Source of the DNA: Candidatus Omnitrophota bacterium
GTDB lineage: Bacteria > Omnitrophota > Gorgyraeia > Gygaellales > Profunditerraquicolaceae
Reading direction: 5' to 3'
Assembly (NCBI GenBank): GCA_041662125.1
Contig: JBAZTA010000001.1
Coordinates: 3,118 to 67,117, forward strand
Length of the DNA stretch: 64,000 nucleotides
Shown here: positions 1 to 64,000 of the stretch, piece by piece
Layout of the letters: every line of letters starts with the position of its first letter
Position numbering within the stretch: the stretch's first letter is position 1
The notes under the pieces: generated by a model
What the model was told of the DNA's origin: nothing
Database searches by the model: none
Seen by the model: the letters and a program-made list of their open reading frames with translations, nothing else
Translations under genes and position numbers: made by a program

Positions 1-240
1 TATAAGTACTTGCTGTTCCCGTAGTATTATCATCTCCGGGAGAAGTCCAGCTTAAATTAATTTCTCCTCTATTTGTACCTGTGGAAGCAGCTAAATTACT
101 CACAGCCGCTGGAGCTGTGGTGTCGATTATTTCTGGAGTCTGAGTAATGTTTAAAACAGGTATTATTGAAAGATCAGAGCTATCGAGCGAAGTATTATGA
201 ACTTCAATAGCCAACAGATTATTGCCATCTTAAAAGATTT
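1..240 (-). pseudogene. Out-of-frame continuation of the 219..2795 ORF. The shifted frame reads [21 protein letters not shown]...APAAVSNLAASTGTNRGEINLSWTSPGDDNTTGTAST (FN3-like) and runs off the window start.
   Basis: Own translation of minus strand downstream of the TAA at 219-221; no stop in the shifted frame to position 1; domain continuity across the shift point. Confidence 0.45.
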
Positions 241-2795
241 AAATATGAACTTAAATCAAAATTTTCAGGAATTCCTGCTTCGTGATTAGACGTGCTCGCT
301 AAGGTATTATATGCAGGGATTCCTGAAATATATGACCGTATTACTTCGATTCCATTTATATATGCAACAAAACCATCATCGTAATCAATAGTTAAAACAA
401 GACCTGTTACTGTAGAAGCATTATTGAGATTAAATGTTTTTCTGGCATATACGCTCGCATAACTATTCTGCATATCTAAGAGTATTGTGACGTCATCACT
501 ATCACCATAGCCTATACCTGTAGCTCCCTCTAACCATAATGCATCATTAAAACTTACACCCGCCCAACTCGTACCTGGATTAGTGATACCTTTAAAATAC
601 TTCCAAGTATCTCCAACAGCAATTGCTGTATACGTACTAGGTGCTACGGTCGTAGTAAAAGTATAGTCACCAGAAACAGATTGATTAACGGCAGCATCTG
701 AGCTTAAGACACGATAATGATAAGTTGTACTCACATTGAGTCCTGTAATGTTCACAGAATGTGACGTATCCATATTTGAATCGAGCGTTGTCTGACTTCC
801 GTACGCTGCTGAGGTTCCGTATTCGACTTGAGAGCTGCTTGCTTCGTTTGTAGTCCAGGTCACGGTTGCGGCCGTGTTGGTAACACCGGATGAAGTTACA
901 CTTGAGATAACCGGGGCAGTAATATCAGGCGCGCTTATAGTAATACTTAAACTTTGAGTATCGATTGCAGTTGCAGAATCAGTAACTAAGACGCCAAAAC
1001 TAAACGCACCTTCAAGTGTCGGAGTCCCGGAAATAACGCCAGTAGAAGAATTCAAAGATAAACCAGTTGGTAAAGATCCTGACGCAATAGACCATATATA
1101 CGGTGCTGTTCCACCAGAAGCTGCCAAGGTCTGGGCATAAACAACATTACGTGTGCCATTGGCAATAGATGAAGTACTAATATTTAGCACTCCTCCAGCG
1201 TAAATTTCTGAAGGGATAGTATTACCTAAATATTCCCAGATATATTTTGTTAAAGTCTGCCCATCAGCGCAAAATCCACGGGTTACATTATTGGTTGTGG
1301 GAAGCGCCAACCCTGTTGGATTGTTTGTCGTTCTAAAGTCTGATCTAATATTATCTTCATATGGGTAAGGCCAAAGGTTATCTACAGTCAAAGTATTATA
1401 TCCGGTTTCTCCCCAAAGTGTTCCATCCAATCCATAGCGATATAGAATCGTAGCCCCTCTATTAGTTCCACCTTCACCTGTGCCATAACAAAAAGAATTC
1501 GTTTCTATCCTCGGTAAATAAAGCAGACCATTATCCGAAGTTATTGTGTGTGTTGACCCTGATGGCGTTGAAGTTATATTATACGAATTGTAATCCTGGA
1601 CATCTATCCCTCGGCTTCCTAAACCTGCAGTATCAATAATTGAGTTTTTTATTGTTGAAGTGATCCATCCACCTTCGTCTGTGGCTCTATCCCAAGCGAA
1701 ATAAGAACCTGAATCTAAATCTCCCAAAGTACAATGATTAGCTGTGGCTATAACTGCCCTTGTACCTGCATCACCGCCCTCATCCCAATAGATCCCCATC
1801 CCATCAACATCCCAAGCGATACAATCCGTTAGGGTATTTGGACCTACGTTCTGGCGATAATTATCAAGGGTATAGAACCCATTGCAACCACCAGCAGCAT
1901 TAAGATTAAGCGCAATACATCCCTGATATGCAACCGATTTTGTGAACTTAGGGGCATAAAAACCTCCATACACATCTGCCATTCCAGGACTCGCAGGATT
2001 CCAGTCAATCGCAATACAATTCTGAAAAAGGATATTGTTTACCGAACTATATTGAGAATCATCACCGCCATAAGCAGCAAAACACGCCTTAGGCTGACCA
2101 GTAGTTTTATAGTCCATCCTAACAACAACCCTGCGGATAATAATATTCGTAGTGTCAGCATAAAGATCGTTATTATCACCGATAACCAATACTCCATAAC
2201 GAATACATCCGCTTGTCCAGCTATCTTCTAGTAGAACATGATCACTCCCTCTTTGTATTACAAATGGTTCTCCATAACCGCTTGTATCTGAACCACTTCC
2301 GGCTGAAGAAATATGCGCTATTCTTTTTATCTTAATATACTGGCAATCAGACGTAGTTAAAGCACTAAAAGTATTAATGATTTTAATACCTTCTACCTGG
2401 ATATATCTTGCCGTCCCTCCTGCGCCCCATATAGCGATTGCCGCATCTCCTCCAGTAACATCCACTCCTTCCCCGTTAAAATCAATTATCGCTTTCCAAT
2501 CGTTTTCTGCCTTGACTATCGTATAATGATTTGCATCAGGACCTGATGGCGGCCTTATTTGATTACTCCAAGTCCTGGCTCCACCAGAAATGTAAGAGTA
2601 AGTTCCGTCCATCAATATCAAAGAATCGCCACCGACCATATGAGTACAACCATAATAAGGCGTTCTCCAGGGATTGACTCTTGTGCCATTACCAGTGGTA
2701 TCGCTGCCCGCCGGAGATACATAATAAGTAGCTGCAAAAGAAATCACCGGTGATAACAATAATAACATTATTATAATTAAAGTTTTTGTTTTCAT
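219..2795 (-). CDS. Secreted multidomain surface protein with signal peptide, right-handed beta-helix-like N-terminal region ([16 protein letters not shown]...), He_PIG-type putative Ig domain, FN3 domain and C-terminal ConA/LamG-like domain. Paralog A.
   Basis: 858-aa ORF; N-terminal hydrophobic signal; sequence motifs of PF05345-like and FN3 domains read from translation. Confidence 0.6.
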
Positions 2796-3030
2796 AGCTA
2801 TTTAAACACTTGTTTTATAATTCGTTTTTTAAAACACTCAATTTCAATTCAAATATAACACAAAAAATAACTCTTGTCAACTTTATATTGAATTTTATTA
2901 AACATGTTAATTATAGTATATAACTATAACCATAATAATTGGTTACAACTGAGCATTTAAACTAGGAAAGGTTAGCTTGTAATTTTTAATTTTACAAGTT
3001 CTAACAACTTTGTGATTTGAGTGGTAATTT

Positions 3031-5214
3031 CTATGATGAGACGATTTTCTTAATAATAAGCACAGTTGGCTTAAGCGCAGCTCTGATCACTACCTCAATC
3101 CACATCTTATCCGTGATAACGCTCGCAACAGACGGACTCCATCTATAATACCAATTAACAAACTTTTTCCCCCATTCGTTTTTCAACAAATATGAATCCC
3201 TGAATTTCCTTAGAATTTTAACTTCAGAAGCATCATAAGAACCATATACAGCGGTCGCTATAAAACATCCGCCGCCGCCCCCTCCTCCTCCGCTGTCGGT
3301 TGAACCGGAAGAATTAGTCCCCGTGTTGGCAAATGCCTCATTGGAATACAGAGAATTTGAGCTACCGCTATACGCACGTACACGGTAATAATATGTAGTG
3401 CTGCTATTTAATCCCGTATCGCTGTATGAAGTCACGTTCTGACCGAGATCGGCTATTTGACTATAGATGCCTAACGACCCCTCTTTTCTTTCCAGTTTAA
3501 AACCCTCCTCAATACCGGAATTATCGGCCCAAGACAGATTAATTGCGCTTATTGATACTACGCTCGCAGTCAAAATAGATGGAGCAGCAATAACATATAT
3601 CTCTGCTGGGATGGTATTACCTAAATACTCCCAAATGTATTTTGTAAGTGTAGTCCCATTAACGCAAAAACCTCTGGTTGTATCATTAGTTTGCGGAAAA
3701 GTACCGGCTCCTTTAGGGGCATTCACTGTTCTAAAATCACTCCTAATCTGGTCTTCATACGGATAAGGCCACAGAGAAGTACCCGTAAGTGTAGCATAAT
3801 CAATTTCTCCCCAAAGCGTGCCATCTACACCATACTTGTAGAAAATGTTTGCTCCGATATCCTTACCTCCCTCACCTGTTCCCTTACAATTAGAACCTGT
3901 CTCAATCCTACAAAGATAAAGAAGCCCATTGTCTGTCGTGATAGAATTTGTCGCTCCTGCCGGCATTGCTACGATATTATAACAATTATATTTTTCTGTA
4001 TCTATATGCGTGTCATTTAAAGCTGAAGTATCTATAATGGAATTTAATAAAGTTGAATTTATCCAATCGCCATTCTGATAATCCCTGTCCCAGGCGTAAC
4101 GCTCACCCGCTGTAAGAGCGCCGATAGTACATTGGTCAGCGGTAGCGGTTACTGATCTTACTCCCGCCTCTCCTCCTCTATCCCAATAAATACCCATACC
4201 TTTGACATCCCAAGCTATACAATCGGCCATTGATGTGGGGCCTATATTTTGGCGATAATTATCAAGCACATAAAACCCATTACAAGTTCCATCTCCGGGT
4301 TTAAGGTTTAAAGCGATGCATCCCTGAAAAGTCACCTGCTTAGTGAATTTGGGGCAGTAATACCCACCATATATATCTGTCATCCCACTCCCCGGGTTCC
4401 AGTCTATAGCAATACAATTCTGAAAAACAATGTTATCAACACTCCCACAATCGGAATCATTGCCTCCATAAGCAGAAAAACATGCCTTTGGCTGACCGGG
4501 AAATTTATAGTCCATACGGATTACTACTCGCCTTACGATTACATGTGTTGTGTCAGAACCACCACTATTCCCATTATCTCCTATAACCAATACTCCATAA
4601 CGAATACAACCACTCGACCAGCTATCTTCCAGTAAAACATAATGGCTATTCCTTGCGATTATAAATGACTCTCCATACCCACTATCATCTGTTCCGCTCG
4701 CAGGAGAAGCTATAATTGCAAGCCTTTTTAGTTTTATGTGGTCACAATCACGCGTATAAACCGCAGTTGTTCCATTAATGACTTTTATACCTTCAACCTG
4801 GATATACTGCTTTGTCTGTCCTGATTCATAAATACGTATCGGCTCATCTCCATCGCTAATAGAACCGCAGCCAGACCAATCAATAATGGCTTGCCAATCA
4901 TTTTCAGCTTTGACAATTGTATAGTTACCTGCCGTGCCATTTGGCGGTCTGATTTGATTATCACAGCCAAGTTGAGTTGGAGTCGTATCAACATAAGTTC
5001 CATTTTTCAAGATTAACGTGTCACCTCCCGCCATTTGAGTACAGGCATAGCGAGGAGTTGCCCAAGGAGTAGGGTTTGAGCCGTTCCCAGTAGTATCACT
5101 GCCAGTAGGTGCAACATAATAAGTCGCTGCAAAGCTATTATGCGCAAAAAAGAAAATGAACAACAAGAAGAAAGTTAAATTAATAAGATTCTGAGCGTTA
5201 AACCTTTTAAACAT
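3031..5214 (-). CDS. Secreted beta-helix/FN3 surface protein, paralog B. It ends in a Gly8 run followed by CFIATAVYGS and an ~70-aa basic/aromatic tail.
   Basis: 727-aa ORF; N-terminal ~520 aa align with paralog A; FN3 segment (YYYRVRAYS); unusual C-terminal tail. Confidence 0.6.
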   Translation of the reverse strand: MFKRFNAQNLINLTFFLLFIFFFAHNSFAATYYVAPTGSDTTGNGSNPTPWATPRYACTQMAGGDTLILKNGTYVDTTPTQLGCDNQIRPPNGTAGNYTIVKAENDWQAIIDWSGCGSISDGDEPIRIYESGQTKQYIQVEGIKVINGTTAVYTRDCDHIKLKRLAIIASPASGTDDSGYGESFIIARNSHYVLLEDSWSSGCIRYGVLVIGDNGNSGGSDTTHVIVRRVVIRMDYKFPGQPKACFSAYGGNDSDCGSVDNIVFQNCIAIDWNPGSGMTDIYGGYYCPKFTKQVTFQGCIALNLKPGDGTCNGFYVLDNYRQNIGPTSMADCIAWDVKGMGIYWDRGGEAGVRSVTATADQCTIGALTAGERYAWDRDYQNGDWINSTLLNSIIDTSALNDTHIDTEKYNCYNIVAMPAGATNSITTDNGLLYLCRIETGSNCKGTGEGGKDIGANIFYKYGVDGTLWGEIDYATLTGTSLWPYPYEDQIRSDFRTVNAPKGAGTFPQTNDTTRGFCVNGTTLTKYIWEYLGNTIPAEIYVIAAPSILTASVVSISAINLSWADNSGIEEGFKLERKEGSLGIYSQIADLGQNVTSYSDTGLNSSTTYYYRVRAYSGSSNSLYSNEAFANTGTNSSGSTDSGGGGGGGGCFIATAVYGSYDASEVKILRKFRDSYLLKNEWGKKFVNWYYRWSPSVASVITDKMWIEVVIRAALKPTVLIIKKIVSS

Positions 5215-5252
5215 CTTTACTCTTTTTTAGAAATTATCATTACATTCTCTAT

Positions 5253-6434
5253 TTACCGACAAAACCCTTTATTACTCCGTGTTTCCTCAATAATATTTAA
5301 AATCTTTTGCGCAATATCATGCCAATTATATTGTGTTTTTGTTATGCTATAACCTTTTTCTATATATTCCGCCACTAAATCTCCGCCAAAGATTATTTTC
5401 TTTATTTCACCCACTAATTCGTCTTCGGTATCCGCATAAAAGAGAAAACCAGTATCAATATTCTTCACCTCATCCAACCTCGTACTGATGACTGGCTTCT
5501 TCATAGAAAGATACTCGAATAATTTAATCGGGCAGGCACCGTGTGAAATCGGAATCTTTTTAAAAACATTTAAACAAATATCCATCGCATCAATATGTTT
5601 TATCACTTCAGCATGCGGTAGGCCTCCGGTCAAGATAATATTTTTTAACTTTTTTGTTTCAATTGAATTCTTCACTTTTTGATATTCTCTGCCAGTGCCT
5701 ACTAACAAAAAAGTATATTGAGTTAATCTTTCAGCAGTATTAAGTATTAACTCAAAGTCAATAAAATACTCAAAAGCGCCAATAAAACCAACAATTGGCT
5801 TTCTTAGTTTCTCTCTTATTGCTTGCCCACTCCCCCAAGAAGATTCTTTAATATTAACCCCGTTGGGAATTACATAGATTTTATTGCCGTTTACAGCTAT
5901 GGAGTCAGCTAATACTTGAGATACTGCAAAGGTAAGATCCGATTTCTTAATCATTTCATTTAGAATTCTATTGCCGATTTTAAAAATTAAAGGATTACTG
6001 AATTTTCCTAATTCATGCTTTAACATTGCATTATAATCATCAGCGAAATCAAAAATCTTCAGGCAAGAGCTAAACTTAAGCAAAGGATATTGAGGTATAT
6101 TATAAAGAAATAGCACATCGATATTATATCTTTTAATTATTTCTTTGACTTTTTTAACAGATTTAAAACTATAATAACCTTTTTTAATAAGCTTATTGAG
6201 CGGAAGTTGTTGATTCCATATATACGAATTAATTTCAACCTCGTGCAAATGCAGATTTTCTGGTAAATCAATTTTTATTTCCTGGAAATTAGTTTCTATT
6301 GATTTCTGAGGAGGAGACTGAATCACGTGAACTTCATGGCCTAATTCCGCTAACAAAGTAAAAATCTGATGATATCTCGTCCAATTAACTGCCTTCCACC
6401 TCGCCATATAGGGAAATAAGAAATTCATTTTCAA
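5253..6434 (-). CDS. Glycosyltransferase family 4 (GT-B, group 1)
   Basis: 393 aa; C-terminal E-x7-E-type motif KLFEYLSMKKPVIST. Confidence 0.6.
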   Translation of the reverse strand: MKMNFLFPYMARWKAVNWTRYHQIFTLLAELGHEVHVIQSPPQKSIETNFQEIKIDLPENLHLHEVEINSYIWNQQLPLNKLIKKGYYSFKSVKKVKEIIKRYNIDVLFLYNIPQYPLLKFSSCLKIFDFADDYNAMLKHELGKFSNPLIFKIGNRILNEMIKKSDLTFAVSQVLADSIAVNGNKIYVIPNGVNIKESSWGSGQAIREKLRKPIVGFIGAFEYFIDFELILNTAERLTQYTFLLVGTGREYQKVKNSIETKKLKNIILTGGLPHAEVIKHIDAMDICLNVFKKIPISHGACPIKLFEYLSMKKPVISTRLDEVKNIDTGFLFYADTEDELVGEIKKIIFGGDLVAEYIEKGYSITKTQYNWHDIAQKILNIIEETRSNKGFCR

Positions 6435-7549
6435 TCCTTTTTAAATTCTTTCAAGATTACGCTTACAATTCTTTTAGCGGCTTTTCCATCGCCATAAGGA
6501 CTTATTGATTTTGACATTTTATTATATTCGCGAATGTCAGAAATTAATAATTGTACTTGTTTAATTATATTGGCCTTATCAACTCCTACAAGCTTAGCTA
6601 CCCCTGCTTTTACTCCTTCTGGTCTTTCGGTCTCCGCTCTCATCACCAAAACCGGTTTACCAAATGTAGGAGCTTCTTCTTGTATACCCCCAGAATCAGT
6701 AAGCACAAGATAAGATTGCTTTAAAAGAAAAACTAGCGTTTGATAATCAATAGGACGGATGAGATGGATACGCTTAATTCCAGAAAGTAATCTATACACT
6801 ACACCCTTAACATTAGGATTAAGATGGACAGGATATACCACTTCTATATCAGGATTATTTTGTACAATTGATTTTATCGCAAGGCATATATTCTCAAGTG
6901 GTAACCCAAAATTCTCTCTTCTATGCGCAGTAACTAAGATTAACCTGCTTTTTACAGGAATGCATAAATTGAAAGCCGATTTAAACTTTCTCTTAGCGAT
7001 AAGTTTGAGAGCATCTACTACAGTATTTCCCGTAAGAAAAATGTTGTCTTTAGGAATGCCTTCTTTTATCAACTCTTTGAACGAACTATTTGTAGGTGCA
7101 AAGTGATGGGTAGCCAATACACTTATTATCCTGCGATTTATTTCTTCCGGAAACGGATTATATCTATCTTTAGTGCGTAACCCGGCCTCAACGTGTCCAA
7201 TGGGAATCCTTTTATAAAAAGCGGCTAATGCCCCTACCATAGCAGTTGTCGTATCACCTTGAACTAAGATTAAATCAGGTTTTACCTTTTCTAAAGTTTT
7301 AGTTAATTCTCTAAGCGCATTTGAGGTCAAAGAATCAAGGGTTTGATTTTCTTGCATCAGGTTCAAATCAACATCAGGCCTAATATTGAAAAGTTTTAAG
7401 ACCTGATCCAGCATTTCCCTATGCTGCGAAGTTACACAAACAATGGTCTTAAATCGTTTAGGATATTTCAAAAATTCCTTCACAACCGGAGCCATTTTAA
7501 TCGCTTCAGGCCTGGTGCCAAAAATAATCATTACCTTTAACCGATTCAT
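6431..7549 (-). CDS. wecB: UDP-N-acetylglucosamine 2-epimerase (non-hydrolysing)
   Basis: 372 aa; N-terminus MIIFGTRPEAIKMAPV typical of WecB/MnaA family. Confidence 0.8.
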   Translation of the reverse strand: MNRLKVMIIFGTRPEAIKMAPVVKEFLKYPKRFKTIVCVTSQHREMLDQVLKLFNIRPDVDLNLMQENQTLDSLTSNALRELTKTLEKVKPDLILVQGDTTTAMVGALAAFYKRIPIGHVEAGLRTKDRYNPFPEEINRRIISVLATHHFAPTNSSFKELIKEGIPKDNIFLTGNTVVDALKLIAKRKFKSAFNLCIPVKSRLILVTAHRRENFGLPLENICLAIKSIVQNNPDIEVVYPVHLNPNVKGVVYRLLSGIKRIHLIRPIDYQTLVFLLKQSYLVLTDSGGIQEEAPTFGKPVLVMRAETERPEGVKAGVAKLVGVDKANIIKQVQLLISDIREYNKMSKSISPYGDGKAAKRIVSVILKEFKKD

Positions 7550-8493
7550 GAGTGCTCCCTTTCTGTTGCCTTCTCGTGCCCTTCAATTATATCCTTATAG
7601 GTAGCAACAAGCATCTCAGGCTCTTTCTCATTAATAAAATCCAAAATACTGCCGAATTTATTCATTTTTAACACATCAAAAGGGTCAATGTAGATATTAA
7701 TATATGAATTGGTAGAAATGCCCAATTCAACCAGCTCTTTAAAAAGATTTATATATTCTTCCTCAGTGCTATGGATCATCCTATAGAACAATCTCTTTGA
7801 ATTGAAAGAATGCCACGTATCAAAAACAGTAAACGGATGCTTCGGACAGGTAGTCAATGGAAATTCCCAAATCTCCTCCTTTGCCATAAAAGGCATGCCG
7901 TGGCTATAGGTATTAGTCAATAAAGTCGAAGATGAATATTTATATCCCAGATCCTTCAATATTCCGTAAATTTCGACAGAAAAAAGGTTCTTGAAATGCG
8001 GAATTCTGCACCCAACAGGAGAATACCCTAGGATGTCTTTACAAACATCATGACATTTTTCAATTTCTGCTTTTTTCTCTTCCCTACATATCAGCTTAAA
8101 TTTTCTCCCTGGGCTTAGGATCTCATTATCCGGATGAGAAAAAGTATGATTCACTATTTCATGTCCGTAATCTAAAATCATTTTATGCTCTCCCGGATAT
8201 TTCTCAATCCAATGGCCAACACAAGCAAAGCTAGTCTTGAAATTATATTTCTTTAATAGCTTGAGGACATCCGGCATAGCTTCCACATCTCTAGGGTAAT
8301 CGCAGTCAAAAGAAATAGTCAAGCAGGATTTTTTGCCTTTCCATGAATTTTGTCTGCCCTTGTTGTTCTCCAAGCTTTTCTTAAGAAAATACCTGGGACA
8401 CAAAGAAGTTATTAACCCAGCTAACAGAATATTACTACTATGATCATTGATCGTTTTGATTATATTTTTTGTCATTATTGATTCATCCCGCAA
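7546..8493 (-). CDS. Polysaccharide deacetylase (CE4/NodB family)
   Basis: NodB motifs SFDCD, HEIVNHTFSHP and CRIPHF read from translation. Confidence 0.65.
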   Translation of the reverse strand: MRDESIMTKNIIKTINDHSSNILLAGLITSLCPRYFLKKSLENNKGRQNSWKGKKSCLTISFDCDYPRDVEAMPDVLKLLKKYNFKTSFACVGHWIEKYPGEHKMILDYGHEIVNHTFSHPDNEILSPGRKFKLICREEKKAEIEKCHDVCKDILGYSPVGCRIPHFKNLFSVEIYGILKDLGYKYSSSTLLTNTYSHGMPFMAKEEIWEFPLTTCPKHPFTVFDTWHSFNSKRLFYRMIHSTEEEYINLFKELVELGISTNSYINIYIDPFDVLKMNKFGSILDFINEKEPEMLVATYKDIIEGHEKATEREHS

Positions 8494-8523
8494 TAAATCC
8501 GGGATCCCGTAAAATTACTTTTA

Positions 8524-9876
8524 TTACCAGCAGATACCATCATACTCCCTATTCTTACCTTTGTTTTCACAGATTCTTACCAAATCAATGATATTCTGTT
8601 CGGGTTTTACTAACTCAAGAATATTCTTAAACTCAGATGCCGAGTTTCCGATGATTATGGTCTCGGCGTGGTTAATTATATCGCTAATACTATCCACCAT
8701 CAACCTAGAAATATGCGGAATAGTATTAAGGATAAAATCGCGGTTAGCTCCGATAAGACTTGAAAGTTTCACATTATTGTCATAAATCTTGACTTCATAA
8801 CCTTTTCCTATAAGCCGCTCGATCAATTCGACCACCGGGCTTTCGCGCAGATCATCAGTACCAGCTTTGAAACTGAACCCCAGAACCCCAATCTTCTTCT
8901 TTCCCTTTGCCATAACCATGTTCAATCCCCGATCAACCTGAAGCTCATTACTAATAAGGATACTGTTAAGAATCGGTAGGTTCAAGTCAAGGCTACGTGC
9001 TTTATAGGTCAAAGCCCGTAGATCTTTAGGAAGACAAGACCCGCCGAAAGCAAACCCTGGTTTCATATAGTAGGGTGATATATTTAGTTTTGTATCTTGG
9101 CAGAAAATATTCATAACTGTATGGCTGTCGATATCGAGCTCCTTACAGATATTGCCGATCTCATTGGCAAAACCGACCTTTAAACCATGCCATACGTTAT
9201 CAACGTATTTAATCATTTCCGCGACTTCTACCTGGGAACGGATAAGCGGGGCTTTAAGTTTTTCATAGATCAAAGCTATGAGGTCGCCGCTTTCCTTGTC
9301 AATCTCGCCAATCACGATCTTAGGAGGGTTGTAATAATCATAGACAGCAGTTCCTTCGCGTAAAAATTCCGGATTAGAACAAACGCCGAAATCTTTGCCA
9401 ACAGTCTTACCGGAAGCTTCTTCTAAAGCCGGTATGACTAGATTACGCATAGTACCCGGTAAACAAGTGCTTCTAATGACTACCACGTGGCGATTGCTTT
9501 TGTTTTTTATGGCTTTACCGATTTCCTCGCAGACCTTTCGAATATGCTTCAGATCCAAGTTGCCGTTCAATTGGCTGGGAGTACCCACACAAACAAAAGA
9601 AATATCGGTTTTAGCTATCACTTCCTCAGTGTTAGTGGTAGCGATTAAACGACCGGCTTTTACATTCTTAGAAATAAGCTCTCCTATATCCTTCTCAATG
9701 ATAGGAGAACATCCCTGATTAATTGCATCAACTTTGCCTTTTGCCGGATCAACGCCTAAGACAGTATGGCCATCTTCAGCCAAGCAAGCCGCAGAAACCG
9801 CTCCAACATAACCGATACCAAAAATACTTATTTTCATTTCCACTCCTTTTTTTATAGAATTATCCGCAATATTCAA
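8524..9876 (-). CDS. Nucleotide-sugar dehydrogenase (UDP-glucose/GDP-mannose dehydrogenase family; possibly UDP-ManNAc dehydrogenase WecC-like given adjacent wecB)
   Basis: 450 aa; N-terminal Rossmann GIGYVGAVSAACLA; family-typical catalytic Cys region GGSCLPKD. Confidence 0.75.
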   Translation of the reverse strand: MNIADNSIKKGVEMKISIFGIGYVGAVSAACLAEDGHTVLGVDPAKGKVDAINQGCSPIIEKDIGELISKNVKAGRLIATTNTEEVIAKTDISFVCVGTPSQLNGNLDLKHIRKVCEEIGKAIKNKSNRHVVVIRSTCLPGTMRNLVIPALEEASGKTVGKDFGVCSNPEFLREGTAVYDYYNPPKIVIGEIDKESGDLIALIYEKLKAPLIRSQVEVAEMIKYVDNVWHGLKVGFANEIGNICKELDIDSHTVMNIFCQDTKLNISPYYMKPGFAFGGSCLPKDLRALTYKARSLDLNLPILNSILISNELQVDRGLNMVMAKGKKKIGVLGFSFKAGTDDLRESPVVELIERLIGKGYEVKIYDNNVKLSSLIGANRDFILNTIPHISRLMVDSISDIINHAETIIIGNSASEFKNILELVKPEQNIIDLVRICENKGKNREYDGICW

Positions 9877-11065
9877 TTAAAATTTTTTCAAAATTCTTAG
9901 TCACTGCCTTCCACTCATAATTTTCCACAACATGCTGTCTAGCGGCTACTCCGATAGTTTTGCGCCTGACAGGATCTTTAAAAAGCCTAATGATCTCTTC
10001 GGCGAATAACTCGTCAGTATCTGCGATTACGATATTTTTATTATTTTCATACTGCAAACCTTCTGCACCGATCGTCGTTGATACAATCGCTTTTTCCATG
10101 GACATCGCCTCAAATACCTTAAGCCTGGTACCGCCACCAACTCTTAAAGGAACAATGTATATCTGAGCGCGATCGATATAAGGCAGAACATCGTCAACGC
10201 TACCAGTGATCTCTACTGAAGAATCAATATTCTTCAATTCCTTCACTTCAGCAGTAGGTAGCCGGCCGACAACTGTCAAATTAACCTGAGGCACAACACT
10301 TTTAACCTTAGGGTAGATCGACTTAACAAAATAAACCATGGCGTCCTCGTTAGGAAGCCAATCCATAGATCCGGTAAATACCAGATTGTAAGATTTTTCT
10401 CCTCCACCGATAGGGCTATAAGCTGTTGTATCTACTCCAGTAGAAATCACAGAAGCATACTTTGCTCCGAAATCCAGAAGCTTCTTCTTGTCACCTTCAG
10501 ATACGGCAATAAAAGCTTTGAACTTTAAGCAGCAGTTTTTTTCATACTTCAACACCTTCAACCATTGCAGAAATAAATACGCTTTTTCGAACAGGTTATT
10601 TCTAACCTTGTAATGCCTTTGCCAGATCATAGATTCGATATTATGTTCAAACAGCACTGTCCTATTCCAGTATCTTTCAGGTATCAATGCTGTAGAAGAT
10701 AAATAATCGCAAACGATTATATCAAAGTCTCCGATATCAATAGTTGAGCTTACTAACTTCCGCATTACAACATCACAATACTTGCTAATAATGTAAGGAC
10801 GGCTGGAAAAAAAATTTAAGAACAGCCTTAGGAAAAAGAAACCTGTGAATTTCTTTTCCATCTTCTTTTTTATGAAAATAAACTTGGAACTGCAATTCTT
10901 CATAAGTTCTACCAGCTCTTTTTCCGCCAAGTAAGCATCATCCAGATAACTTAAATAAGTTATGGAGTGTTCCTTATTCATGTTCTTTAATAAATTGCAG
11001 GTGCGGATATTACCCCCTTTATTTAAAGGATACGGCACCGTCATACTCACCCAAAGTATCTTCAT
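9860..11065 (-). CDS. Glycosyltransferase family 4
   Basis: 401 aa; motif KVFEAMSMEKAIVSTTIGAEG. Confidence 0.6.
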   Translation of the reverse strand: MKILWVSMTVPYPLNKGGNIRTCNLLKNMNKEHSITYLSYLDDAYLAEKELVELMKNCSSKFIFIKKKMEKKFTGFFFLRLFLNFFSSRPYIISKYCDVVMRKLVSSTIDIGDFDIIVCDYLSSTALIPERYWNRTVLFEHNIESMIWQRHYKVRNNLFEKAYLFLQWLKVLKYEKNCCLKFKAFIAVSEGDKKKLLDFGAKYASVISTGVDTTAYSPIGGGEKSYNLVFTGSMDWLPNEDAMVYFVKSIYPKVKSVVPQVNLTVVGRLPTAEVKELKNIDSSVEITGSVDDVLPYIDRAQIYIVPLRVGGGTRLKVFEAMSMEKAIVSTTIGAEGLQYENNKNIVIADTDELFAEEIIRLFKDPVRRKTIGVAARQHVVENYEWKAVTKNFEKILIEYCG

Positions 11066-11085
11066 ATCGAATTTTACTGCCTTTC

Positions 11086-12300
11086 TTAAATATTTACTGA
11101 TTTATTGTACTTTACAGGCTCTGATAAAACTCCCCGAAAAACATTTAAATATTTTCCGGCGGCATTCTCCCATGAACTGCCGTTAAGGCTATTGCGAATC
11201 TGAGCTGCATCCCAATCTTTATCCAATACCTTTTCGAACTTATCAGCAAGCTCCTGCACATTACCTCTTTCAAATAACACTCCGTTAACAGGACTTACCA
11301 TCTCTGGAATGCCTCCGACTCTTGAAGCAACAACCGGTCTTCCGGAAGCAATCGCCTCCAAGATAACATTAGGACACCCTTCCATAATACTGGGAAGGCA
11401 AAGCAAGTCACATGCTCCGTACCAAATAGGCAGTTCCTGCCGGATTTTTTCTCCGACAAAAAACACTTTATCTTTGATATTCTTTCCCTGAGCTTTTTTC
11501 TCGCATTGCGTTTTAAGCTCACCTGCTCCGACCAAAACTAAAATGCAATCATTCTTAGCTTTACGCACCAAACTTTCAAAAGCTTCCAATAAATAATCAA
11601 CGCCTTTAATAATAATAAGCCTACCCACAAAAAGAATAATCTTTGAACTTTTGTTAAAACCAAGCATCTGTCGGCATTCAGTTTTATCTTTCAGATCGAA
11701 TTTTTGCAGTTCAACTCCGTTTCTAATAACTTCTAACTTCTCAACCCTGATACCAAGGCCAATTGCCAGATCTTTTTGTGCCTGACTTACAACAATAGTC
11801 TTATCCGCGCTTTGCAGAGCCCCTTTTATCTGGAACCTTCTTAACCGGTAGGTAGAATATAAATTGAGATCCGTACCTAAAGCCGTAAGCACATGTGGAA
11901 TCTTTAATATCCGTGCTATCCAGCTGACAGCTACTCCGTCAGGAAAAATACACTGGGTATTTATAAGCGATATCTTTTTCTTCTTGGACAACTGTAATAA
12001 TTTCGGCAACAAAGCCAAAAATATTAAGACCGTATGAAAAGCCCCGCATTTGGGCAAAGCAAGGTACTTCGGACTAAAGACTTTTATCCCTTCTATCTCA
12101 AATTCCTCGGGAATAAGGCTGAACTTGCGAAATTTAGCGACTTTGCCCAACAACTTTGGTACCCAGGGTAACGGCGATATTACGGTCAATTCGCAAGTTT
12201 TATTCAAAACCCGCACAATATTATACACAAATATCCCCCGCAGAGGTTCCTGAGGGTTCGGGAAAAGATTGGTGATAACTACTAGTTTCATCTTAGCCAT
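11086..12300 (-). CDS. Glycosyltransferase family 4. Start is probably MAKMKLVVITN, internal to the listed ORF.
   Basis: Motif EGCPNVILEAIASGRPVVASRVGGIPE. Confidence 0.6.
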   Translation of the reverse strand: MAKMKLVVITNLFPNPQEPLRGIFVYNIVRVLNKTCELTVISPLPWVPKLLGKVAKFRKFSLIPEEFEIEGIKVFSPKYLALPKCGAFHTVLIFLALLPKLLQLSKKKKISLINTQCIFPDGVAVSWIARILKIPHVLTALGTDLNLYSTYRLRRFQIKGALQSADKTIVVSQAQKDLAIGLGIRVEKLEVIRNGVELQKFDLKDKTECRQMLGFNKSSKIILFVGRLIIIKGVDYLLEAFESLVRKAKNDCILVLVGAGELKTQCEKKAQGKNIKDKVFFVGEKIRQELPIWYGACDLLCLPSIMEGCPNVILEAIASGRPVVASRVGGIPEMVSPVNGVLFERGNVQELADKFEKVLDKDWDAAQIRNSLNGSSWENAAGKYLNVFRGVLSEPVKYNKSVNI

Positions 12301-12311
12301 TTCTCTTAACC

Positions 12312-13511
12312 TTAAATATTCGGCAAAAAATTCCAGAAAATGTTCTGCGAATATAAAAGGCAGCATTTTTTGCACGAATCGAACAAGCCTTTTTGTTTGA
12401 GTCTCTTCCTAAAATTAACTGCTTTATCGGAATTAATGATCTCATTAATACTGTTCTGCCTCAAATTACCCATAGCAACTGACAAAGAACAGGGATAAAC
12501 ATTACCATAAGGATCTATCCGACAAGAGTACCATGGGGAAAAGCATTTCTTTACGATACTGTAATCAGGAACGTTAAAAAACTTTTTTCTAGTCTTTCTT
12601 CCCACTATCGACATCTCTACAGACTGGTTAAGCTGCTTGGAACGCAAAAGAACAGTTTCAATCTCCTTTTCAAGCATATCTGTATCGATCTTGCCAATCT
12701 CATCTGACATAATAAAACTTTCCTGCTTTATGAAATTGCCCTGAAGCTCTTTTTTGGTATTATCCGCATTTTCCTCGTTAGAAAATATTATCGGGTCTAT
12801 TGTAAGCGGCAACCCCTTTTCTTTAGCGATTCCTACCAATTCAACCAGATGCTCCTGGTTCAACCTTGACACTGTACAAAGAAAATTTAGATTAGGACAA
12901 TTCCTTCCCTGACTGATCTTCTCCCGGCTAATCCAATCCACAGCATTCATGATATTATCGTATATCCTGGCTTTTCTGATAAATTCATGCACTTCTTTAG
13001 GCCCATCTAGAGAGATCGTGATATTATCCACTCCTATCTCTACGACTTTTCTGGCAATTTCCTGAGTTATTAAACCTGCATTAGAAGTATAAGAAACCTT
13101 GAAACCAGACTTTATAGCCAAATCCGTAATCTCCAGGATATCCTTTCTCAAAAAAACCTCGCCTCCGGAGAAATTTATGTATTCCGTACCGAGTTTTTTC
13201 AAGTCTTCAAAAAGCTTTCTGAACTCGCTAACAGCAAGCTCCTTACCATTCTTCATAGACTCCAGCAGACCTTTACCACCGTCAGTATGTATCCCGTAAA
13301 GAGGGCACATCTGACATCTGCAATTGCATAAGAATGTAACTTCTATACAGATCTCTTTAAGGGAACGGATTTTTCCCATGCCAAATAAATAATCAGGATA
13401 ATATGACCTAATCGCCTTACTTAGACCCCGGAGGTTCTTTAGAAAAACCGGAGATATAATTTCCTTCAAAAAAGCCCTCATCCTTATGTTCATGATACAT
13501 TTTCCTTTCAT
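12312..13511 (-). CDS. Radical SAM enzyme with C-terminal SPASM-like Cys cluster
   Basis: CNCRCQMC matches CxxxCxxC; C-terminal CFSPWYSC...PCSLS...CKKCC auxiliary cluster; embedded among glycosyltransferases. Confidence 0.7.
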   Translation of the reverse strand: MKGKCIMNIRMRAFLKEIISPVFLKNLRGLSKAIRSYYPDYLFGMGKIRSLKEICIEVTFLCNCRCQMCPLYGIHTDGGKGLLESMKNGKELAVSEFRKLFEDLKKLGTEYINFSGGEVFLRKDILEITDLAIKSGFKVSYTSNAGLITQEIARKVVEIGVDNITISLDGPKEVHEFIRKARIYDNIMNAVDWISREKISQGRNCPNLNFLCTVSRLNQEHLVELVGIAKEKGLPLTIDPIIFSNEENADNTKKELQGNFIKQESFIMSDEIGKIDTDMLEKEIETVLLRSKQLNQSVEMSIVGRKTRKKFFNVPDYSIVKKCFSPWYSCRIDPYGNVYPCSLSVAMGNLRQNSINEIINSDKAVNFRKRLKQKGLFDSCKKCCLLYSQNIFWNFLPNI

Positions 13512-13518
13512 CTAGCCG

Positions 13519-16500
13519 TTACGCAGCGATCTGGCAATATAACTTTTCATATTCGCTGGTCATTTTTTCAATCGAAAATTGTTCTATAACTACTTGAAGC
13601 GCCCTTCTTCCCATAGTTATCGACTCTTGATGGTTCTGCAACATCCAGATAATAGCCTGCGCCAATTTGTCCGGAGATCTGGAAGGAATTAATAAACCTG
13701 TTTTACTATTAGCGATTACTTCCGGATTTCCTCCGACTTCAGTAGCGATTATCGGCAAAGCCGCTGACATCGCCTCTAAAAGGGTTATTGATAATCCCTC
13801 GCTTAAACTCGATAAGATGAATATATCTAATATTCTTAGAAGTTCTGGGATATCTCTTCTATCCCCAAGGAATATCACTTCTTTTTCTATATTCAATTGC
13901 CTGGCATACTGTTTAAGCTCTTCCATCATCGGACCGTTACCGATAAGCAGCAGTCTAATATCTGGCAGCTGCGAAAAAGCTATTTTGAATCCATCCATTA
14001 ACGTCTTGTGATCCTTGACCGGTGCTAACCTAGCGATATTTCCTATCACCCGGCAAACACTCGGTATACCAAAAACTGTCTTATCCGGTTTTAACGCGGC
14101 TTCATTACTGTATTTCTTAGTGTCTATGCCATTGTAGACGACCTTTATTTTCTTGGCATTTACTTTTGCTTTTACCAATAAATACTCCGCGACATTTTTG
14201 ACCACGCAAACTACCGCAGTGGTCCTGATAGCCAGGTAACGCAGGAAATATATAAGTTTAAACTCTTCAGGCCTTAAAGTTGAATGCTGGGTATGGATAA
14301 TCTTCGTTTTTTTAAGCCCGATACATGCCAATACCGCATAAAACCACTGGGCGGCATTATGAGAATGCACAATATCAATATTCTGATCTTTAAAAAGCTT
14401 ACTTAGTTTAATAATAAGCTTTAAATCTATGCCTTCTTGCTTTTTTTCTTGATAAAATGCAATACCCAACTGCTCAAACTCATTCTTCAGGAAATTCTTT
14501 TCTTTAAACGAACAAACACTGATGTTAAACCGGCTTTTATCTAAAGATCTGCACATTGCCAAGATCAAAGTTTCGATACCGCCAATATCGAAAGAATAAT
14601 TCAAGAATAACAAATTAATCTTTCTATCAATAAGTTTATTTCCTTTTTCCAAGGACAATGGAAAATTAATATTTAAGACTAGGCTTTTTAAGAATAAAAC
14701 TATCGCCTGGATAGTGAAATGGCATCGCATACTCTCAAGGATAAGATACTGTGATTCTTTAATATGTCTGTACCATAACAGGTCCTGGGCGTAATCAATG
14801 TTAATCCGTGCCGTGATTTTCGAGATAAACTTTTTATTGCGTGCAACGAATTCAGGATTATCTCGGGAAAAATTATCAATCACTTTTAGTCGGTTTTTGG
14901 TAACCAACTGATTACTTAAGGAATTAGCGCTTTTCTTGTACTTCACTAGAGGTTGAACAATCAAACCAATCTTATAATTCATACTTACCTTAAGCATAAT
15001 ATCTACATCTTCAGCAGTAGTTAAGCTCTCGCTAAATAAACCCACATCTTCAAGAATTTTCTTTTTAGTTAACATGTAAGAACAAGTTGTAGACTTCTTC
15101 TCAAGGAGCATTTTTAACACTTCTTTAACCCCTAATTCTTCCTTTTTAACAGTCTTTTTAATGTCCGAAAAAGATATTTTCTTATTATTTGCATTTAATA
15201 TCTCAACTTCCGAAATCACCATACCTAATTCTGGATTTGAACTTAACAAATCTATCTGCTTTTTAAGCTTCTCAGGATACCAACGGTCATCTGAATCTAA
15301 AAAAGCCACGTATTCTCCTTTACTTTCCTTAATAGCCTTGTTACGCGCATTAGAACAGCCAACATGTTCATAATACAAATATCTTATTTTATTTTTATAA
15401 CCATTTAATATTTCTTGAGTATTATCAGTAGAGCCGTCATCAGAAACAATGATTTCTACGTTTTTGTATGACTGATTGATAACACTATCGATCGCTTGAC
15501 AGATTAAATCAGCCCTATTATAGGTAGGTATAATAACGCTTATTAGCGGTTCGCCTGGTTTAATAGATATTTCAACCTTTCCTCTATCTTTATAACTCTT
15601 ATCCACATAAGAAATGACTTCTATAAGAAAACTTTTTAGATACAAAAATGTTGCTTTAAGAGAAAAATTATTAAATAGGCTTTTTCTTGCCTGATTGCGG
15701 CTATCATTGATATACCTGTATAACAACAAGTCTTCGGCATATCTTAAATGCACTACAGATATCGTTTTTTTTAGGATATCATTGTTTTCTTTTGCCAAAA
15801 CAGGATAGATTTTTTTAAACTTCGCAATGACCCGTAGCCGGTTCTGAGTAAATAAACTATGACTAAGCGAATTGGCGACTTTACGGTATTTTAAAAGCGA
15901 CTCCGGAAAAAGGGCAATCTTATACTCGGCTGCAATTCTTAGAAAATAATCGATATCTGCGGCTGTCTTTAAATTTTCATCAAACTCTCCAATATAAGCG
16001 ACAACATCCTTCCTAACGATCATATTAGAAAACATCCCCACGAGATTTTTAAGCATATAAGAAAGAACGTGTCCATCGCGAGGAAAATCATTCTTAAAGC
16101 TGCTGCAAAACAGTTTCTTGCCGTTTATATCGATAAACTCTATTTCGCTGATAATAGCTCCGAAACTATCGTTTTTTTCCATAAAGCCTATCAACTTTTG
16201 CAGTCTTTCCAAACACCAGATATCATCTGAATCCAAGAAAGCTATATATTTGCCTCTGGCTTTTTTAACCCCGAAATTCCTGGCGCTTGATTCTCCGCCG
16301 TTATCCTTATAATAATAATCTATTTTGTTCTCATAGGCTTCCAATACTTCCCGGGTATTATCTATTGAACCGTCATCTATAATAATGATCTCGAAATCTT
16401 TGGAAGTCTGCGCCAAAACGCTATCAATAGACTCCGATATGGTATCAGCCCTATTGTATGTCGGAATAAGTACGCTTACCAAAGGAACCTTATTTTCCAT
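13519..16500 (-). CDS. Three-domain glycosyltransferase (GT2-GT2-GT4 fusion)
   Basis: 993 aa; two VLIPTYNRAD/VIIPTYNRAD GT2 N-terminal signatures plus C-terminal GT4 motif LLEAMSAALPIIATEVGGNPE. Confidence 0.65.
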   Translation of the reverse strand: MENKVPLVSVLIPTYNRADTISESIDSVLAQTSKDFEIIIIDDGSIDNTREVLEAYENKIDYYYKDNGGESSARNFGVKKARGKYIAFLDSDDIWCLERLQKLIGFMEKNDSFGAIISEIEFIDINGKKLFCSSFKNDFPRDGHVLSYMLKNLVGMFSNMIVRKDVVAYIGEFDENLKTAADIDYFLRIAAEYKIALFPESLLKYRKVANSLSHSLFTQNRLRVIAKFKKIYPVLAKENNDILKKTISVVHLRYAEDLLLYRYINDSRNQARKSLFNNFSLKATFLYLKSFLIEVISYVDKSYKDRGKVEISIKPGEPLISVIIPTYNRADLICQAIDSVINQSYKNVEIIVSDDGSTDNTQEILNGYKNKIRYLYYEHVGCSNARNKAIKESKGEYVAFLDSDDRWYPEKLKKQIDLLSSNPELGMVISEVEILNANNKKISFSDIKKTVKKEELGVKEVLKMLLEKKSTTCSYMLTKKKILEDVGLFSESLTTAEDVDIMLKVSMNYKIGLIVQPLVKYKKSANSLSNQLVTKNRLKVIDNFSRDNPEFVARNKKFISKITARINIDYAQDLLWYRHIKESQYLILESMRCHFTIQAIVLFLKSLVLNINFPLSLEKGNKLIDRKINLLFLNYSFDIGGIETLILAMCRSLDKSRFNISVCSFKEKNFLKNEFEQLGIAFYQEKKQEGIDLKLIIKLSKLFKDQNIDIVHSHNAAQWFYAVLACIGLKKTKIIHTQHSTLRPEEFKLIYFLRYLAIRTTAVVCVVKNVAEYLLVKAKVNAKKIKVVYNGIDTKKYSNEAALKPDKTVFGIPSVCRVIGNIARLAPVKDHKTLMDGFKIAFSQLPDIRLLLIGNGPMMEELKQYARQLNIEKEVIFLGDRRDIPELLRILDIFILSSLSEGLSITLLEAMSAALPIIATEVGGNPEVIANSKTGLLIPSRSPDKLAQAIIWMLQNHQESITMGRRALQVVIEQFSIEKMTSEYEKLYCQIAA

Positions 16501-16502
16501 AA

Positions 16503-17771
16503 TTAACCTCTATGTTCAAAAGCCATAATCCTCAGCCTTTCGATCACAAGTCTTAATTTTTCGATAGACCCTAGGCTGCGGCAAGGAACTTTCACTTTCA
16601 TAAGCCTACCAAAATTCAATACCTTGCTTTCTTTAGATAAAACATCTCCCAAGACAATCTCGCCTTCTTCATTTGCCTGATGCAGCTTATGCTTTTCATC
16701 GGTATACTTTAAATTCTGTTTAGTAACAACAGTAAGTCCTTTTACTACCCCGGGGTTATGGTTAGTGACGATTATCCCATCAGAGGTGGAAGAAATAGAT
16801 ATGTTTTTCACCTGTTCAAGTCTATCTAGTAAATCGCTGGTCGGCACAAACCAACCTTCTTTCCTACTGGCTAAATCTTCAAGAATTTCTTCAATATCCC
16901 GGCGTAAAACATAGTTGTCGTCATTAATTTTTTCACAGAAACCCGCGGCAAAATGTGTATAAACTATGCAACTTCCCCTTTCCCTGACAAGTTTATTAAC
17001 GTTTTTCTTCGTCAATAGTTTGCTAAAAAAAATCCCGTTATAACCGTCTGAAAAAGAAAACCAGTAATTCACATAAGGTTTTTCCTGTTCATGATAAGGC
17101 ATGCTCGGGTTGAATTTAAGGGTATTAATCTGCGAAGTCCCCCATAAACGCAGATATTTGGTTTTTTCCCTGCAAATATCGCCCCAGAAATACGGACTTT
17201 TGCGGTCCTCTCCGCTGAAATCAATCTTGGAATACATACTAACTAAATAACGCCATAGAGCATTACTAGAAATATTCCTACCCCAGTAAATGTTTTCCTT
17301 GTTCTTGGAATGCATTATGTTTATTTTAGGGTAACAACCAATGACCTCTTTAAATCTTTCATAACCTCTTCTGGTGACATCACTCGTATCATGACCGGAA
17401 GTAACAGTGTGTAGCGCTATCTCAAAACCTTTCTTCTGAAAATACTTGATGAACTTCAAATACGCAGCGTCTTCTAAAGTAGCACTTTCTTGCTGTTCCA
17501 TCTGATCCGGCATTGCCTCAAGATCTTTCGGTTTGAACACCCAGCAAGCGATCGTAGTCTTGAAACCCAGTTTATCCAAGGTATCATAGACTACTTTTAC
17601 CTTCTCTAGCTTTGCTCCATCGGGATCATCAGTCACAGTAAAGGCGAAATTCAATCCATCTGGGTAAGGCGAAACATAAAACACCGGCAACATTCTTTGC
17701 CGATAGAGCAAGAACGATGCCAACATCATTATCACCAAAATTAATAATAATCTATCGATTTTTAATTTCAT
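16503..17771 (-). CDS. Hypothetical membrane-anchored protein, possibly a divergent deacetylase-like fold
   Basis: 422 aa; single N-terminal TM; weak TVTDDPDG / HTVTSGHD motifs; 4-bp overlap with neighbours. Confidence 0.3.
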   Translation of the reverse strand: MKLKIDRLLLILVIMMLASFLLYRQRMLPVFYVSPYPDGLNFAFTVTDDPDGAKLEKVKVVYDTLDKLGFKTTIACWVFKPKDLEAMPDQMEQQESATLEDAAYLKFIKYFQKKGFEIALHTVTSGHDTSDVTRRGYERFKEVIGCYPKINIMHSKNKENIYWGRNISSNALWRYLVSMYSKIDFSGEDRKSPYFWGDICREKTKYLRLWGTSQINTLKFNPSMPYHEQEKPYVNYWFSFSDGYNGIFFSKLLTKKNVNKLVRERGSCIVYTHFAAGFCEKINDDNYVLRRDIEEILEDLASRKEGWFVPTSDLLDRLEQVKNISISSTSDGIIVTNHNPGVVKGLTVVTKQNLKYTDEKHKLHQANEEGEIVLGDVLSKESKVLNFGRLMKVKVPCRSLGSIEKLRLVIERLRIMAFEHRG

Positions 17772-19033
17772 TTTATGATATATGAGTAATAATACATCGA
17801 CATTATGACTACGATACTCAGAACATTCATTGCGTCCTTCCAGGTGAATTTTATATCTACCTCCTGCACACTCTTATGTAAAATATTTACTGCAGCAGCG
17901 CAAAGACCTAAAAGTAGATAAAATATATCAATCTCGTTAGTGACGAACAAAGTGCTGACATTAAGACCGATCAGACTTACCATCAATGCCGTTCCTAAAG
18001 ACGTAATATTTTCTTCTTTTAATTCGGCAATTACTTTTAATTTATATATCTGGCGCAATCCCTTAAAAGAAAAATATATTAAAGCCACCCATACAAAAAT
18101 TCCTATTCCACCGATCTCAGCGAGGTTTTGCATAAAATTACTGTGAGCAAGCATGTGACGAGAAGTAACCTGGATATATCTTCCTTTACCAACCCCAAAA
18201 AGCATATTTTCTTTAAAACACTCAATTGCATTGCTCCAAAGCCTTGTTCTTTCATGCACAGATGCTTCTTGGGTACTAATCTGACTCATACGCGAAGGAG
18301 CAAAATATACCAACATTACCCCAGCCAATAAGACGCCAATTATTATAGCGAACTTTTTATTTCTTAACTTCAGCATCGGATATAATAATAAGCTGATTAT
18401 CAACGTAAGAAAGCCACCTCTTGAATTGGTGGTATAAATCCCGGCAATCATGCATCCGCAAAGCAAGAAATTAATCACTCTAAAGAATAATGAATAATGA
18501 CCGAAGGAAAATTCCATCGCAAAAGGAACGGTTATATTCAGAAGTAACGACATCGCGTTTGCCCCATTCCATAACCCCACCCATTTTGTCCTTACTCCTA
18601 CACCACTATGGTAGAAATCCTGCCCGGCAATTCCGATCCCTCCGCTTATGAACTGAGAGACCGCCTGGACTGCGATAACACAAGAAAGCAACCCCATAAA
18701 GAACATGGTGTTCTTCAATTTCCTAGGAGTATTGACCAAGAGAATGATCATAAAGAAAATACAGGCCTTTTTAAAAAACAAGATGAATTCCTGTATGCCC
18801 ATATCCATATAACCGTTTACCGCGTCAGAAACTAGAATGATCAAAAGCAAAGCCATTAATAAAGAATATTGGGGTATCTTCACAAGCTTTACGCCGCTCT
18901 TGATTTTAATCATTAAACCAAGTATTAACGCCGGGATTATTACCAAAAAATCTACAGGCCAACCCAACAATTGTGGCACCCAGTCTTGGGGACGGATATA
19001 CAGATTTATCAGATACGTGTAGATTAAGATCAT
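17768..19033 (-). CDS. O-antigen ligase/polymerase-like membrane protein (Wzy_C domain)
   Basis: 421 aa polytopic; motifs TNSRGGFL and HSNFMQNLAEIGGIG typical of Wzy_C. Confidence 0.55.
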   Translation of the reverse strand: MILIYTYLINLYIRPQDWVPQLLGWPVDFLVIIPALILGLMIKIKSGVKLVKIPQYSLLMALLLIILVSDAVNGYMDMGIQEFILFFKKACIFFMIILLVNTPRKLKNTMFFMGLLSCVIAVQAVSQFISGGIGIAGQDFYHSGVGVRTKWVGLWNGANAMSLLLNITVPFAMEFSFGHYSLFFRVINFLLCGCMIAGIYTTNSRGGFLTLIISLLLYPMLKLRNKKFAIIIGVLLAGVMLVYFAPSRMSQISTQEASVHERTRLWSNAIECFKENMLFGVGKGRYIQVTSRHMLAHSNFMQNLAEIGGIGIFVWVALIYFSFKGLRQIYKLKVIAELKEENITSLGTALMVSLIGLNVSTLFVTNEIDIFYLLLGLCAAAVNILHKSVQEVDIKFTWKDAMNVLSIVVIMSMYYYSYIIK

Positions 19034-19052
19034 TTTTTATCAGCTGCTTTTT

Positions 19053-20555
19053 TTACCTTTTTATTCCCTTTAAAAGATCCTTGCGTTCATTTTCATTAAA
19101 GCCATAGAAAAAGCTGAAGATTATAAACAAAACTGCTCCCGCTAATCCTGCGGGAAACAACATCAAATATGAAGGCTTAATAAAACTTCTTAATGTAAAA
19201 GCAAAACATATGAAGAAAACCATGGATTTAATTACTGCCGGTAGTAGTGTTTTAAAGTAATAAAGGTACAATTTCAAACCAATTACCCTACAGACATAGA
19301 TGGGTTGAATGAATAAATTCATAACTGAATATGGGATTGTTACTCCCAATGCAATGCCCAAAAGGCCGTATTTTTTTACTAAAATCAAACTTAAAATCAG
19401 ATTAGAGAATCCTTCAATCGTATTAGCGAAAAAAGTGAACTTATGTTTAGAAATTCCGTAAAGTAATCCGCCTGTGGGAGTTTGCATAAGACAAAAAATA
19501 TTGGCTACGGTTAACATTGCCAACAAAGGATAAGCGGAAACATAAGCTTCCCCCATCCAAACCTGGATAAAATCGCGGCCCAAAATCAGAATTAAAGCAC
19601 CGATTAATATTGCTATATAACAGCTTATTTTGGTCGTAAATAGGAATTTTTCCCGTATTGAATTATAATCGTTTTTCCCTTCATATTGACTAAAAACCGG
19701 CATCAAAATCCCCATACTGCTCATCATAGCCTGGGAAAAATACTCTGTAAGACGTAAAGCTATGGAATAGATTGTGACTTCTTTCAAACCTAAAAAAGCG
19801 GCAATAATGAAGGAGGAAACTCGGAAACGCATCATCAGAGCGATATTCGCTCCCGCTGTTACAAAGCTGTATTTGAATATCGACTTGATTTTAGCCCTGT
19901 CTATCATATTTCGGGAAAAAACCATGTTTTTGTCCACTTTTTTCGCAAAAATAAAGGTCATGGCATACATCAGCATCTCGGTTGTAAAAGTTATCATCGC
20001 TAAAGTAAATAACCCGTTGTAGCGCTTCAAAAGAGTAAAAACTAAAGTTATGCGCAGAATATGGGTTACTATCTCTGTGGTAGTGTTTAAATCGTAACGC
20101 AGATGTGCTATCAGCACTCCTTTAAAAACTCGCATAGGAAAACCTATGGCTAAACTAAGACTAAGAACGGGTAGGATTGTTTGAAAAAGCCTTAGATTTA
20201 CGGCATCTTTTATAATATACGGTGATATAAAAACTAAGACTGCGGAAACCATAAGAATTACCACCCCGATAATCATATACAAATACAAAATGGTATTAAT
20301 AATCTTATTCATTTCCCGATCGTCATTGACTCCTATAGCCCTGGAAACAAATCTTTGTACTGCCTGCATCAGACCGAAATCAAACAGACCATAATATCCC
20401 ATGAAAGTGCCAATCAATACCCATAACCCATACATTTTGTCCCCAATGAAATGGATAATAAACGGCATCATCAACAATCCTACAATGGCGCTGATGAAAA
20501 ACTCAGTCACTCGGAAAGCCGAACCTTTTACCAAACGCTGTGCTTTTGAACTCAT
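19053..20555 (-). CDS. Polysaccharide/oligosaccharide flippase (MOP/Wzx family)
   Basis: 500 aa, ~12-14 TM segments, family-typical N-terminus. Confidence 0.6.
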   Translation of the reverse strand: MSSKAQRLVKGSAFRVTEFFISAIVGLLMMPFIIHFIGDKMYGLWVLIGTFMGYYGLFDFGLMQAVQRFVSRAIGVNDDREMNKIINTILYLYMIIGVVILMVSAVLVFISPYIIKDAVNLRLFQTILPVLSLSLAIGFPMRVFKGVLIAHLRYDLNTTTEIVTHILRITLVFTLLKRYNGLFTLAMITFTTEMLMYAMTFIFAKKVDKNMVFSRNMIDRAKIKSIFKYSFVTAGANIALMMRFRVSSFIIAAFLGLKEVTIYSIALRLTEYFSQAMMSSMGILMPVFSQYEGKNDYNSIREKFLFTTKISCYIAILIGALILILGRDFIQVWMGEAYVSAYPLLAMLTVANIFCLMQTPTGGLLYGISKHKFTFFANTIEGFSNLILSLILVKKYGLLGIALGVTIPYSVMNLFIQPIYVCRVIGLKLYLYYFKTLLPAVIKSMVFFICFAFTLRSFIKPSYLMLFPAGLAGAVLFIIFSFFYGFNENERKDLLKGIKR

Positions 20556-21559
20556 ATTTTCCCTTTTATCGCATCGATTATCCCAACAACATTGTTATTA
20601 AGCCAATCTTTCTTATCTGAAGCATCCATTAAGAATATTTGTCGGTACCTGTGTAGCACATGATCCAGCCAAAACAGAACCATCATCGGCTTGACCAGAT
20701 CACCTGGTAAGCCAAGCACGTCCAAATGAGCTTTTATGATCTGCTGCTCCCAAGAAGTAAAATTACCTTTTAAATATCTGTCGGTCAAACTCTTGGCTAC
20801 AGATTCTCCTGTAACTAATTTATGCTTATATATCAAAAGAAAAAAGATATCTAGAAGCGGCAATACTTCTTTATTCGATAAATCCCAGTCTATTACCCCT
20901 TTGATTTTCCGGCTTTTGGCATCAAAAAGGATATTCTCGATCTTATAATCTCCGTGCATCCAGACAGTCTTTATCAACCTGCCCGATAACTGCTTTTGGA
21001 CATTATCCTTGATCTTTTTTAGGTCTTTTTTTTGACTTTCATCAAGATAAAACGCAAGCCTTTCGAAATCAGCCCCAGCTAATTTCTCAAAATTACCGTT
21101 ATCAACCCGAATCTCCTTTGCGGTTTCTTTTTGAAAGCTTAGCAGGAAATCAGAAGCTTGAACGATAAACTCATCAATCAGACTGACCGGCACGGCCAAA
21201 GAAAAACCGAACAGCCTGGTCTCGCTAAAGCACCAGCGATCCTGAAGCTTCTCTTCGCTTAAAAACTTTGGGACAAACCCGGCAATGCTGGTATTTGCCA
21301 ATCCTTCCAATATCGACCTGTTATTCCGACACCTTAACAGGCTTAATTCATCATTAGGGATACGCACGACTTTATCTTCTGTCACTATCAAAACAGCATC
21401 CGGGCAACCTTTGATCACCTTTTTGACGTTCTTTAATCCTAAAAGCTTGATAGCTTCTGATACTTCTGGATACTTATTTATTGTCCAAAAGTCTACGACA
21501 CTCTTTTTCAAAACATCCTTAAAAATCATCCAGTTATCTGCAATGCTTAAAGAACTCAT
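20552..21559 (-). CDS. Phosphotransferase of the APH/choline-kinase protein-kinase-like fold
   Basis: 335 aa; HGDYKIENILFD ... IDWDLS catalytic/Mg-binding motifs. Confidence 0.5.
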   Translation of the reverse strand: MSSLSIADNWMIFKDVLKKSVVDFWTINKYPEVSEAIKLLGLKNVKKVIKGCPDAVLIVTEDKVVRIPNDELSLLRCRNNRSILEGLANTSIAGFVPKFLSEEKLQDRWCFSETRLFGFSLAVPVSLIDEFIVQASDFLLSFQKETAKEIRVDNGNFEKLAGADFERLAFYLDESQKKDLKKIKDNVQKQLSGRLIKTVWMHGDYKIENILFDAKSRKIKGVIDWDLSNKEVLPLLDIFFLLIYKHKLVTGESVAKSLTDRYLKGNFTSWEQQIIKAHLDVLGLPGDLVKPMMVLFWLDHVLHRYRQIFLMDASDKKDWLNNNVVGIIDAIKGKI

Positions 21560-22683
21560 ATTTTCAGGAACCTAAAATTCTTAACGGTTTTCCAATCTTC
21601 AAGGCTGACACCCGCCTCTATTGATTTAATAACATTGACCATCTGGCGGGCGCTCACAAAATGCGTAAGATAGTTACGGCCGTCGTTATAATGCTGGATA
21701 AACATGGCAAACAGTTTATCCAGCCCCTGACCTAGTAAATAGTCCATTGAAGCTTCCTGGCAGCCATGAGCATACAACTTCAAGAACAAACAATCCGGCT
21801 TGCCCTTAACATGGATACCAGAATGTATCCATCTTTTTATCCTTTTTAGGCTTACCGGGTAATCATGGGCAAGGCAGCCGTTTTCAATTAACGGAGCAAG
21901 TTCGGATTTATCCCTAAAAAGACCTAAAGAAAGCGGCCCCTGCACCATTAATAACCCTTCCCTGTCAGTTTTTTCTTTTTGAGCGGCTATTCCGCGATCA
22001 TGGGACTTAGGCTTTTTCGGATCATCGACAGCGTAATAAATGCTGTTGATCTTAGAAGTTTGTGTCAAATCCGGAGCCGACGGCATGGTAAAATCGGCAA
22101 AACAACCGGTCTCTTCTAAGATCTGCAACTCATTGTCTATCCCACACCAGCGCTTGTCAGGCCGCGAATTATCCAATGCCCAATTACCGTGGATAAAGCC
22201 GTAGGAAACTCCTCCAGTATTCTTATCCCTGGATAAAAGGGAGTGTTTAGAAGTTAGAATATCCTTGAACTCATTCAGGCTTTTGCGAAGATTACTTTCC
22301 GTATCATTATCATGATGTAAATGGATCTCTACTTCTCCGAAGCCGCGATGGCAAAGATCAGAAAGCATGGCCAAATACTGCGGCTGATACTCTTCTATTG
22401 GATAGAAAAAAGTATATTGCGGAACATTGCCTTTGCCGTTATTATATCTATTAGCTATTTTAGGCCATTGTTCATACCATCTTTTTACCCTTTCCAGGCC
22501 TATTTCATACGAAACTTTCTGCCAAAAAGGTTCAAAATGGTCGCAAATACTTAAAAAAATATGTGTTAGTCCTTTTCGGCGAACAGGTAAAAACATCTTA
22601 ACTAAAGCATCAAATGCATAACCGACAATCCAATTATCTATCTTCTTGAAATCCCTCGATGTCCATTCAAAACGGTTAAACAT
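21556..22683 (-). CDS. Hypothetical protein (operon member, function unknown)
   Basis: 375 aa ORF, 4-bp overlaps with neighbours. Confidence 0.3.
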   Translation of the reverse strand: MFNRFEWTSRDFKKIDNWIVGYAFDALVKMFLPVRRKGLTHIFLSICDHFEPFWQKVSYEIGLERVKRWYEQWPKIANRYNNGKGNVPQYTFFYPIEEYQPQYLAMLSDLCHRGFGEVEIHLHHDNDTESNLRKSLNEFKDILTSKHSLLSRDKNTGGVSYGFIHGNWALDNSRPDKRWCGIDNELQILEETGCFADFTMPSAPDLTQTSKINSIYYAVDDPKKPKSHDRGIAAQKEKTDREGLLMVQGPLSLGLFRDKSELAPLIENGCLAHDYPVSLKRIKRWIHSGIHVKGKPDCLFLKLYAHGCQEASMDYLLGQGLDKLFAMFIQHYNDGRNYLTHFVSARQMVNVIKSIEAGVSLEDWKTVKNFRFLKI

Positions 22684-22697
22684 CTTTATCTTAATAA

Positions 22698-23618
22698 TTA
22701 CCGATTATTCTGGATAGCAAGCCAATTACTAATCTTCTCCAGAAGTACCTGTTGTGAATCCAATGAATGGAATTCATGATTAGCATTTACCACACTAAGG
22801 ACCTCAAACCATTCCTTGTTCTTACCGGTCAAATATCTGTTCTGAAACTTATATTTGAACTCCTTAGCCACGAAATCATTCTGTCCGGTTATGAAAAGGA
22901 TATTCCTTTTTGAAGCCACGTACGAAGTAAAAGCATTCACGAATTTCCTGTTCAACGGCCTACCGAAACCTTCTTCTTTATCGCGGCCTTCTTTTTTACG
23001 TGTCTTTTCCTTGATCACCATAAAAACCATTTGCCCAAGTTTCAGCGGGTTAATCTTAAAAGTAACTAGCTTTAACCAGTATTTCAAATTAAAGATCTTT
23101 TTTAAAGGAGATTCCAAAGCCATCATGGCCGCTAAAGGATTCACATCATAATCCTCTTGTGCGGAATCAAGGTAAACCGGGGGGTCAAGCGATATCACAC
23201 CGCTTATTCTTTTATCAATATCAGCGGCGAGTAAAGACGTTACCCCTCCACCGCACAAACCAGTCATAAAAATCTTATCAGGATCAATCTTTTGAGATAA
23301 GAAATTGATAGCCCCTAAAACATCTTCAACAAAAAACCCATTCTCTATTTTGACAAAATTCAGCACGCTTGGACCAGAGACCAGTTCGCCCTCGCTGTGA
23401 CCAAGGCCGTGAGAATCAAAACGAAAAACATAAAAACCTTGGCGGCACAGCATACGTGCGATCTTTACATATAATCTATGAGGTCCCACCCTATCGAGCA
23501 ATCCTGAATTAAGCATTATCACCAGACTTCTCTTGACGGTATTTCCAGGTTCAGGGCTATGAAGCACACCATAGAGTTTCTGCCCTGCGTTATTATTGAA
23601 ACCAATGATCTCTTCCAT
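22698..23618 (-). CDS. Alpha/beta-hydrolase fold protein with Cys at the nucleophile elbow (GLCGGG; dienelactone-hydrolase-like)
   Basis: 306 aa; G-x-C-x-G in place of G-x-S-x-G. Confidence 0.5.
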   Translation of the reverse strand: MEEIIGFNNNAGQKLYGVLHSPEPGNTVKRSLVIMLNSGLLDRVGPHRLYVKIARMLCRQGFYVFRFDSHGLGHSEGELVSGPSVLNFVKIENGFFVEDVLGAINFLSQKIDPDKIFMTGLCGGGVTSLLAADIDKRISGVISLDPPVYLDSAQEDYDVNPLAAMMALESPLKKIFNLKYWLKLVTFKINPLKLGQMVFMVIKEKTRKKEGRDKEEGFGRPLNRKFVNAFTSYVASKRNILFITGQNDFVAKEFKYKFQNRYLTGKNKEWFEVLSVVNANHEFHSLDSQQVLLEKISNWLAIQNNR

Positions 23619-24446
23619 TTATGCTTTATCCTTGATCCATGAGAGGGTTTTTTCGAATAATTCCTTGTGGTCGGGAATAAAATTCTTTGCGCTTTTCCAA
23701 TTAAAAACCCTAGCCAATAAAAGATAATCCAACGGCTTATTCTTTTCTTTGCAATGGGTTAGGAAATTCTTGATAAATCTATCTGGCAGATTAATCCTTT
23801 CAGCCAATTCCACCACTAAAGTAGGCACATTCTGACCGTTTGAATCCATTAATAAATCTACTTTCTTAAGTTGTGAAAGAAGGCACTGGTTAAGTATAAA
23901 CCCCTCGACCTCAATAAAGCCTTCATTAGAGATGTTTTCGATCAATTTTTGCCTACTGAACTTTATTTTACCGAAATTCGCCATTTGAGAAGCAAGATTA
24001 ATCCTTAACCAGTCCAGCACGTACTCATTGCCGTTTATTACCGGATGCCATAATACTTTAAAATCTATCCCAGTTTTCTGCGGATCTACCAACCCGGCAA
24101 GCGCAGCCCCGAAGCTTATGCCTACCAAACCCAGCCGTTCTACTTTTGTCTCCTGCCTTAAAAAATCAATTGCAGCCTTGATATCTGCGATACGACTTGT
24201 GATATCCGCCTCTTCAAAACTCCCCTCGCTGTCTCCTTCACCAAAATAATCAAACAGAAACACGCATAAACCTTCAGACGCAAGCTGCCTTGAGAAGTTT
24301 ACAAATACTCTTTTGGTGCGATGCCTTTCTTCAGCGATCGGCTGGCAGATCACTATCCCGAATTTATTAACAGGACTTTCCGAACAAAAAAGTATTCCAA
24401 ATAACTTCTGATTATTCTGATTTTTGAAAAAAAACGTTTTTTCCAT
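23619..24446 (-). CDS. Alpha/beta-hydrolase fold protein (GISFG nucleophile elbow)
   Basis: 275 aa; G-x-S-x-G motif; abuts previous hydrolase. Confidence 0.5.
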   Translation of the reverse strand: MEKTFFFKNQNNQKLFGILFCSESPVNKFGIVICQPIAEERHRTKRVFVNFSRQLASEGLCVFLFDYFGEGDSEGSFEEADITSRIADIKAAIDFLRQETKVERLGLVGISFGAALAGLVDPQKTGIDFKVLWHPVINGNEYVLDWLRINLASQMANFGKIKFSRQKLIENISNEGFIEVEGFILNQCLLSQLKKVDLLMDSNGQNVPTLVVELAERINLPDRFIKNFLTHCKEKNKPLDYLLLARVFNWKSAKNFIPDHKELFEKTLSWIKDKA

Positions 24447-24462
24447 TCTTAAATAGTGTCCT

Positions 24463-25380
24463 TTAACAAGCAGTTATCCGGTTATAAACACCGGGAATCA
24501 AAGTAATCATTAGTTTCAACAGGATCTTCAGATCAAATTTGTATTTCAGCGCAGTTAACAGCCATCTGCGCGCTTCAAGCCTCTGTGTAGGTATAAAATA
24601 CCCGTGAGCCACATCAAAAGCTGCATCGAACAACCTTCCCTTATAGAGATTGATGCCTACTATCCTGCGGCATTCCGGAAAAATATCGGCCATCTTCTTC
24701 AAGGTTTTAAAGTGGTTAACATCCATCAAAACACTTCTTTTGGAAAGAGAACTCGAATGTGTCCGCCACTTTGCTAAGCTCAAGTCAAGGAATCCTAATT
24801 CTAAATTATAGGCTATCCTTAAAAACATATCATAATCATCCGTGCCCTTGAGTTCTTCATCGAAAAAACCGACTTTATTGAAGACTGTCTTCTTGACCAT
24901 TACGGTCTGGGGAGCGATAAAATTGCTTTTGAACAGTTCTTTAAAACATATCCCGCTGCAAGGCTTGATACTTCGATATTTCAGATAGCTGTCAGCAAGC
25001 ACCTTATCATTTTCGTCAATTAAAACGCAATCGGAATAAACGAATGAACAATCCTGGTCCTTCCTAAAAAATTCCAGTTTCTTCGCCAATGAATCAGGAG
25101 TATAAATATCATCCTGATCGATAAAAGCGATATATTCTCCACGACTTATCTTTATTCCGACATTCCTACCGTGCGAAGGGCTTCCAGAATTTTCCTGATA
25201 AATATAAATTATACGTTTATCTCCGAATGATTCGATCACCTTGCGGGAATCATCGCGTGATCCGTCATCCACGCAGATCAGCTCAAAATCCTGGCAAGTC
25301 TGGCTCAAAACGCTGTTTATGGTCCTGGATAAGAATTGTTCGCCGTTATAAACGGGCATGATTATACTAACCATTATCAT
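24463..25380 (-). CDS. Glycosyltransferase family 2
   Basis: 305 aa; IIMPVYNGEQFL...DDGSRD GT2 signature. Confidence 0.7.
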   Translation of the reverse strand: MIMVSIIMPVYNGEQFLSRTINSVLSQTCQDFELICVDDGSRDDSRKVIESFGDKRIIYIYQENSGSPSHGRNVGIKISRGEYIAFIDQDDIYTPDSLAKKLEFFRKDQDCSFVYSDCVLIDENDKVLADSYLKYRSIKPCSGICFKELFKSNFIAPQTVMVKKTVFNKVGFFDEELKGTDDYDMFLRIAYNLELGFLDLSLAKWRTHSSSLSKRSVLMDVNHFKTLKKMADIFPECRRIVGINLYKGRLFDAAFDVAHGYFIPTQRLEARRWLLTALKYKFDLKILLKLMITLIPGVYNRITAC

Positions 25381-26255
25381 CGAGACTTAGAAAGCAGGAA
25401 TTTCAAAAGTTCTTCGCCTATTCTTTTTCTTCCCAATTCATTGAGATGACCTTCATCACTGGAATATTCAGCGATGAAAGTATAATATTTCCAACCGCTC
25501 TTAACGAAGAATTCCCTTTTCCCATCTGGATAGGTCGATTCGAATCGGGCTAAGTCAAAGACTTTATCCCCATATTTTTCAATTAAAAGCTTATTGAAGT
25601 TATTACGACTGATATTATTCGCATCTGTCCACATAGAATAGCCAATCATTCTCTTTATTTTAGCCTTTATTCCCGCAGGAGTCACTATGAACGGTACCGT
25701 AAAGTGCAGGAATTTTACTTTCGGATATTTCGCTTCCAGATAAGAAAAAGTATCAACATAATACTGAAAAGTCTTCATTATATCGACATCTTCGCGGATA
25801 TCGATATAACAAAATTTAAAAAATGCAATATCCACATAATCGCCTACTCCGCTGTCCATGATTTTCTTGAAATCATCAATCTTAAAAATCGGATCCCTGT
25901 TTTGGCCAATATTTGAATGAGCAAAAACAGGAGAATCAAAATCAAAAGGATTTTTCGTTTCTTTAATATTAAGCTTAAAATCAGGGTTTTCTTTCATAAT
26001 ATCCCTTATTCCATTAATAATATTTAAACCTACTGACTGATGGCCAAAATATACTTTCTTATTAAGTAAACCTTCAAATTGCTGCTGGGTAATATTGACA
26101 AGATTACTCTTAGCTAATTTTATTTCCCCCATACTTTCTCCTTTGCACCCTAGTATTGATAAAGTTGTTAAGAATACTATAAAAAACCTCATTTTATCCT
26201 CCCTTATATTTTGCTTAAAAGAACTATCTATTGTAGTTACTTCTATACCAATCAA
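25377..26255 (-). CDS. Hypothetical lipoprotein (possible SGNH-like esterase)
   Basis: 292 aa; signal peptide with LSILGC lipobox. Confidence 0.3.
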   Translation of the reverse strand: MIGIEVTTIDSSFKQNIREDKMRFFIVFLTTLSILGCKGESMGEIKLAKSNLVNITQQQFEGLLNKKVYFGHQSVGLNIINGIRDIMKENPDFKLNIKETKNPFDFDSPVFAHSNIGQNRDPIFKIDDFKKIMDSGVGDYVDIAFFKFCYIDIREDVDIMKTFQYYVDTFSYLEAKYPKVKFLHFTVPFIVTPAGIKAKIKRMIGYSMWTDANNISRNNFNKLLIEKYGDKVFDLARFESTYPDGKREFFVKSGWKYYTFIAEYSSDEGHLNELGRKRIGEELLKFLLSKSR

Positions 26256-27159
26256 TAGTCTTATTAATTCCCCTCTTAAAGTTTATTTTTGCGTACCAGC
26301 CTAATTCCTTGAAAATCTTTGTGCAATCTAGAGAATAGCGAATATCATGGCCCGGCCTGTCTTTGACGAACTCAATCATATCTTCCGGAGCAGCCATTAC
26401 ACGCAGGATCATTTTAACCGTATCAATATTCCGGAGCTCCTGACCTGATCCGATATTGTACGCCTGGCCTATCGTGCCTTTTTTAATAACGAGCCACACC
26501 GCCTCTGCGCAATCGGACACATACAGCCATTCCCGCACATTCTGGCCCTTTGCGTACACCGGGATCTTCTTTCCCGCAAGTACCTTATAGACCGCAACAG
26601 GGATAAGTTTTTCAGGAAACTGCCACGGCCCGTAATTATTGCTCGGCCTCACTACAATAACCGGCATGCCATATGTACGATGATACGCCATTACCAACAT
26701 ATCACCAGCAGCTTTGCTAACCGAATATGGCGAATTCGGGTTAAAGGGAGAACTTTCTGTAAAGCTCCCTTTTGCTATTTCACCATATACTTCATCAGTT
26801 GAAATATGAACAAACCTCTTAACCTTGAATTTTCTAACGCAATCGAGCATCAACTGAGTGCCTTTTACGTTCGTATCCATAAAAGGTGATGCGTCTTCGA
26901 TACTACGGTCAACATGCGATTCAGCGGCAAAATGAGCAACCATTGCCGGTCTTTCATTCTGAAATATTGACTCAAGCATGCTTTTATTACAGATATCAAC
27001 CTTATAAAATTTAAATTTACCTCTAACGTCATCAATCCGTTTCAAATCTCCAGCGTAGGTCAACTTATCAACCACGATAATCTGATAGCCTTTTTTTACT
27101 CCCTGCCTAACAAATTCGCTTCCGATAAATCCGGCGCCTCCAGTCACCAAAACTTTCAT
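26224..27159 (-). CDS. rfbB: dTDP-glucose 4,6-dehydratase (start at MKVLVTGG)
   Basis: SDR extended family N-terminus TGGAGFIGS; YxxxK region; adjacent rfbD/rfbA. Confidence 0.8.
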   Translation of the reverse strand: MKVLVTGGAGFIGSEFVRQGVKKGYQIIVVDKLTYAGDLKRIDDVRGKFKFYKVDICNKSMLESIFQNERPAMVAHFAAESHVDRSIEDASPFMDTNVKGTQLMLDCVRKFKVKRFVHISTDEVYGEIAKGSFTESSPFNPNSPYSVSKAAGDMLVMAYHRTYGMPVIVVRPSNNYGPWQFPEKLIPVAVYKVLAGKKIPVYAKGQNVREWLYVSDCAEAVWLVIKKGTIGQAYNIGSGQELRNIDTVKMILRVMAAPEDMIEFVKDRPGHDIRYSLDCTKIFKELGWYAKINFKRGINKTIDWYRSNYNR

Positions 27160-27971
27160 TTTACATACTCCTTTACGCATTCATCTAGAACGTCTTGAAT
27201 CATTCGAACATGAAAGCCGGTTTTTTCTAGTTTATCAACTGACATTACCAGATTTGTCCTTACCAATCCAAGATTGCGATAATCGATGACTGTATAATTA
27301 AAATCAGGCCTATATTTTTTGTATATTTCCATTAATTCCGGATAACGAAGCCCATCTTTATTGACGGTATTAAAGATACCACGAGCGTCAATCTTTAGTA
27401 AATGTTTAACCATTTCAATAAAATCAGGCACATATGTTACAGAATTGGGGATATCAATCACCTTGCCATACTTTAGCAATTTATCCAATACGTTTTTCGG
27501 GTGTGACTTATTATCCAAAGGTATCCTAATTCTAACAACTAGAACATTATATTGTTTTGCTAATACTGCTAAAGCTCGTTCCGCATAAATCTTGGTCCGA
27601 GAATAATACAAATCAAAAAAATCAGGGATATCTTCCTCAGTAATTGGTTTTTGTCGGTTATAATCATAGTGATAAATACAACCGCTTGAGATATGCATAA
27701 ACTTAATCTTACGGCGTAAAGCTACCTCTGCCAAGATCAAAGGAACGAATGTATTCGCCTGCAAAGCCATATCTTTTTCTAATTCGCAATCATCAACATT
27801 TGTCTTTCCAGTAAAACCGATACAATTAATTATGGTGTCAGGCTGAAATTTGGTAATTTCCTCTTCAGCATCATTTAAATTATTGATAAGCCTCTCTGTC
27901 ACTGAACAAGAAAACTCTTTCTGCAATTTACTTCCAATAAATCCTTTACCAAAGATTAATATATTCATCAT
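27156..27971 (-). CDS. rfbD: dTDP-4-dehydrorhamnose reductase
   Basis: 271 aa; NILIFGKGFIGS; gene neighbourhood. Confidence 0.65.
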   Translation of the reverse strand: MMNILIFGKGFIGSKLQKEFSCSVTERLINNLNDAEEEITKFQPDTIINCIGFTGKTNVDDCELEKDMALQANTFVPLILAEVALRRKIKFMHISSGCIYHYDYNRQKPITEEDIPDFFDLYYSRTKIYAERALAVLAKQYNVLVVRIRIPLDNKSHPKNVLDKLLKYGKVIDIPNSVTYVPDFIEMVKHLLKIDARGIFNTVNKDGLRYPELMEIYKKYRPDFNYTVIDYRNLGLVRTNLVMSVDKLEKTGFHVRMIQDVLDECVKEYVK

Positions 27972-27978
27972 TATCTTA

Positions 27979-28833
27979 CTACAAAGAAGTTAAATATTGG
28001 CCATAACTGGTTGAAAAATCACTAGCTAATGCATGCAATTGTATTCTGTTAATAAAACCCATTCTATAGGCTACTTCTTCAATACAGCCTACTTTTAATC
28101 CCTGCCTATCTTCTACCGTTTTAATAAACATAGAAGCATCTATTAACGATTCATATGTTCCAGTATCAAGCCAAGCAAATCCCCTGCCTAAAGTCAAAAC
28201 GGTTAACTGACCTTTTTCTAAATATACGTTATTTACATCTGTAATCTCTAGTTCTCCTCTCTCTGAAGGTTTTATGCGTTTTGCAATATCTATTACCTGA
28301 TTATCATAGAAATACAACCCAGTAACAGCCCAGTGAGATTTTGGCTGCTTTGGTTTTTCTTCAATGGAAAGAGCGCGAAATTTTTCATCAAATTCTACCA
28401 CTCCATAACGCTCTGGATCTTTAACGTAATAACTTAAAACCATTGCTCCCTGTTTTAACATAGCTGCTTGGCTGAGTATTTCGGTAAGATTATGCCCATA
28501 AAAAATATTATCCCCCAACACTAATGATACTGTATCTTTACCAATAAAATCTTCACCAATAAGAAAGCTCTCAGCAAGACCAGCAGGCTTTTCCTGCTGC
28601 GCATAAGTTAAATTAATACCTAACTTTATGCCATCACCTAAAAGATCCTCGAATCTCGGTAAATCCTTTGGGGTAGAAATAATAAGGATATCCTTTATTC
28701 CACTTAACATTAATACCGAAAGAGGATAATAAATCATTGGTTTATCATAAATTGGGAGCATTTGCTTACAAACTCCCTTGGTAATTGGATACAACCTTGT
28801 AGCTTTGCCGCCAGCTAATATTATTCCTTTCAT
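27979..28833 (-). CDS. rfbA: Glucose-1-phosphate thymidylyltransferase
   Basis: [41 protein letters not shown] is near-consensus RmlA. Confidence 0.85.
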
Positions 28834-28835
28834 AC

Positions 28836-29835
28836 CTATATACCTGTCTCTTTCAGTCTCTCTTTTACATAAGTAACTGCTTTAAAATCTTCTTTTATCT
28901 CAAACTTCTTTAATCCTTCTTCTCTTGACATAACTCCACTTCTTACCATACCAGCTATTTCAAACGCATAAGGATGAAACTTGTGTTTCTCAATATGCAC
29001 CTGATTGGCAAAAGTATTAAGCAAACAATTTGTGGAATTAGAATCTAAACCCTCGGGATTAATCCAACCAAGTTCTTTGATTTCTTTAATAATTACATGC
29101 TCATCGTAATCCATAAAAGCCAACGGACTAACATTATAAGGGAAAGCGTGCGATTTAAACTGCTCATCAGTTAGAAAGTAGCGATTAATTCCTTCCCCTA
29201 CCAGATCATGCATTGGTTTACGATACATTTCCTGGGTAGTTTTAAACAGCCCAGGATTAATCTTCATAATTGAAGACCGAATTGGAGCCTGACCAGGTGA
29301 CCAGCCCCATGCCATAAGGGGTATCTGTTTTTCTAAAGCAATTTTTAACGCAGTAAATTTGACCAAGCCTATACAAGAAGTACAAATAGTACTTGCCCTT
29401 TCTAATGCTTTTGCTGAATACATAGTATCTTTAATACCAGCAGAAAATATCTTTTTAAGTAGTTGAAAATCAGATTTAAATACGATACTATCTACTCCTA
29501 AGTTTTCACAGATAGTGCGAATATTCTTAAAGGCTTGCTCAGAAATAAATCCATTATCAAAAGTAATGGCAAGTACCCTTAAATTAAACACTCTCTTGAG
29601 CAAATATAATGTGTAAGTGCTATCTTTACCACCAGAATATGCTAAAGTTGCATCATAATCGCTCTTACCTTTAACTTGTTTGATTAAATCCAGGAATTTA
29701 GTGTAATATTCTTGTTTTTCGTCTTTAAGAGCAGCTTCCCCTTTGAAATCGCGGCAGAAGTTACAAACACCTTTATCATCAAAATTGATACCGGGGAACG
29801 TTTCCGGAAGAATACATTTTGTACAGATTTTCATA
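28836..29835 (-). CDS. N-acetyl sugar amidotransferase (WbuX/PseA-like PP-loop enzyme; start at MKICTKC)
   Basis: N-terminal C-x-x-C pairs plus SGGKDS PP-loop. Confidence 0.65.
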
Positions 29836-29836
29836 A

Positions 29837-31822
29837 TTAACCTCTTTTTAGATTGCTTCGTCGCGCTTCGCGCTCCCCGCAATGACACGGGGGGCTATTT
29901 TCAGCTATAAACTGCTTGTGCAGTAAGAGTGTTGTAATAACACCAACAATTGCCATGTTGTCTTTGGCGCTCAATAAAGATGTATCAGTTGTTTTACACT
30001 TCTTTACTAAGTTAGTAACCATTAAAGGATCAAAATAATTCGTTTTTTTTAAGTTATCTTCGGATAACAAATCTTCTACATAGGAATGCTGCTTACCATG
30101 GAAGAAACTCGCGCTATCTGGAGATCTATATCCTTGTTTTTTTCGTTTGCATATTTCTTCTGGTAAATAAGGCTTAGCGATTTTCTTTAGAAGATACTTT
30201 TCATTCATAACTTTTAGTTTCATTTGAGGTGGAAGTTGCGCGCAGAATTCTATAACCCTATAATCCAGGAAAGGAAACCTACCCTCTACAGAATTAGCCA
30301 TCATCATTCTATCCCCTTGAGAAGATAAAAGGTTTCCTGAAAGCAATGTAGCTGCCTCAATATATTGAGCTTGAGAAAGACTATCCCAACTGGTGAATTG
30401 TTTAGGAAAAGACTCTTCAAAGTTATCAACACTTTTGCAATTATTTAACTCGTTTTTAACTTCACGTGAGAATAACGATTTAATTCTTGAAGTTATGTCC
30501 CATCTCGGCAAGTGAGAATAAGATTTTGTATCGGTTTTCAATAAATGATTGCGATAAAACCCTTCTAAAAAAGCAGAAGTTGTCTTGGGCCAGTTTGGTA
30601 TATAGCTGTAAAGTTTTCGCATTAACAAAGGCCTCGATCTTGAATCAGGGTATTTTGCCCAAAAACGGCGGATTTTCATCTCTCGGAAAAGGTCATAACC
30701 ACCTAAAATCTCATCCGCGCCTTCACCGGTAAGAACAACTTTGATATTATTCTGCCGGACAAGTTTAGATAAAATAAATAAAGGAGCAGGAGCAGTCCTA
30801 ATTAAAGGTTTCTCCGCATGCCAAACAACCTGAGGCATAATTTCGCCTATACCAGAATACCCACAGGTAACACCTTTATGCTCTGTTCCAAGAAAATCAG
30901 CCATTTTACGCTGGAAGGCGCCTTCATCGTAATTGGAATCGCTAAAACTTACTGAAAAAGTCTCCAGCTTATTATTAAAATGCTTTTTAACTAACGCGGT
31001 AATAAGTGAAGAATCGAGCCCTCCGCTTAAATAAGCTGCCACAGGGACGTCCGCGCGCAATCGCAGCATAATTGAATCTTTCAATAATTCAAGCAATTCC
31101 GATGCATACTCATCTTCGTTACTTTTTTGGGTTTCTCCTGGAGTATAATAATCAAGTTCCCAATACCGTTTAATATCAATAGTTCCATTGCGCGCAAGAA
31201 GATAATGCGCAGGAGGAAGTTCTTTTATCCCTTCAAAAACGGTCTGTTCAGAAATTGTCGACCAAAAAGTAAATACCTGGTCAAACCCCTTAACGTCAAA
31301 TGCTCGATTTACGCGAGTATCGCTAAAAATCGCCTTAATTTCTGAAGCAAATATCAAAGAACCATCGACAGTCGTATAAAAAAGAGGACGAATTCCCATT
31401 CTATCCCTTGCTAAAAGTAGGCTTTTCTGTCTGGTATCCCAAATCGCAAAAGAAAACTGACCGTTTAAATCGTCAAACATGCCTGTGCCCTTTTCTTCAT
31501 AAAGGTGAATAAGAACTTCAGTATCTGACTTAGTATAAAACTGATGCCCTTTCTTTACTAATTCTTCACGAATTTCCAAATAATTAAATATTTCACCGTT
31601 AAAAACGATCCAAATACTTTTATCTTCATTATGCATCGGCTGTTGACCGCCGCTTAAATCAATAATACTTAACCGTGCGTGTCCCAAACCAATATCGGAA
31701 TCTTTATAAATGCCGAATTCATCAGGGCCGCGATAACGCATAGTTGTTATCATTCGCTTTAGCAGTTCAGTGTCTATTTGGTGTTGTTTGGTTAGGTTAT
31801 AGATTCCTGCAATGCCACACAT
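29837..31822 (-). CDS. Asparagine synthase (glutamine-hydrolysing) family amidotransferase
   Basis: 661 aa; MCGIAG N-terminal Cys nucleophile; SGGLDSS PP-loop. Confidence 0.8.
   Translation of the reverse strand: MCGIAGIYNLTKQHQIDTELLKRMITTMRYRGPDEFGIYKDSDIGLGHARLSIIDLSGGQQPMHNEDKSIWIVFNGEIFNYLEIREELVKKGHQFYTKSDTEVLIHLYEEKGTGMFDDLNGQFSFAIWDTRQKSLLLARDRMGIRPLFYTTVDGSLIFASEIKAIFSDTRVNRAFDVKGFDQVFTFWSTISEQTVFEGIKELPPAHYLLARNGTIDIKRYWELDYYTPGETQKSNEDEYASELLELLKDSIMLRLRADVPVAAYLSGGLDSSLITALVKKHFNNKLETFSVSFSDSNYDEGAFQRKMADFLGTEHKGVTCGYSGIGEIMPQVVWHAEKPLIRTAPAPLFILSKLVRQNNIKVVLTGEGADEILGGYDLFREMKIRRFWAKYPDSRSRPLLMRKLYSYIPNWPKTTSAFLEGFYRNHLLKTDTKSYSHLPRWDITSRIKSLFSREVKNELNNCKSVDNFEESFPKQFTSWDSLSQAQYIEAATLLSGNLLSSQGDRMMMANSVEGRFPFLDYRVIEFCAQLPPQMKLKVMNEKYLLKKIAKPYLPEEICKRKKQGYRSPDSASFFHGKQHSYVEDLLSEDNLKKTNYFDPLMVTNLVKKCKTTDTSLLSAKDNMAIVGVITTLLLHKQFIAENSPPCHCGEREARRSNLKRG
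29851..29898 (-). other. Conserved 5'-leader motif (GTGTCATTGCG-GC hairpin with GAAG loop-CGAAGCAATC) upstream of the N-acetyl sugar amidotransferase gene
   Basis: Shares GATTGCTTCG + GC hairpin (CTTCG loop) + CGCAATGACAC with 44139-44205. Confidence 0.5.
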
Positions 31823-31833
31823 TGTTTAGCTCC

Positions 31834-33240
31834 TTACACCAACTCGTTTCTTCTAATTTTCCCGGTTGAAGTTTTAGGTAATGAATCCCTAAATTCTACT
31901 ACTTTAGGTAATTTATATAAAGCCAGGTTTTGTTTGCAAAACAGTAAAACATCTCTTTCATTCATATCCACGCCATTCTTAACCACACACAATTTAATCG
32001 CCTCTCCTAAGATCTCATCAGGCATTCCTACTGCCGCGCATTCCAATATCCCCGGCATACGACAAACTACTTCCTCTATTTCCAATGGGCTGATCCGGTT
32101 AGCGCCGCTTTTGATCATTTCTTTCTTACGGCTGACTAGATAAATGAAGCCATCTTCATCAATCTTAGCTAAATCTCCTGTCCAAAGGCCTTCTTTCTTT
32201 AGAACTTTCTCGGTTTCTTCAGGAGAATTCCAGTAACCCAACATTATATTAGCTCCCCTGGCCACAATTTCACCTATTTCACCAGGGTTAACCTTCTGAC
32301 CTGCTTCATCTAAAACATCAAGTTCTACTCCTGGAATGGCTTTACCAATTGAGCCCATCTTTTTAGATAATGATTCAGGCTCCAAATAGGTTAATCTTGC
32401 GCAGGCTTCGGTCTGGCCATACATAACGTAGAAATTGATTTGAGGGAACAAGTTCTGAAATTCCTTAATCATAGCAAGAGCCATAGCTCCACCAGCCTGA
32501 GTTACATACCTTATTTTGTCTAACTTATAATTACGCAGAGCTGATTTACGCAATAATATCGAATAATGTGAAGGAACACCGGCAAAAGCAGTAACGCCTT
32601 CTCTTTCCATTGTTTCTAAGATCACATTAGGATAAAGAAAACGATTATCTAAAACCAAAGTTGCCCCCGCTTTAATATGCGTTGTTAAAAGCGAAGTCCC
32701 ATAAGAATAATAAAAGGGTAAAATAACCATCATTCTATCTGATGCGCTCAGATTGAGATATTTGACAATAGAATCTGCATTGGCATTGAGGTTAGCGTGG
32801 GAAAGCATGACACCTTTGGGTTTACCGGTCGTGCCGCTGGTGTAGATGATCATTGCAAGATCGCTAGAAAAAATAGGGACAGTCCCCAAAAAGCGGGGAC
32901 AGTCCCTATTTTTTTCTATCCCAGTTTTTTTAATAATGAATTTTGGTGAACAGTCGGATAAAATAACGGTAAGTTCTCTATCTACCATTTGGGTATTTAA
33001 GGGAACGACTACGCCACCTGCTTTCAATATCCCAAAGAAAGAGCTGATATATTCAGGGGAGTTTTCTAAAAGCAAAGCGACTCTTTCACCTTTTTTAAAG
33101 CCTTTTTCAGTCAGATAACCAGCTACAGCATTAGAACGCCTATCAAGCTCGGAATAGGTAATGCGCTCTTTCTGATAGACTACAGCTATCTTATCAGGAT
33201 ATTGTTTAGAGCTATTTTCTAATGATTCGTGTAACAGCAT
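31834..33240 (-). CDS. AMP-dependent synthetase/ligase (acyl-CoA/acyl-ACP ligase, FadD-like)
   Basis: 468 aa; IIYTSGTTGKPKGV AMP-binding motif. Confidence 0.8.
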   Translation of the reverse strand: MLLHESLENSSKQYPDKIAVVYQKERITYSELDRRSNAVAGYLTEKGFKKGERVALLLENSPEYISSFFGILKAGGVVVPLNTQMVDRELTVILSDCSPKFIIKKTGIEKNRDCPRFLGTVPIFSSDLAMIIYTSGTTGKPKGVMLSHANLNANADSIVKYLNLSASDRMMVILPFYYSYGTSLLTTHIKAGATLVLDNRFLYPNVILETMEREGVTAFAGVPSHYSILLRKSALRNYKLDKIRYVTQAGGAMALAMIKEFQNLFPQINFYVMYGQTEACARLTYLEPESLSKKMGSIGKAIPGVELDVLDEAGQKVNPGEIGEIVARGANIMLGYWNSPEETEKVLKKEGLWTGDLAKIDEDGFIYLVSRKKEMIKSGANRISPLEIEEVVCRMPGILECAAVGMPDEILGEAIKLCVVKNGVDMNERDVLLFCKQNLALYKLPKVVEFRDSLPKTSTGKIRRNELV

Positions 33241-33245
33241 TTTAA

Positions 33246-33518
33246 TTATTTATTTAGTTTCTTTTTAATAAAGTTGCCTAATTGATTAATTGAATCTAAG
33301 TTTTCAGGAAGCAATTCTTCATCATCAATTTTTATATTAAAGGCGTCCTCTACAAAGCTTACTACTTCTAATATACCGGTTGAGTCAACGATACCTTTGC
33401 CCATAAAGGAATCATCGTCTTTTAGATTTGAATCATTCCCCAGCAGGAAGTTTTCCTTAATAAAATTCTTTAGGCTCTTTTTAATATCTGCCTCAGATAG
33501 GGTTTCCATTGGTTCCAT
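33246..33518 (-). CDS. Acyl carrier protein
   Basis: 90 aa; GIVDSTGILE phosphopantetheine attachment Ser context. Confidence 0.7.
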   Translation of the reverse strand: MEPMETLSEADIKKSLKNFIKENFLLGNDSNLKDDDSFMGKGIVDSTGILEVVSFVEDAFNIKIDDEELLPENLDSINQLGNFIKKKLNK

Positions 33519-33558
33519 TGATTATCCTCCTTCAAAACAATTTATTAATATTTTTAAA

Positions 33559-34314
33559 TTACTTATGATTCATGCTATGTACTTGCTGCGATGCCTCTTT
33601 TAAAGCCTCAAGATCTCCTAAATCAAACCAAGTCCCCTTACAAACATTACCATAGACCCTGTCATGTTTGGTGAGCCACTTAATATAAGAGCCCGGGGTA
33701 TCATTGTAATTCCCTTGCCCCATATAATTGTTGATTAAATGTATTTTTTGTTTAGGAATAAAATAAATACAGGTAGCAATAAAACGTGATTTTGGACTCT
33801 TTGGTTTCTCCTGGAAATCAGTTACCAGCGAATTTGAATCGACTTGCGCAATTCCAAAACGCGTTAAGTCTGTTGCTTCATTATCATCGCGATACAGACA
33901 AATCGCATGATACGGTGAATTTTTACGGGCAAACAAAATAAAATCATTCAAACTAAAATCAAACAAGTTGTCTCCTGCGACAATAAGCAAGTCATCATCA
34001 ATCGCACATTCTTTAATTGAAAGATTAATATCACCGACTGCCCCAAGTCTATCTTCTACGGTATTGCTACCATCATTGACTAATCGGTATTTCAACGTAT
34101 CTTTGGGTTTACGCGAAAGCCATTCGTTGAATTGACTATAAAACTTATTGTTTGAAACAATCACAACTTCATTAATAGCCTTCACAGTCTTAATCTTATC
34201 TATTATATAGTCAATAATGGCCCTACCACCTAAGTCCAAAAGTGGTTTTGGAGTATCCTTAGTTAACGGATACAATCGAGTCGCGTAACCTGCAGCTAAT
34301 ATGAGAGCTTTCAT
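33559..34314 (-). CDS. Sugar-phosphate nucleotidyltransferase (NTP_transferase family)
   Basis: 251 aa; MKALILAAGYATRLYPLTKDTPKPLL. Confidence 0.7.
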   Translation of the reverse strand: MKALILAAGYATRLYPLTKDTPKPLLDLGGRAIIDYIIDKIKTVKAINEVVIVSNNKFYSQFNEWLSRKPKDTLKYRLVNDGSNTVEDRLGAVGDINLSIKECAIDDDLLIVAGDNLFDFSLNDFILFARKNSPYHAICLYRDDNEATDLTRFGIAQVDSNSLVTDFQEKPKSPKSRFIATCIYFIPKQKIHLINNYMGQGNYNDTPGSYIKWLTKHDRVYGNVCKGTWFDLGDLEALKEASQQVHSMNHK

Positions 34315-34317
34315 ACT

Positions 34318-35637
34318 TTAAAGCCTCCAATAAAGCAAACTTGAGTTCTTAAATGTTTCTTTATCAAAAATACCTTTAATATCAATTACTACGCCTTTAC
34401 TTCCATTGTGGCACATATGGTCTTTTAAAACTTCCAGATTTAACTCTCGTTTAAAAATATTGTGGTTTACGGCAATTACTACTGCATCCACTTTTAAGTT
34501 CATACTGTAATCAGTTAACTCAACACCATATTCGTGTTTTACTGCTTCCTTTTCAGCTAGGGGGTCACAAATAATAACTTCAATAGCATATTCCTTGAGT
34601 TCATTAATAATATCAATTACTCTTGAATTCCGGATATCACTGACATCTTCCTTAAAGGTAATTCCCATTACAATGACTTTTGCGCCTTTAACAGTTTTAT
34701 CAGCTTCAATAAGCTGTTTTACCGTTTGTTCGGCTATATATTTACCCATATCATCATTGATCCGCCTTCCGGCAAGTATTACCTGGGGATGATACCCTAA
34801 CTCTTCGGCTTTAAAGGTTAAATAATACGGGTCAACGCCAATACAATGGCCGCCGACTAATCCCGGGGTCATTTTTATAAAATTCCATTTGGTCCCGGCA
34901 GCTTTCAACACTGAAAGCGTATCTATGCCCATCTTGTGAAAGATCACGGCAAGCTCATTCATAAGGGCGATATTCAGGTCTCGTTGAGTATTTTCGATGA
35001 CTTTAGCAGCTTCGGCACATTTGATCGACTCAGCCCTATAAACTCCGGCTTTAACCACTAAGCCATAAACTCCGGCGACCTCATCCAATGTTTCTTTATC
35101 AGAACCTGAAACCACTTTTATAACATTGGTTATCGTATGTTCTTTATCTCCCGGGTTAATACGCTCTGGCGAATAACCGACCTTAAAATCCTTGCCATAT
35201 TTTAGCTTTGAGAATTCTTCTAAAATAGGCACGCACACGTCTTCTGTCACTCCAGGATAAACAGTCGATTCAAACACCACGATACTGCCTTTAGTCAAAT
35301 TCTTCCCAACTGTTTCTGAAGCACTGGTCATGCAAAAAAGATCAGGTTGCTTATTTTTTGTTATCGGTGTAGGAACTGCAATAATAATAAATCGAGCTTC
35401 TTTAAGTTTTGCAGGGTCAGAAGTAACTTCCAATAACGAAGAATCTCTAATTAATTCAGTCGAAGTCTCTCCATTAATATCAGTATAATTTTTAAGTTCA
35501 GCGACCCTTTTCTTATTTAAATCAAAACCAATAGTATGAACAATTTTGCCGAATTCAACCGCCAGCGGTAACCCAACATACCCCAAGCCGACTACTGCAA
35601 TCTTTTCTGTCTTGTTTTTTATCCCTTCGTATATCAT
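34318..35637 (-). CDS. UDP-N-acetyl-D-glucosamine/mannosamine dehydrogenase-type nucleotide-sugar dehydrogenase
   Basis: 439 aa; IAVVGLGYVGLPLAVEFG Rossmann; GGHCIGVDPYY catalytic Cys region. Confidence 0.75.
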   Translation of the reverse strand: MIYEGIKNKTEKIAVVGLGYVGLPLAVEFGKIVHTIGFDLNKKRVAELKNYTDINGETSTELIRDSSLLEVTSDPAKLKEARFIIIAVPTPITKNKQPDLFCMTSASETVGKNLTKGSIVVFESTVYPGVTEDVCVPILEEFSKLKYGKDFKVGYSPERINPGDKEHTITNVIKVVSGSDKETLDEVAGVYGLVVKAGVYRAESIKCAEAAKVIENTQRDLNIALMNELAVIFHKMGIDTLSVLKAAGTKWNFIKMTPGLVGGHCIGVDPYYLTFKAEELGYHPQVILAGRRINDDMGKYIAEQTVKQLIEADKTVKGAKVIVMGITFKEDVSDIRNSRVIDIINELKEYAIEVIICDPLAEKEAVKHEYGVELTDYSMNLKVDAVVIAVNHNIFKRELNLEVLKDHMCHNGSKGVVIDIKGIFDKETFKNSSLLYWRL

Positions 35638-35732
35638 TTGCCTCTCCTATGTCATTATCTTATAAGGAATGATTCTAAAAAAGTTTAACCAATTTAAAAG
35701 TTTTTATTGACATTTAGGTTAGCGTTTACTTA

Positions 35733-36689
35733 TTATTTATTTAACGCTATCTTAAACCACGCTACTGTACGGCGTAAGCCTTCCTCAAAGTTTACTTTTG
35801 GCTCAAAATTAAGGACTCTTTTAATTTTTGAAATATCTGCTAACGTACGAAAAACATCGCCCGCGCGAAGCGGCAATAATTTAGGTTCTATTGTTTTACC
35901 AATTATCTTATTTAATAACTCAACTAATTGCAGAACGGTATTATCTTGACCATTTGCGACATTCAAGAATTCATGTTTAATACCTGGCGTAGTTGCAGCA
36001 AGAATATTTGCTTCCACTACATTATCAATATAGGTAAAATCCCGTGATTGCTTGCCCGTGCCAAAAATCGGAGGCTGTTGATCATTCAGGATACAATGAA
36101 TAAATTTAGGAATAACAACCGCATATTCATCATCAAGAGCTTGCTTAGGGCCAAACACGTTAAAATACCTTAAACAAACGGTCTCTACTCCGAAATGCTC
36201 TGAGAAAATTCTACAATAATATTCACCTGCTAATTTCGACAATGCATAAGGAGAAATAAGCTTTGGGTAATCAGTTTCCTGCTGGGGGAATTTATCAGTA
36301 TCCCCATACGCAGAACTTGATGAAGCCATAGCAAAACGTTTAACCTTATTTTCCCTTGCTGCTTCAAGCATGTTCAGCGTTCCATCAATATTAACCTTAT
36401 TATATTCATGAGGAGTAGTCATCGATTTAGGCACACTGCGTAAAGCTGCCTGATGTAAAATGGCATCAACTCCTTTGGTTGCTTTTAAACATGTTTCTTT
36501 ATCACAAATATCGCCTTTTATAAGCGTATAGCGGTTAGCGTTTTGAGTATAATCCTTAGTAAAAAATAAATTCTCTTCTTTGCCGCTTGAGAAATTATCC
36601 AGGACAACCACAGAATGTCCATCTTTGAGCAACCGTTCGACAATATGTGAACCAATAAAACCTGCACCTCCAGTTACTAGAATCTTCAT
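35733..36689 (-). CDS. NAD-dependent sugar epimerase (UDP-GlcNAc/UDP-glucose 4-epimerase family)
   Basis: 318 aa; MKILVTGGAGFIGSHIV; YALSK catalytic motif. Confidence 0.75.
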   Translation of the reverse strand: MKILVTGGAGFIGSHIVERLLKDGHSVVVLDNFSSGKEENLFFTKDYTQNANRYTLIKGDICDKETCLKATKGVDAILHQAALRSVPKSMTTPHEYNKVNIDGTLNMLEAARENKVKRFAMASSSSAYGDTDKFPQQETDYPKLISPYALSKLAGEYYCRIFSEHFGVETVCLRYFNVFGPKQALDDEYAVVIPKFIHCILNDQQPPIFGTGKQSRDFTYIDNVVEANILAATTPGIKHEFLNVANGQDNTVLQLVELLNKIIGKTIEPKLLPLRAGDVFRTLADISKIKRVLNFEPKVNFEEGLRRTVAWFKIALNK

Positions 36690-36710
36690 TATAATATTCT
36701 CCTCTATTAA

Positions 36711-37301
36711 TTATTTTTTATTTAAAAGACGCGCGGGGACACCGACAACTACCCCACCATCAGGAACATGCTTATTTCTTGTCACGACCGATCCTGCTCC
36801 AGTCATTGCTTTTCTGCCGACTCTTACCGGTGCTACTAAAATCGAACCACTACCGATAAAAGCACCTTTTTTAATGAGTGTTCTGTGCTTATTTTTACCA
36901 TCATAATTAGCAACAATAGTTCCTGCGCCTATATTAACGTCTTCTTCAACGAAAGCATCTCCGATATACGTGAGATGTTTTACCTTAGAGCCGTTAGAGA
37001 TAACCGAACGCACTATTTCAACAAAATTTCCGATTGTAACATCATTCTTTATCGTAACTCCCTTACGAATGCGCGCGAAAGGGCCAATAGTGCAACCCTT
37101 GCCGATTTTTACATCTGATTCAATAATCGTTGAAGGGTATACAACGGTATCAGCGCCGATTTTCACATTTTCTCCGATATGGGTAGTGAAGGGGTCGATG
37201 ATTTTGACTCCTTTGGTGATGAATTTGTAAATGCGGGTGATCCGTTCTTTGTCTTGTCTTATTAATTCGTCTATCATTTTGCAGTTATTGTTGTTCTTCA
37301 T
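36711..37301 (-). CDS. Hexapeptide-repeat acetyltransferase resembling the C-terminal (GlcN-1-P acetyltransferase) domain of GlmU
   Basis: 196 aa; [31 protein letters not shown] closely matches GlmU LbH domain; adjacent to glmM. Confidence 0.6.
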
Positions 37302-37351
37302 TAAAACCTCGATTTAAGTTGTATTCAAGTAATAATAATTTTCGACATTTC

Positions 37352-37429
37352 AAGACCGGGTCTTTCCAATATTTAAGTCCTACAACTTAAGACCCGGTCT
37401 TATCAAGTGTTCGCCCAAGACCCGGTCTT
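37352..37429. repeat. REP/BIME-like cluster: 3 copies of AAGACC(C/G)GGTCTT
   Basis: Copies at 37352-37364, 37389-37401, 37417-37429; between acetyltransferase start and glmM stop. Confidence 0.8.
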
Positions 37430-38796
37430 TATACTCCTAATTCCTGTTTGATCACTGAAGCTAAAGAATGGGCGATGGAATCGATTTCTGCCTTATCCTT
37501 GCCTTCTACCATGACGCGAGCCAAGGTTTCAGTACCCGAATATCGTAAAAGTATCCTGCCATTATCTTTAAGCTGCGCCAGACTGTGTTTTAAAGCGTCT
37601 CGGATCACAGGAACCTCTTCAAATGGTTTCTTTTCCTTAACTTTGATATTTACTAATATCTGCGGGTATTTTTTCATACAAGAGGATAACGCGCTAAGTT
37701 TCCTTCCTGTTTGCTGCATAACTTTCAAAATCTCCAAAGAGACTATCAGCGCATCACCTGAAGTTGACTGTTGCAGGAAAATAATATGGCCTGCCTGCTC
37801 GCCACCAAAAATCAGGTTGTTTTTCAGTAGAGCCTCAGTGACATTCCTATCTCCAACGTCAGTGCGAATAAGTTTTCCTCCTGCCTTCAGAAGTGCTTCT
37901 TCCAAGCCGAAATTACTCATGACTGTCGCCACAATGCTTTTCATAGGCAGCTTATTTTCTTTAATAAGTTGAGTGCCGACTATTGCCATAATAAAATCAC
38001 CGTCAAGGATATTGCCCAGTTCATCCGACAGGATCACCCGGTCTCCATCTCCATCATAAGAAAAACCGATATCCGCCTTATTCTTAAGTACTGCTTTTGC
38101 CATATTCTCAGGGTGAAGAGCTCCGCAGTTTAAATTGATATTTTTACCGTTTGGCTGGTCGTTTAAAACAAATACTTTCGCGCCTAATTCTTTAAATAAC
38201 TGTACCGCAATGCTATAGAGAGCGCCATGAGCGCAATCAACGACAATTTTGAGCTCGCTTAAGTCCAAATTGGATGCTTTTGATTTCAGGAAATCAATGT
38301 AAAGCCTTTCTCCATCATGCGCGTGAGTTACCAACCCTGATTCATCAACAGATAATTTGTCGGAATCGATAAAGCTGCCACTCACTAATTCTTCCATCAT
38401 CTTTTCTTGCGTATCAGAAAGTTTATACCCGGAACTTGAGAAAAACTTAATGCCGTTTTCTTCCGCGCGATTGTGAGACGCGGAAATCATAATCCCCATA
38501 TCAGCTTTCAATCTTCTGGTTAAAAATGACAGGCCCGGAGTCGAGACAATACCCACTAAAGACACATCTACTCCGCAAGCAGAAATACCGCCTACTAAAA
38601 GTTTTTCGATTACTTCACAACTAAGCCTGGTATCCTTACCGATAATGATCTTATAATGCTTCTGTCCTATTTTTCTTTGATTATGCAACAATTGCGCAGC
38701 TGCCTTACCAATTTTTAATATCATTTCATCGGTTAAAGGATATTCTCCGGGTGTTCCGCGGATCCCGTCAGTTCCGAAAAGTTTGTTTTTGCTCAT
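37429..38796 (-). CDS. glmM: Phosphoglucosamine mutase
   Basis: 455 aa; LFGTDGIRG N-terminus; active-site SASHNRAEENG. Confidence 0.85.
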   Translation of the reverse strand: MSKNKLFGTDGIRGTPGEYPLTDEMILKIGKAAAQLLHNQRKIGQKHYKIIIGKDTRLSCEVIEKLLVGGISACGVDVSLVGIVSTPGLSFLTRRLKADMGIMISASHNRAEENGIKFFSSSGYKLSDTQEKMMEELVSGSFIDSDKLSVDESGLVTHAHDGERLYIDFLKSKASNLDLSELKIVVDCAHGALYSIAVQLFKELGAKVFVLNDQPNGKNINLNCGALHPENMAKAVLKNKADIGFSYDGDGDRVILSDELGNILDGDFIMAIVGTQLIKENKLPMKSIVATVMSNFGLEEALLKAGGKLIRTDVGDRNVTEALLKNNLIFGGEQAGHIIFLQQSTSGDALIVSLEILKVMQQTGRKLSALSSCMKKYPQILVNIKVKEKKPFEEVPVIRDALKHSLAQLKDNGRILLRYSGTETLARVMVEGKDKAEIDSIAHSLASVIKQELGV

Positions 38797-38845
38797 TTTT
38801 TATTCCTATTAGTAATAAACAGTTATTTTCTATTTAATCAGATTT

Positions 38846-38894
38846 AAGACCCGGTCTTTTCTACAATTAAAATCACCAGCCAAGACCGGGTCTT
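38846..38894. repeat. REP-like 49-nt hairpin element (2 inverted 13-mers, 23-nt loop)
   Basis: Copies at 38846-38858 and 38882-38894; near-identical, in reverse orientation, to 43486-43534. Confidence 0.8.
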
Positions 38895-38914
38895 GTTAGT
38901 CGGCAATGACAAAT

Positions 38915-39703
38915 TTATAAATACCGGTAAATATATTCAGGGATATGATATTGAACATTGGTCAAGACATACCCTAAGATCTTAACGCGTGCCTGGCGTA
39001 ATATATCTTCACCATGCTTAATGATCCCTCGCTGGGTACGATTAGCTTGGATCACCATGACAACTCCGTCAGTCTGAGCCCCAATTAATCCTGCATCAGT
39101 TACCGGGATAATAGGAGGTGAATCAAAAATAACGTAATCAAACTTTTCTTTAAGTGTAGTTATTAAATTCTTAAATTTTATTGAATTAAGCAGCTCTGCC
39201 GGATTATGAGGCACTTTACCAGAAGGTAAAAACATAAGATTATCAATACCGATATTAACTACAACCTCATCGACATTTACTCCGTTACTGATCAACTCAG
39301 ATAAACCGGCTTCAGACTTAATACCTATATATTTACTTGTCTTACCCCTGCGCAAATCAGCATCAACCAGAAGTATGCGTTTCTTATTTAAATCATGCGC
39401 CATCGAAACAGCCAAGTTTATTGAAGTAACGCTTTTGCCTTCACTATGAATTGAACTGGTAATGGTGATCGCTTTGATAGGTTTTTCCGAGTTAATCGCT
39501 TGTATATTGGTCCTTAAAGTACGGTACTGTTCCGCAACAGTTGAATGAGGGTCGTAGAATGATACAATGCGCGGATCATATTTTGCATCGACCGTCTTTT
39601 GAGCAACAAACTGATAGGTCGTTTCTAATTTTTCATCTAACTTATCTATACGTGATAGCCTTTCTTCAGCAGCTTTTTTTAATGCATCAGTAATCTTTCC
39701 CAT
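38915..39703 (-). CDS. Polysaccharide co-polymerase tyrosine autokinase, cytoplasmic ATPase domain (BY-kinase, CpsD/CapB-like)
   Basis: 262 aa; Walker-A-like SEGKSVTS; C-terminal Tyr cluster YHIPEYIYRYL. Confidence 0.7.
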   Translation of the reverse strand: MGKITDALKKAAEERLSRIDKLDEKLETTYQFVAQKTVDAKYDPRIVSFYDPHSTVAEQYRTLRTNIQAINSEKPIKAITITSSIHSEGKSVTSINLAVSMAHDLNKKRILLVDADLRRGKTSKYIGIKSEAGLSELISNGVNVDEVVVNIGIDNLMFLPSGKVPHNPAELLNSIKFKNLITTLKEKFDYVIFDSPPIIPVTDAGLIGAQTDGVVMVIQANRTQRGIIKHGEDILRQARVKILGYVLTNVQYHIPEYIYRYL

Positions 39704-39712
39704 TTTTTCTCC

Positions 39713-40705
39713 TTAAAGCATGATTGAATGCTGCAAACACGTTAAATAATTATAGCAGCTATTACAGCAGAGCTGTTCTTGGCCTTTGGTTCCGCGATCC
39801 CATTTTAAACCGCAATCATTATAATGCATACAGTGAGTACAACAATGAGTCTTCTTATTGCCAATAACGAATGTACCATTAATATCATTTTGCTCTTGCA
39901 CTAATTCTCTATCTTTTATAACCTCTATTACCATACCTTCATTAATTATCTTTGTATCAGAAATATAGCCTGAAAGTAACGCGCTGTCGCAAATAAGGTT
40001 TATGATCCTGGGAACCCCTCGAGAATGACGGTAAATTAGATTAAGCGCCTGCGGCTGGAATATTTCAGCGTGTCCGTTTGAGCTCACCAATGCAAGCCTA
40101 TGCAGAACATAAGCAGTTGTTTCCTCTTGAGTTAAGGGAAAAATATGGTAGTGCAAAGCAATCCGCTGCCTGAATTGTTCAAGTTTTTTATGCCCTAATT
40201 TCTTTTTTAGCTCCGGCTGGCCAATAAGTATTATCTGCAAAAGCTTATCCGTCTCGGTTTCAAGATTAGAAAGCATCCTGACTTCTTCCAAGACATTGTG
40301 GCTTAAGTTCTGCGCTTCATCAATAATTAAAACAACATTGGTATTTTCAGCAAGCTGTTTGATTAAATAGTCGTTGAGCAAAGAAAGCATTTTCTGCTTA
40401 TTCCCGGCTTTATGCTCGATTTCAAGCTCTTCTAAGATTTGAGCTATAAGATCACGAGCTGTCAGATGAGTATTGGTGATCAAGGCGACCTTAGTATTAC
40501 TATCAAGTTTATTTAATAACGTCCGGGTGACAGTCGTTTTTCCCGCGCCAATCTCTCCGGTAATGACCACAAACCCTTTTCTTTCCTCAATAGCATAGAT
40601 CAGGCTATTCAGTGCCTCCGTATGCTTAGAGCTGGGGAAAAAGAATTTTGGGTTCGGTGTTACATTAAATGGTTTATCTTTAAAGCAAAAGAATTTTTCG
40701 TACAT
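39713..40705 (-). CDS. ExeA-like AAA ATPase (type found in exosortase/PEP-CTERM EPS loci) with a 45-aa Cys-rich C-terminal extension
   Basis: 330 aa; Walker A GEIGAGKTT; Walker B IIDEAQ; 9 Cys in C-terminal tail. Confidence 0.6.
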   Translation of the reverse strand: MYEKFFCFKDKPFNVTPNPKFFFPSSKHTEALNSLIYAIEERKGFVVITGEIGAGKTTVTRTLLNKLDSNTKVALITNTHLTARDLIAQILEELEIEHKAGNKQKMLSLLNDYLIKQLAENTNVVLIIDEAQNLSHNVLEEVRMLSNLETETDKLLQIILIGQPELKKKLGHKKLEQFRQRIALHYHIFPLTQEETTAYVLHRLALVSSNGHAEIFQPQALNLIYRHSRGVPRIINLICDSALLSGYISDTKIINEGMVIEVIKDRELVQEQNDINGTFVIGNKKTHCCTHCMHYNDCGLKWDRGTKGQEQLCCNSCYNYLTCLQHSIML

Positions 40706-40706
40706 A

Positions 40707-42002
40707 TTATTGTTTAAGTAGTGAATAAAGCATTGAGAGCACCATCACAAATATACCGCCTGCTAACCCTGAAATAATTAACAAACGTTGCCTATGTTTT
40801 TCATTATCTATCTCTTCACGAGTCGTTATGCGAGAAATTGCCCCTAAAATAGGAAATTTCAGATGATTTTTAGCATCATCAATATCAAGGAAAGATTGAT
40901 CCATGAACTCACGAGCGAATACTAATCCTACCCCTGCAGCACATCCAACAAAAAGACCCACGAATACAAAGAGTATCTTTGGTTTCTTCGGCTTTAAAGG
41001 CAACCTCGGAGGATCAATAATGGTATAGCGCGTGCCTTGTTTTGAAGCTTCAAGCCGCTGTGTGATCTTAGCTGTTTCTAACCTCTGAAGCAGCATATTG
41101 TAAATTTGCTCATTAACCCTGATATCTTGAGCCTTGGCTGAATCTAATTTATCCATCAAAAACAACTTATATATTGTTCCATTGACATCGCTTGTGCTAT
41201 TATCAACAGCTACAGGAGAAGCAGAATTTTCCGTATTAAGCTTTTCTAATTCAACCGCAAGAGTTTCACGCATCGCTTTTGTAATTGGCTTCTCAGAATC
41301 AGCAATTTTATATTCCCCGGATTCAAGCGCTTTTTTAGCCTGGTCAACTTTATACTTTAATTCTTTGACCAGCGGATGCTCTACTGTTGAATTAATAGTC
41401 AATACCCTTAACTGCTCCTCTAAATCAGCGATTTCTGATTCTTTAACTTTTCTTTTGTAAACCTGTAATTGCTCTTTAAGGAAATTAATCGCGACATCAG
41501 TTTCTTTGGTTTGAGAACGCATGCTTTCTTCAACAAACAGATCAGTTAATGTCTTAACCACTTTATAAGCAGTTTGAGGATCTTTATCTCCATACGATAT
41601 CCTGATAATGCTTTGAGCGCTCAGTTCTACCCTAATTTTCTTTGCCAGATCCTTAATAAAATCTTCAAACTGAGATTGGCTCTCTACATTTTTCGCTAAT
41701 TCAAGTTTCTTCACCAAGTCCGTGAGATTATTCCAGCCAAGCAAGCGTTCCCGTATCGTCTGCAGCCTTTGAGAAAAACTGGCGGAAACCGCTAAATCCT
41801 GGATCAGTGGATTAATAGTCCTTTGCTCTTCAACTAAAATTGCGGTTGATGCTTCATAAGTCGCCGGAAGGACAAAATATGCAACCACCCCTAAAACTAA
41901 TCCTATATACAGAGGCGTCAAAACAAACCATTTTCTGCGAAAGAAAAGTTTCAGGTATGCTAATGGATTGTTATATTTTTGTAAGGGAGTTTCATTTTCC
42001 AT
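40707..42002 (-). CDS. Polysaccharide chain-length determinant (Wzz/GumC-type co-polymerase; transmembrane/periplasmic domain partner of the BY-kinase)
   Basis: 431 aa; two TM segments flanking coiled-coil periplasmic region. Confidence 0.65.
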   Translation of the reverse strand: MENETPLQKYNNPLAYLKLFFRRKWFVLTPLYIGLVLGVVAYFVLPATYEASTAILVEEQRTINPLIQDLAVSASFSQRLQTIRERLLGWNNLTDLVKKLELAKNVESQSQFEDFIKDLAKKIRVELSAQSIIRISYGDKDPQTAYKVVKTLTDLFVEESMRSQTKETDVAINFLKEQLQVYKRKVKESEIADLEEQLRVLTINSTVEHPLVKELKYKVDQAKKALESGEYKIADSEKPITKAMRETLAVELEKLNTENSASPVAVDNSTSDVNGTIYKLFLMDKLDSAKAQDIRVNEQIYNMLLQRLETAKITQRLEASKQGTRYTIIDPPRLPLKPKKPKILFVFVGLFVGCAAGVGLVFAREFMDQSFLDIDDAKNHLKFPILGAISRITTREEIDNEKHRQRLLIISGLAGGIFVMVLSMLYSLLKQ

Positions 42003-42019
42003 ATCAATTTCCTTTAATT

Positions 42020-42889
42020 TTATTGTGCTCTTGGTCTTGTAGGAGTCCTGACTGCTGTTACTGCTCCCGTACCGGTAGTTGCCGCGGCTGCGCCACCTGC
42101 TGCTGCTGTTAAAGGTTCAGTTACCGGATTAATTATCCTGGTAACTTTTGCCATGATTGTTGATGGAACGTATAATACATCCCCGGGATGCATATCAATA
42201 TTCTGTTTAAGATTCCCCCCATAAAGAAGGGAATATAAATTCACGTATTTAGTTTTGGGGTTACCTTTCTTATCAGGAGTGATCAAACGGCATTTTCTGG
42301 TTGCAGATGCTAATGTAGGAAGCCCTGCCTCAACGATTGCTTCTCGTACCGGCATACTTTCAGAACGCATATAATATTTACCTGGCCTGCCAACCTCTCC
42401 TAATACATAGTAAACCTTACTACGGTATTCTAAAATAGTAACGTTAACTTCAGGATTAACCGCGTATGTTGATATAAGCTGTCTTATTTTGGCTTCTAAT
42501 TCTTTTTTAGTCAAGCCCGTTACATCAACATCCCCGACATATTCATACTGAATCTTGCCTTCTAAATTCACGGGGAATACACCGCTAAATTCCTGGTGGC
42601 GCTGAACCGTAATTTCAATAATATCATCAGGGCCAAGGGTATAAATCACTTCTTCGTTAGTTTTCACTGCTTTAGCCTCTGTAGCTGCCGGTACTAGTTG
42701 TTCTTGAACTTGAGCTTGGACAACTTCTGACGCTTGTTGAGCAGGCGCCTGCACTGTTGCCTCTGTAACCACAACAGTTTCTTGCGATTTCTTCACAGTC
42801 TCTTGAGCGCTCACCCAGGATATATGTAAAAAAGATATAATTAACACCAAACAAAAGCTAAATTTCTTTACCATTTCCATCCTCCACAT
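42020..42889 (-). CDS. Polysaccharide export outer-membrane/periplasmic protein (Wza family)
   Basis: Signal peptide; Poly_export-type PGDVLYVP motif. Confidence 0.7.
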   Translation of the reverse strand: MWRMEMVKKFSFCLVLIISFLHISWVSAQETVKKSQETVVVTEATVQAPAQQASEVVQAQVQEQLVPAATEAKAVKTNEEVIYTLGPDDIIEITVQRHQEFSGVFPVNLEGKIQYEYVGDVDVTGLTKKELEAKIRQLISTYAVNPEVNVTILEYRSKVYYVLGEVGRPGKYYMRSESMPVREAIVEAGLPTLASATRKCRLITPDKKGNPKTKYVNLYSLLYGGNLKQNIDMHPGDVLYVPSTIMAKVTRIINPVTEPLTAAAGGAAAATTGTGAVTAVRTPTRPRAQ

Positions 42890-43073
42890 AAAAAATTATA
42901 GTCTCTTTAAAGTTTTTAAGCTTCTTAAAATCCAGCTTATCGTAAATCCTCCAGCCGCGCCAATCTCGCTTAGGCTGTTGGACTTTACCGGATTTCTCCC
43001 AACGAACGATCGTTTTAGGAGTCACTCCGATCCTGTCTGCAACATCTGTTATAGTCATTTTGCTGTTCCCCAC
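42858..43073 (-). CDS. Small helix-turn-helix DNA-binding protein (MerR/excisionase-like HTH)
   Basis: 71 aa; ITDVADRIGVTPKTIVRWEKSGK. Confidence 0.55.
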   Translation of the reverse strand: MGNSKMTITDVADRIGVTPKTIVRWEKSGKVQQPKRDWRGWRIYDKLDFKKLKNFKETIIFYVEDGNGKEI

Positions 43074-43106
43074 CTCAGCCCCCTTTTAGTAATTAGGTAA
43101 TTTTAT

Positions 43107-43142
43107 TGTCCTACTATGTCCTGGTATGTCTATGTCTGTCCA
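43107..43142 (-). promoter_or_regulatory. Direct GACATA/GGACA repeats in promoter region of HTH-wza operon
   Basis: Minus strand reads GGACAGACATAGACATACCAGGACATAGTAGGACA, 35-70 bp upstream of HTH start. Confidence 0.35.
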
Positions 43143-43448
43143 ATAAGTACGTATATATAATATATAAGCATTATACATGCCAAGTCAAGAGCTTAATTAA
43201 ATAATTAATAACAAGTACTGTAAGTGGCTGAAGATAATACGCTTGCGAATGCTTTATTGTCCCGGAAAATTAGAAGAAAAAAGAGGGAAAATTGAAATGT
43301 TGCGGAAATGAAACTTTTAGCTTTAGTTTAGATTTTGTTATTGCTTCAGAGCACTAATTGTAAGTCACTGCAGGATATAGCTTTATACCATGTGTTGTTT
43401 TATGTAAACAGGTGTTTGTAAAGATTACAAAAAGTATCGCTATATCTT

Positions 43449-43534
43449 AAGACCGGGTCTTTTTAATAATAAAATACAACCATTCAAGACCCGGTCTTGG
43501 CTGGTGATTTTAATTATAGAAAAGACCGGGTCTT
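43449..43534. repeat. REP/BIME-like cluster: 3 alternating 13-mers
   Basis: 43449-43461, 43486-43498, 43522-43534. Confidence 0.8.
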
Positions 43535-43548
43535 GGTCTTGTAGAATC

Positions 43549-43872
43549 TTATCTCTGCTGTTGCTGAGGCGGCTGTTGCCCCTGAGAAGGCATATTCATC
43601 CTTTGGGAAGAATGAAATCTCATCGGATCATTCTGGAAATTACGCATCATATCATTGTTGCGCGGGCACATTTTAGACATTAAAAACAGATTATTCGCGA
43701 TCAAAAAGAAACTTAAAACAATGATAAAGATCCCAATAGCCAAACCGATCTGTTTCATAGTCTTCTCTTCCTGATTGGCAAAATAACACACAATATAACC
43801 TAATGCTAATGCCACCAATAATACCGCTTCATTCGCCAAACTCATCTCGATACCAGGCATTCCACCCATCAT
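43549..43872 (-). CDS. Small membrane protein with Gln-rich C-terminus
   Basis: 107 aa; two hydrophobic helices; C-terminal QGQQPPQQQQR. Confidence 0.4.
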   Translation of the reverse strand: MMGGMPGIEMSLANEAVLLVALALGYIVCYFANQEEKTMKQIGLAIGIFIIVLSFFLIANNLFLMSKMCPRNNDMMRNFQNDPMRFHSSQRMNMPSQGQQPPQQQQR

Positions 43873-43910
43873 AAGTCCCTCCTCATTTAGGTTAATTACC
43901 AGATCATTTA

Positions 43911-44093
43911 CTATTTAATACAATCAATCCTCCAGCAACACGCCAGTTGCTCGCAATAACTCTTCATACTGGCAAAACAGTCATAATTACCTTCTTTTCG
44001 CTGTATCATCCGGATCAACTCTTTTTTGGGATATTTCCATGGATCCCGCATGCCTAACCCTTTTGCTTTTTTCTGAACCTCAGAAAGACGCAT
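43911..44093 (-). CDS. Small Cys-rich protein (5 Cys in last 22 aa)
   Basis: 60 aa; RBS-like GGGAGG upstream; CFASMKSYCEQLACCWRIDC. Confidence 0.4.
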   Translation of the reverse strand: MRLSEVQKKAKGLGMRDPWKYPKKELIRMIQRKEGNYDCFASMKSYCEQLACCWRIDCIK

Positions 44094-44138
44094 ACTTACC
44101 TCCCTTTACCTATATATGTAACGACCGACATTTTAAAA

Positions 44139-44205
44139 GATTGCTTCGCCCCTTCGGGGCTCGCAATGACACGAATTGAAACGCTCGCAATGACACAAGA
44201 GCGAT
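44139..44205 (-). other. Second copy of the same leader motif (CGCAATGACAC duplicated) upstream of small Cys-rich ORF
   Basis: GATTGCTTCGCCCCTTCGGGGCTCGCAATGACACgaattgaaacgCTCGCAATGACAC. Confidence 0.5.
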
Positions 44206-44210
44206 ATCTT

Positions 44211-44260
44211 AAGACCGGGTCTTGGCTGTAACTAAAATTTAGCTGTTAAGACCCGGTCTT
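44211..44260. repeat. REP-like 50-nt hairpin element
   Basis: 44211-44223 and 44248-44260, 24-nt spacer. Confidence 0.8.
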
Positions 44261-44282
44261 ATCAAAGCAACGCTCTTTAACA

Positions 44283-44996
44283 CTAAATATAGAAAGCCCT
44301 TCTTAAATCATCCCTGCGGCGTTCCGCAGCCAAAACAAAATCACTTATCTTTGCCTGATCGTAAAGCGCGAAGCTGTTATTAAGAGAAAACGACGCTAAT
44401 TGAATCCCTTTACTCACCTTGCCATCCTGGGAAGCAGTTTCCATGATCGCAAACGTAGCCAATTCCAAGCTATGGCTTAACGAGATTTCTTTAGTATATA
44501 ACGTGTTCAATAAATAGGTTGCTAGTGGCGTGATCCCTATCGCCATAAACCCCAGCAAAGTCCATCGGTGCGGCGCAAAATTGCGTTCGCTATGCAAAGT
44601 GAATATCTCCGGAGAGTCAATAAAACGAGCGTTACCGATATCCTTACGATATCCAACCAAAACAATATGCAAGGTCGGACGGTCTTCAAAGGCCACCTCA
44701 TCAAACCATTCATTATATTTCTTTATCGCGCAGTCACGGCAGGTGATCAACAATTCATCAACGCTTAAAAGCCGGTAATTCGGAATTTGGTGCAATTCAT
44801 AATAAATTACATCAATAATACTTGACCCCAGCCCTCCGTCACCGGCGATAGCCAACCCGCAAAAATCGCTGAGTTCAAAAACCTTCTTTACCGTGTCATT
44901 AACGGTCGTTGGACCACGGGGGTCACCGCTGGTGACCCTGCTGTCAGCAGCAATCGCTATACCGTCTTTCGCAATAATACCAATAGCCAGAGTCAT
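44283..44996 (-). CDS. Proteasome-family Ntn hydrolase homolog (Anbu/HslV-like) with Thr immediately after Met
   Basis: 237 aa; MTLAIGIIAKDGIAIAADSRVTSG ... GLAIAGDGG. Confidence 0.6.
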   Translation of the reverse strand: MTLAIGIIAKDGIAIAADSRVTSGDPRGPTTVNDTVKKVFELSDFCGLAIAGDGGLGSSIIDVIYYELHQIPNYRLLSVDELLITCRDCAIKKYNEWFDEVAFEDRPTLHIVLVGYRKDIGNARFIDSPEIFTLHSERNFAPHRWTLLGFMAIGITPLATYLLNTLYTKEISLSHSLELATFAIMETASQDGKVSKGIQLASFSLNNSFALYDQAKISDFVLAAERRRDDLRRAFYI

Positions 44997-45391
44997 TATA
45001 CTTTGTAGACCTTGTCTTTGGTCCTTACCCGGGAATCAACCAAAAGCCCGATCTCATCGCCCTTCTTAGCTTTTTGAATAGAAACCCTATCGATCTGCAT
45101 TGAGATTATTTTCTGCTTAAAATCTGTTGTAAACCCTTTAATCCGTATCGTGTCTCCTACTAAAACAGGCGATTTTAATTTTATCACCGCTGCCCTGACT
45201 TGCGTAAAATAATGCGTGATCTCACCCAAAAGGAACTCTTTTTTCTTAGGTTTCTTAGATGACTTTGCAGGAGGGGAAGAAGGTTTTTTCTTTGCAACAG
45301 GTTTTTTCGCAACAACCTTCTTGAGCGGCTTTTTCTTAATGATTTTCTTCTTTGAAGCTGAAGCTGATCTTTTTTTCTTCTTCAAAACCAT
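44996..45391 (-). CDS. Lys-rich (histone H1-like tail) protein with C-terminal beta-barrel domain
   Basis: 131 aa; N-terminal 50 aa >50% Lys; stop overlaps start of proteasome homolog. Confidence 0.45.
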   Translation of the reverse strand: MVLKKKKRSASASKKKIIKKKPLKKVVAKKPVAKKKPSSPPAKSSKKPKKKEFLLGEITHYFTQVRAAVIKLKSPVLVGDTIRIKGFTTDFKQKIISMQIDRVSIQKAKKGDEIGLLVDSRVRTKDKVYKV

Positions 45392-45478
45392 ATTCCCTCC
45401 TCATCTCAATCGGGAAACCAAAGGATCAAGAAAGTAAAAGCCTTGTTCAGGTTAATACGTAAGATAATAAAGGAGATA

Positions 45479-46555
45479 CTAAACTTCAACCAGGGAATCC
45501 ATCTGGCCGTATGGATTCAATGCTTTTGTAGGGTTACTGGGGTCTTCAGTCCAGACACCGTCAACCACAAACCGGTAACGGTAACTCCCCGGACCGACGT
45601 TTAATTTCCTCGTCCACATGCCATCCCTTTTCTCCATAGTGCTCGCTTTATCGAGTTTCCAATCATTAAATTCACCCACCAGGAAAACTTCTTTTGCCGC
45701 AGGCGCATAGATAGAGAAAGTTAATTGGTTCAATTTCGGGATTTCTTCTTTCAAGATCTCCACCAATTTATCATGGATGGCAGGCATAACATTGGAGAAT
45801 TTCTCATTCATAATGACTTCACGGGACAAACTAAAATAATCCTTGGTCCCTCGGGAATATTTATCATATGCCAGAACATGTTTACCCGCATTCTGGGCTT
45901 CTTTAAGCTTGACATTAACGTGGACGATCGTATTAAATAACCGGTCTTTAAACGCAACCTTGATCTTGTCCAGCATGGTAAATGAATGACGAAGCCGAGA
46001 GTCAAAATTAGTCAATAAGACCCACCAGGCGACAGTGTGGTTGAGCCGTTCACGCACTAAATCCATGATCTCAACTAACTGAGTTAAACCTTCCAAAGAA
46101 AACCTGCTTGCTTCAACAGGTATAATGATCTCATCGGTGGCGCGGATAGCATTGATAGTCAAAAGGCCTAAATTAGGCGGGCAATCAATGATAATATAGT
46201 CATAACTATGCTTGAATTCATTGAGTTTATCCCAAAGACGCGATTCACGGCCGATCTCACCGGCTAATTCCTGTTCAAGAGTACTCAAGACTATTCTCGA
46301 TGGAGCAATATCGAAATTATCGTCAACCTTCTGGATGATATCGCTGAATTTTGCCTTCTTATTCGTTAATTTTGAAAGGACATTATAAATACTAAGATCA
46401 GCTTTTATATTCAAACCTAATGTCGCATGCGCCTGAGGATCCAGATCTACGAGCAATACGTTACGTTTATTCGCTGCTAACGATGCAGCCAGGTTCACCG
46501 CTGTCGTTGTTTTGCCACAACCACCTTTTTGATTCGTGATTGAGATGATGCGCAT
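45479..46555 (-). CDS. ParA/MinD-family deviant Walker ATPase fused to C-terminal CBM48/AMPK-beta-like glycogen-binding domain
   Basis: KGGCGKTT deviant Walker A; C-terminal [20 protein letters not shown]...[18 protein letters not shown]. Confidence 0.7.
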
Positions 46556-46618
46556 ACCTCATCCTCCTTTGCTCAATAGATTATTAACCTACGTCACCTT
46601 GGCTCATGAATGAATTAA

Positions 46619-47275
46619 TTAATGCAATAACCGGACATTATCCAAATACACAGCCCCATCTTTATTAAGGGCATTCCATTCTTCTATGATAAAAGATACA
46701 CTGGACATCTCTGTCCAATCGGTTATTTGCTTGAAATCATCGAGATTTATCTTAAACGCTTGCCACTTGTTCGTCAGGTCTCTTATATATATCTCAGACT
46801 TTTCATTGAACGCATTAACAAACTCAACGCGCAGCGCCAGTGAATCCATATAGTTTGATTTCTTACCCGAGAATTCCAAAACGTGATAGAAAACAAGGTT
46901 CTGCTTATTCAAATTAATGGAGAAAAGCTGCTTTTGGGAAGGATTAAAACTATACCCTATCTTAATGACTTCGGGATGCAGGACGTGCGTAACCTGTGAG
47001 GAGAGCGTAATATTCTTGCCTCTGGTGAGGGCAAATGAAACCAGGAACAAGAATACAACCAACACTACCGCGATGCCGATGAAGACAACATGCTTTGACT
47101 CACGCGGTTTCTCTTTATTAACCTGGTCCCGCCGCAGAGGAGTATCTAAATATATTTTTGCAAGGTGTTCATAAATATCTTTTTTTTCCATTTCATCTTT
47201 TTTATAACATAAAACCGGGTCGATGTCAACAGGTTTAACCAATTTAATAGTACGATTTCTTTTTCGCGCGGTCAT
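46619..47275 (-). CDS. Membrane-anchored hypothetical protein with C-terminal beta-sandwich (CBM-like) domain
   Basis: 218 aa; one TM; C-terminal GAVYLDNVRLL. Confidence 0.35.
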   Translation of the reverse strand: MTARKRNRTIKLVKPVDIDPVLCYKKDEMEKKDIYEHLAKIYLDTPLRRDQVNKEKPRESKHVVFIGIAVVLVVFLFLVSFALTRGKNITLSSQVTHVLHPEVIKIGYSFNPSQKQLFSINLNKQNLVFYHVLEFSGKKSNYMDSLALRVEFVNAFNEKSEIYIRDLTNKWQAFKINLDDFKQITDWTEMSSVSFIIEEWNALNKDGAVYLDNVRLLH

Positions 47276-47286
47276 TTTTTCATATT

Positions 47287-48849
47287 TTAAAATGAATCCA
47301 ATGGCTTCTTTAAATATTCAGGGATCTCTTTATTGATCAATGTATAAAAATTAGATAAGTGCGTTCGGAAAAGTTTGTCAAACCGCCCCCCATCATCGCC
47401 ATCGCCATACCACCAGAACCAATCGCTTCCTTCACAGATATACATCTGTTTCCACGCCATTTCACTGATCGTCCCGCCGGCATCACGTATCTTTTTTAAT
47501 TCTTCCCGGGCAAGCGCTAAATACTCCCAGGCGCGGACCTTAAAAGGATTGCCGATCCATTTTCCGAAATCGCCATAGATCCACGACCCCGTCCCCAAAG
47601 TATCTATTTCATGTTGAGCGGGGAATTTTCCCAGGTATTCAGAAACGGTAACCGTCTTTAAGAACGCTGCTTCAGAAAGCTTCTTATATAATACATTCAA
47701 GAAATCATGGCCGTCATTAGTAAAATGCTCCCAGGCATTCTCTCCATCCATGGCAATGGTCACTAAAACATCTTCATGTTTAAAAGCGGTGGCGATGTTC
47801 TCTAAATGTTTTAAAAGATCGGCTACCGCATCCTCCGGCCGCCAGCTATGATAGACGAATCCGATCAAATCAGAAAGATTGCGGTCCCTGAAAATTATAT
47901 TAACATTGCCTTCCTTGCGTTTTAAAAGATGAGGCTGATACAATAACACCGTATCCCTCTTCTTTTTCTTTAATGATTTAAATAAAATCGCTTCATCAGT
48001 GACGATCCATTTTACCCCCGACTGAATAATGAAGGGAAGTATCTGTTCACAAACCGACTCTTCAGACGGCCACATACCTGCGGCAGTTGCTCCAAACCTC
48101 GTCTTATAAAAATCAAGGGCGCTATCAATCTGCGCTTTAGCATCCTCAGGATACGCAAACGGGATACTCGGCAATAGAGTTTTAGGATTCGCGTCCCGGG
48201 CGGTGTTAGTGCTATATAATAAAGGTAATATAGGATGGTAATAGGGGCTTATCGTAACCTCGACTTGTTTACCTGCAACGCATTTCTTATACGCGGGGAT
48301 GATCTCTTCAATGATCTCAAACTGCTTATCCAGAACAACCAGCTTATCATCTTCGGAGAAAAACCTCCCCTTGTCCACGATAGCGCGCAGATCAGGCATA
48401 TTCTGACGGAAAGAGGGGTCAAACCATGCCAAGTTAAACCAGACCTGCAGATCTAAATAATCCTGAGTGTTAAACTCTTTACGGGATGCTTTCTTGAAGA
48501 ATAATTCATAATACCGGGGATGCATCGCGATTACTTTATCCTTGTTGATCATAAAAAAATTGTTCAGGATAAACTCTTTTTCGTCGAGCAGTAATTCAGC
48601 CGCCGGCTTATAGGAAAGTTCTAAAAATTTATCTTTTACTATGCCATGCGCATAATCTTCGACCTGCTCTAATAAAGACGGGACAAGATTAAATGTTAAA
48701 TGGACTGCAGGATATTTTTCTACGAGCCTGACCATATCCAGGTAATCTTTTATCGCGTGCAGCCGCACCCAGGGTAAATCTGTCTCCTGAGTAAGGAGGT
48801 TCTTGTAATACGGCTGGTGCATGTGGAAGATTATGGCGAGATAAAGCAT
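47287..48849 (-). CDS. Glycoside hydrolase family 57 protein (alpha-glucan acting)
   Basis: 520 aa; N-terminal IIFHMHQPYY GH57 signature. Confidence 0.75.
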   Translation of the reverse strand: MLYLAIIFHMHQPYYKNLLTQETDLPWVRLHAIKDYLDMVRLVEKYPAVHLTFNLVPSLLEQVEDYAHGIVKDKFLELSYKPAAELLLDEKEFILNNFFMINKDKVIAMHPRYYELFFKKASRKEFNTQDYLDLQVWFNLAWFDPSFRQNMPDLRAIVDKGRFFSEDDKLVVLDKQFEIIEEIIPAYKKCVAGKQVEVTISPYYHPILPLLYSTNTARDANPKTLLPSIPFAYPEDAKAQIDSALDFYKTRFGATAAGMWPSEESVCEQILPFIIQSGVKWIVTDEAILFKSLKKKKRDTVLLYQPHLLKRKEGNVNIIFRDRNLSDLIGFVYHSWRPEDAVADLLKHLENIATAFKHEDVLVTIAMDGENAWEHFTNDGHDFLNVLYKKLSEAAFLKTVTVSEYLGKFPAQHEIDTLGTGSWIYGDFGKWIGNPFKVRAWEYLALAREELKKIRDAGGTISEMAWKQMYICEGSDWFWWYGDGDDGGRFDKLFRTHLSNFYTLINKEIPEYLKKPLDSF

Positions 48850-48865
48850 AGGGAATTTATTGGCC

Positions 48866-48982
48866 TGTGTGTTGTTTTCTACAACTTACACCCGGCGCTT
48901 ATAGGAAATGCGCCGGTGTGTTGCTTTCCGCTCACCCGGCCATATTGGAAAATGGCCGGTGTGCCGCTTTCTGCGGCAACAA
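48866..48982 (-). repeat. 2.5 tandem copies of a ~45-bp hairpin-forming unit (ACCCGGC...GCCGGTGTG)
   Basis: Units start gtgtgttgttttc / gtgtgttgctttc / gtgtgccgctttc; each contains an imperfect 9-11-bp inverted repeat. Confidence 0.6.
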
Positions 48983-48986
48983 AAAA

Positions 48987-49014
48987 CCCCCGGGGGAAAC
49001 GTACCCCCCGAGGG
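48987..49014 (-). terminator. Rho-independent terminator for the OM beta-barrel gene
   Basis: Minus strand CCCTCGGGGGGTACGTTTCCCCCGGGGG followed by TTTTTT, 25 nt after stop. Confidence 0.6.
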
Positions 49015-49039
49015 CATATTAATTACATGATCGCTACTA

Positions 49040-50473
49040 TTAGAATGTCACCTTCATGGAACCGACAACCTGGCTGGCTTTTTTATTATTTCCAGCGACA
49101 AACACATTACCAGGCATGAATATTCCGGTATTTAAACCGAACTGAACGTCTTCAGTATAATCATAGGTAACACCTAAATCAATTTCACTACCAAGATATT
49201 TCTTACCGGCTTTTACCGCGTAGGTAGGATCTCCCGCGACTCCTGAGAAATTAATCAGATTATTACCGGTAAAAGAATTGTTAAGCCTTATATAGTAGTA
49301 ATTCAACGCTACTTTTAGGTCTTCCATCGGCTTAACACTGCCATTCAAATTCAACAACTGCGCATTCGAGTACCCTAAGATCTTGTTGAATAAGGTCCCG
49401 CCTGCCTGATCTTCGAACATGGGATCCCAACCTGTATAGCTATCAGAAGTACTGCGAGCTTTATCACCAGAAAGAAAGGTGTAGCTTCCGCCAACGCTTG
49501 GGGTATATTTCTTGCTCGGCATCGCCATATTCGCTATCGCTTGAAGAGCAAAAGCTCTAACCTGACGATTTTTATTTGCATCCGGCGCTGAAGCTACATC
49601 ATTCGGATACAAGGTTGTATTAGCCTGATGCTCGCCAAACTGGAAAGCGCCTTCTATCCCTAATATCATATTTTCGATGCCTGTGAAAGCTAATCTGGCA
49701 CCGGTTGTATTTAATGTTTCAGAGCTGGTGATAGCGCCAATGCTACCTGTATCTCTGTTTCTGGAGAACAAGTAAACCTCGGCATTCAAGTTATCATCAA
49801 TCTTGAAACCGGCGTTTACTCCATACAAATTAATATCATCTTCAATTGCGACGCTATTTTCATTGATCTTGGAATAAACAACATCAAGCACCAAAGGATC
49901 GAAATTCAAAGTTGCTCTCATCGCGTCAAATGCTTTGCTGCTGCTTAAATCATCCAAAGAACCAGGTAAACCACGCTTATCGGTAGTACCATGCCCAGTA
50001 CCAATACCATTGGTTGAAGCTGCGCCGATAACCAAACCATTACCGAATTTCATTTCCTGACGGCCGATGCTCAACGTTAAATGAGGATTCAAGAATTCCT
50101 TTAACGTAACATACGCCAAGTCCAAATCGATTTCGGTAGTATTGGCAACCGTAGTGGTTCCTGCGGCATTAAGCTGATTTCCAGCTCCCCACACTCTTTC
50201 GTTTAATAATCTGACTACGGTAGAGACATTATCAGTAAGATCAGCCTCAACTTTGACTCTCACGTTTGAAATTAATGCTGTGATCTTACGGCTGAAACCT
50301 TGGGTTGTCGCTGTTATATCAGCAGTTTTCAAAGATAAATTATTTCTAGCAACACCCATTACCGTGATATCTCCGCTGACTTTCACATTCTGGACCTCTG
50401 CGAATGCAGTAAAAGCCATACCTACTACAAACGCAAGAGCAATTACTACGATTAAACGTTTACTCATTTGCAT
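49040..50473 (-). CDS. Outer-membrane beta-barrel protein (porin-like), signal peptide, C-terminal Phe
   Basis: 477 aa; cleavable signal; alternating amphipathic strands; terminal ...KVTF. Confidence 0.55.
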   Translation of the reverse strand: MQMSKRLIVVIALAFVVGMAFTAFAEVQNVKVSGDITVMGVARNNLSLKTADITATTQGFSRKITALISNVRVKVEADLTDNVSTVVRLLNERVWGAGNQLNAAGTTTVANTTEIDLDLAYVTLKEFLNPHLTLSIGRQEMKFGNGLVIGAASTNGIGTGHGTTDKRGLPGSLDDLSSSKAFDAMRATLNFDPLVLDVVYSKINENSVAIEDDINLYGVNAGFKIDDNLNAEVYLFSRNRDTGSIGAITSSETLNTTGARLAFTGIENMILGIEGAFQFGEHQANTTLYPNDVASAPDANKNRQVRAFALQAIANMAMPSKKYTPSVGGSYTFLSGDKARSTSDSYTGWDPMFEDQAGGTLFNKILGYSNAQLLNLNGSVKPMEDLKVALNYYYIRLNNSFTGNNLINFSGVAGDPTYAVKAGKKYLGSEIDLGVTYDYTEDVQFGLNTGIFMPGNVFVAGNNKKASQVVGSMKVTF

Positions 50474-50704
50474 ACCTCCTTTAGAATATAAATGAAGAAT
50501 ATAATGAACTAGGTATCAAGGACTTTCTCCTAGAGAATTACATATATATGTATATCATTGGATTTTCCTGACTTCAGGCTTATTTTAACGTTCACCTCCT
50601 CTATGCCATGATTAAAGTCATATCCAATGGTATAACACCCGAATTGTATTATTTTTTAACATAATCGCCGGTACTTGTCAAGCATTTTTTTAGCTGGCGG
50701 TAAG

Positions 50705-51172
50705 CTATTTTATCGGATCTTTGACTGCTGTTTTTGCCTTTACAGGCGCTTGGGATTTCGGGCCAAAAGAAACGGTGATGGTTATCGCGTTTCCCTTAGC
50801 TGATACATTGACAATACAGGTTTCTGTTTCGCGATCAAAATTGAGCACGCGCTGGCCATATTCAATGATATTCAGAAGATCCCACTTACACATCGCCATC
50901 TGTTCTTTATAGAAATTAACCACTTGGTCAGGATCAGCCTTGCCCTGGTATCTCAATACGCCGACACGCACGCCAGTAGCTTCAAAAGAATAAGAATCCT
51001 TAGGCGTTAATTTAAAACCCGCAGGTACCGGTATATCGCTAAAACGCACGGCAGCTGACGGCTCAAGCAAACCTTGAGTCTTTGATGAAGGATCATTGGT
51101 AAACGAAGCGCATCCGCAGAAAAAGATCAAAACAGCTATCGTTACTGCTACAATCCCTGCATTCGGTTTCAT
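50705..51172 (-). CDS. Hypothetical lipoprotein
   Basis: 155 aa; signal peptide with Cys (IFFCGCA). Confidence 0.4.
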   Translation of the reverse strand: MKPNAGIVAVTIAVLIFFCGCASFTNDPSSKTQGLLEPSAAVRFSDIPVPAGFKLTPKDSYSFEATGVRVGVLRYQGKADPDQVVNFYKEQMAMCKWDLLNIIEYGQRVLNFDRETETCIVNVSAKGNAITITVSFGPKSQAPVKAKTAVKDPIK

Positions 51173-51192
51173 GAGAACCTCCAGTATAATTT

Positions 51193-51309
51193 AAGACCCG
51201 GTCTTATCTATAATTTAGAACTACAATTCAAGACCGGGTCTTGCACACAACTACGAACCAAGACCGGGTCTTGAGATATCTTTCTTACTTCTTGAAAAGA
51301 CCCGGTCTT
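51193..51309. repeat. REP/BIME-like cluster: two 50-nt hairpin elements (4 copies of the 13-mer)
   Basis: 51193-51205, 51230-51242, 51260-51272, 51297-51309. Confidence 0.8.
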
Positions 51310-51335
51310 AAATTATAACCATCCCGAATCTTCTA

Positions 51336-51998
51336 TTACCTACTCTTAGTTGCCAAAAACTTACTCACATTCTTACAAACCGCATCAATATCTTTACTGC
51401 TCAATCCAACTTTTAAAGCGACTCCCCTTAAAGCCACAGGTGTAATGATATCCGCGGGCCCATGGCTGTCAGTATTAAACACGAGCTTCGCTCCCAATTT
51501 CAAAGCAAGTTTGGCAACATGGTTATTCGTCTTGCCATGGCCATGGCGGCTGGTTATCTCTAAAAGAATGCCCTTCTTTCTTGCCAGGATGACGTCTGCT
51601 TCACTAATAAGCCCCGGATGTGCCAGGATATCAATATCTGCCTCTAATGCAGCCTTATTAGTCCCAGGGACAACCGGTTCAACCCCAGTCTCTCCATGCG
51701 CGACAATAATCTTAATGCCATTTTTCCTGGCATACGCGGATAATGGTTTAAACTGAGCAACAGGCACATGGGTCAATTCTACACCCGGTAACACTTTAAT
51801 AGGCGAATTTTTAGGCCAATAACGGCAAAATTCAACGATAGCTTTCGTATTTGATTTGATATTGCTATAATCAGCGTGATCCGTAATAGCAATGATAGTA
51901 TATCCCAACGCGGCATAGCGGGCGGCAACTTCCGAGGGAAGTAAAACACCGTCGCTTAATAATGAATGGCAATGTAAATTGAAAGTATACAACCGCAC
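51336..51998 (-). CDS. PHP-domain metal-dependent phosphoesterase
   Basis: 220 aa; N-terminal FNLHCHSLLSDG; ITDH motif. Confidence 0.65.
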   Translation of the reverse strand: MRLYTFNLHCHSLLSDGVLLPSEVAARYAALGYTIIAITDHADYSNIKSNTKAIVEFCRYWPKNSPIKVLPGVELTHVPVAQFKPLSAYARKNGIKIIVAHGETGVEPVVPGTNKAALEADIDILAHPGLISEADVILARKKGILLEITSRHGHGKTNNHVAKLALKLGAKLVFNTDSHGPADIITPVALRGVALKVGLSSKDIDAVCKNVSKFLATKSR

Positions 51999-52054
51999 TC
52001 CTTCGAAGCCCCACCGGAGCTTTGCTTATCAATGGGCGTAGAAGAGTAAGGTAA

Positions 52055-52128
52055 TGCCCCTGGCTGGAATCGAACCAGCCACACGCAGTTTAGGAAACTG
52101 CTGCTCTATCCTTATGAGCTACAGGGGC
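52055..52128 (-). tRNA. tRNA-Arg (anticodon CCT)
   Basis: Hand-folded cloverleaf: acceptor GCCCCTG/CAGGGGC, D-stem GCTC/GAGC, anticodon stem GCAGT/ACTGC with loop TTCCTAA, T-arm GCTGG-TTCGATT-CCAGC, discriminator A, CCA not encoded. Confidence 0.85.
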
Positions 52129-52154
52129 TACAAGGGCATTACTTAATTTTCTCG

Positions 52155-52667
52155 TTAGTATTTTATCAACGCAAAAAACGGATAACCTTTGATCTTTTCT
52201 TTACCCTTTAAACCGGTAAGCTCAATAAGACAGGCAACACCAATAATCTTTCCCTGAAGCTGTTTCACTAAATCTATAACTGCTTTGATCGTCCCGCCGG
52301 TAGCTAAAAGGTCATCAATGATCAAAACCCTCTCTCCCGGCTTTATGGCATCCTGATGAATTTCCAGGGTATCAGTACCGTATTCTAGGTCATAGGTGAC
52401 AGAACTTGTTTTCCAGGGAAGCTTGCCTTTCTTACGCACCGGAATAAACCCGGCACCCAATTTGTGCGCCAAAGCGCCCCCCAGAATGAACCCCCGTGAC
52501 TCAACAGCAACGATCTTAACGATTTTTTTATTCTTATATTTACGGACAAGCTCATCGACTGCTTTTTTAAAGGCTTTTTTATCCATCAAAAGAGTAGTTA
52601 TATCACGGAACAAGATCCCCGCTTTCGGAAAATCAGGAATATCGCGGATAGCAGCCTTAAGGTCCAT
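52155..52667 (-). CDS. apt: Adenine phosphoribosyltransferase
   Basis: 170 aa; PRPP-binding VLIIDDLLATGGT. Confidence 0.85.
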   Translation of the reverse strand: MDLKAAIRDIPDFPKAGILFRDITTLLMDKKAFKKAVDELVRKYKNKKIVKIVAVESRGFILGGALAHKLGAGFIPVRKKGKLPWKTSSVTYDLEYGTDTLEIHQDAIKPGERVLIIDDLLATGGTIKAVIDLVKQLQGKIIGVACLIELTGLKGKEKIKGYPFFALIKY

Positions 52668-53484
52668 ATTTCCACTCCTTTTCCTGCTGTTTAATAAAAT
52701 TACGCAGCTTCTTTAAAGCCTCTTCCTCGATCTGGCGTATACGCTCCCGGGAAAGGTTCAATTTCTTTGCCACCTCTGCCAAGGTGTGCGTCGTCCCATC
52801 CATGAGCCCAAAACGATAATCTAAAACCTTGCGTTCCCGTTCGGACATCTTTCCCATAAGGTTCTCAACGCGCTCCTTATTCAAGAAGCGTTCTACATCG
52901 GCATTAGGAGGAGAAATACCTTCATCCTGGACGAGGTCCATGACCGACCCCTCATCATCTTCCCCGACCGGAGCCTCAAGCGACGATGTCTTTGTCGATA
53001 ACCAAAAATTTATCTCTTCCACCTTATCTTTGGAGATCTTTATTTTCTTAGCGATCTCTTCATCCTGAGGGACACGTTTTAATTTCTGTGTCAACTGTTC
53101 CCTGGTCTTCTTCCATTTTGAGATCATCTCGTTCATATAAACCGGCAGGCGGATAACTTTGCCCTGCTGGCCGATAGCGCGGATAATTCCCTGGCGTATC
53201 CACCAGGCAGCATACGTTGAGAAACGGAATCCCTTTTTGGGATTAAATTTATCCACGGCTTTCATCAATCCGAGGTTGCCTTCTTCGATCAAATCCAGTA
53301 ACGGTGTGCCGAAATGGATATAGCGTTTGGCAATATTAATGACCAGCCGCAGGTTAGAACGAATCATTTTTTTACGGGCTTCATCATTGCCGCGCAGAGC
53401 CTTAGTACCAAATTCAACTTCCTGTTGAGCTGTCAAAAGCGGGATGGTCCTTACTTCTTTGAGATACGTTTTGAGAGATTCCAT
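52657..53484 (-). CDS. RNA polymerase sigma factor, sigma-70 family (group 2-like, no region 1.1)
   Basis: 275 aa; regions 2.1-2.4 (FSTYAAWWIRQ) and 4.2 HTH (TLAEVAKKLNLSRERIRQIE). Confidence 0.75.
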   Translation of the reverse strand: MESLKTYLKEVRTIPLLTAQQEVEFGTKALRGNDEARKKMIRSNLRLVINIAKRYIHFGTPLLDLIEEGNLGLMKAVDKFNPKKGFRFSTYAAWWIRQGIIRAIGQQGKVIRLPVYMNEMISKWKKTREQLTQKLKRVPQDEEIAKKIKISKDKVEEINFWLSTKTSSLEAPVGEDDEGSVMDLVQDEGISPPNADVERFLNKERVENLMGKMSERERKVLDYRFGLMDGTTHTLAEVAKKLNLSRERIRQIEEEALKKLRNFIKQQEKEWKYGP

Positions 53485-53571
53485 TATTTCAAATCCTTCG
53501 GTAAAAGGCTACCGGTACACCTGGTTACAAACTCGAATAGCTTTGTGATCAGGTGTACCGATAACATTTAA

Positions 53572-56316
53572 TTATTTCTTCTTTGCAGCTTTATCTTTTA
53601 AAACGACCTGAGCTGCGGCCAATTTCGCGATAGGAACCCGAAATGGCGAACAACTCACATAATCCATGCCAATACGATGGCAGAACTCAACCGAACGAGG
53701 CTCTCCTCCGTGTTCACCGCAAATACCTACTTCGAGAGTTTTATTGGTTGAGCGGCCGCGCTGAATACCTATCTTGATCAATTCTCCGACACCCACCTGG
53801 TCGATCGTTTGGAACGGGTCTTCAGGAAGAATGCCTTTATTGATATATTCGGGTAAAAACCCTCCGATATCATCACGGGAAAAACCAAAACTCATCTGAG
53901 TAAGGTCATTGGTCCCGAATGAAAAGAACTGCGCGACCGTTGCCAGCTTATCCGCGACTAAAGCAGCGCGCGGGATCTCGATCATCGTCCCGAACATATG
54001 CTTGATCTTCTTGATATTATATTTCTTCAAAACATCCGCATAGACTTTCTTTGCCAATGCCAGCTGATCATCCAGCTCTTTAACGTCGCAAACAACAGGG
54101 ATCATGATCTCAGGATACGGTTTCTTGCCTTCTTTCACAAGCTCTGCTGCTGCTTCAAAGATCGCCTGGATCTGCATAGCGCTAACCTCTGGATACGTCA
54201 CCCCTAACCGGACACCACGGTGCCCCATCATGGGGTTTGATTCATGTAAAGCGTCAGCGCGCTTGGAAAGTTCAGCCAAAGTTACATTCAAATCCTTTGC
54301 TAACTGTTCCAGTTTGCTTTGTTCACGCGGCACAAACTCATGCAACGGAGGATCAAGGAGCCGGAAAACTACCGGAAACCCGTCCATAGCGGCAAGCGTG
54401 CCCTTAATATCCTTTTTAAGGTACGGGATCAATTCATTGACCGCTTTCTTCCTCTCTTCTTCCGTCTTAGACATGATCATTTTACGTAAGATAAACAGCG
54501 CCTCATCAGAACCTTTACCGTAAAACATATGTTCGGTCCTGAACAACCCGATACCTTCAGCGCCAAACTGCCTGGCTTTCTTGGCATCATCAGGAGTATC
54601 AGCATTGGTACGGATCCCTAATTTCTTAATGGCTCCGCAAATATTAAGGAATTCAGTCAAAAGCTTATTTTCTTCACTGGCATCCATCATCGCCAATTCA
54701 CCGGCATAGACGTTTCCTTTAGTGCCATTTAAGGTGATCCAATCGCCTTCCTTTAATGATTTACCATCAATAAGCATTTCTTTCTTGCCATGTTCAACAT
54801 GAATGGCGCTGCAGCCGACAATACAGCACTTGCCCCATCCACGCGCGACCAATGCCGCATGTGAGGTCATACCGCCCCGGGCAGTTAAAATCGCCTGCGC
54901 GGCACGCATACCCTCAACATCTTCGGGATTAGTCTCTTCACGCACGAGGATGACCTTTTTGCCGTGTTTTGCCCACTCAACTGCATCATGCGATGAGAAA
55001 ACGATCTGGCCTTTTGCTCCTCCCGGACCTGCCGGTAAGCCTTTAGCTAAGGGTTTCTGGGTCAATTCTACTTTTGGGTCAATGATCGGATGCAATAATT
55101 CATCCAATTGTGAAGGTGTTACTCTCATCACCGCTTCCTCTTTGGTAATGAGCTTTTCTTTAAGCATATCAACCGCCATACGCACTGCCGCAGGGCCGTT
55201 ACGTTTTCCAACGCGGCACTGTAACATAAAAAGACGGCCTTTTTCAATAGTAAACTCAATATCCTGCATATCGCGGTAATGCTTTTCCAGGCGGCCGCGG
55301 AATGACGCAAGCTCCTTGTAAAGCGTTGGCATGCATTTTTCCATCGCAACCAGGTCTTTATTATGGTCGGATTTAGAAGCTTCATTAACCGGCGCGGGCG
55401 TGCGTATACCGGCAACAACGTCCTCACCTTGAGCATTGATCAAATATTCGCCATAGAAATAGTTCTCGCCATTACCCGGGTTACGGGAAAAGGCAACGCC
55501 GGTTGCTGAATCATTACCCATATTTCCAAACACCATGGTCTGGACATTGACCGCTGTTCCCCATTCATCGGGAATATTTTCGATACGGCGATAGCTGATA
55601 GCGCGCTTTCCGTTCCAGGAAGAAAACACCGCGCTGATCCCTCCCCACAACTGCTGTTTAGGGTCATCGGGAAACTCTTTTTTCAAGACTTCCTTGATCT
55701 TGGCTTTAAACATGCTGCAAAGTTTCATCAGGTCTTCAGCGGTCAGATCTGTGTCAATGGCATACCCTTTTTCCTTTTTCAACGCTGCCATAATTCTTTC
55801 CAACTGCTTACGGATACCTTCATCATCTTTAGGCTCGATACCGGCAGCTTTTTCCATAACGACGTCGGAATACATCATGATCAATCGGCGATAGGCATCA
55901 TAAACAAAACGGTCGTTGCCGCCGCTCTGCTTGATCAATCCGGGAATGGTCTTTTCAGTCAAACCGACATTTAAAACCGTTTCCATCATCCCGGGCATTG
56001 ATCGACGGGCTCCTGAACGCACAGAAACCAAAAGCGGACTCTCCATATCCCCGAACTTTCTCCCCATTAACTTTTCTACTTTCGCAAGCGCTGTCTCAAC
56101 CTGCTGGGTTAAACCAGCAGGATATTTCTTTTTATTCTGGTAATAATATATACAAACATCGGTGGTGATCGTAAATCCGGGAGGAACAGGCAATTTCAGG
56201 TCCTTATGTCCTGCCATTTCCGCTAAATTCGCTCCCTTACCACCGAGCAGATTTTTCATGCTTTCATTGCCATCTGCTTTACCTCCGCCGAAACTATACA
56301 CATACTTCTTTACCAT
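53572..56316 (-). CDS. ppdK: Pyruvate, phosphate dikinase
   Basis: 914 aa; PEP-utilising His region GGMTSHAALVARGWG; PPDK N-terminal ATP-grasp. Confidence 0.85.
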   Translation of the reverse strand: MVKKYVYSFGGGKADGNESMKNLLGGKGANLAEMAGHKDLKLPVPPGFTITTDVCIYYYQNKKKYPAGLTQQVETALAKVEKLMGRKFGDMESPLLVSVRSGARRSMPGMMETVLNVGLTEKTIPGLIKQSGGNDRFVYDAYRRLIMMYSDVVMEKAAGIEPKDDEGIRKQLERIMAALKKEKGYAIDTDLTAEDLMKLCSMFKAKIKEVLKKEFPDDPKQQLWGGISAVFSSWNGKRAISYRRIENIPDEWGTAVNVQTMVFGNMGNDSATGVAFSRNPGNGENYFYGEYLINAQGEDVVAGIRTPAPVNEASKSDHNKDLVAMEKCMPTLYKELASFRGRLEKHYRDMQDIEFTIEKGRLFMLQCRVGKRNGPAAVRMAVDMLKEKLITKEEAVMRVTPSQLDELLHPIIDPKVELTQKPLAKGLPAGPGGAKGQIVFSSHDAVEWAKHGKKVILVREETNPEDVEGMRAAQAILTARGGMTSHAALVARGWGKCCIVGCSAIHVEHGKKEMLIDGKSLKEGDWITLNGTKGNVYAGELAMMDASEENKLLTEFLNICGAIKKLGIRTNADTPDDAKKARQFGAEGIGLFRTEHMFYGKGSDEALFILRKMIMSKTEEERKKAVNELIPYLKKDIKGTLAAMDGFPVVFRLLDPPLHEFVPREQSKLEQLAKDLNVTLAELSKRADALHESNPMMGHRGVRLGVTYPEVSAMQIQAIFEAAAELVKEGKKPYPEIMIPVVCDVKELDDQLALAKKVYADVLKKYNIKKIKHMFGTMIEIPRAALVADKLATVAQFFSFGTNDLTQMSFGFSRDDIGGFLPEYINKGILPEDPFQTIDQVGVGELIKIGIQRGRSTNKTLEVGICGEHGGEPRSVEFCHRIGMDYVSCSPFRVPIAKLAAAQVVLKDKAAKKK

Positions 56317-56373
56317 TGCTTTTAAAACCCTCCTTTTTCGGATTAATCGTTATGTTCGTCAGTGTCAACGAAA

Positions 56374-57675
56374 TTAACGCAATTTATCTTCTAAATACTG
56401 TTTTAACGCATCGACGCTGACGCGTTCCTGAAGCATCGTATCCCTGTCTCTGACAGTAACCTGTTTATCTTCCAGAGAAGCCACATCAACGGTAACACAA
56501 TACAACGTGCCGATCTCATCTTGGCGCCGGTATAATTTGCCGATCGCCCCCGTATCATCATAGGTGGTCACCAAAGTTTTCTTGAGATCCAGGGCGATCT
56601 TCTTTGCTAATTCGACTATTTCCGGCCTGTTCTTCAACAAAGGAAACACCGCTACCTTGGTCGGCGCTAACTCTTTATGCAGCTTTAAAACAACGCGAAT
56701 GTCGTCCTTGACATTCTCCTCGTTGTAGGCGTCAATTAAAAACGCCAGAATGCTTCGGTCAATGCCTCCGGAAGGCTCGATAATATACGGATAAACCTTT
56801 TCTTTCGCCTGATCATCGAAAAACGAAAGCTCTCGACCGCTATATTCGGTATGCTGACGCAGGTCAAAATCAGTGCGGTTAGCGATCCCCTCCAATTCCG
56901 ACCAGCCAAACGGGAAATTATATTCAATATCAGTACATGCTTTGGCGTAATGCGCCAGTTCATCGCCGGCATGCGCGCGTTTTCTGAGGTTTTCTTCTTT
57001 GATCCCTAATTTTTTATACCAGGCAAACCGCTCTGAAACCCAATATTCATAAAACTTGTCCGCTTCCGTTGGACGCACAAAATACTCGATCTCCATCTGT
57101 TCGAATTCCCGCGTCCGAAAAGTAAAATTACCGGGCGTGATCTCATTCCTGAATGATTTTCCGATCTGGGCCATTCCAAAAGGAAGCTTGGGATGGCGAG
57201 AATCCAGAATATTCAGGAAATTAACAAACATCCCTTGCGCAGTTTCAGGGCGCATATAGATGGCATTAGAAGCATCCTCAACCGGCCCCTGATGGGTTTT
57301 AAACATCAAGTTAAACTGCCTGCTTTCGGTCAGCTCTCCACCGCATTCCGGGCATTTTTCTTTATTTTTCAGGTCCTCTATCTTAAAACGCTTCTTACAA
57401 GATTTACAGTCGCTTTTTAGATCAAAGAAATTCTTGGTATGGCCTGAGGCCTCCCAAACCTTGGGATGCATCAAAATAGCCGCATCCAAACCATAAATAT
57501 CATAGCGCTCATGAACATTGGTTTTCCACCAGAAACGCTTAACATTATTCTTCAATTCAACGCCAAACGGCCCGTAATCCCAGGTATTAGACAAACCGCC
57601 ATATATATCAGAAGAGGGAAAAATAAACCCCCGGCGTTTGCACAAAGAAACTATTTTATCCATTAAATCAGCCAT
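56374..57675 (-). CDS. glyQS: Glycine--tRNA ligase (dimeric GlyQS type)
   Basis: 433 aa; class II motifs; N-terminus FIFPSSDIYGGLSNTWDYGPFG. Confidence 0.85.
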   Translation of the reverse strand: MADLMDKIVSLCKRRGFIFPSSDIYGGLSNTWDYGPFGVELKNNVKRFWWKTNVHERYDIYGLDAAILMHPKVWEASGHTKNFFDLKSDCKSCKKRFKIEDLKNKEKCPECGGELTESRQFNLMFKTHQGPVEDASNAIYMRPETAQGMFVNFLNILDSRHPKLPFGMAQIGKSFRNEITPGNFTFRTREFEQMEIEYFVRPTEADKFYEYWVSERFAWYKKLGIKEENLRKRAHAGDELAHYAKACTDIEYNFPFGWSELEGIANRTDFDLRQHTEYSGRELSFFDDQAKEKVYPYIIEPSGGIDRSILAFLIDAYNEENVKDDIRVVLKLHKELAPTKVAVFPLLKNRPEIVELAKKIALDLKKTLVTTYDDTGAIGKLYRRQDEIGTLYCVTVDVASLEDKQVTVRDRDTMLQERVSVDALKQYLEDKLR

Positions 57676-57747
57676 AATTTATTAGTTTTATCTTAAAATA
57701 CCTCGATTGTCAATAAAATTCTACCTTACACCTAGCCTTGACATACC

Positions 57748-57816
57748 AAGACCGGGACTTATCAATGATAAAACACCACAATTCAAGTCCCGGTCTTATT
57801 ATCAGGCCCGGGACTT
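57748..57816. repeat. REP-like hairpin element, variant with compensatory substitutions, plus a partial third copy
   Basis: AAGACCGGGaCTT 57748-57760 and AAGtCCCGGTCTT 57785-57797; internal spacer matches 62247-62270. Confidence 0.7.
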
Positions 57817-57829
57817 ACACTCCGCGCAA

Positions 57830-58657
57830 TTACCCCATCTTCTTTAACTCTTCATCCTTAATAGTAAAACTATACTGCGGGGAAGGAAATGTCCCTTCCG
57901 TAACCTCTTTTTTATATTCTTGGACTGCTTTTGTTATTACAGCAGAAACATCAGCATATTTTTTTACGAATTTAGGCGTGTAGCGCTCAAAAAGGCCCAA
58001 CAGGTCATAGGTGACCAAAACCTGTCCGTCACAGAGTACCCCCGCGCCGATACTAATTGTGGGGATCTTTATTTTTTCCGTTATCATACCGGCAATTTTA
58101 TCTGGCACACATTCAAGCACGATCGCAAAACACCCCAGATCAGCAAGCGCGCATGCTTGTTGGATGAGTTTCTTGGCGCTTTCAGCATCCTTTCCCTGAA
58201 CTTTAAATCCGCCTAATTTATCCGCAGTCTGAGGCGTTAAACCGATATGCCCCATAACCGCAATACCGGATTTGATGAGCGTCCCGGTAACCTCTAAACA
58301 GCGGTCAAACCACTCCAGCTTCACCGCGTCAGCGCCTGCTTCATCAATAAACCGGCGCGCATTTGTTAGCGCATTTTCCGGTTTGAGCTGATACGATTCA
58401 AAAGGCATATCCCCTACAACCAATGCCTGTTTTACCGCGCGGCTGACTGCCTTAGTATGATGTAACATCTCAACCATCCCTACCTGTGTCGTCGAATCAA
58501 GGCCCAAAACAACATTTGCCAGGGAATCTCCTACTAAAATGATATCTATCCCTGCCCTGTCAATTAAGGAAGCCAAAGGATAATCATATGCGGTAAGCAT
58601 GGTAATTTTGCGTTTTCCCTTAAGCGATACAATATCCTGAACACTTATTTTCTTCAT
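57830..58657 (-). CDS. panB: 3-methyl-2-oxobutanoate hydroxymethyltransferase
   Basis: 275 aa; KITMLTAYDYP...ILVGDSLANVVLG. Confidence 0.85.
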   Translation of the reverse strand: MKKISVQDIVSLKGKRKITMLTAYDYPLASLIDRAGIDIILVGDSLANVVLGLDSTTQVGMVEMLHHTKAVSRAVKQALVVGDMPFESYQLKPENALTNARRFIDEAGADAVKLEWFDRCLEVTGTLIKSGIAVMGHIGLTPQTADKLGGFKVQGKDAESAKKLIQQACALADLGCFAIVLECVPDKIAGMITEKIKIPTISIGAGVLCDGQVLVTYDLLGLFERYTPKFVKKYADVSAVITKAVQEYKKEVTEGTFPSPQYSFTIKDEELKKMG

Positions 58658-58659
58658 TT

Positions 58660-59901
58660 TTACTGTGTAAATTGCGCTACTAACAATGCGATAGAAAGCC
58701 CGACCATCGCTACAACCGTCCCGATAGCAAAAAAATTATAAACTTTTGAGTTGGTATATTTACCCATCAAACGTTTATTATTGACCAAAAGAAGCATAAA
58801 GATCAAAACAAACGGCAGGAGCAAACCATTGGTTGCCTGAGAGATCAACATGATCGGGATGAGTTTAACACCCGGCAATAAGATCACCGCCGCGCCGATA
58901 ATAATAATAGCGGTATACAGAGAATAAAATTGCGGCGCTTCGCGGAACCGGCGGTTAACCCCTACTTCCCATCCCATACCTTCACAAACCGAGTACGCCG
59001 TCGATAAAGGAAGGATACAGGCAGAGAAGATCGACGCATTCAAGAGCCCAAACGCAAATAAATAAAAACAATGCTGGCCCGCGAAAGGTTTAAGAGCCAG
59101 TGCCGCATCTTTAGCTGTTTCTATCCGGATACCGTGTCTGAATAAGGTATTAGCGCAAACAATAACAATAAAAACAGCGATTATATTAACCATAAATGCT
59201 CCCACCACAACATCAAGCTTACTGTATTTATAGTTTTTAAGCTTAATATCCTTTTCCACCACTGAGGCCTGCTGGTAAAACTGCATCCACGGGGCAATGG
59301 TCGTTCCAATGACCCCCATGAGCATAAATAAATACGCTTTGTCAAAACGGAATTCCGGCTTAATGGAACTGGCAAAAACCTCATTCCAGTCTGGTTTTGA
59401 CAAAAATCCGGAAACCACATAACAAACATAAAAAAGACAGGCGAACAAAAACACCTTTTCCACTGATTTATAGGTCCCCTTGACGATCAGCCACCAGACA
59501 AATAAGGCGGATCCGCTTACCATAAGATATTTATTGATACCCAACAGTTCTGCGCTGGCGGCAATACCTGCGAATTCGGAGATCGTATTAAAAATATTCG
59601 ATAATATAAGGACAACCATCGCGTAAAAGGTGACCTTGACGCCAAACTCCTCCCTGATCAGGTCCGCTAAGCCCTTTCCCGTGACTACCGCCATCCTGCT
59701 GCACATTTCCTGAATAATTACCAGCGCGATGATGATCGGGATAAAAGACCAGATAAGTGAATACCCGAAATGCGCGCCGGCTACAGAATACGTCGTAATT
59801 CCGCCGGCGTCGTTATCGACATTAGCCGTGATCATTCCCGGGCCCATAATGGAAAGGAAGATCAGGATCTCAGCCCAGAATTTTTTTATTTTCTTGATCA
59901 T
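58660..59901 (-). CDS. NRAMP (SLC11)-family divalent cation transporter homolog lacking canonical DPGN and MPH metal-site motifs
   Basis: 413 aa; ~11 TM; GPGMITANVDNDAGG...FGYSLIW aligns to NRAMP TM1 region. Confidence 0.55.
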   Translation of the reverse strand: MIKKIKKFWAEILIFLSIMGPGMITANVDNDAGGITTYSVAGAHFGYSLIWSFIPIIIALVIIQEMCSRMAVVTGKGLADLIREEFGVKVTFYAMVVLILSNIFNTISEFAGIAASAELLGINKYLMVSGSALFVWWLIVKGTYKSVEKVFLFACLFYVCYVVSGFLSKPDWNEVFASSIKPEFRFDKAYLFMLMGVIGTTIAPWMQFYQQASVVEKDIKLKNYKYSKLDVVVGAFMVNIIAVFIVIVCANTLFRHGIRIETAKDAALALKPFAGQHCFYLFAFGLLNASIFSACILPLSTAYSVCEGMGWEVGVNRRFREAPQFYSLYTAIIIIGAAVILLPGVKLIPIMLISQATNGLLLPFVLIFMLLLVNNKRLMGKYTNSKVYNFFAIGTVVAMVGLSIALLVAQFTQ

Positions 59902-61253
59902 AAGGTCGTTTTGGTTTTGATTTTCTTAAGCCTGCGCCAGGCGATCGCGATAACCTGGCTTAAAATATCATCAACGGTGATTATCCCCTGCAAAACGTTA
60001 TTTTCATCAACCACAGGAATAGCATTATACTTATATTTTTCCATACGATAGGCGACTTCTTTAACGCTGCTGTCTAAATGCACACAATACGTTTTGGGGA
60101 AAGCGGCATTCTGTATCGGTTCCTGCGGTTGGGCTAAAAGAAGCCTTCTAAAACTAGTTGATCCGATCAAATGGTTAACCTCATCAACAATATAAACAAA
60201 CTGCGCTGGTTCAACTTTAAAGGTGCGTTCCTTAATTTGCTTTAAAACGGTTTCAATAACAGTATCTTTGGGAAACGATATATATTCCGCGACCATCAAA
60301 CCTCCCGCGGAATCACTGGAATACCCTAATAACTGCGATAATTTCTTGGCTTGCTTACTTTCCATCAGGCTTAAAAACCGTTCTGAGGTATCTTTCGGTA
60401 ATTGCTCCAGAATATCGGTGGCTTCATCAGAAGGGATACTGTTTAAAATATCAACGATTTCTTTCGGGTCTACTTCTTCGATCAATGATTTCTGCGCTTT
60501 CGCGTCGATATTCATGAATATTTTCGCTTTATTTTTCAGGTCTAATGACTTAAAAAGAACACTCTGATGCTGCATATCAAGGTCAAGGAATATCTCGCCG
60601 AGATCAGCGGCAGGAATATTATTGAATTGTTTCTGCGGAACATTTATCTTAATGGTCATACTGACCGGATTAACCGACAAAGGCTGGATATTTTTCCAGG
60701 TGATCAAATGCTCATTTTCCAAATATGGGGCTTTATCATTAATAAGGCGCACCAGGAAATCCACAACCTTCTCGAACCCTAAACGGCGCAGCAATCCCCG
60801 CAAACTGATATCAACGTGAGCGATCATTAAAGACTGGTCAACTTCCAAAAGATGGATATCGTTGATCCGGATAACTTTATGATTATAGGTATCAACGACC
60901 TGCTGGTCAAGGATATCACGGCGAAGCGTCAATGCTTCCTTATTATTGTGCTTTTCCTTAAAACTGAGCTTTGTTTTATCGGTTTTTAAGGTCACCTCTT
61001 TTCCATCGATTTCCTGAATATCCGCCCAATCAACTACCGCGTATCGACGGCTAAAAAAACCGGTGCGGATGATCATCTGCGCCGATTGCGGATAGACTTC
61101 GCTGGGTTTTACCATAACATCATATAATTCACCGACGAGCTCTCCCTTACTATCGATAACCGGCCTATCCATAAGCGCAGAGAAATAAATAAACATCTTC
61201 TTGGCATTTTCATTGACTAAATCTTGTCTTTCCTGCTTCCCGAACATAGCCAA
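59898..61253 (-). CDS. Soluble MgtE-type cytoplasmic module (PRC-barrel-like N-terminus, MgtE_N domain, CBS pair) without a transmembrane domain
   Basis: 451 aa; MgtE_N signature ...SDSAGGLMVAEYISF; tandem CBS; 4-bp overlap with downstream NRAMP gene. Confidence 0.55.
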   Translation of the reverse strand: MAMFGKQERQDLVNENAKKMFIYFSALMDRPVIDSKGELVGELYDVMVKPSEVYPQSAQMIIRTGFFSRRYAVVDWADIQEIDGKEVTLKTDKTKLSFKEKHNNKEALTLRRDILDQQVVDTYNHKVIRINDIHLLEVDQSLMIAHVDISLRGLLRRLGFEKVVDFLVRLINDKAPYLENEHLITWKNIQPLSVNPVSMTIKINVPQKQFNNIPAADLGEIFLDLDMQHQSVLFKSLDLKNKAKIFMNIDAKAQKSLIEEVDPKEIVDILNSIPSDEATDILEQLPKDTSERFLSLMESKQAKKLSQLLGYSSDSAGGLMVAEYISFPKDTVIETVLKQIKERTFKVEPAQFVYIVDEVNHLIGSTSFRRLLLAQPQEPIQNAAFPKTYCVHLDSSVKEVAYRMEKYKYNAIPVVDENNVLQGIITVDDILSQVIAIAWRRLKKIKTKTTL

Positions 61254-61261
61254 CCTTTTTC

Positions 61262-62218
61262 TTATTGAAAGCCATCCTGCGCTTCGATGACCTTTATCGT
61301 AACACCGGGAAACTCTTTTGCCAGCGCTTCCCCTTTTTGTCTTCCTAAAACAAATATCGCTGTTGACAAAGCATCGGCAGTCAAACCATCATCAGCAATA
61401 ACCGTTACCGATATAACCTTTGAATCCGCTGGGTATCCGGTCTTTGGATCCATGATATGCGCGTAACGCAGGTTATTGTTAGTAAAATACTGTTCGTAAT
61501 CGCCGGAGGTAGATACTGCTTTATTCTTGAGCGCCATTTCCGCGACAAAACTTTGATGCCGCGGGTCCCGTACGGCGACATGCCAGGGCTCACCGAATTT
61601 ATCACCTAAACAATAGATCTGCCCGCCGGCATTGATCAAACAATTTTTTATGCCTGCGTCTTTTAATGCCTGCACGGCGCAATCAACCGCGTATCCTTTG
61701 GCAATAGCTCCGGCGTCTAATTTCATCCCGGAAAGCTTGAATTTTACCACAGTATCATGCAAATTAAAAATGATTTTTTCAAATCCGACACAACTCAAAA
61801 CTTTTTCTATTTCTTCTTTACCGGGAACCCGGTAATTTTTATCGGTAAAACCCCATACATCCATAAGAGGGCCGATCGTAATATCAAAGGCGCCTGCGCT
61901 TTTTTCCCAAAAGAAACGCGCTTTATCAAGCAGATACAAAGTTTGCAGGCTTACCCGCCATTGCCCACGCTGGTTTAACTCAAAAATATCACTCCCTTTT
62001 TTATATTTACTTAACAAATTCTCGATCTTCTTGATCTCATCAAAGACAATGGCAGGCGCCCGCTTTTCAGGAGAAACAACCTCAACAAACGTCCCCATCA
62101 TGACGCGCCGATCACGGTAAAGCTCATGGCTGCGGCAGCCGGGAAGAAAGTTGGAAATCAAAAGCAAAACGGAAAAAGACAGGAATAAAGAACTATTGCG
62201 TCTAGTAATTCTGTTCAT
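61262..62218 (-). CDS. apbE: FAD:protein FMN transferase (ApbE family lipoprotein); real start MNRITRR
   Basis: Signal peptide with LPGC lipobox; C-terminal DDGLTADALSTAIFVLG ApbE motif. Confidence 0.75.
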   Translation of the reverse strand: MNRITRRNSSLFLSFSVLLLISNFLPGCRSHELYRDRRVMMGTFVEVVSPEKRAPAIVFDEIKKIENLLSKYKKGSDIFELNQRGQWRVSLQTLYLLDKARFFWEKSAGAFDITIGPLMDVWGFTDKNYRVPGKEEIEKVLSCVGFEKIIFNLHDTVVKFKLSGMKLDAGAIAKGYAVDCAVQALKDAGIKNCLINAGGQIYCLGDKFGEPWHVAVRDPRHQSFVAEMALKNKAVSTSGDYEQYFTNNNLRYAHIMDPKTGYPADSKVISVTVIADDGLTADALSTAIFVLGRQKGEALAKEFPGVTIKVIEAQDGFQ

Positions 62219-62233
62219 GAACTCTAGCTTCTT

Positions 62234-62347
62234 AAGACCGGGTCTTATCAATGATAAAACGCAACCTTTCAAGACCCGGTCTTATTGCTCGCTTTAAAAG
62301 ACCCGGTCTTGAATTGTAAACCTAAGTTATAGATAAGACCGGGTCTT
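62234..62347. repeat. REP/BIME-like cluster: two 50-nt hairpin elements (4 copies of the 13-mer)
   Basis: 62234-62246, 62271-62283, 62298-62310, 62335-62347. Confidence 0.8.
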
Positions 62348-62406
62348 AAAGTATTATTGGTTACTGGATAGGTATAGTTAAGCTGTTAATTGAATAGTTT
62401 GAGAAG

Positions 62407-63333
62407 TTATAATGCGACAGGATAGCTTGCTTCTATAGTCTTGATCAGATCCACCAGCATCGCATTTACCGGTACAGAAATGCTTAATTCCTGGCCAAAA
62501 CGCACAATGACACCGTTAATAAAATCGATCTCCGTGCGCTGCTTGCGTAAAACATCCTGCAGCATGGAAGAAATGTTTCCTGAGGTAGCTTCACAGACCG
62601 CTTCAACTTTAGCCAACGGATCGTCATAGATCAACTTGATCCTTTTTCGTTTGGCAATTTTGACTGCTTCTGTCACCGCTTCGATCAAAATCCTGCGGCT
62701 GCCCTCAAATTCAATAAGAGCGCCATTATGCAAATGGGTAAGGGCGCTCAGGGCATTGATACCGACATTAACAATTAATTTTGACCATACAAGGCTTTTA
62801 ATATCGCGCGAAACCTTTGTTTCAAAACCTGCTTTATTGAAAAGTTCCCGGATAGAACGCATCGCGACAGGAATCTTACCATCGATAAGCCCCATCACCG
62901 TCTCACCCTTACCCGCGTATTTTATGCGGCCGGGTGCAAGCAGGATCGAACCAAGGTTTGTCACTCCCCCGATGACTTTTTCTGCTCCGACGCATTCTCC
63001 CAGGACTTCACAATTGCCAATACCATTCTGCAAGGTAAGGACCAGGGTATCATTGCCCACTAAAGGCTTTGCCTGAGCGATCGCGATCTTAGTATCATAG
63101 GATTTTACGCAGACCAGCAATAAATCAACTATCCCGATCTCACCCGGATCAACGCTTGCCTTCACTTTTGCATTCCAACTGCCCGAGACCCCCTCAACAT
63201 TGATCCCCTGTTTATTGATCAGGCTGGCGCGTTCTTTATGCTTATCAAAAAGCCAGATCTCTTCTTTTGTTTTAGAGAAATACGCGGCGAACAAACATCC
63301 CATTGCTCCGGGGCCGACAATAGCTATTTTCAT
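62407..63333 (-). CDS. panE: 2-dehydropantoate 2-reductase (ketopantoate reductase)
   Basis: 308 aa; MKIAIVGPGAMGCLFAAY Rossmann; ApbA/PanE C-terminal domain. Confidence 0.75.
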   Translation of the reverse strand: MKIAIVGPGAMGCLFAAYFSKTKEEIWLFDKHKERASLINKQGINVEGVSGSWNAKVKASVDPGEIGIVDLLLVCVKSYDTKIAIAQAKPLVGNDTLVLTLQNGIGNCEVLGECVGAEKVIGGVTNLGSILLAPGRIKYAGKGETVMGLIDGKIPVAMRSIRELFNKAGFETKVSRDIKSLVWSKLIVNVGINALSALTHLHNGALIEFEGSRRILIEAVTEAVKIAKRKRIKLIYDDPLAKVEAVCEATSGNISSMLQDVLRKQRTEIDFINGVIVRFGQELSISVPVNAMLVDLIKTIEASYPVAL

Positions 63334-63430
63334 CGTTTCACCTTAGATTTCAAACATCTCTTCCTACTTCCCATACGATACCACCGCGCGTATCCACGCG
63401 CAACAAAAAAATACCTATCCTCATATACCT

Positions 63431-64000
63431 TTAAGCCAATACCATCCGGGGAATTGGCGTATGATCAGCCTGCTCGAGCTTATTGAGGACTTTTTGAGAT
63501 TTAAGCTCTTTTTCCAGATGAAAATTCAAGAAAGAATTCAACACCAGCTCGAGCTCTTTCTTGATCACCGGGTTCATACCCAGATTAAGGTTATTCCTGA
63601 AGTCATTACGCTCAATATGCAGTATCGTAGCGATGGTGCCGCGAAAGATCGTCCGTGCCTGATGATCACGGCCGCAGCAGCTGCCGCACAAAAGCCCACC
63701 GAGGCTCAGGCTGAATTTTGTTTGCTCAAAAGTTTTTTTTGAGCAAACAACACAAGAATCCAAATGCGGTTTAAAACCGGAAAGAGAAAGTATCTTGATC
63801 TTAAATATGGTCATCACCCGCTCAGGATTTGCCGTAACAGCCAACTCCTTAAGAGTTGTCAGGATCAATTCAAAAACATCCCCATTGAGATCTTCGTGCT
63901 CCATGACAGCATGGACGATTTCGACCGCCAAACTTGCCATGCTTATTTTGGTGATATCAGAACGTATCTGATTAAAATTATCTTGAGTATCGCACTGGCT
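63431..64000 (-). CDS. recO: DNA repair protein RecO, C-terminal part; ORF continues past window end
   Basis: C-x-x-C...C-x-x-C zinc motif (CVVCSKK...CGSCC); frame open to position 64000. Confidence 0.55.
   Translation of the reverse strand, partial: SQCDTQDNFNQIRSDITKISMASLAVEIVHAVMEHEDLNGDVFELILTTLKELAVTANPERVMTIFKIKILSLSGFKPHLDSCVVCSKKTFEQTKFSLSLGGLLCGSCCGRDHQARTIFRGTIATILHIERNDFRNNLNLGMNPVIKKELELVLNSFLNFHLEKELKSQKVLNKLEQADHTPIPRMVLA

Follow-up and report, generated by a model that had tools for sequence, protein, structure and literature searches.

Bacteria generally rely on ATPases of the ParA/MinD superfamily to place large objects, among them chromosomes, plasmids, carboxysomes, chemoreceptor arrays and the division site, and glycogen is the most widespread carbon reserve of bacteria; a literature search found no positioning or inheritance system assigned to glycogen. 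The locus described here lies in a window of 64,000 nucleotides (the whole stretch of DNA that was analyzed) from a Candidatus Omnitrophota MAG, and it raises the question of what a ParA-type ATPase would do with a carbohydrate-binding module of the CBM48 type as part of its own chain. We know of no CBM48-bearing ParA, and a literature search returned no description of a ParA ATPase fused to CBM48, in agreement with an earlier sequence-only reading of the locus that could place the architecture in no described family. The features of the locus are summarized in Table 1.

Table 1. Features of the ParA-CBM48 locus, with positions in the window and the evidence for each
Feature	Position	Strand	Basis
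ParA-CBM48 fusion ORF, 358 aa	45479-46555	-	Candidatus Omnitrophota MAG
ParA/Soj-type deviant Walker A ATPase domain (by sequence and model), residues 1-254	45794..46555	-	Pfam, PDB, AF2, Foldseek
Linker, residues 255-276, predicted low-confidence helix	45728..45793	-	AF2 pLDDT 53-68, helix 256-271
C-terminal CBM48/AMPK-beta-type module, residues 277-358	45482..45727	-	Pfam, 1Z0N alignment, AF2
GH57 enzyme without signal peptide	47287..48849	-	Pfam Glyco_hydro_57 7.5e-62; PDB 9JLQ/8ZYI 4e-85
Bitopic membrane protein, about 190 aa; ORF readable back to 47275	46619..47191	-	homologue alignment
Promoter-like TTGACA-17 nt-TATAAA	47201..47229	-	read directly in sequence; ends about 10 nt upstream of ATG 47191
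Intrinsic-terminator-like hairpin, 12-bp stem, 9 G-C pairs, T tract	48986..49015	-	3' of porin gene
Lys-rich protein, 131 aa	44996..45391	-	alignment of homologues; profile vs PDB
Separate BY-kinase-like gene	38915-39703		

The fusion is genuine and an assembly chimera is excluded, because the ORF runs in one uninterrupted frame from the ParA half through the CBM48 half, with no stop or frameshift between them, and because the same architecture recurs in independent JGI, ENA, NCBI and Logan assemblies. The profile searches that the sequence-only reading had proposed, of the N-terminus against ParA/CbiA and of the C-terminus against CBM48/AMPK1_CBM, recovered both halves, and the fusion that it had claimed is further borne out by recurrence in more than 120 Omnitrophota clusters (90% identity level), which share 67-96% identity. 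The ATG has a strong Shine-Dalgarno sequence ahead of it (AGGAGG, 46563-46568). The fusion protein has neither a signal peptide nor a TM segment, which should place its CBM in the cytoplasm, and there the alpha-glucan to be expected is glycogen.

The ATPase half is, on the evidence of sequence and structural modeling, a deviant Walker A P-loop ATPase of the ParA/MinD superfamily and of the Soj type. It matches Pfam AAA_31 (4.1e-55, residues 1-175) and CbiA (8.8e-18), and a PDB search with the ParA part retrieved M. xanthus ParA (8RAY, 4.5e-56) and Soj (1WCV, 7.5e-38). The AF2 model of the domain has pLDDT values mostly of 80-96 in 10-residue blocks, with lower values (61-75) near residues 60-70 and 90-110, and in Foldseek it superimposes on Soj/ParA with TM scores of 0.91-0.93 and on McdA with 0.82-0.83. 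The Walker motifs that had been read as complete are all present: KGGCGKTT at residues 10-17, the Walker A' aspartates D37 and D39, and the Walker B aspartate D124. Among 125 cluster representatives, K10 and K15 are conserved at 98% (K or R), D37 at 97%, and D39 and D124 at 98%. The presence of these catalytic residues predicts dimerization on ATP and ATPase activity. Two other identities were considered and rejected: a BY-kinase (50 bits for TIGR03018, where the cutoff is 230, and 44 for TIGR01007, where it is 108, with no Tyr cluster), and MinD, since the C-terminus is a beta-sandwich CBM48, with no amphipathic membrane-targeting helix, and no min genes lie nearby.

The ATPase may bind DNA non-specifically through its basic residues. 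As DNA contacts we take R189 of Soj and K199, K227, K230 and K247 of H. pylori Soj (HpSoj), which was crystallized with DNA (6IUB). K216 of the fusion protein corresponds in alignments to HpSoj K230 and to the NVRLSE arginine of Soj and M. xanthus ParA, and K216 and K218 together occupy the Soj DNA-binding position; family-wide, K or R is found in 81% of members at position 216, 82% at 218, 90% at 187 and 72% at 192. In the window protein F192 and V213 replace HpSoj K199 and K227, leaving two of the four HpSoj DNA-contact lysines absent, which weakens the case for DNA binding by this particular protein.

The last ~85 residues, previously read as an AMPK-beta/CBM48 module, do match AMPK1_CBM (6.3e-12, 46.0 bits against a cutoff of 26.8, residues 286-358) and CBM_48 (5.5e-9, 36.7 bits against 22.4), and a PDB search with the C-terminus retrieved the CBM of rat AMPK beta1 (1Z0N, 2.6e-9). 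The AF2 model of the module is all-beta with a pLDDT of about 90. Its sugar platform comprises W299, R328, W335, Y349, G350 and D353, of which W299, R328, W335 and D353 align in 1Z0N with AMPK beta1 W100, K126, W133 and N150, which are established sugar-binding residues. Across 125 diverse family representatives the platform is 92-100% conserved overall, with W299, K/R328 and W335 at 97-100%. As aligned, the fusion protein retains the AMPK-beta sugar-binding platform, and the module would be expected to bind glycogen.

The fusion is widespread and constrained. An unbiased HMMER search found it in 124 of 132 length-matched representatives of further 50%-identity clusters, at least 109 of these 124 carry the KGGCGKT P-loop, and the MAGs concerned are labelled as at least 10 phyla. 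Identity is nearly always 67-78% among the 120 best Omnitrophota clusters (one reaches 96%) and 73-83% among the 120 best Myxococcota/delta clusters. The family amounts to hundreds of sequence clusters with about 70% identity within phyla; conservation of this order indicates that purifying selection on it is strong. The proteins are 330-698 aa long, and the CBM48 always occupies the extreme C-terminus behind a linker of variable length, up to roughly 250 residues in some Planctomycetota (in locus L080 the CBM spans residues 508-599). With their shared signature (KGGCGKT, DPQxH and N-V/T-K-L-K/R-E), the fusion proteins appear to make up a clade of their own, widespread and composed of orphan Soj-like ParA ATPases, with the CBM48 attached through a flexible linker.

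It might be asked whether the fusion is simply the organism's ordinary chromosome-partitioning ParA (Soj) with an accessory domain, as its closest solved structures, chromosomal ParA/Soj proteins at 42-44% identity, and the label 'chromosome partitioning protein' given to the protein by some database sources might suggest. We regard this as very improbable and already disfavored. No ParBc domain is among the families listed for the neighbors in the window, in loci L001-L004 and L085-L086, and in 46 divergent loci, mostly of other phyla (234 neighbors), so that parB is listed beside the gene in none of the examined loci. Soj genes of the same scan that are linked to parB (L075 and L084) encode the canonical KGGVGKT/DPQGN, unlike the KGGCGKT/DPQxH of the clade, and the ParB-like peptide of the cognate neighbor, described below, sits on a non-ParB protein. 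Myxococcota, moreover, carry the fusion family and yet possess a separate ParABS system of their own (10.1101/2025.03.14.642875).

The neighboring genes connect the ATPase to alpha-glucan in some lineages. The GH57 enzyme, with its catalytic domain starting at residue 5 and HQPYY at residues 11-15, is closest to the amylopullulanase of Aquifex aeolicus (AaApu), whose catalytic dyad E256/D352 aligns with E263/D368 (PMC12106739), and it probably degrades or debranches glycogen. The terminator-like hairpin after the porin gene makes GH57 the first gene of its transcription unit, and in this genome it is probably co-transcribed with the fusion gene. The promoter-like element in Table 1 was not listed by the promoter scan, which accepts only -10 hexamers that end in T. 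An operon with a cytoplasmic GH57 enzyme had been proposed from the sequence; the enzyme does lack a signal peptide and retains its dyad, but the linkage holds only in one Omnitrophota subclade and in L029 and L058. GH57 stands at -2 of the fusion gene in 11 loci, namely the window and 10 related Omnitrophota loci; it also adjoins the gene in L029, and in L058 GH77, GH57/DUF3536 and a phosphorylase do so. The 46 divergent loci show no general glg linkage to the fusion gene.

Upstream of the ATPase gene, the sequence-only reading had placed a membrane-anchored CBM-like protein in the same direction, and one is found between GH57 and the ATPase gene, at 46619-47275 on the minus strand. Its start is probably M29 at 47191, since most listed homologues are 185-195 aa long. 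A cytoplasmic N-terminal peptide of 16 invariant residues (M-E-K-K-D-I-Y-E-H-L-A-K-I-Y-L-D) is followed by one TM helix and a periplasmic beta-jelly-roll with a CBM11/30-like fold. As the invariable neighbor of the fusion gene in Omnitrophota, this protein is a candidate partner or anchor of the ATPase there. In other phyla the gene downstream of the fusion gene bears a ParB-like peptide, LGRGLxDVSHxFLS, carried by degenerate MinD-like or AAA_22 proteins that are not ParB; hhalign gave no significant similarity between it and the Omnitrophota peptide. Contact between either peptide and the ATPase may be supposed. Both seem better partner candidates than the Lys-rich protein, for which a basic N-terminus like that of ParB/McdB partners had been proposed. 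That protein does lie downstream and does have a lysine-rich N-terminal tail of ~55 aa, but the tail is conserved in composition only, the conserved C-terminal body is a beta-barrel like EF-Tu domain II (eEFSec domain II, 8e-4; EF-Tu D2 weaker), and the gene is absent or displaced in some loci; a ParB/McdB-like role for it is not supported. Pfam and NCBIfam searches with it gave no match; its gene occupies +1 or +2 of the fusion gene in 16 loci and lies downstream in most Omnitrophota loci.

The wider surroundings bear on two further readings. The Omnitrophota synteny runs from an AlgE-like porin, which in the window lies beyond GH57, through GH57 (where present) and the TM-CBM protein to the ATPase, and further on to a Wza/Wzz/BY-kinase module. 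This order, together with a Pfam match to CBP_BcsQ (1.4e-11), could be taken to mean that a BcsQ-like ATPase organizes porin, membrane CBM protein and polymer for the secretion of an envelope polysaccharide, possibly an alpha-glucan. We consider this distinctly unlikely, as the unit contains no glycosyltransferase or synthase, the terminator follows the porin gene, many phyla carry the family without such neighbors, and the BcsQ match is far weaker than that to Soj. The ATPase might instead be a sensor or regulator of the carbon reserve, a Soj-like switch sequestered by or freed from glycogen that would signal to transcription, replication or envelope polysaccharide synthesis, much as the AMPK beta CBM reports on glycogen and Soj regulates DnaA. 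A MerR gene upstream and an ECF sigma factor gene downstream in a minority of non-Omnitrophota loci would suit such a role, as would the MerR gene that heads an exopolysaccharide-export module a few kb downstream in the window and L001, and the periplasmic glycan-binding fold of the Omnitrophota partner adjoining the AlgE-like porin. The MerR or sigma adjacency, however, concerns just 6-7 of 46 loci, a terminator separates porin and operon, the fusion protein has no DNA-binding regulatory domain and the argument is one of analogy throughout; we hold this reading to be unlikely.

The interpretation that we prefer, tentatively and with somewhat less than even confidence, is that the fusion is an ATP-gated tether: it would fasten glycogen particles to the nucleoid until a partner peptide, different from lineage to lineage, resets it. 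On binding ATP the ATPase would dimerize, exposing a basic surface that would bind nucleoid DNA non-specifically and presenting two CBM48 modules that could hold cytoplasmic glycogen particles by their outer chains through avidity. The particles would thereby be kept on the nucleoid, spread along it and passed to both daughter cells, a cellular outcome in placement and inheritance that we infer. Docking of the partner's conserved N-terminal peptide on the dimer would trigger ATP hydrolysis and release the tether. The likely partner in Omnitrophota would be the membrane protein encoded next to the ATPase, and through the periplasmic CBM-like domain of that protein the switch could be linked to the envelope; the partner in other phyla would be the MinD-like or AAA_22 protein with LGRGLxDVSHxFLS.

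This scheme is supported by the conserved ATPase switch residues and CBM48 platform combined with a Soj-like fold, by the very high sequence constraint and the partner-like N-terminal peptides encoded nearby, by alpha-glucan catabolic genes adjoining the fusion gene in three separate settings, and by the lack of ParBc among the families listed for the neighbors. Most of the Omnitrophota MAGs analyzed from Ace Lake are, in addition, inferred to synthesize glycogen (PMC8542988). It is weakened by the restriction of glg linkage to one Omnitrophota subclade, by the invariable Omnitrophota partner being a membrane protein and no obvious granule protein, and by clade members that lack the CBM yet keep the same partner (L071 and L082), from which it follows that the ATPase-partner module can work without glycogen binding. 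The 'active partitioning of glycogen granules' read from the sequence would go a step further and is likewise something that we infer; directed transport is not automatic, since the ATPase binds its cargo directly and the canonical scheme puts the partner on the cargo. For a ParA with a cargo-binding domain of its own, a nucleoid tether or a glycogen-targeted switch is no worse a fit than a ParB-type ratchet.

Glycogen might also be the matrix or landmark and not the cargo, with CBM48 taking the place of the MinD membrane-targeting helix and the ATP dimer binding glycogen bivalently. Glycogen particles would then recruit, pattern or release a peptide-bearing partner (the membrane CBM protein in Omnitrophota, the MinD-like or AAA_22 protein elsewhere). 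The ATPase and the extreme C-terminal CBM48 are constant across the family and the body attached to the partner peptide varies (TM-CBM, degenerate MinD, AAA_22), as expected of cargo adaptors, and some Soj DNA-contact residues are absent from the window protein. The basic residues at the Soj DNA position are nevertheless largely kept family-wide, where a purely glycogen-bound ATPase needs none, and a membrane-embedded cargo would be hard to move over a granule. No ParA/MinD ATPase using a polysaccharide as matrix is known to us, and we judge this reading rather unlikely. If true, it would describe the first positioning ATPase to work on the surface of a polysaccharide, where others use DNA or membrane, and, in bacteria, an ATP-gated equivalent of the glycogen-targeting subunits of eukaryotes.

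Under the tether interpretation, the fusion may tie stored glycogen to the cell-positioning machinery, and the family offers a sequence-defined candidate with which the spatial organization and active inheritance of bacterial glycogen become testable, the two short partner peptides being possible biochemical handles. Were the role a different one, such as sensing, or scaffolding glycogen enzymes, a glycogen-binding protein with a nucleotide switch would still be a novelty in bacterial carbon storage.

Among known systems, the fusion ATPase shares with chromosomal ParA/Soj the fold, the deviant Walker A switch and a basic residue at the key DNA-binding position, with 42-44% identity to B. subtilis Soj and M. 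xanthus ParA (8RAY) and 34-35% to T. thermophilus Soj (1WCV) and H. pylori Soj (6IUB). The partner peptide of other phyla resembles the N-terminal LGRGL motif of ParB, but the fusion differs from ParABS in its own signature (KGGCGKT, DPQxH and an extra K/R218), its CBM48, its non-ParB partners and the lack of a neighboring ParB. McdA/McdB, PpfA-TlpT, ParC-ParP and PomXYZ likewise pair an orphan ATPase with a small partner that probably activates the enzyme through an N-terminal peptide, and their expected role of distributing a bulky cytoplasmic object would be shared. In those systems the partner recognizes the cargo, whereas here the cargo or matrix module is built into the ATPase, a design for which the superfamily offers no described precedent, in that ligand binding is not delegated to a partner; the object, moreover, would be a polysaccharide particle, which to our knowledge has not been reported as ParA/MinD cargo. 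MinD, whose C-terminal appendage decides the surface for its ATP dimer, and BcsQ, a ParA/MinD ATPase found with polysaccharide machinery, belong to the same superfamily but are much less similar to the fusion than Soj is (18-24% identity), and the fusion has no amphipathic C-terminal helix and no min or bcs genes nearby. The AMPK beta CBM, SEX4/LSF, laforin and Stbd1 share the CBM48-type module, the Trp-Lys/Arg-Trp platform and targeting to glycogen or starch, whereas the module is carried here by a bacterial ParA ATPase outside any kinase or phosphatase context. PhaM of Ralstonia eutropha and PhaF of Pseudomonas putida tether PHB/PHA granules to the nucleoid, so that the granules are spread and inherited, through lysine-rich, histone-H1-like DNA-binding tails; neither is an ATPase or has a nucleotide switch. 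Although related to the fusion in neither sequence nor fold, and with tails that resemble that of the Lys-rich protein, they are its functional analogues, each being one protein for both storage granule and DNA.

The 358-aa ParA-CBM48 protein is a genuine two-domain fusion and represents a conserved family, not a curiosity. Its Pfam matches, all of which exceed the curated cutoffs, are AAA_31 (4.1e-55, residues 1-175), CbiA, AMPK1_CBM (6.3e-12, residues 286-358) and CBM_48 (5.5e-9), the last two confirming the C-terminal module under a direct CBM48-profile check. Among solved structures, residues 2-249 match the chromosomal ParA of M. xanthus (8RAY, 4.5e-56), Thermus Soj (7.5e-38) and H. pylori Soj, and residues 271-357 match the glycogen-binding module of AMPK beta1 (1Z0N). 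In the AlphaFold2 model (mean pLDDT 83.8), residues 1-254 form a Soj-like domain, 255-276 a helical linker of low confidence and 277-357 an all-beta C-terminal module (pLDDT ~90), and Foldseek superposes the modelled ATPase part on Soj/ParA structures with TM scores of 0.91-0.93. Profiles, structural matches and model thus bear out the joining of ParA and CBM48 proposed in the sequence-only reading. An AGGAGG Shine-Dalgarno sequence lies ahead of the gene; the ORF is unbroken and a database search recovers the same architecture in hundreds of independent assemblies, which rules out an assembly chimera or frameshift.

Every confidently called gene of the 64-kb window lies on the minus strand, GC skew is negative throughout, and the G+C content of ~0.38 climbs to ~0.45 past roughly 44 kb. 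The features around the fusion gene are collected in the table. The strong terminator-like hairpin divides the porin gene from the GH57-ParA unit, despite the conserved synteny of both. The proteasome-beta-like protein matches Pfam Proteasome (9.5e-12) over residues 4-70 only and the NCBIfam archaeal proteasome beta model (1.9e-11), and its gene has no counterpart at the same position in the syntenic loci of relatives. Small conserved genes 3' of the ATPase are a feature of Omnitrophota, noted in the window and in L003, L005, L007-L009 and L011. The two that follow in the window encode a Cys-rich protein of 60 aa (...EGNYDCF...C...CCWR.DC) and a ~90-107-aa membrane protein; a 61-aa CxxC...CxxC protein and a DUF134 protein occur in relatives and not in the window.

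Features of the ParA-CBM48 locus, in transcription order (window positions)
Feature	Position	Strand	Remarks
AlgE-like porin	49040-50473	-	Pfam Alginate_exp 5.5e-18
Intrinsic-terminator-like hairpin	48986-49015	-	12-bp stem, 9 G-C pairs, T tract; directly 3' of porin gene
GH57 enzyme	47287-48849	-	third element, after porin and hairpin
Sigma-70-like element	47201-47229	-	near-consensus TTGACA-17 nt-TATAAA, within annotated 5' extension of membrane-protein ORF
Membrane protein	46619-47275	-	start probably 47191; between GH57 and ParA-CBM48 genes
ParA-CBM48 fusion	45479-46555	-	358-aa ORF
Lys-rich protein	44996-45391	-	131 aa; 3' neighbour of ParA-CBM48 gene
Proteasome-beta-like Ntn-hydrolase homologue	44283-44996	-	237 aa; ATG overlaps stop of Lys-rich gene
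Two small genes	43911-44093 and 43549-43872	-	next after proteasome-beta-like gene
Exopolysaccharide-export module	37429-43073	-	MerR (71 aa), Poly_export/SLBB, GNVR/Wzz, AAA_22, AAA_31 BY-kinase-like, then PGM/PMM gene

Beyond the exopolysaccharide-export module, ~35 kb are taken up by genes presumed to have glycosyltransferase and sugar-nucleotide functions. The same module is also found a few kb 3' of the ATPase gene in two related loci (L001/L002), a setting in which ParA-CBM48 might be thought to serve an envelope polysaccharide. We regard an envelope role as improbable. The fusion carries neither a signal peptide nor a TM segment, and its CBM48 is therefore expected on the cytoplasmic side, where the alpha-glucan to be expected is glycogen. 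Identity with a BY-kinase of the nearby locus was ruled out on scores and motifs.

A first homologue search returned at least 120 clusters with full-length coverage and 67-96% identity; their Pfam domains are those of the fusion, except that in a few AMPK1_CBM is matched and CBM_48 is not. Those named by a source are from Candidatus Omnitrophica/Omnitrophota. When 1.84 billion cluster representatives were searched exhaustively with HMMER, 61,654 ParA-like matches were obtained; the best 150 of these include 132 proteins of 330-700 aa, and in 124 of the 132 the ATPase is followed by CBM48, the linker between them varying greatly in length. Full-length matches at 33-45% identity were also found by a scan of GTDB species representatives, in MAGs of many phyla labelled Planctomycetota (Phycisphaerae, Pirellulales, Sedimentisphaerales), Myxococcota/Deltaproteobacteria, Thermodesulfobacteriota, Eisenbacteria, Krumholzibacteriia, Gemmatimonadales, Rokuibacteriota, Acidobacteriota, Margulisiibacteriota, Auribacter, Gammaproteobacteria and others. 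The deltaproteobacterial branch, searched from one of its members, also proved tightly conserved (73-83% identity in nearly all of the 120 best clusters). Family members that have a name in the source databases go under 'AAA family ATPase', 'chromosome partitioning protein' or 'hypothetical protein', and a search for literature on ParA/MinD with CBM48, glycogen or glycogen positioning found nothing relevant, in keeping with the earlier remark that the protein could not be placed in a described family.

Over 125 diverse family representatives, the ATPase switch residues are near-invariant (K10 and K15 98%, K or R; D37 97%; D39 and D124 98%), and a clade signature is formed by C13 of KGGCGKT (92%), H43 of DPQxH (95%) and K/R218 (82%). 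The universal KGGCGKT among the GTDB-scan loci is partly circular, the scan having been seeded in part with the peptide NQKGGCGK; C13 is present in 92% of the HMMER set, which was seeded free of this bias. Canonical Soj genes from the same scan encode KGGVGKT, mostly NVRLSEA, and DPQGN or DPQAN where that motif was detected, and each adjoins a gene for a protein of roughly 300 aa, presumably ParB/Spo0J. In alignment, K216 falls on the NVRLSE-motif Arg shared by Soj and M. xanthus ParA and on K230 of DNA-bound H. pylori Soj; 81% of family members have K or R there, and positions 187, 189 and 192 are basic in 70-90%. Going by the motif, we take K216 to correspond to Soj R189 and M. xanthus R238. 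The R238E mutant of M. xanthus ParA loses DNA binding (10.1101/2025.03.14.642875). All functions given here for ParA-CBM48 are ones we infer, and these residues suggest that it is probably an ATP-switchable, Soj-like dimeriser that still retains DNA binding.

These Soj-like properties would also suit an ordinary chromosome-partition ParA, a reading that we consider very improbable. Identity with a canonical chromosomal or plasmid ParA was rejected on the distinct clade signature and on the lack of a listed ParB neighbour; no ParB stands among the neighbours of the fusion gene in the non-Omnitrophota loci examined. The best plasmid matches span the ParA part only and are Soj genes, the annotated ones (H3, H7) including a parB-family gene. 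An anti-phage defence component was likewise dismissed, PADLOC having returned trivial P-loop matches only.

The carbohydrate-binding module is conserved to a similar degree in the same 125 representatives: W299 and Y327 100%, D338 99%, K/R328 and W335 97%, G350 95%, N341 94% and N/D353 92%. In the HMMER alignment to 1Z0N, W299, R328, W335, Y349, G350 and D353 correspond to AMPK beta1 W100, K126, W133, L146, G147 and N150, residues that contact cyclodextrin or glycogen. On this residue pattern, the CBM48 permanently joined to the ATPase is probably a functional glycogen-binding module. Glycogen synthesis has been inferred for most of the Ace Lake Omnitrophota MAGs analysed (PMC8542988). Four proteins from the representative search (P0121, P0140, P0225 and P0263; 1,300-1,800 aa) carry 7-18 tandem CBM48 copies closely related to that of the fusion and no ParA domain.

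The GH57 enzyme of the window is nearest the Aquifex aeolicus GH57 amylopullulanase (4e-85) and keeps its E256/D352 dyad as E263/D368; it can be taken to lack a signal peptide because its catalytic domain begins at residue 5. Its gene occurs in 11 loci of one Omnitrophota subclade, the window included, and not in the more divergent Omnitrophota loci. A GH57 gene also lies near the fusion in L029, at +4 and hence beyond the three-gene neighbourhood, and in L058 (Omnitrophica RBG_13_46_9, 1884-9483) a divergent ParA-CBM48 gene (39% identity) is convergent with genes for GH77 4-alpha-glucanotransferase, GH57-DUF3536 and glycogen phosphorylase. Together these occurrences indicate that the link to alpha-glucan catabolism recurs and is not universal. 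A general linkage to glycogen genes was rejected: in a Pfam enrichment analysis covering 46 loci and their 234 neighbours, alpha-glucan genes fall within the three-gene neighbourhood only in L058; the proposed GH57 context therefore stands for the window and its subclade and fails as a general rule. Across the 46 loci, a MerR regulator is found upstream in 7 and an ECF sigma factor downstream in 6, company that a part in sensing or regulation might lead one to expect; for ParA-CBM48 itself we find such a part doubtful.

Clustering of ORFs across 84 related loci identifies the membrane protein as the most constant neighbour; its gene directly precedes that of the fusion in 17 of the 18 core Omnitrophota loci with a callable fusion ORF and in three divergent loci. 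The Lys-rich protein follows in 16 loci (at +1 or +2) and the porin in 13; a 108-aa three-TM protein occurs in 10 related loci and not in the window. The membrane protein is 100% identical to WDL87_00215 [Candidatus Omnitrophota bacterium], and its 412 detectable homologues, nearly all from Omnitrophota, contain no Pfam domains and are called 'hypothetical protein' where named. Most are 185-195 aa long, and the start of the protein is accordingly probably M29 (47191). The sigma-70-like element ends ~10 nt before this conserved ATG and suggests an internal promoter giving a near-leaderless membrane-protein and ATPase transcript, separate from GH57.

The AlphaFold2 model of this protein contains an N-terminal helix (3-16), a TM helix (32-58) preceded by basic residues, and a nine-strand beta sandwich (68-189, pLDDT >90), so the description as a membrane-anchored CBM-like protein was right at the level of fold. 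In 60 sequences, ~48% identical overall, M1, I6, Y7, E8, H9, L10, A11, I13, Y14, L15 and D16 are invariant. ParA partners are typically recognised by such an invariant cytoplasmic N-terminal peptide, encoded beside the gene of a ParA-like ATPase, and on this ground we infer that the membrane protein is a candidate partner. For the Lys-rich protein, the suggestion of a ParB/McdB-like activator was neither borne out nor contradicted: it has no family match in Pfam or NCBIfam, the profile of its well-conserved C-terminal 75 residues matches eEFSec domain II (8e-4) and, more weakly, EF-Tu domain II, pointing to an EF-Tu-D2-like barrel, its tail is kept in composition only and varies in length, and in L025 its gene lies ~6 kb off on the opposite strand. 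PhaM and PhaF possess lysine-rich nucleoid-binding tails, and by analogy this tail could equally well be of that kind as an ATPase activator.

Outside Omnitrophota, the gene directly 3' of the ATPase opens in ~29 loci (e.g. L023, L026, L029, L030, L033, L038, L042, L059, L071 and L082) with the conserved peptide (K)LGRGL-x-[DE]-[VI]-S-H-x-F-L-S, of which PRDLADVLHYFLPELE is the Myxococcota variant. Behind the peptide comes a degenerate MinD/CbiA-like protein, an AAA_22 protein or a region free of Pfam matches, and two Nitrospirota loci (L071, L082) encode this partner together with an ATPase of the clade that has no CBM48. These proteins look like an undescribed ParA-partner family. Homology with the Omnitrophota membrane-protein peptide was rejected, since the motif HMM found no match in Omnitrophota and hhalign gave P = 0.18; the two peptides are at most analogous. 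ParA-CBM48 would thus appear to be paired with putative lineage-specific partners bearing short N-terminal peptides.

The simplest mechanism, which we favour tentatively, is that ParA-CBM48 tethers glycogen particles to the nucleoid in a nucleotide-gated manner; the tether would spread glycogen granules and secure their inheritance and would be reset by the partner peptide. A serious rival, to which we assign a smaller though real chance, treats glycogen as the matrix or landmark and the partner as the object positioned; it is raised to that rank by the location of the cargo-binding domain on the ATPase itself and by the variable body of the partner. What is new here is a putative positioning ATPase of the ParA/MinD type that contains a probable polysaccharide-binding module of its own. 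Outside Omnitrophota it is accompanied by a peptide, LGRGLxDVSHxFLS, that resembles the ParA-activating N-terminus of ParB.

Follow-up and report, generated by a model that had tools for sequence, protein, structure and literature searches.

A pore-less MgtE-type module encoded beside an NRMT-type Nramp transporter in Candidatus Omnitrophota: a further mgtE-like/nrmT operon with a candidate Mg2+-responsive partner

INTRODUCTION

Nramp-related Mg2+ transporters (NRMTs) are often encoded together with a second protein. Shin et al. (2014, PLoS Genet, PMC4072509) reported that a homologue of the MgtE cytoplasmic domain is encoded just ahead of most NrmT genes and that an M-box lies directly upstream of many of these mgtE-like/nrmT operons, and they proposed that the encoded partner exerts cytoplasmic feedback regulation. 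Co-expression of the A. capsulatum partner did not improve rescue of a Mg2+ transport defect, and the NrmT-group transporter of that pair was more effective against a Mn2+ transport defect than against a Mg2+ one (PMC4072509).

The transporter is the better characterised member of the pair. EleNRMT is an H+-uncoupled Mg2+/Mn2+ transporter of solved structure (7QIA/7QIC; Ramanadane et al. 2022, PMC8806188). The position of its G58 is occupied by Asn in Mn2+-type Nramps, the histidines of helix 6b are replaced in NRMTs by Trp and a non-protonatable residue, and T224 is required for Mg2+ transport (PMC8806188). The EleNRMT study dealt with the transporter alone and does not mention the partner, and no mention of it was found in the later structural and evolutionary NRMT literature that we searched.

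Here we analyse a pair of genes in a stretch of 64,000 nucleotides from a Candidatus Omnitrophota bacterium (the window). A preliminary description took the bipartite pair for a new domain combination. This was mistaken: the pairing was already described by Shin et al. in 2014 and is also found in Eggerthellaceae and at 94 of 94 assessable loci, and the present gene pair is an ordinary further example of the mgtE-like/nrmT operon. As a discovery the locus is minor, because NRMT structure and transport data exist and the pairing has been known since 2014. Its value lies in the role of the partner, a question that the comparative data sharpen by pairing at every assessable locus sampled, a module that is either fused or adjacent in the loci examined, retained interdomain Mg2+ ligands beside a charge switch in the plug helix, and a PRC-barrel that is the segment densest in invariant residues.

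RESULTS

Layout of the gene pair

Two open reading frames on the minus strand, at 59898–61253 (partner) and 58660–59901 (NRMT) and in different frames, make up the locus, and the following features were assigned to the pair.

59898..61247, minus strand: partner gene, encoding a soluble 449-aa protein with a tandem PRC-barrel, MgtE_N, a CBS pair and a basic C-terminal helix
58660..59901, minus strand: NRMT gene, encoding a 413-aa homologue of Nramp-related Mg2+ transporters with 11 hydrophobic regions
59898..59901, minus strand: ATGA overlap, in which the partner stop TGA overlaps the NRMT start ATG

The ATG at 61247 (449 aa) is a likelier start of the partner than the TTG at 61253. A Shine-Dalgarno-like AAAAAGG lies 7 nt 5′ of this ATG, which is also the start in the 449-aa database protein P0001, a 100% identical sequence from Candidatus Omnitrophota annotated as 'CBS domain-containing protein'. 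The 4-bp overlap noted in the preliminary description is present at 59898–59901, and an ATGA junction of this kind is typical of translational coupling. The two genes sit within a housekeeping string, apbE-partner-NRMT-panB, with an intergenic gap of 14 nt between apbE and the partner gene.

As in the operons of C. acetobutylicum (Ca_c0685) and A. capsulatum (Acp2976/Acp2977) (PMC4072509), a pore-less MgtE-like gene is located directly upstream on the same strand. The C. acetobutylicum partner is split into two genes, whereas the Omnitrophota partner is a single 449-aa protein. The pairing does not originate from chance: the two proteins match Pfam with E-values of 1e-103 and 2e-22, and all related loci that could be assessed have the pair as well.

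The transporter and its metal site

The downstream gene encodes a full-length Nramp (PF01566 at 346 bits, profile positions 1–356 of 357) with 11 hydrophobic regions, in accordance with the 11-TM topology described earlier, and the protein aligns over its whole length with EleNRMT, which has 11 helices. The two proteins share 45% identity over 409 aa (BLASTP, E 1e-122), and EleNRMT (7qia) is the best PDB match (E 7e-113, residues 10–410 against 34–434). The metal-site motifs are as follows.

59800..59817, minus strand: TM1 metal-site motif DNDAGG; D31 corresponds to EleNRMT D55 and G34 to EleNRMT G58
59287..59307, minus strand: TM6 metal-site motif proper, GTTIAPW; T200 matches EleNRMT T224, A203 the Met position and W205 the His position

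The TM1 motif was correctly read before, so that DAGG replaces DPGN. The segment NASIFSACILPLS, previously taken for TM6, was misplaced; it covers aa 288–300 (59002–59040) and lies in the eighth hydrophobic segment. Alignment to EleNRMT and DraNramp places the real TM6 at GVIGTTIAPWMQFYQQ (aa 196–211), which includes GVIGTTIAPWM and in which GTTIAPW is aligned to the GATVMPH of Nramps. The substance of that earlier remark stands all the same: the Met and His of the Mn2+ site are absent, their positions being held by A203 and W205. Residues G199-T200-T201-I202-A203-P204 are identical to EleNRMT 223–228, with Thr in place of the Nramp Ala and a small residue (Ala) in place of the Met. Residues of the H+ pathway are lost as well, with W205 corresponding to EleNRMT W229 and Q210 located at the position of EleNRMT N234.

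Equivalents of EleNRMT D55, G58, E133, T224, A227, W229 and Q379 are all present, and the motifs NDAGG in TM1 and IGTTIAPWM in TM6 are identical between the two proteins. These matches to a characterised site support assignment of the transporter to the NRMT (Mg2+) type among Nramp relatives, as the preliminary description had proposed. On the strength of the identical site residues, the protein would be expected to transport Mg2+ without H+ coupling. The two proteins differ in their phylum of origin, Omnitrophota here and Actinomycetota for EleNRMT.

The partner is a pore-less MgtE-type module

Pfam matches in the partner comprise PRC (22–94), MgtE_N (214–314; PF03448, 80 bits) and CBS (PF00571, 58 bits). 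Together with the structural model described below they give the following domains.

60987..61193, minus strand: PRC-barrel 1 (aa 19–87); Pfam PRC (PF05239) 25.1 bits against a 21.2-bit cutoff, beta-barrel in the AF2 model
60678..60926, minus strand: PRC-barrel 2 with a helical insert (aa 108–190); fold from AF2 and Foldseek
60327..60635, minus strand: MgtE_N helical domain (aa 205–307); PF03448, bearing D274 and D278
59976..60308, minus strand: CBS pair (aa 314–424); PF00571, with D427 directly after it, where the C-terminal helix begins
59901..59975, minus strand: C-terminal helix VDDILSQVIAIAWRRLKKIKTKTTL; located where MgtE has its plug helix, basic

The partner is not an MgtE channel, since it gave no match to the PF01769 pore, matched TIGR00400 only at positions 23–255 of 450 with 161 bits (below the 232.75-bit cutoff), and has no TM-like segment, all 19-residue windows having a mean hydropathy of ≤1.6. 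These data agree with the domain composition given earlier, namely a PRC-barrel-like region, MgtE_N and a CBS pair with the pore absent. dN/dS was 0.05–0.06 for the partner and 0.04 for the NRMT. The data support a cytoplasmic module of the MgtE type that is complete, has no pore and evolves under purifying selection.

The AF2 model of the partner had a pLDDT of 92.3 and a pTM of 0.81. In Foldseek comparisons it superposed on the MgtE cytosolic domains 2yvy, 8gpv, 2oux and 8gps with TM-scores of 0.83–0.93 (target-normalised) and rmsd of 1.6–2.2 Å. Two barrels are visible in a separate model of aa 1–205 (pLDDT 93.8), and the N-terminal half matched CdpB1/CdpB2 (8qzo, E 5e-5), MTH1859 and the reaction-centre H subunit, the last with rmsd of 2–2.5 Å over about 63–68 aligned columns. 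The tandem-PRC fold is alike in CdpB1/CdpB2 of archaeal cell division (8QZO) and in the reaction-centre H subunit, at identities of 9–20% and with no functional link. A link between PRC-barrels and MgtE was not found in the literature searched. In CdpB1/CdpB2 and the reaction-centre H subunit, PRC-barrels are protein–protein docking domains at membranes.

The most conserved stretch of the family lies in PRC-barrel 2 and comprises D114, Q116, D119, R127, N129, D130, D146, R154, R155 and W184 (alignments A1 and A2, of 71 and 17 sequences, respectively). That the tandem PRC-barrel half holds this stretch was not found in the papers searched. The signature is kept in soluble and pore-fused relatives alike. 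A reading in which PRC-barrel 2 is a docking surface specific to NRMT was rejected, because pore-fused relatives, which lack an NRMT neighbour, keep the same residues equally.

The pairing is conserved, and related modules are fused to a pore

Homologue breadth was obtained by an exhaustive search of representative sequences and a metagenome scan with alignment A2; word-index searches were filled with near-identical families of sequences and did not reach across taxa. The search for the same pair in other genomes, suggested at the outset, found an Nramp-family gene directly downstream of the partner, on the same strand, at 19 of 19 genome loci and 75 of 75 assessable metagenome loci. Across these 94 loci the partners have 28–92% identity. 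All linked transporters carry the NRMT-type TM6 motif and none carries the Mn2+-type DPGN or MPH; TM1 is exactly DAGG in 85 of the 94. Moreover, Eggerthellaceae NRMTs that are 87–91% identical to EleNRMT have a PRC+MgtE_N+CBS partner of 447–453 aa upstream. Junctions are commonly tight: of 91 related loci, 37 have the identical 4-bp ATGA overlap and 66 have junctions of ≤30 nt.

At E ≤ 1e-30 the partner is matched by 409 clusters (50% identity), and 124 of the best 150 are pore-less proteins of ~390–480 aa. The PRC-PRC-MgtE_N-CBS module also occurs fused to an MgtE pore (P0420 and P0392; ~600 aa). These PRC-barrel-containing channels resemble the partner in ~30% identity over the full module and an identical PRC-barrel 2 signature. 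They differ from it in having the PF01769 pore in cis (4–6 predicted TM) and in keeping an acidic plug helix. An Nramp neighbour was not found beside the pore-fused genes at the six loci examined. Thus, in the examined loci, the module is either fused to an MgtE pore or located beside an NRMT, never both, an arrangement that was not found in the papers searched.

M-box riboswitches

Although mgtE-like/nrmT operons often have an M-box, neither an M-box nor another Mg2+-responsive element was found upstream of the Omnitrophota pair, which lies between apbE and panB, when the whole window was scanned with Rfam at the gathering threshold and the 58–64 kb region in E-value mode. Riboswitch control of this locus was rejected on that ground. 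The M-box was absent from 31 of the 32 related loci scanned; at the remaining one (L065), which served as a positive control, an M-box of 134 bits lies directly upstream of the partner gene.

Mg2+ ligands and the C-terminal helix

Alignment to 2yvy/2yvx, with MgtE Mg2+ sites defined as in PMC5882242, equates D274 with TtMgtE D91 (site Mg4), D278 with D95 (Mg6) and D427 with D247 (Mg4). Among 124 soluble representatives of the family, 89–97% have Asp at the equivalents of D91, D95 and D247. In the partner, ligands are missing from four of the seven cytoplasmic MgtE Mg2+ sites (E59→K, D226→K, D250→S, E258→R and D259→R); Mg4 (D274/D427) and Mg6 (D278) are kept, and replacements are found at Mg2 (R438), Mg3 (R439), Mg5 (K406/S430) and Mg7 (K242). 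The CBS-pair ATP site mapped from TtMgtE is partly kept, with R367 and Y407 retained and F350, R368 and F383 changed.

R438 and R439 take the place of the Mg2/Mg3 ligands E258/D259, and the net charge over aa 431–449 is +6. At the E258/D259 equivalents, soluble relatives have K/R or lack the residues, and pore-fused relatives have E/D (16 of 17 and 17 of 17, respectively); the mean tail charge is +2.2 in the soluble and −5.1 in the pore-fused relatives. From these alignments, soluble members appear to retain the N-domain/CBS Mg2+ ligands and to swap the acidic plug helix for a basic tail, a combination that was not found in the papers searched.

Compared with the T. thermophilus MgtE channel (2YVX/2YVY/2ZY9), the partner is alike in the fold of N domain and CBS pair, in the Mg4/Mg6 ligands and in having a helix at the plug position. 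It differs in having no pore, in ~200 extra N-terminal residues that form the tandem PRC-barrel, and in that helix, which is a basic terminal tail with E258/D259 changed to R/R; the Mg5 and Mg7 ligands are lost.

DISCUSSION

The reading towards which we lean, with modest confidence, is that the locus is a two-gene Mg2+ uptake operon in which the partner is a Mg2+-responsive subunit that restrains an uncoupled Mg2+ uniporter in trans. According to this model, the enlarged NRMT site (D31, G34, T200, A203, W205 and Q355) would admit hydrated Mg2+ (and Mn2+), and the ion would be carried down the membrane potential without H+ coupling, by homology to EleNRMT. The partner would represent the whole cytoplasmic regulatory module of the PRC-barrel-containing MgtE branch, detached from any pore, and the two proteins would be made together via the 4-bp overlap. 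Cytoplasmic Mg2+ may be sensed through the acidic ligands that bridge the N domain and the CBS pair, D274/D427 (Mg4) and D278 (Mg6), and the compact Mg2+-bound partner may then dock on the cytoplasmic face of the NRMT and restrain transport. The best candidate for this contact, with the transporter or with the membrane, is the C-terminal helix, which is basic and contains Trp. In this way the negative feedback that is built into MgtE and CorA would be conferred on a uniporter that is otherwise ungated and uncoupled. An uncoupled Mg2+ uniporter without feedback risks overloading the cell, and hence a trans-acting sensor would explain how NRMTs stay safe. The data show the gene structure, the family membership, the site residues, the folds, the conserved pairing and purifying selection; from them we infer Mg2+ as both substrate and signal, a physical interaction of the two proteins and the direction of regulation.

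Several observations weigh against the regulator model. NRMTs work alone, both in complementation (C. acetobutylicum, PMC4072509) and in proteoliposomes (EleNRMT, PMC8806188). Co-expression of the A. capsulatum partner gave no better Mg2+ rescue, although a low-Mg2+ rescue assay would not reveal an inhibitor. The loss of four of the seven MgtE Mg2+ sites, with an ATP site that is partly kept, and the lack of an M-box or other Mg2+-responsive element upstream of the Omnitrophota locus are also unfavourable. In addition, the monomeric state of EleNRMT does not match the dimers in which MgtE modules act, and the most conserved part of the partner, PRC-barrel 2, is conserved to the same degree in pore-fused relatives.

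A bolder extension of the regulator model can be offered only tentatively, and we regard it as rather doubtful. In this extension, a four-domain regulatory cassette (tandem PRC-barrel, MgtE_N and CBS pair) that arose on MgtE channels and was later freed from its pore would act as a detachable gate that imposes Mg2+-dependent closure in trans on an unrelated carrier of the LeuT fold. A change of the plug helix from acidic to basic would have fitted it for binding to the vestibule of the NRMT or to the membrane, and the invariant Asp/Arg cluster of PRC-barrel 2 would be an extra ligand site common to the cis and trans versions. If true, a sensory module has been transplanted between two structurally unrelated families of Mg2+ transport.

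It is unlikely, in our estimate, that the partner is instead a positive factor, either a metal chaperone or sink that receives the ion from the inward-facing vestibule, or a protein that activates or stabilises the NRMT and opens it at low Mg2+ (or Mg-ATP). Free cellular Mg2+ is millimolar, and a chaperone therefore seems unnecessary. 'Metal chaperone activity' was nevertheless named by Shin et al. (PMC4072509) as an alternative to feedback. The module keeps conserved pairs of acidic ligands, PRC-barrel 2 carries many invariant Asp and Arg residues, and strict 1:1 genetic coupling is also what an accessory subunit would show if the transporter required it. However, NRMTs are active with the partner absent, both in cells and in vitro (PMC4072509, PMC8806188), co-expression brought no gain in rescue (PMC4072509), and the homologous MgtE module closes its pore upon Mg2+ binding (PMC5882242).

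Just as improbable, we think, is a system mainly for uptake of Mn2+ (or another divalent cation), with a partner whose signal is not Mg2+ but that ion or a nucleotide. EleNRMT also carries Mn2+ (PMC8806188), and the A. capsulatum protein whose Mn2+ rescue exceeded its Mg2+ rescue has, like the Omnitrophota transporter, an MgtE-like neighbour and no M-box (PMC4072509); the replacement of several MgtE Mg2+-site ligands in the partner points the same way. On the other hand, the TM1/TM6 site is identical to that of EleNRMT, including T200, whose equivalent Mg2+ transport specifically requires, and the protein lacks both the Mn2+-selective Met and the H+-coupling His. Moreover, the Mg4 and Mg6 ligands are conserved family-wide, and an M-box precedes the homologous operon L065.

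Finally, that the MgtE-like frame is a remnant of a truncated full-length mgtE, a chance neighbour of the Nramp gene with no functional link, was the objection anticipated in the preliminary description; the missing pore and the sub-cutoff match to the first half of TIGR00400 (161 against 232.75 bits) would fit it, but we give it practically no credence and reject it in view of the dN/dS of 0.05–0.06, the large pore-less family (124 of the best 150 of 409 clusters share the pore-less length) with its own characteristic, conserved basic C-terminal tail, and the NRMT that adjoins in 94 of 94 assessable loci. Nor could a remnant of the pore be accommodated, given that the stop codon of the partner already overlaps the start of the NRMT.

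Gene structure and earlier reports

The two genes, encoding a pore-less MgtE-like soluble protein (the partner) and a homologue of Nramp-related Mg2+ transporters (NRMT), are a real, well-conserved and ordinary Omnitrophota example of a type of operon described in 2014. As the preliminary description had it, both reading frames, their domains and a shared 4-bp overlap (ATGA, 59898-59901) are present according to ORF calling and Pfam.

59898-61253, minus strand: partner from TTG, 451 aa
58660-59901, minus strand: NRMT, 413 aa

An ATG at 61247 is the likelier start of the partner judging from the sequence, because an AAAAAGG site lies 7 nt upstream and the same start occurs in P0001, a 449-aa, 100% identical database protein annotated 'CBS domain-containing protein [Candidatus Omnitrophota bacterium]'. 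Residues of the partner are numbered here from this ATG (449-aa form). Gene order is tight and co-directional (apbE, 14 nt, partner, 4-bp overlap, NRMT, 2 nt, panB), with recO and panE upstream of this string, glyQS and ppdK downstream, and no sign of a mobile element around the pair. In the region 57830-63333, two pantothenate genes enclose the pair and apbE: panE at 62407-63333 on the upstream side and panB at 57830-58657 on the downstream side.

The domain combination had been taken as new, and this did not hold. Shin et al. 2014 (PMC4072509) named the NrmT family and reported that a gene for a homologue of the MgtE cytoplasmic domain comes before most NrmT genes. Their Fig. S5 depicts 'mgtE-nramp operons', and in their hands co-expression of the pair from A. 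capsulatum did not further improve Mg2+ rescue; feedback regulation or chaperone activity was their speculation. A term search of Cellier 2022 and of the structure paper on EleNRMT, the solved Eggerthella lenta homologue (7QIA), gave no mention of the partner, wider literature searches found no other papers on it, and none of the papers searched combines 'PRC-barrel' with 'MgtE'. Three modest additions are described below, namely the PRC-barrel half, the complementarity of cis and trans forms and the charge switch of the plug helix, and they make the function of the partner testable.

Domains and fold of the partner

Pfam detects PRC (25 bits), MgtE_N (80 bits) and CBS (58 bits) domains in the partner. 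The NCBIfam mgtE model is covered only at positions 23-255 of 450 (161 bits versus a cutoff of 232.75 bits), a match that by sequence is to the cytoplasmic half only. Mean hydropathy is at most 1.6 in every 19-residue window, and hence there is no convincing TM segment. An AlphaFold2 model built with a 71-sequence alignment is confident (pLDDT 92.3, pTM 0.81) and contains the following elements.

aa 19-87: beta-barrel 1
aa 108-190 (window 60678-60926): beta-barrel 2
aa 205-307: MgtE_N helical domain
aa 314-424: CBS pair
aa 425-447: long C-terminal helix

In Foldseek comparisons, the C-terminal half matched the MgtE cytosolic domains 2yvy, 8gpv, 2oux and 8gps with target-normalised TM-scores of 0.83-0.93 and rmsd of 1.6-2.2 A. 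Modelled on its own, the segment aa 1-205 (pLDDT 93.8) matched the tandem PRC-barrel proteins CdpB1/CdpB2 (8qzo, E 5e-5), MTH1859 and the reaction-centre H subunit.

Metal site of the transporter

NRMT contains a full-length Nramp domain (Pfam, 346 bits), and its closest solved relative is EleNRMT (E 7e-113, 45% identity by BLASTP, residues 10-410 aligned to 34-434). With site roles taken from Ramanadane et al. 2022 (PMC8806188), all site-defining EleNRMT positions were found in NRMT: D31 (D55), G34 (G58), E109 (E133), T200 (T224), A203, W205 and Q355 (Q379). The G58 position is Asn in Mn2+ transporters, and T224 is required for Mg2+ (PMC8806188). TM1 'NDAGG' and TM6 'IGTTIAPWM' are identical in the two proteins. 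The earlier conclusion that TM6 is without the Met and His stands, since these positions are A203 and W205; the string cited for it, NASIFSACILPLS, was mislocated: it spans aa 288-300 and belongs to the eighth hydrophobic segment. The true TM6 of DraNramp, 'GATVMPH', aligns opposite 'GTTIAPW'.

Pairing across relatives

Pairing of the two genes is invariable wherever it can be assessed. An NRMT gene lies directly downstream of the partner relative in 19/19 genome loci (59-92% identity, mostly Omnitrophota), and a metagenome scan gave 80 loci (28-76% partner identity). In 75 of them the next gene downstream belongs to the Nramp family and has the same orientation; the remaining five have <270 nt of downstream sequence. 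TM6 is of NRMT type, GTT[IV][AT]P, in 79/79 readable linked transporters, TM1 DAGG is present in 85 of 94, and none has DPGN or MPH. Of 91 junctions, 37 show the identical 4-bp overlap and 66 are <=30 nt. Moreover, in Eggerthellaceae, NRMTs sharing 87-91% identity with EleNRMT follow a gene for a 447-453-aa PRC+MgtE_N+CBS protein.

Purifying selection acts on both genes (dN/dS against close orthologues: partner 0.05-0.06, NRMT 0.04), and a truncated mgtE pseudogene is excluded.

In five related loci (L004, L006, L009, L025, L032) the partner is 66-75% identical to that of the window and NRMT only ~53%. A separate subclade with 76-88% mutual identity comprises their NRMTs and that of locus L053, where the partner shares just 38% identity with that of the window. 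This sequence pattern suggests exchange of the transporter between operons or very unequal evolutionary rates.

Putative sensor residues and pore-fused forms

An exhaustive search over 1.84 billion representatives gave 409 partner-family clusters at E<=1e-30. Among the best 150 of these, 124 are 390-480 aa and do not have the ~200 additional C-terminal residues, and another 17, of ~600 aa, have the same four domains and 4-6 predicted TM segments; the MgtE pore (PF01769) was detectable in two of five tested. Six loci from two pore-fused lineages have no Nramp neighbour, so the module is found in one of two settings, joined in cis to an MgtE pore or just ahead of an NRMT gene. Loci L104-L109 (proteins P0420 and P0392) encode putative MgtE channels of ~600-656 aa with an N-terminal tandem PRC-barrel ahead of MgtE_N, CBS and pore; P0420 has a ~720-nt gap upstream. 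The database entries P0371 (203 aa) and P0370 (292 aa) hold the PRC half only or the MgtE_N+CBS half only, and could be genuine split genes or contig-end fragments; split partner genes were reported for C. acetobutylicum by Shin et al. (PMC4072509).

Mg2+ sites were defined as in Maruyama et al. 2018 (PMC5882242) and mapped by HMMER alignment of the partner to 2yvy/2yvx. The sequence of T. thermophilus MgtE (TtMgtE) in the family alignment is consistent, over residues 27-262, with the PDB alignment and with all residue numbers quoted in PMC5882242. The partner retains Mg4 (D274 and D427, equivalent to D91/D247, which bridge the N and CBS domains in TtMgtE; PMC5882242) and Mg6 (D278, equivalent to D95). 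Substituted are Mg7 (E59 to K242), Mg5 (D226 to K406, D250 to S430), and Mg2 and Mg3 (E258 to R438, D259 to R439). In the 124 soluble representatives, Asp occupies the D91/D95/D247 equivalents in 89-97%, and the E258/D259 equivalents are mostly K/R or missing; pore-fused relatives retain D259 in 17/17 and E258 in 16/17. After the CBS pair, soluble forms have a short tail (median 18 residues, mean net charge +2.2; IAIAWRRLKKIKTKTTL in the partner), and the corresponding stretch of pore-fused forms has a mean net charge of -5.1. For the TtMgtE ATP site, R187 and F227 have the equivalents R367 and Y407; Y170, D188 and N203 have none.

The most conserved stretch of the family, densest in invariant residues, is PRC-barrel 2 (D119, D130 and R154 invariant; D114, Q116, R127, N129, D146, R155 and W184 at least 90%). 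Pore-fused forms conserve this signature equally, which rules it out as an NRMT-specific surface; its invariant residues might be a ligand or cation site.

Proposed mechanism

On balance we lean towards a feedback model. Like EleNRMT, NRMT would import Mg2+ (and Mn2+) in a manner not coupled to H+, and the partner would be made together with it and would use its retained sites at the N-domain/CBS interface to sense Mg2+ in the cytoplasm. At sufficient Mg2+, the partner would restrain NRMT from the cytoplasmic side, most likely through its basic, Trp-containing C-terminal helix.

A primarily Mn2+-directed system is unlikely, and is kept because such behaviour was seen for the homologue from A. 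capsulatum (PMC4072509). According to Rfam, an M-box is absent from the window and from 31 of 32 related loci scanned; the sole one (134 bits, 3757-3946) immediately precedes the partner gene of L065, a distant metagenome locus with a ~30% identical partner, and gives the operon type a tie to Mg2+ that does not depend on the literature. It is similarly improbable that the partner is an activator or chaperone of NRMT.

Remainder of the window

No Rfam family besides a single tRNA reaches its gathering score in the 64-kb window. Positions 1-44000 have lower GC (0.34-0.40 versus 0.42-0.47 in 44-64 kb) and hold a polysaccharide-biosynthesis cluster. In addition to its genes, the list below gives the Ig/fn3 proteins and the tRNA.

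219-5214: two large Ig- and fn3-domain proteins
8524-9876: UDP-glucose dehydrogenase
13519-16500: 993-aa fusion of GT2-family and GT4/GT1-family glycosyltransferase domains
19053-20555: flippase
29837-31822: asparagine synthase
31834-33240: AMP-dependent ligase
37429-38796: phosphoglucomutase
52055-52128, minus strand: tRNA gene (Rfam, 61 bits)

Every one of the 51 plausible genes of at least 150 aa lies on the minus strand, and the plus strand has only two ORFs of this size, both inside minus-strand genes. GC skew is below zero in all 2-kb bins; thus, the window is a long co-directional stretch.
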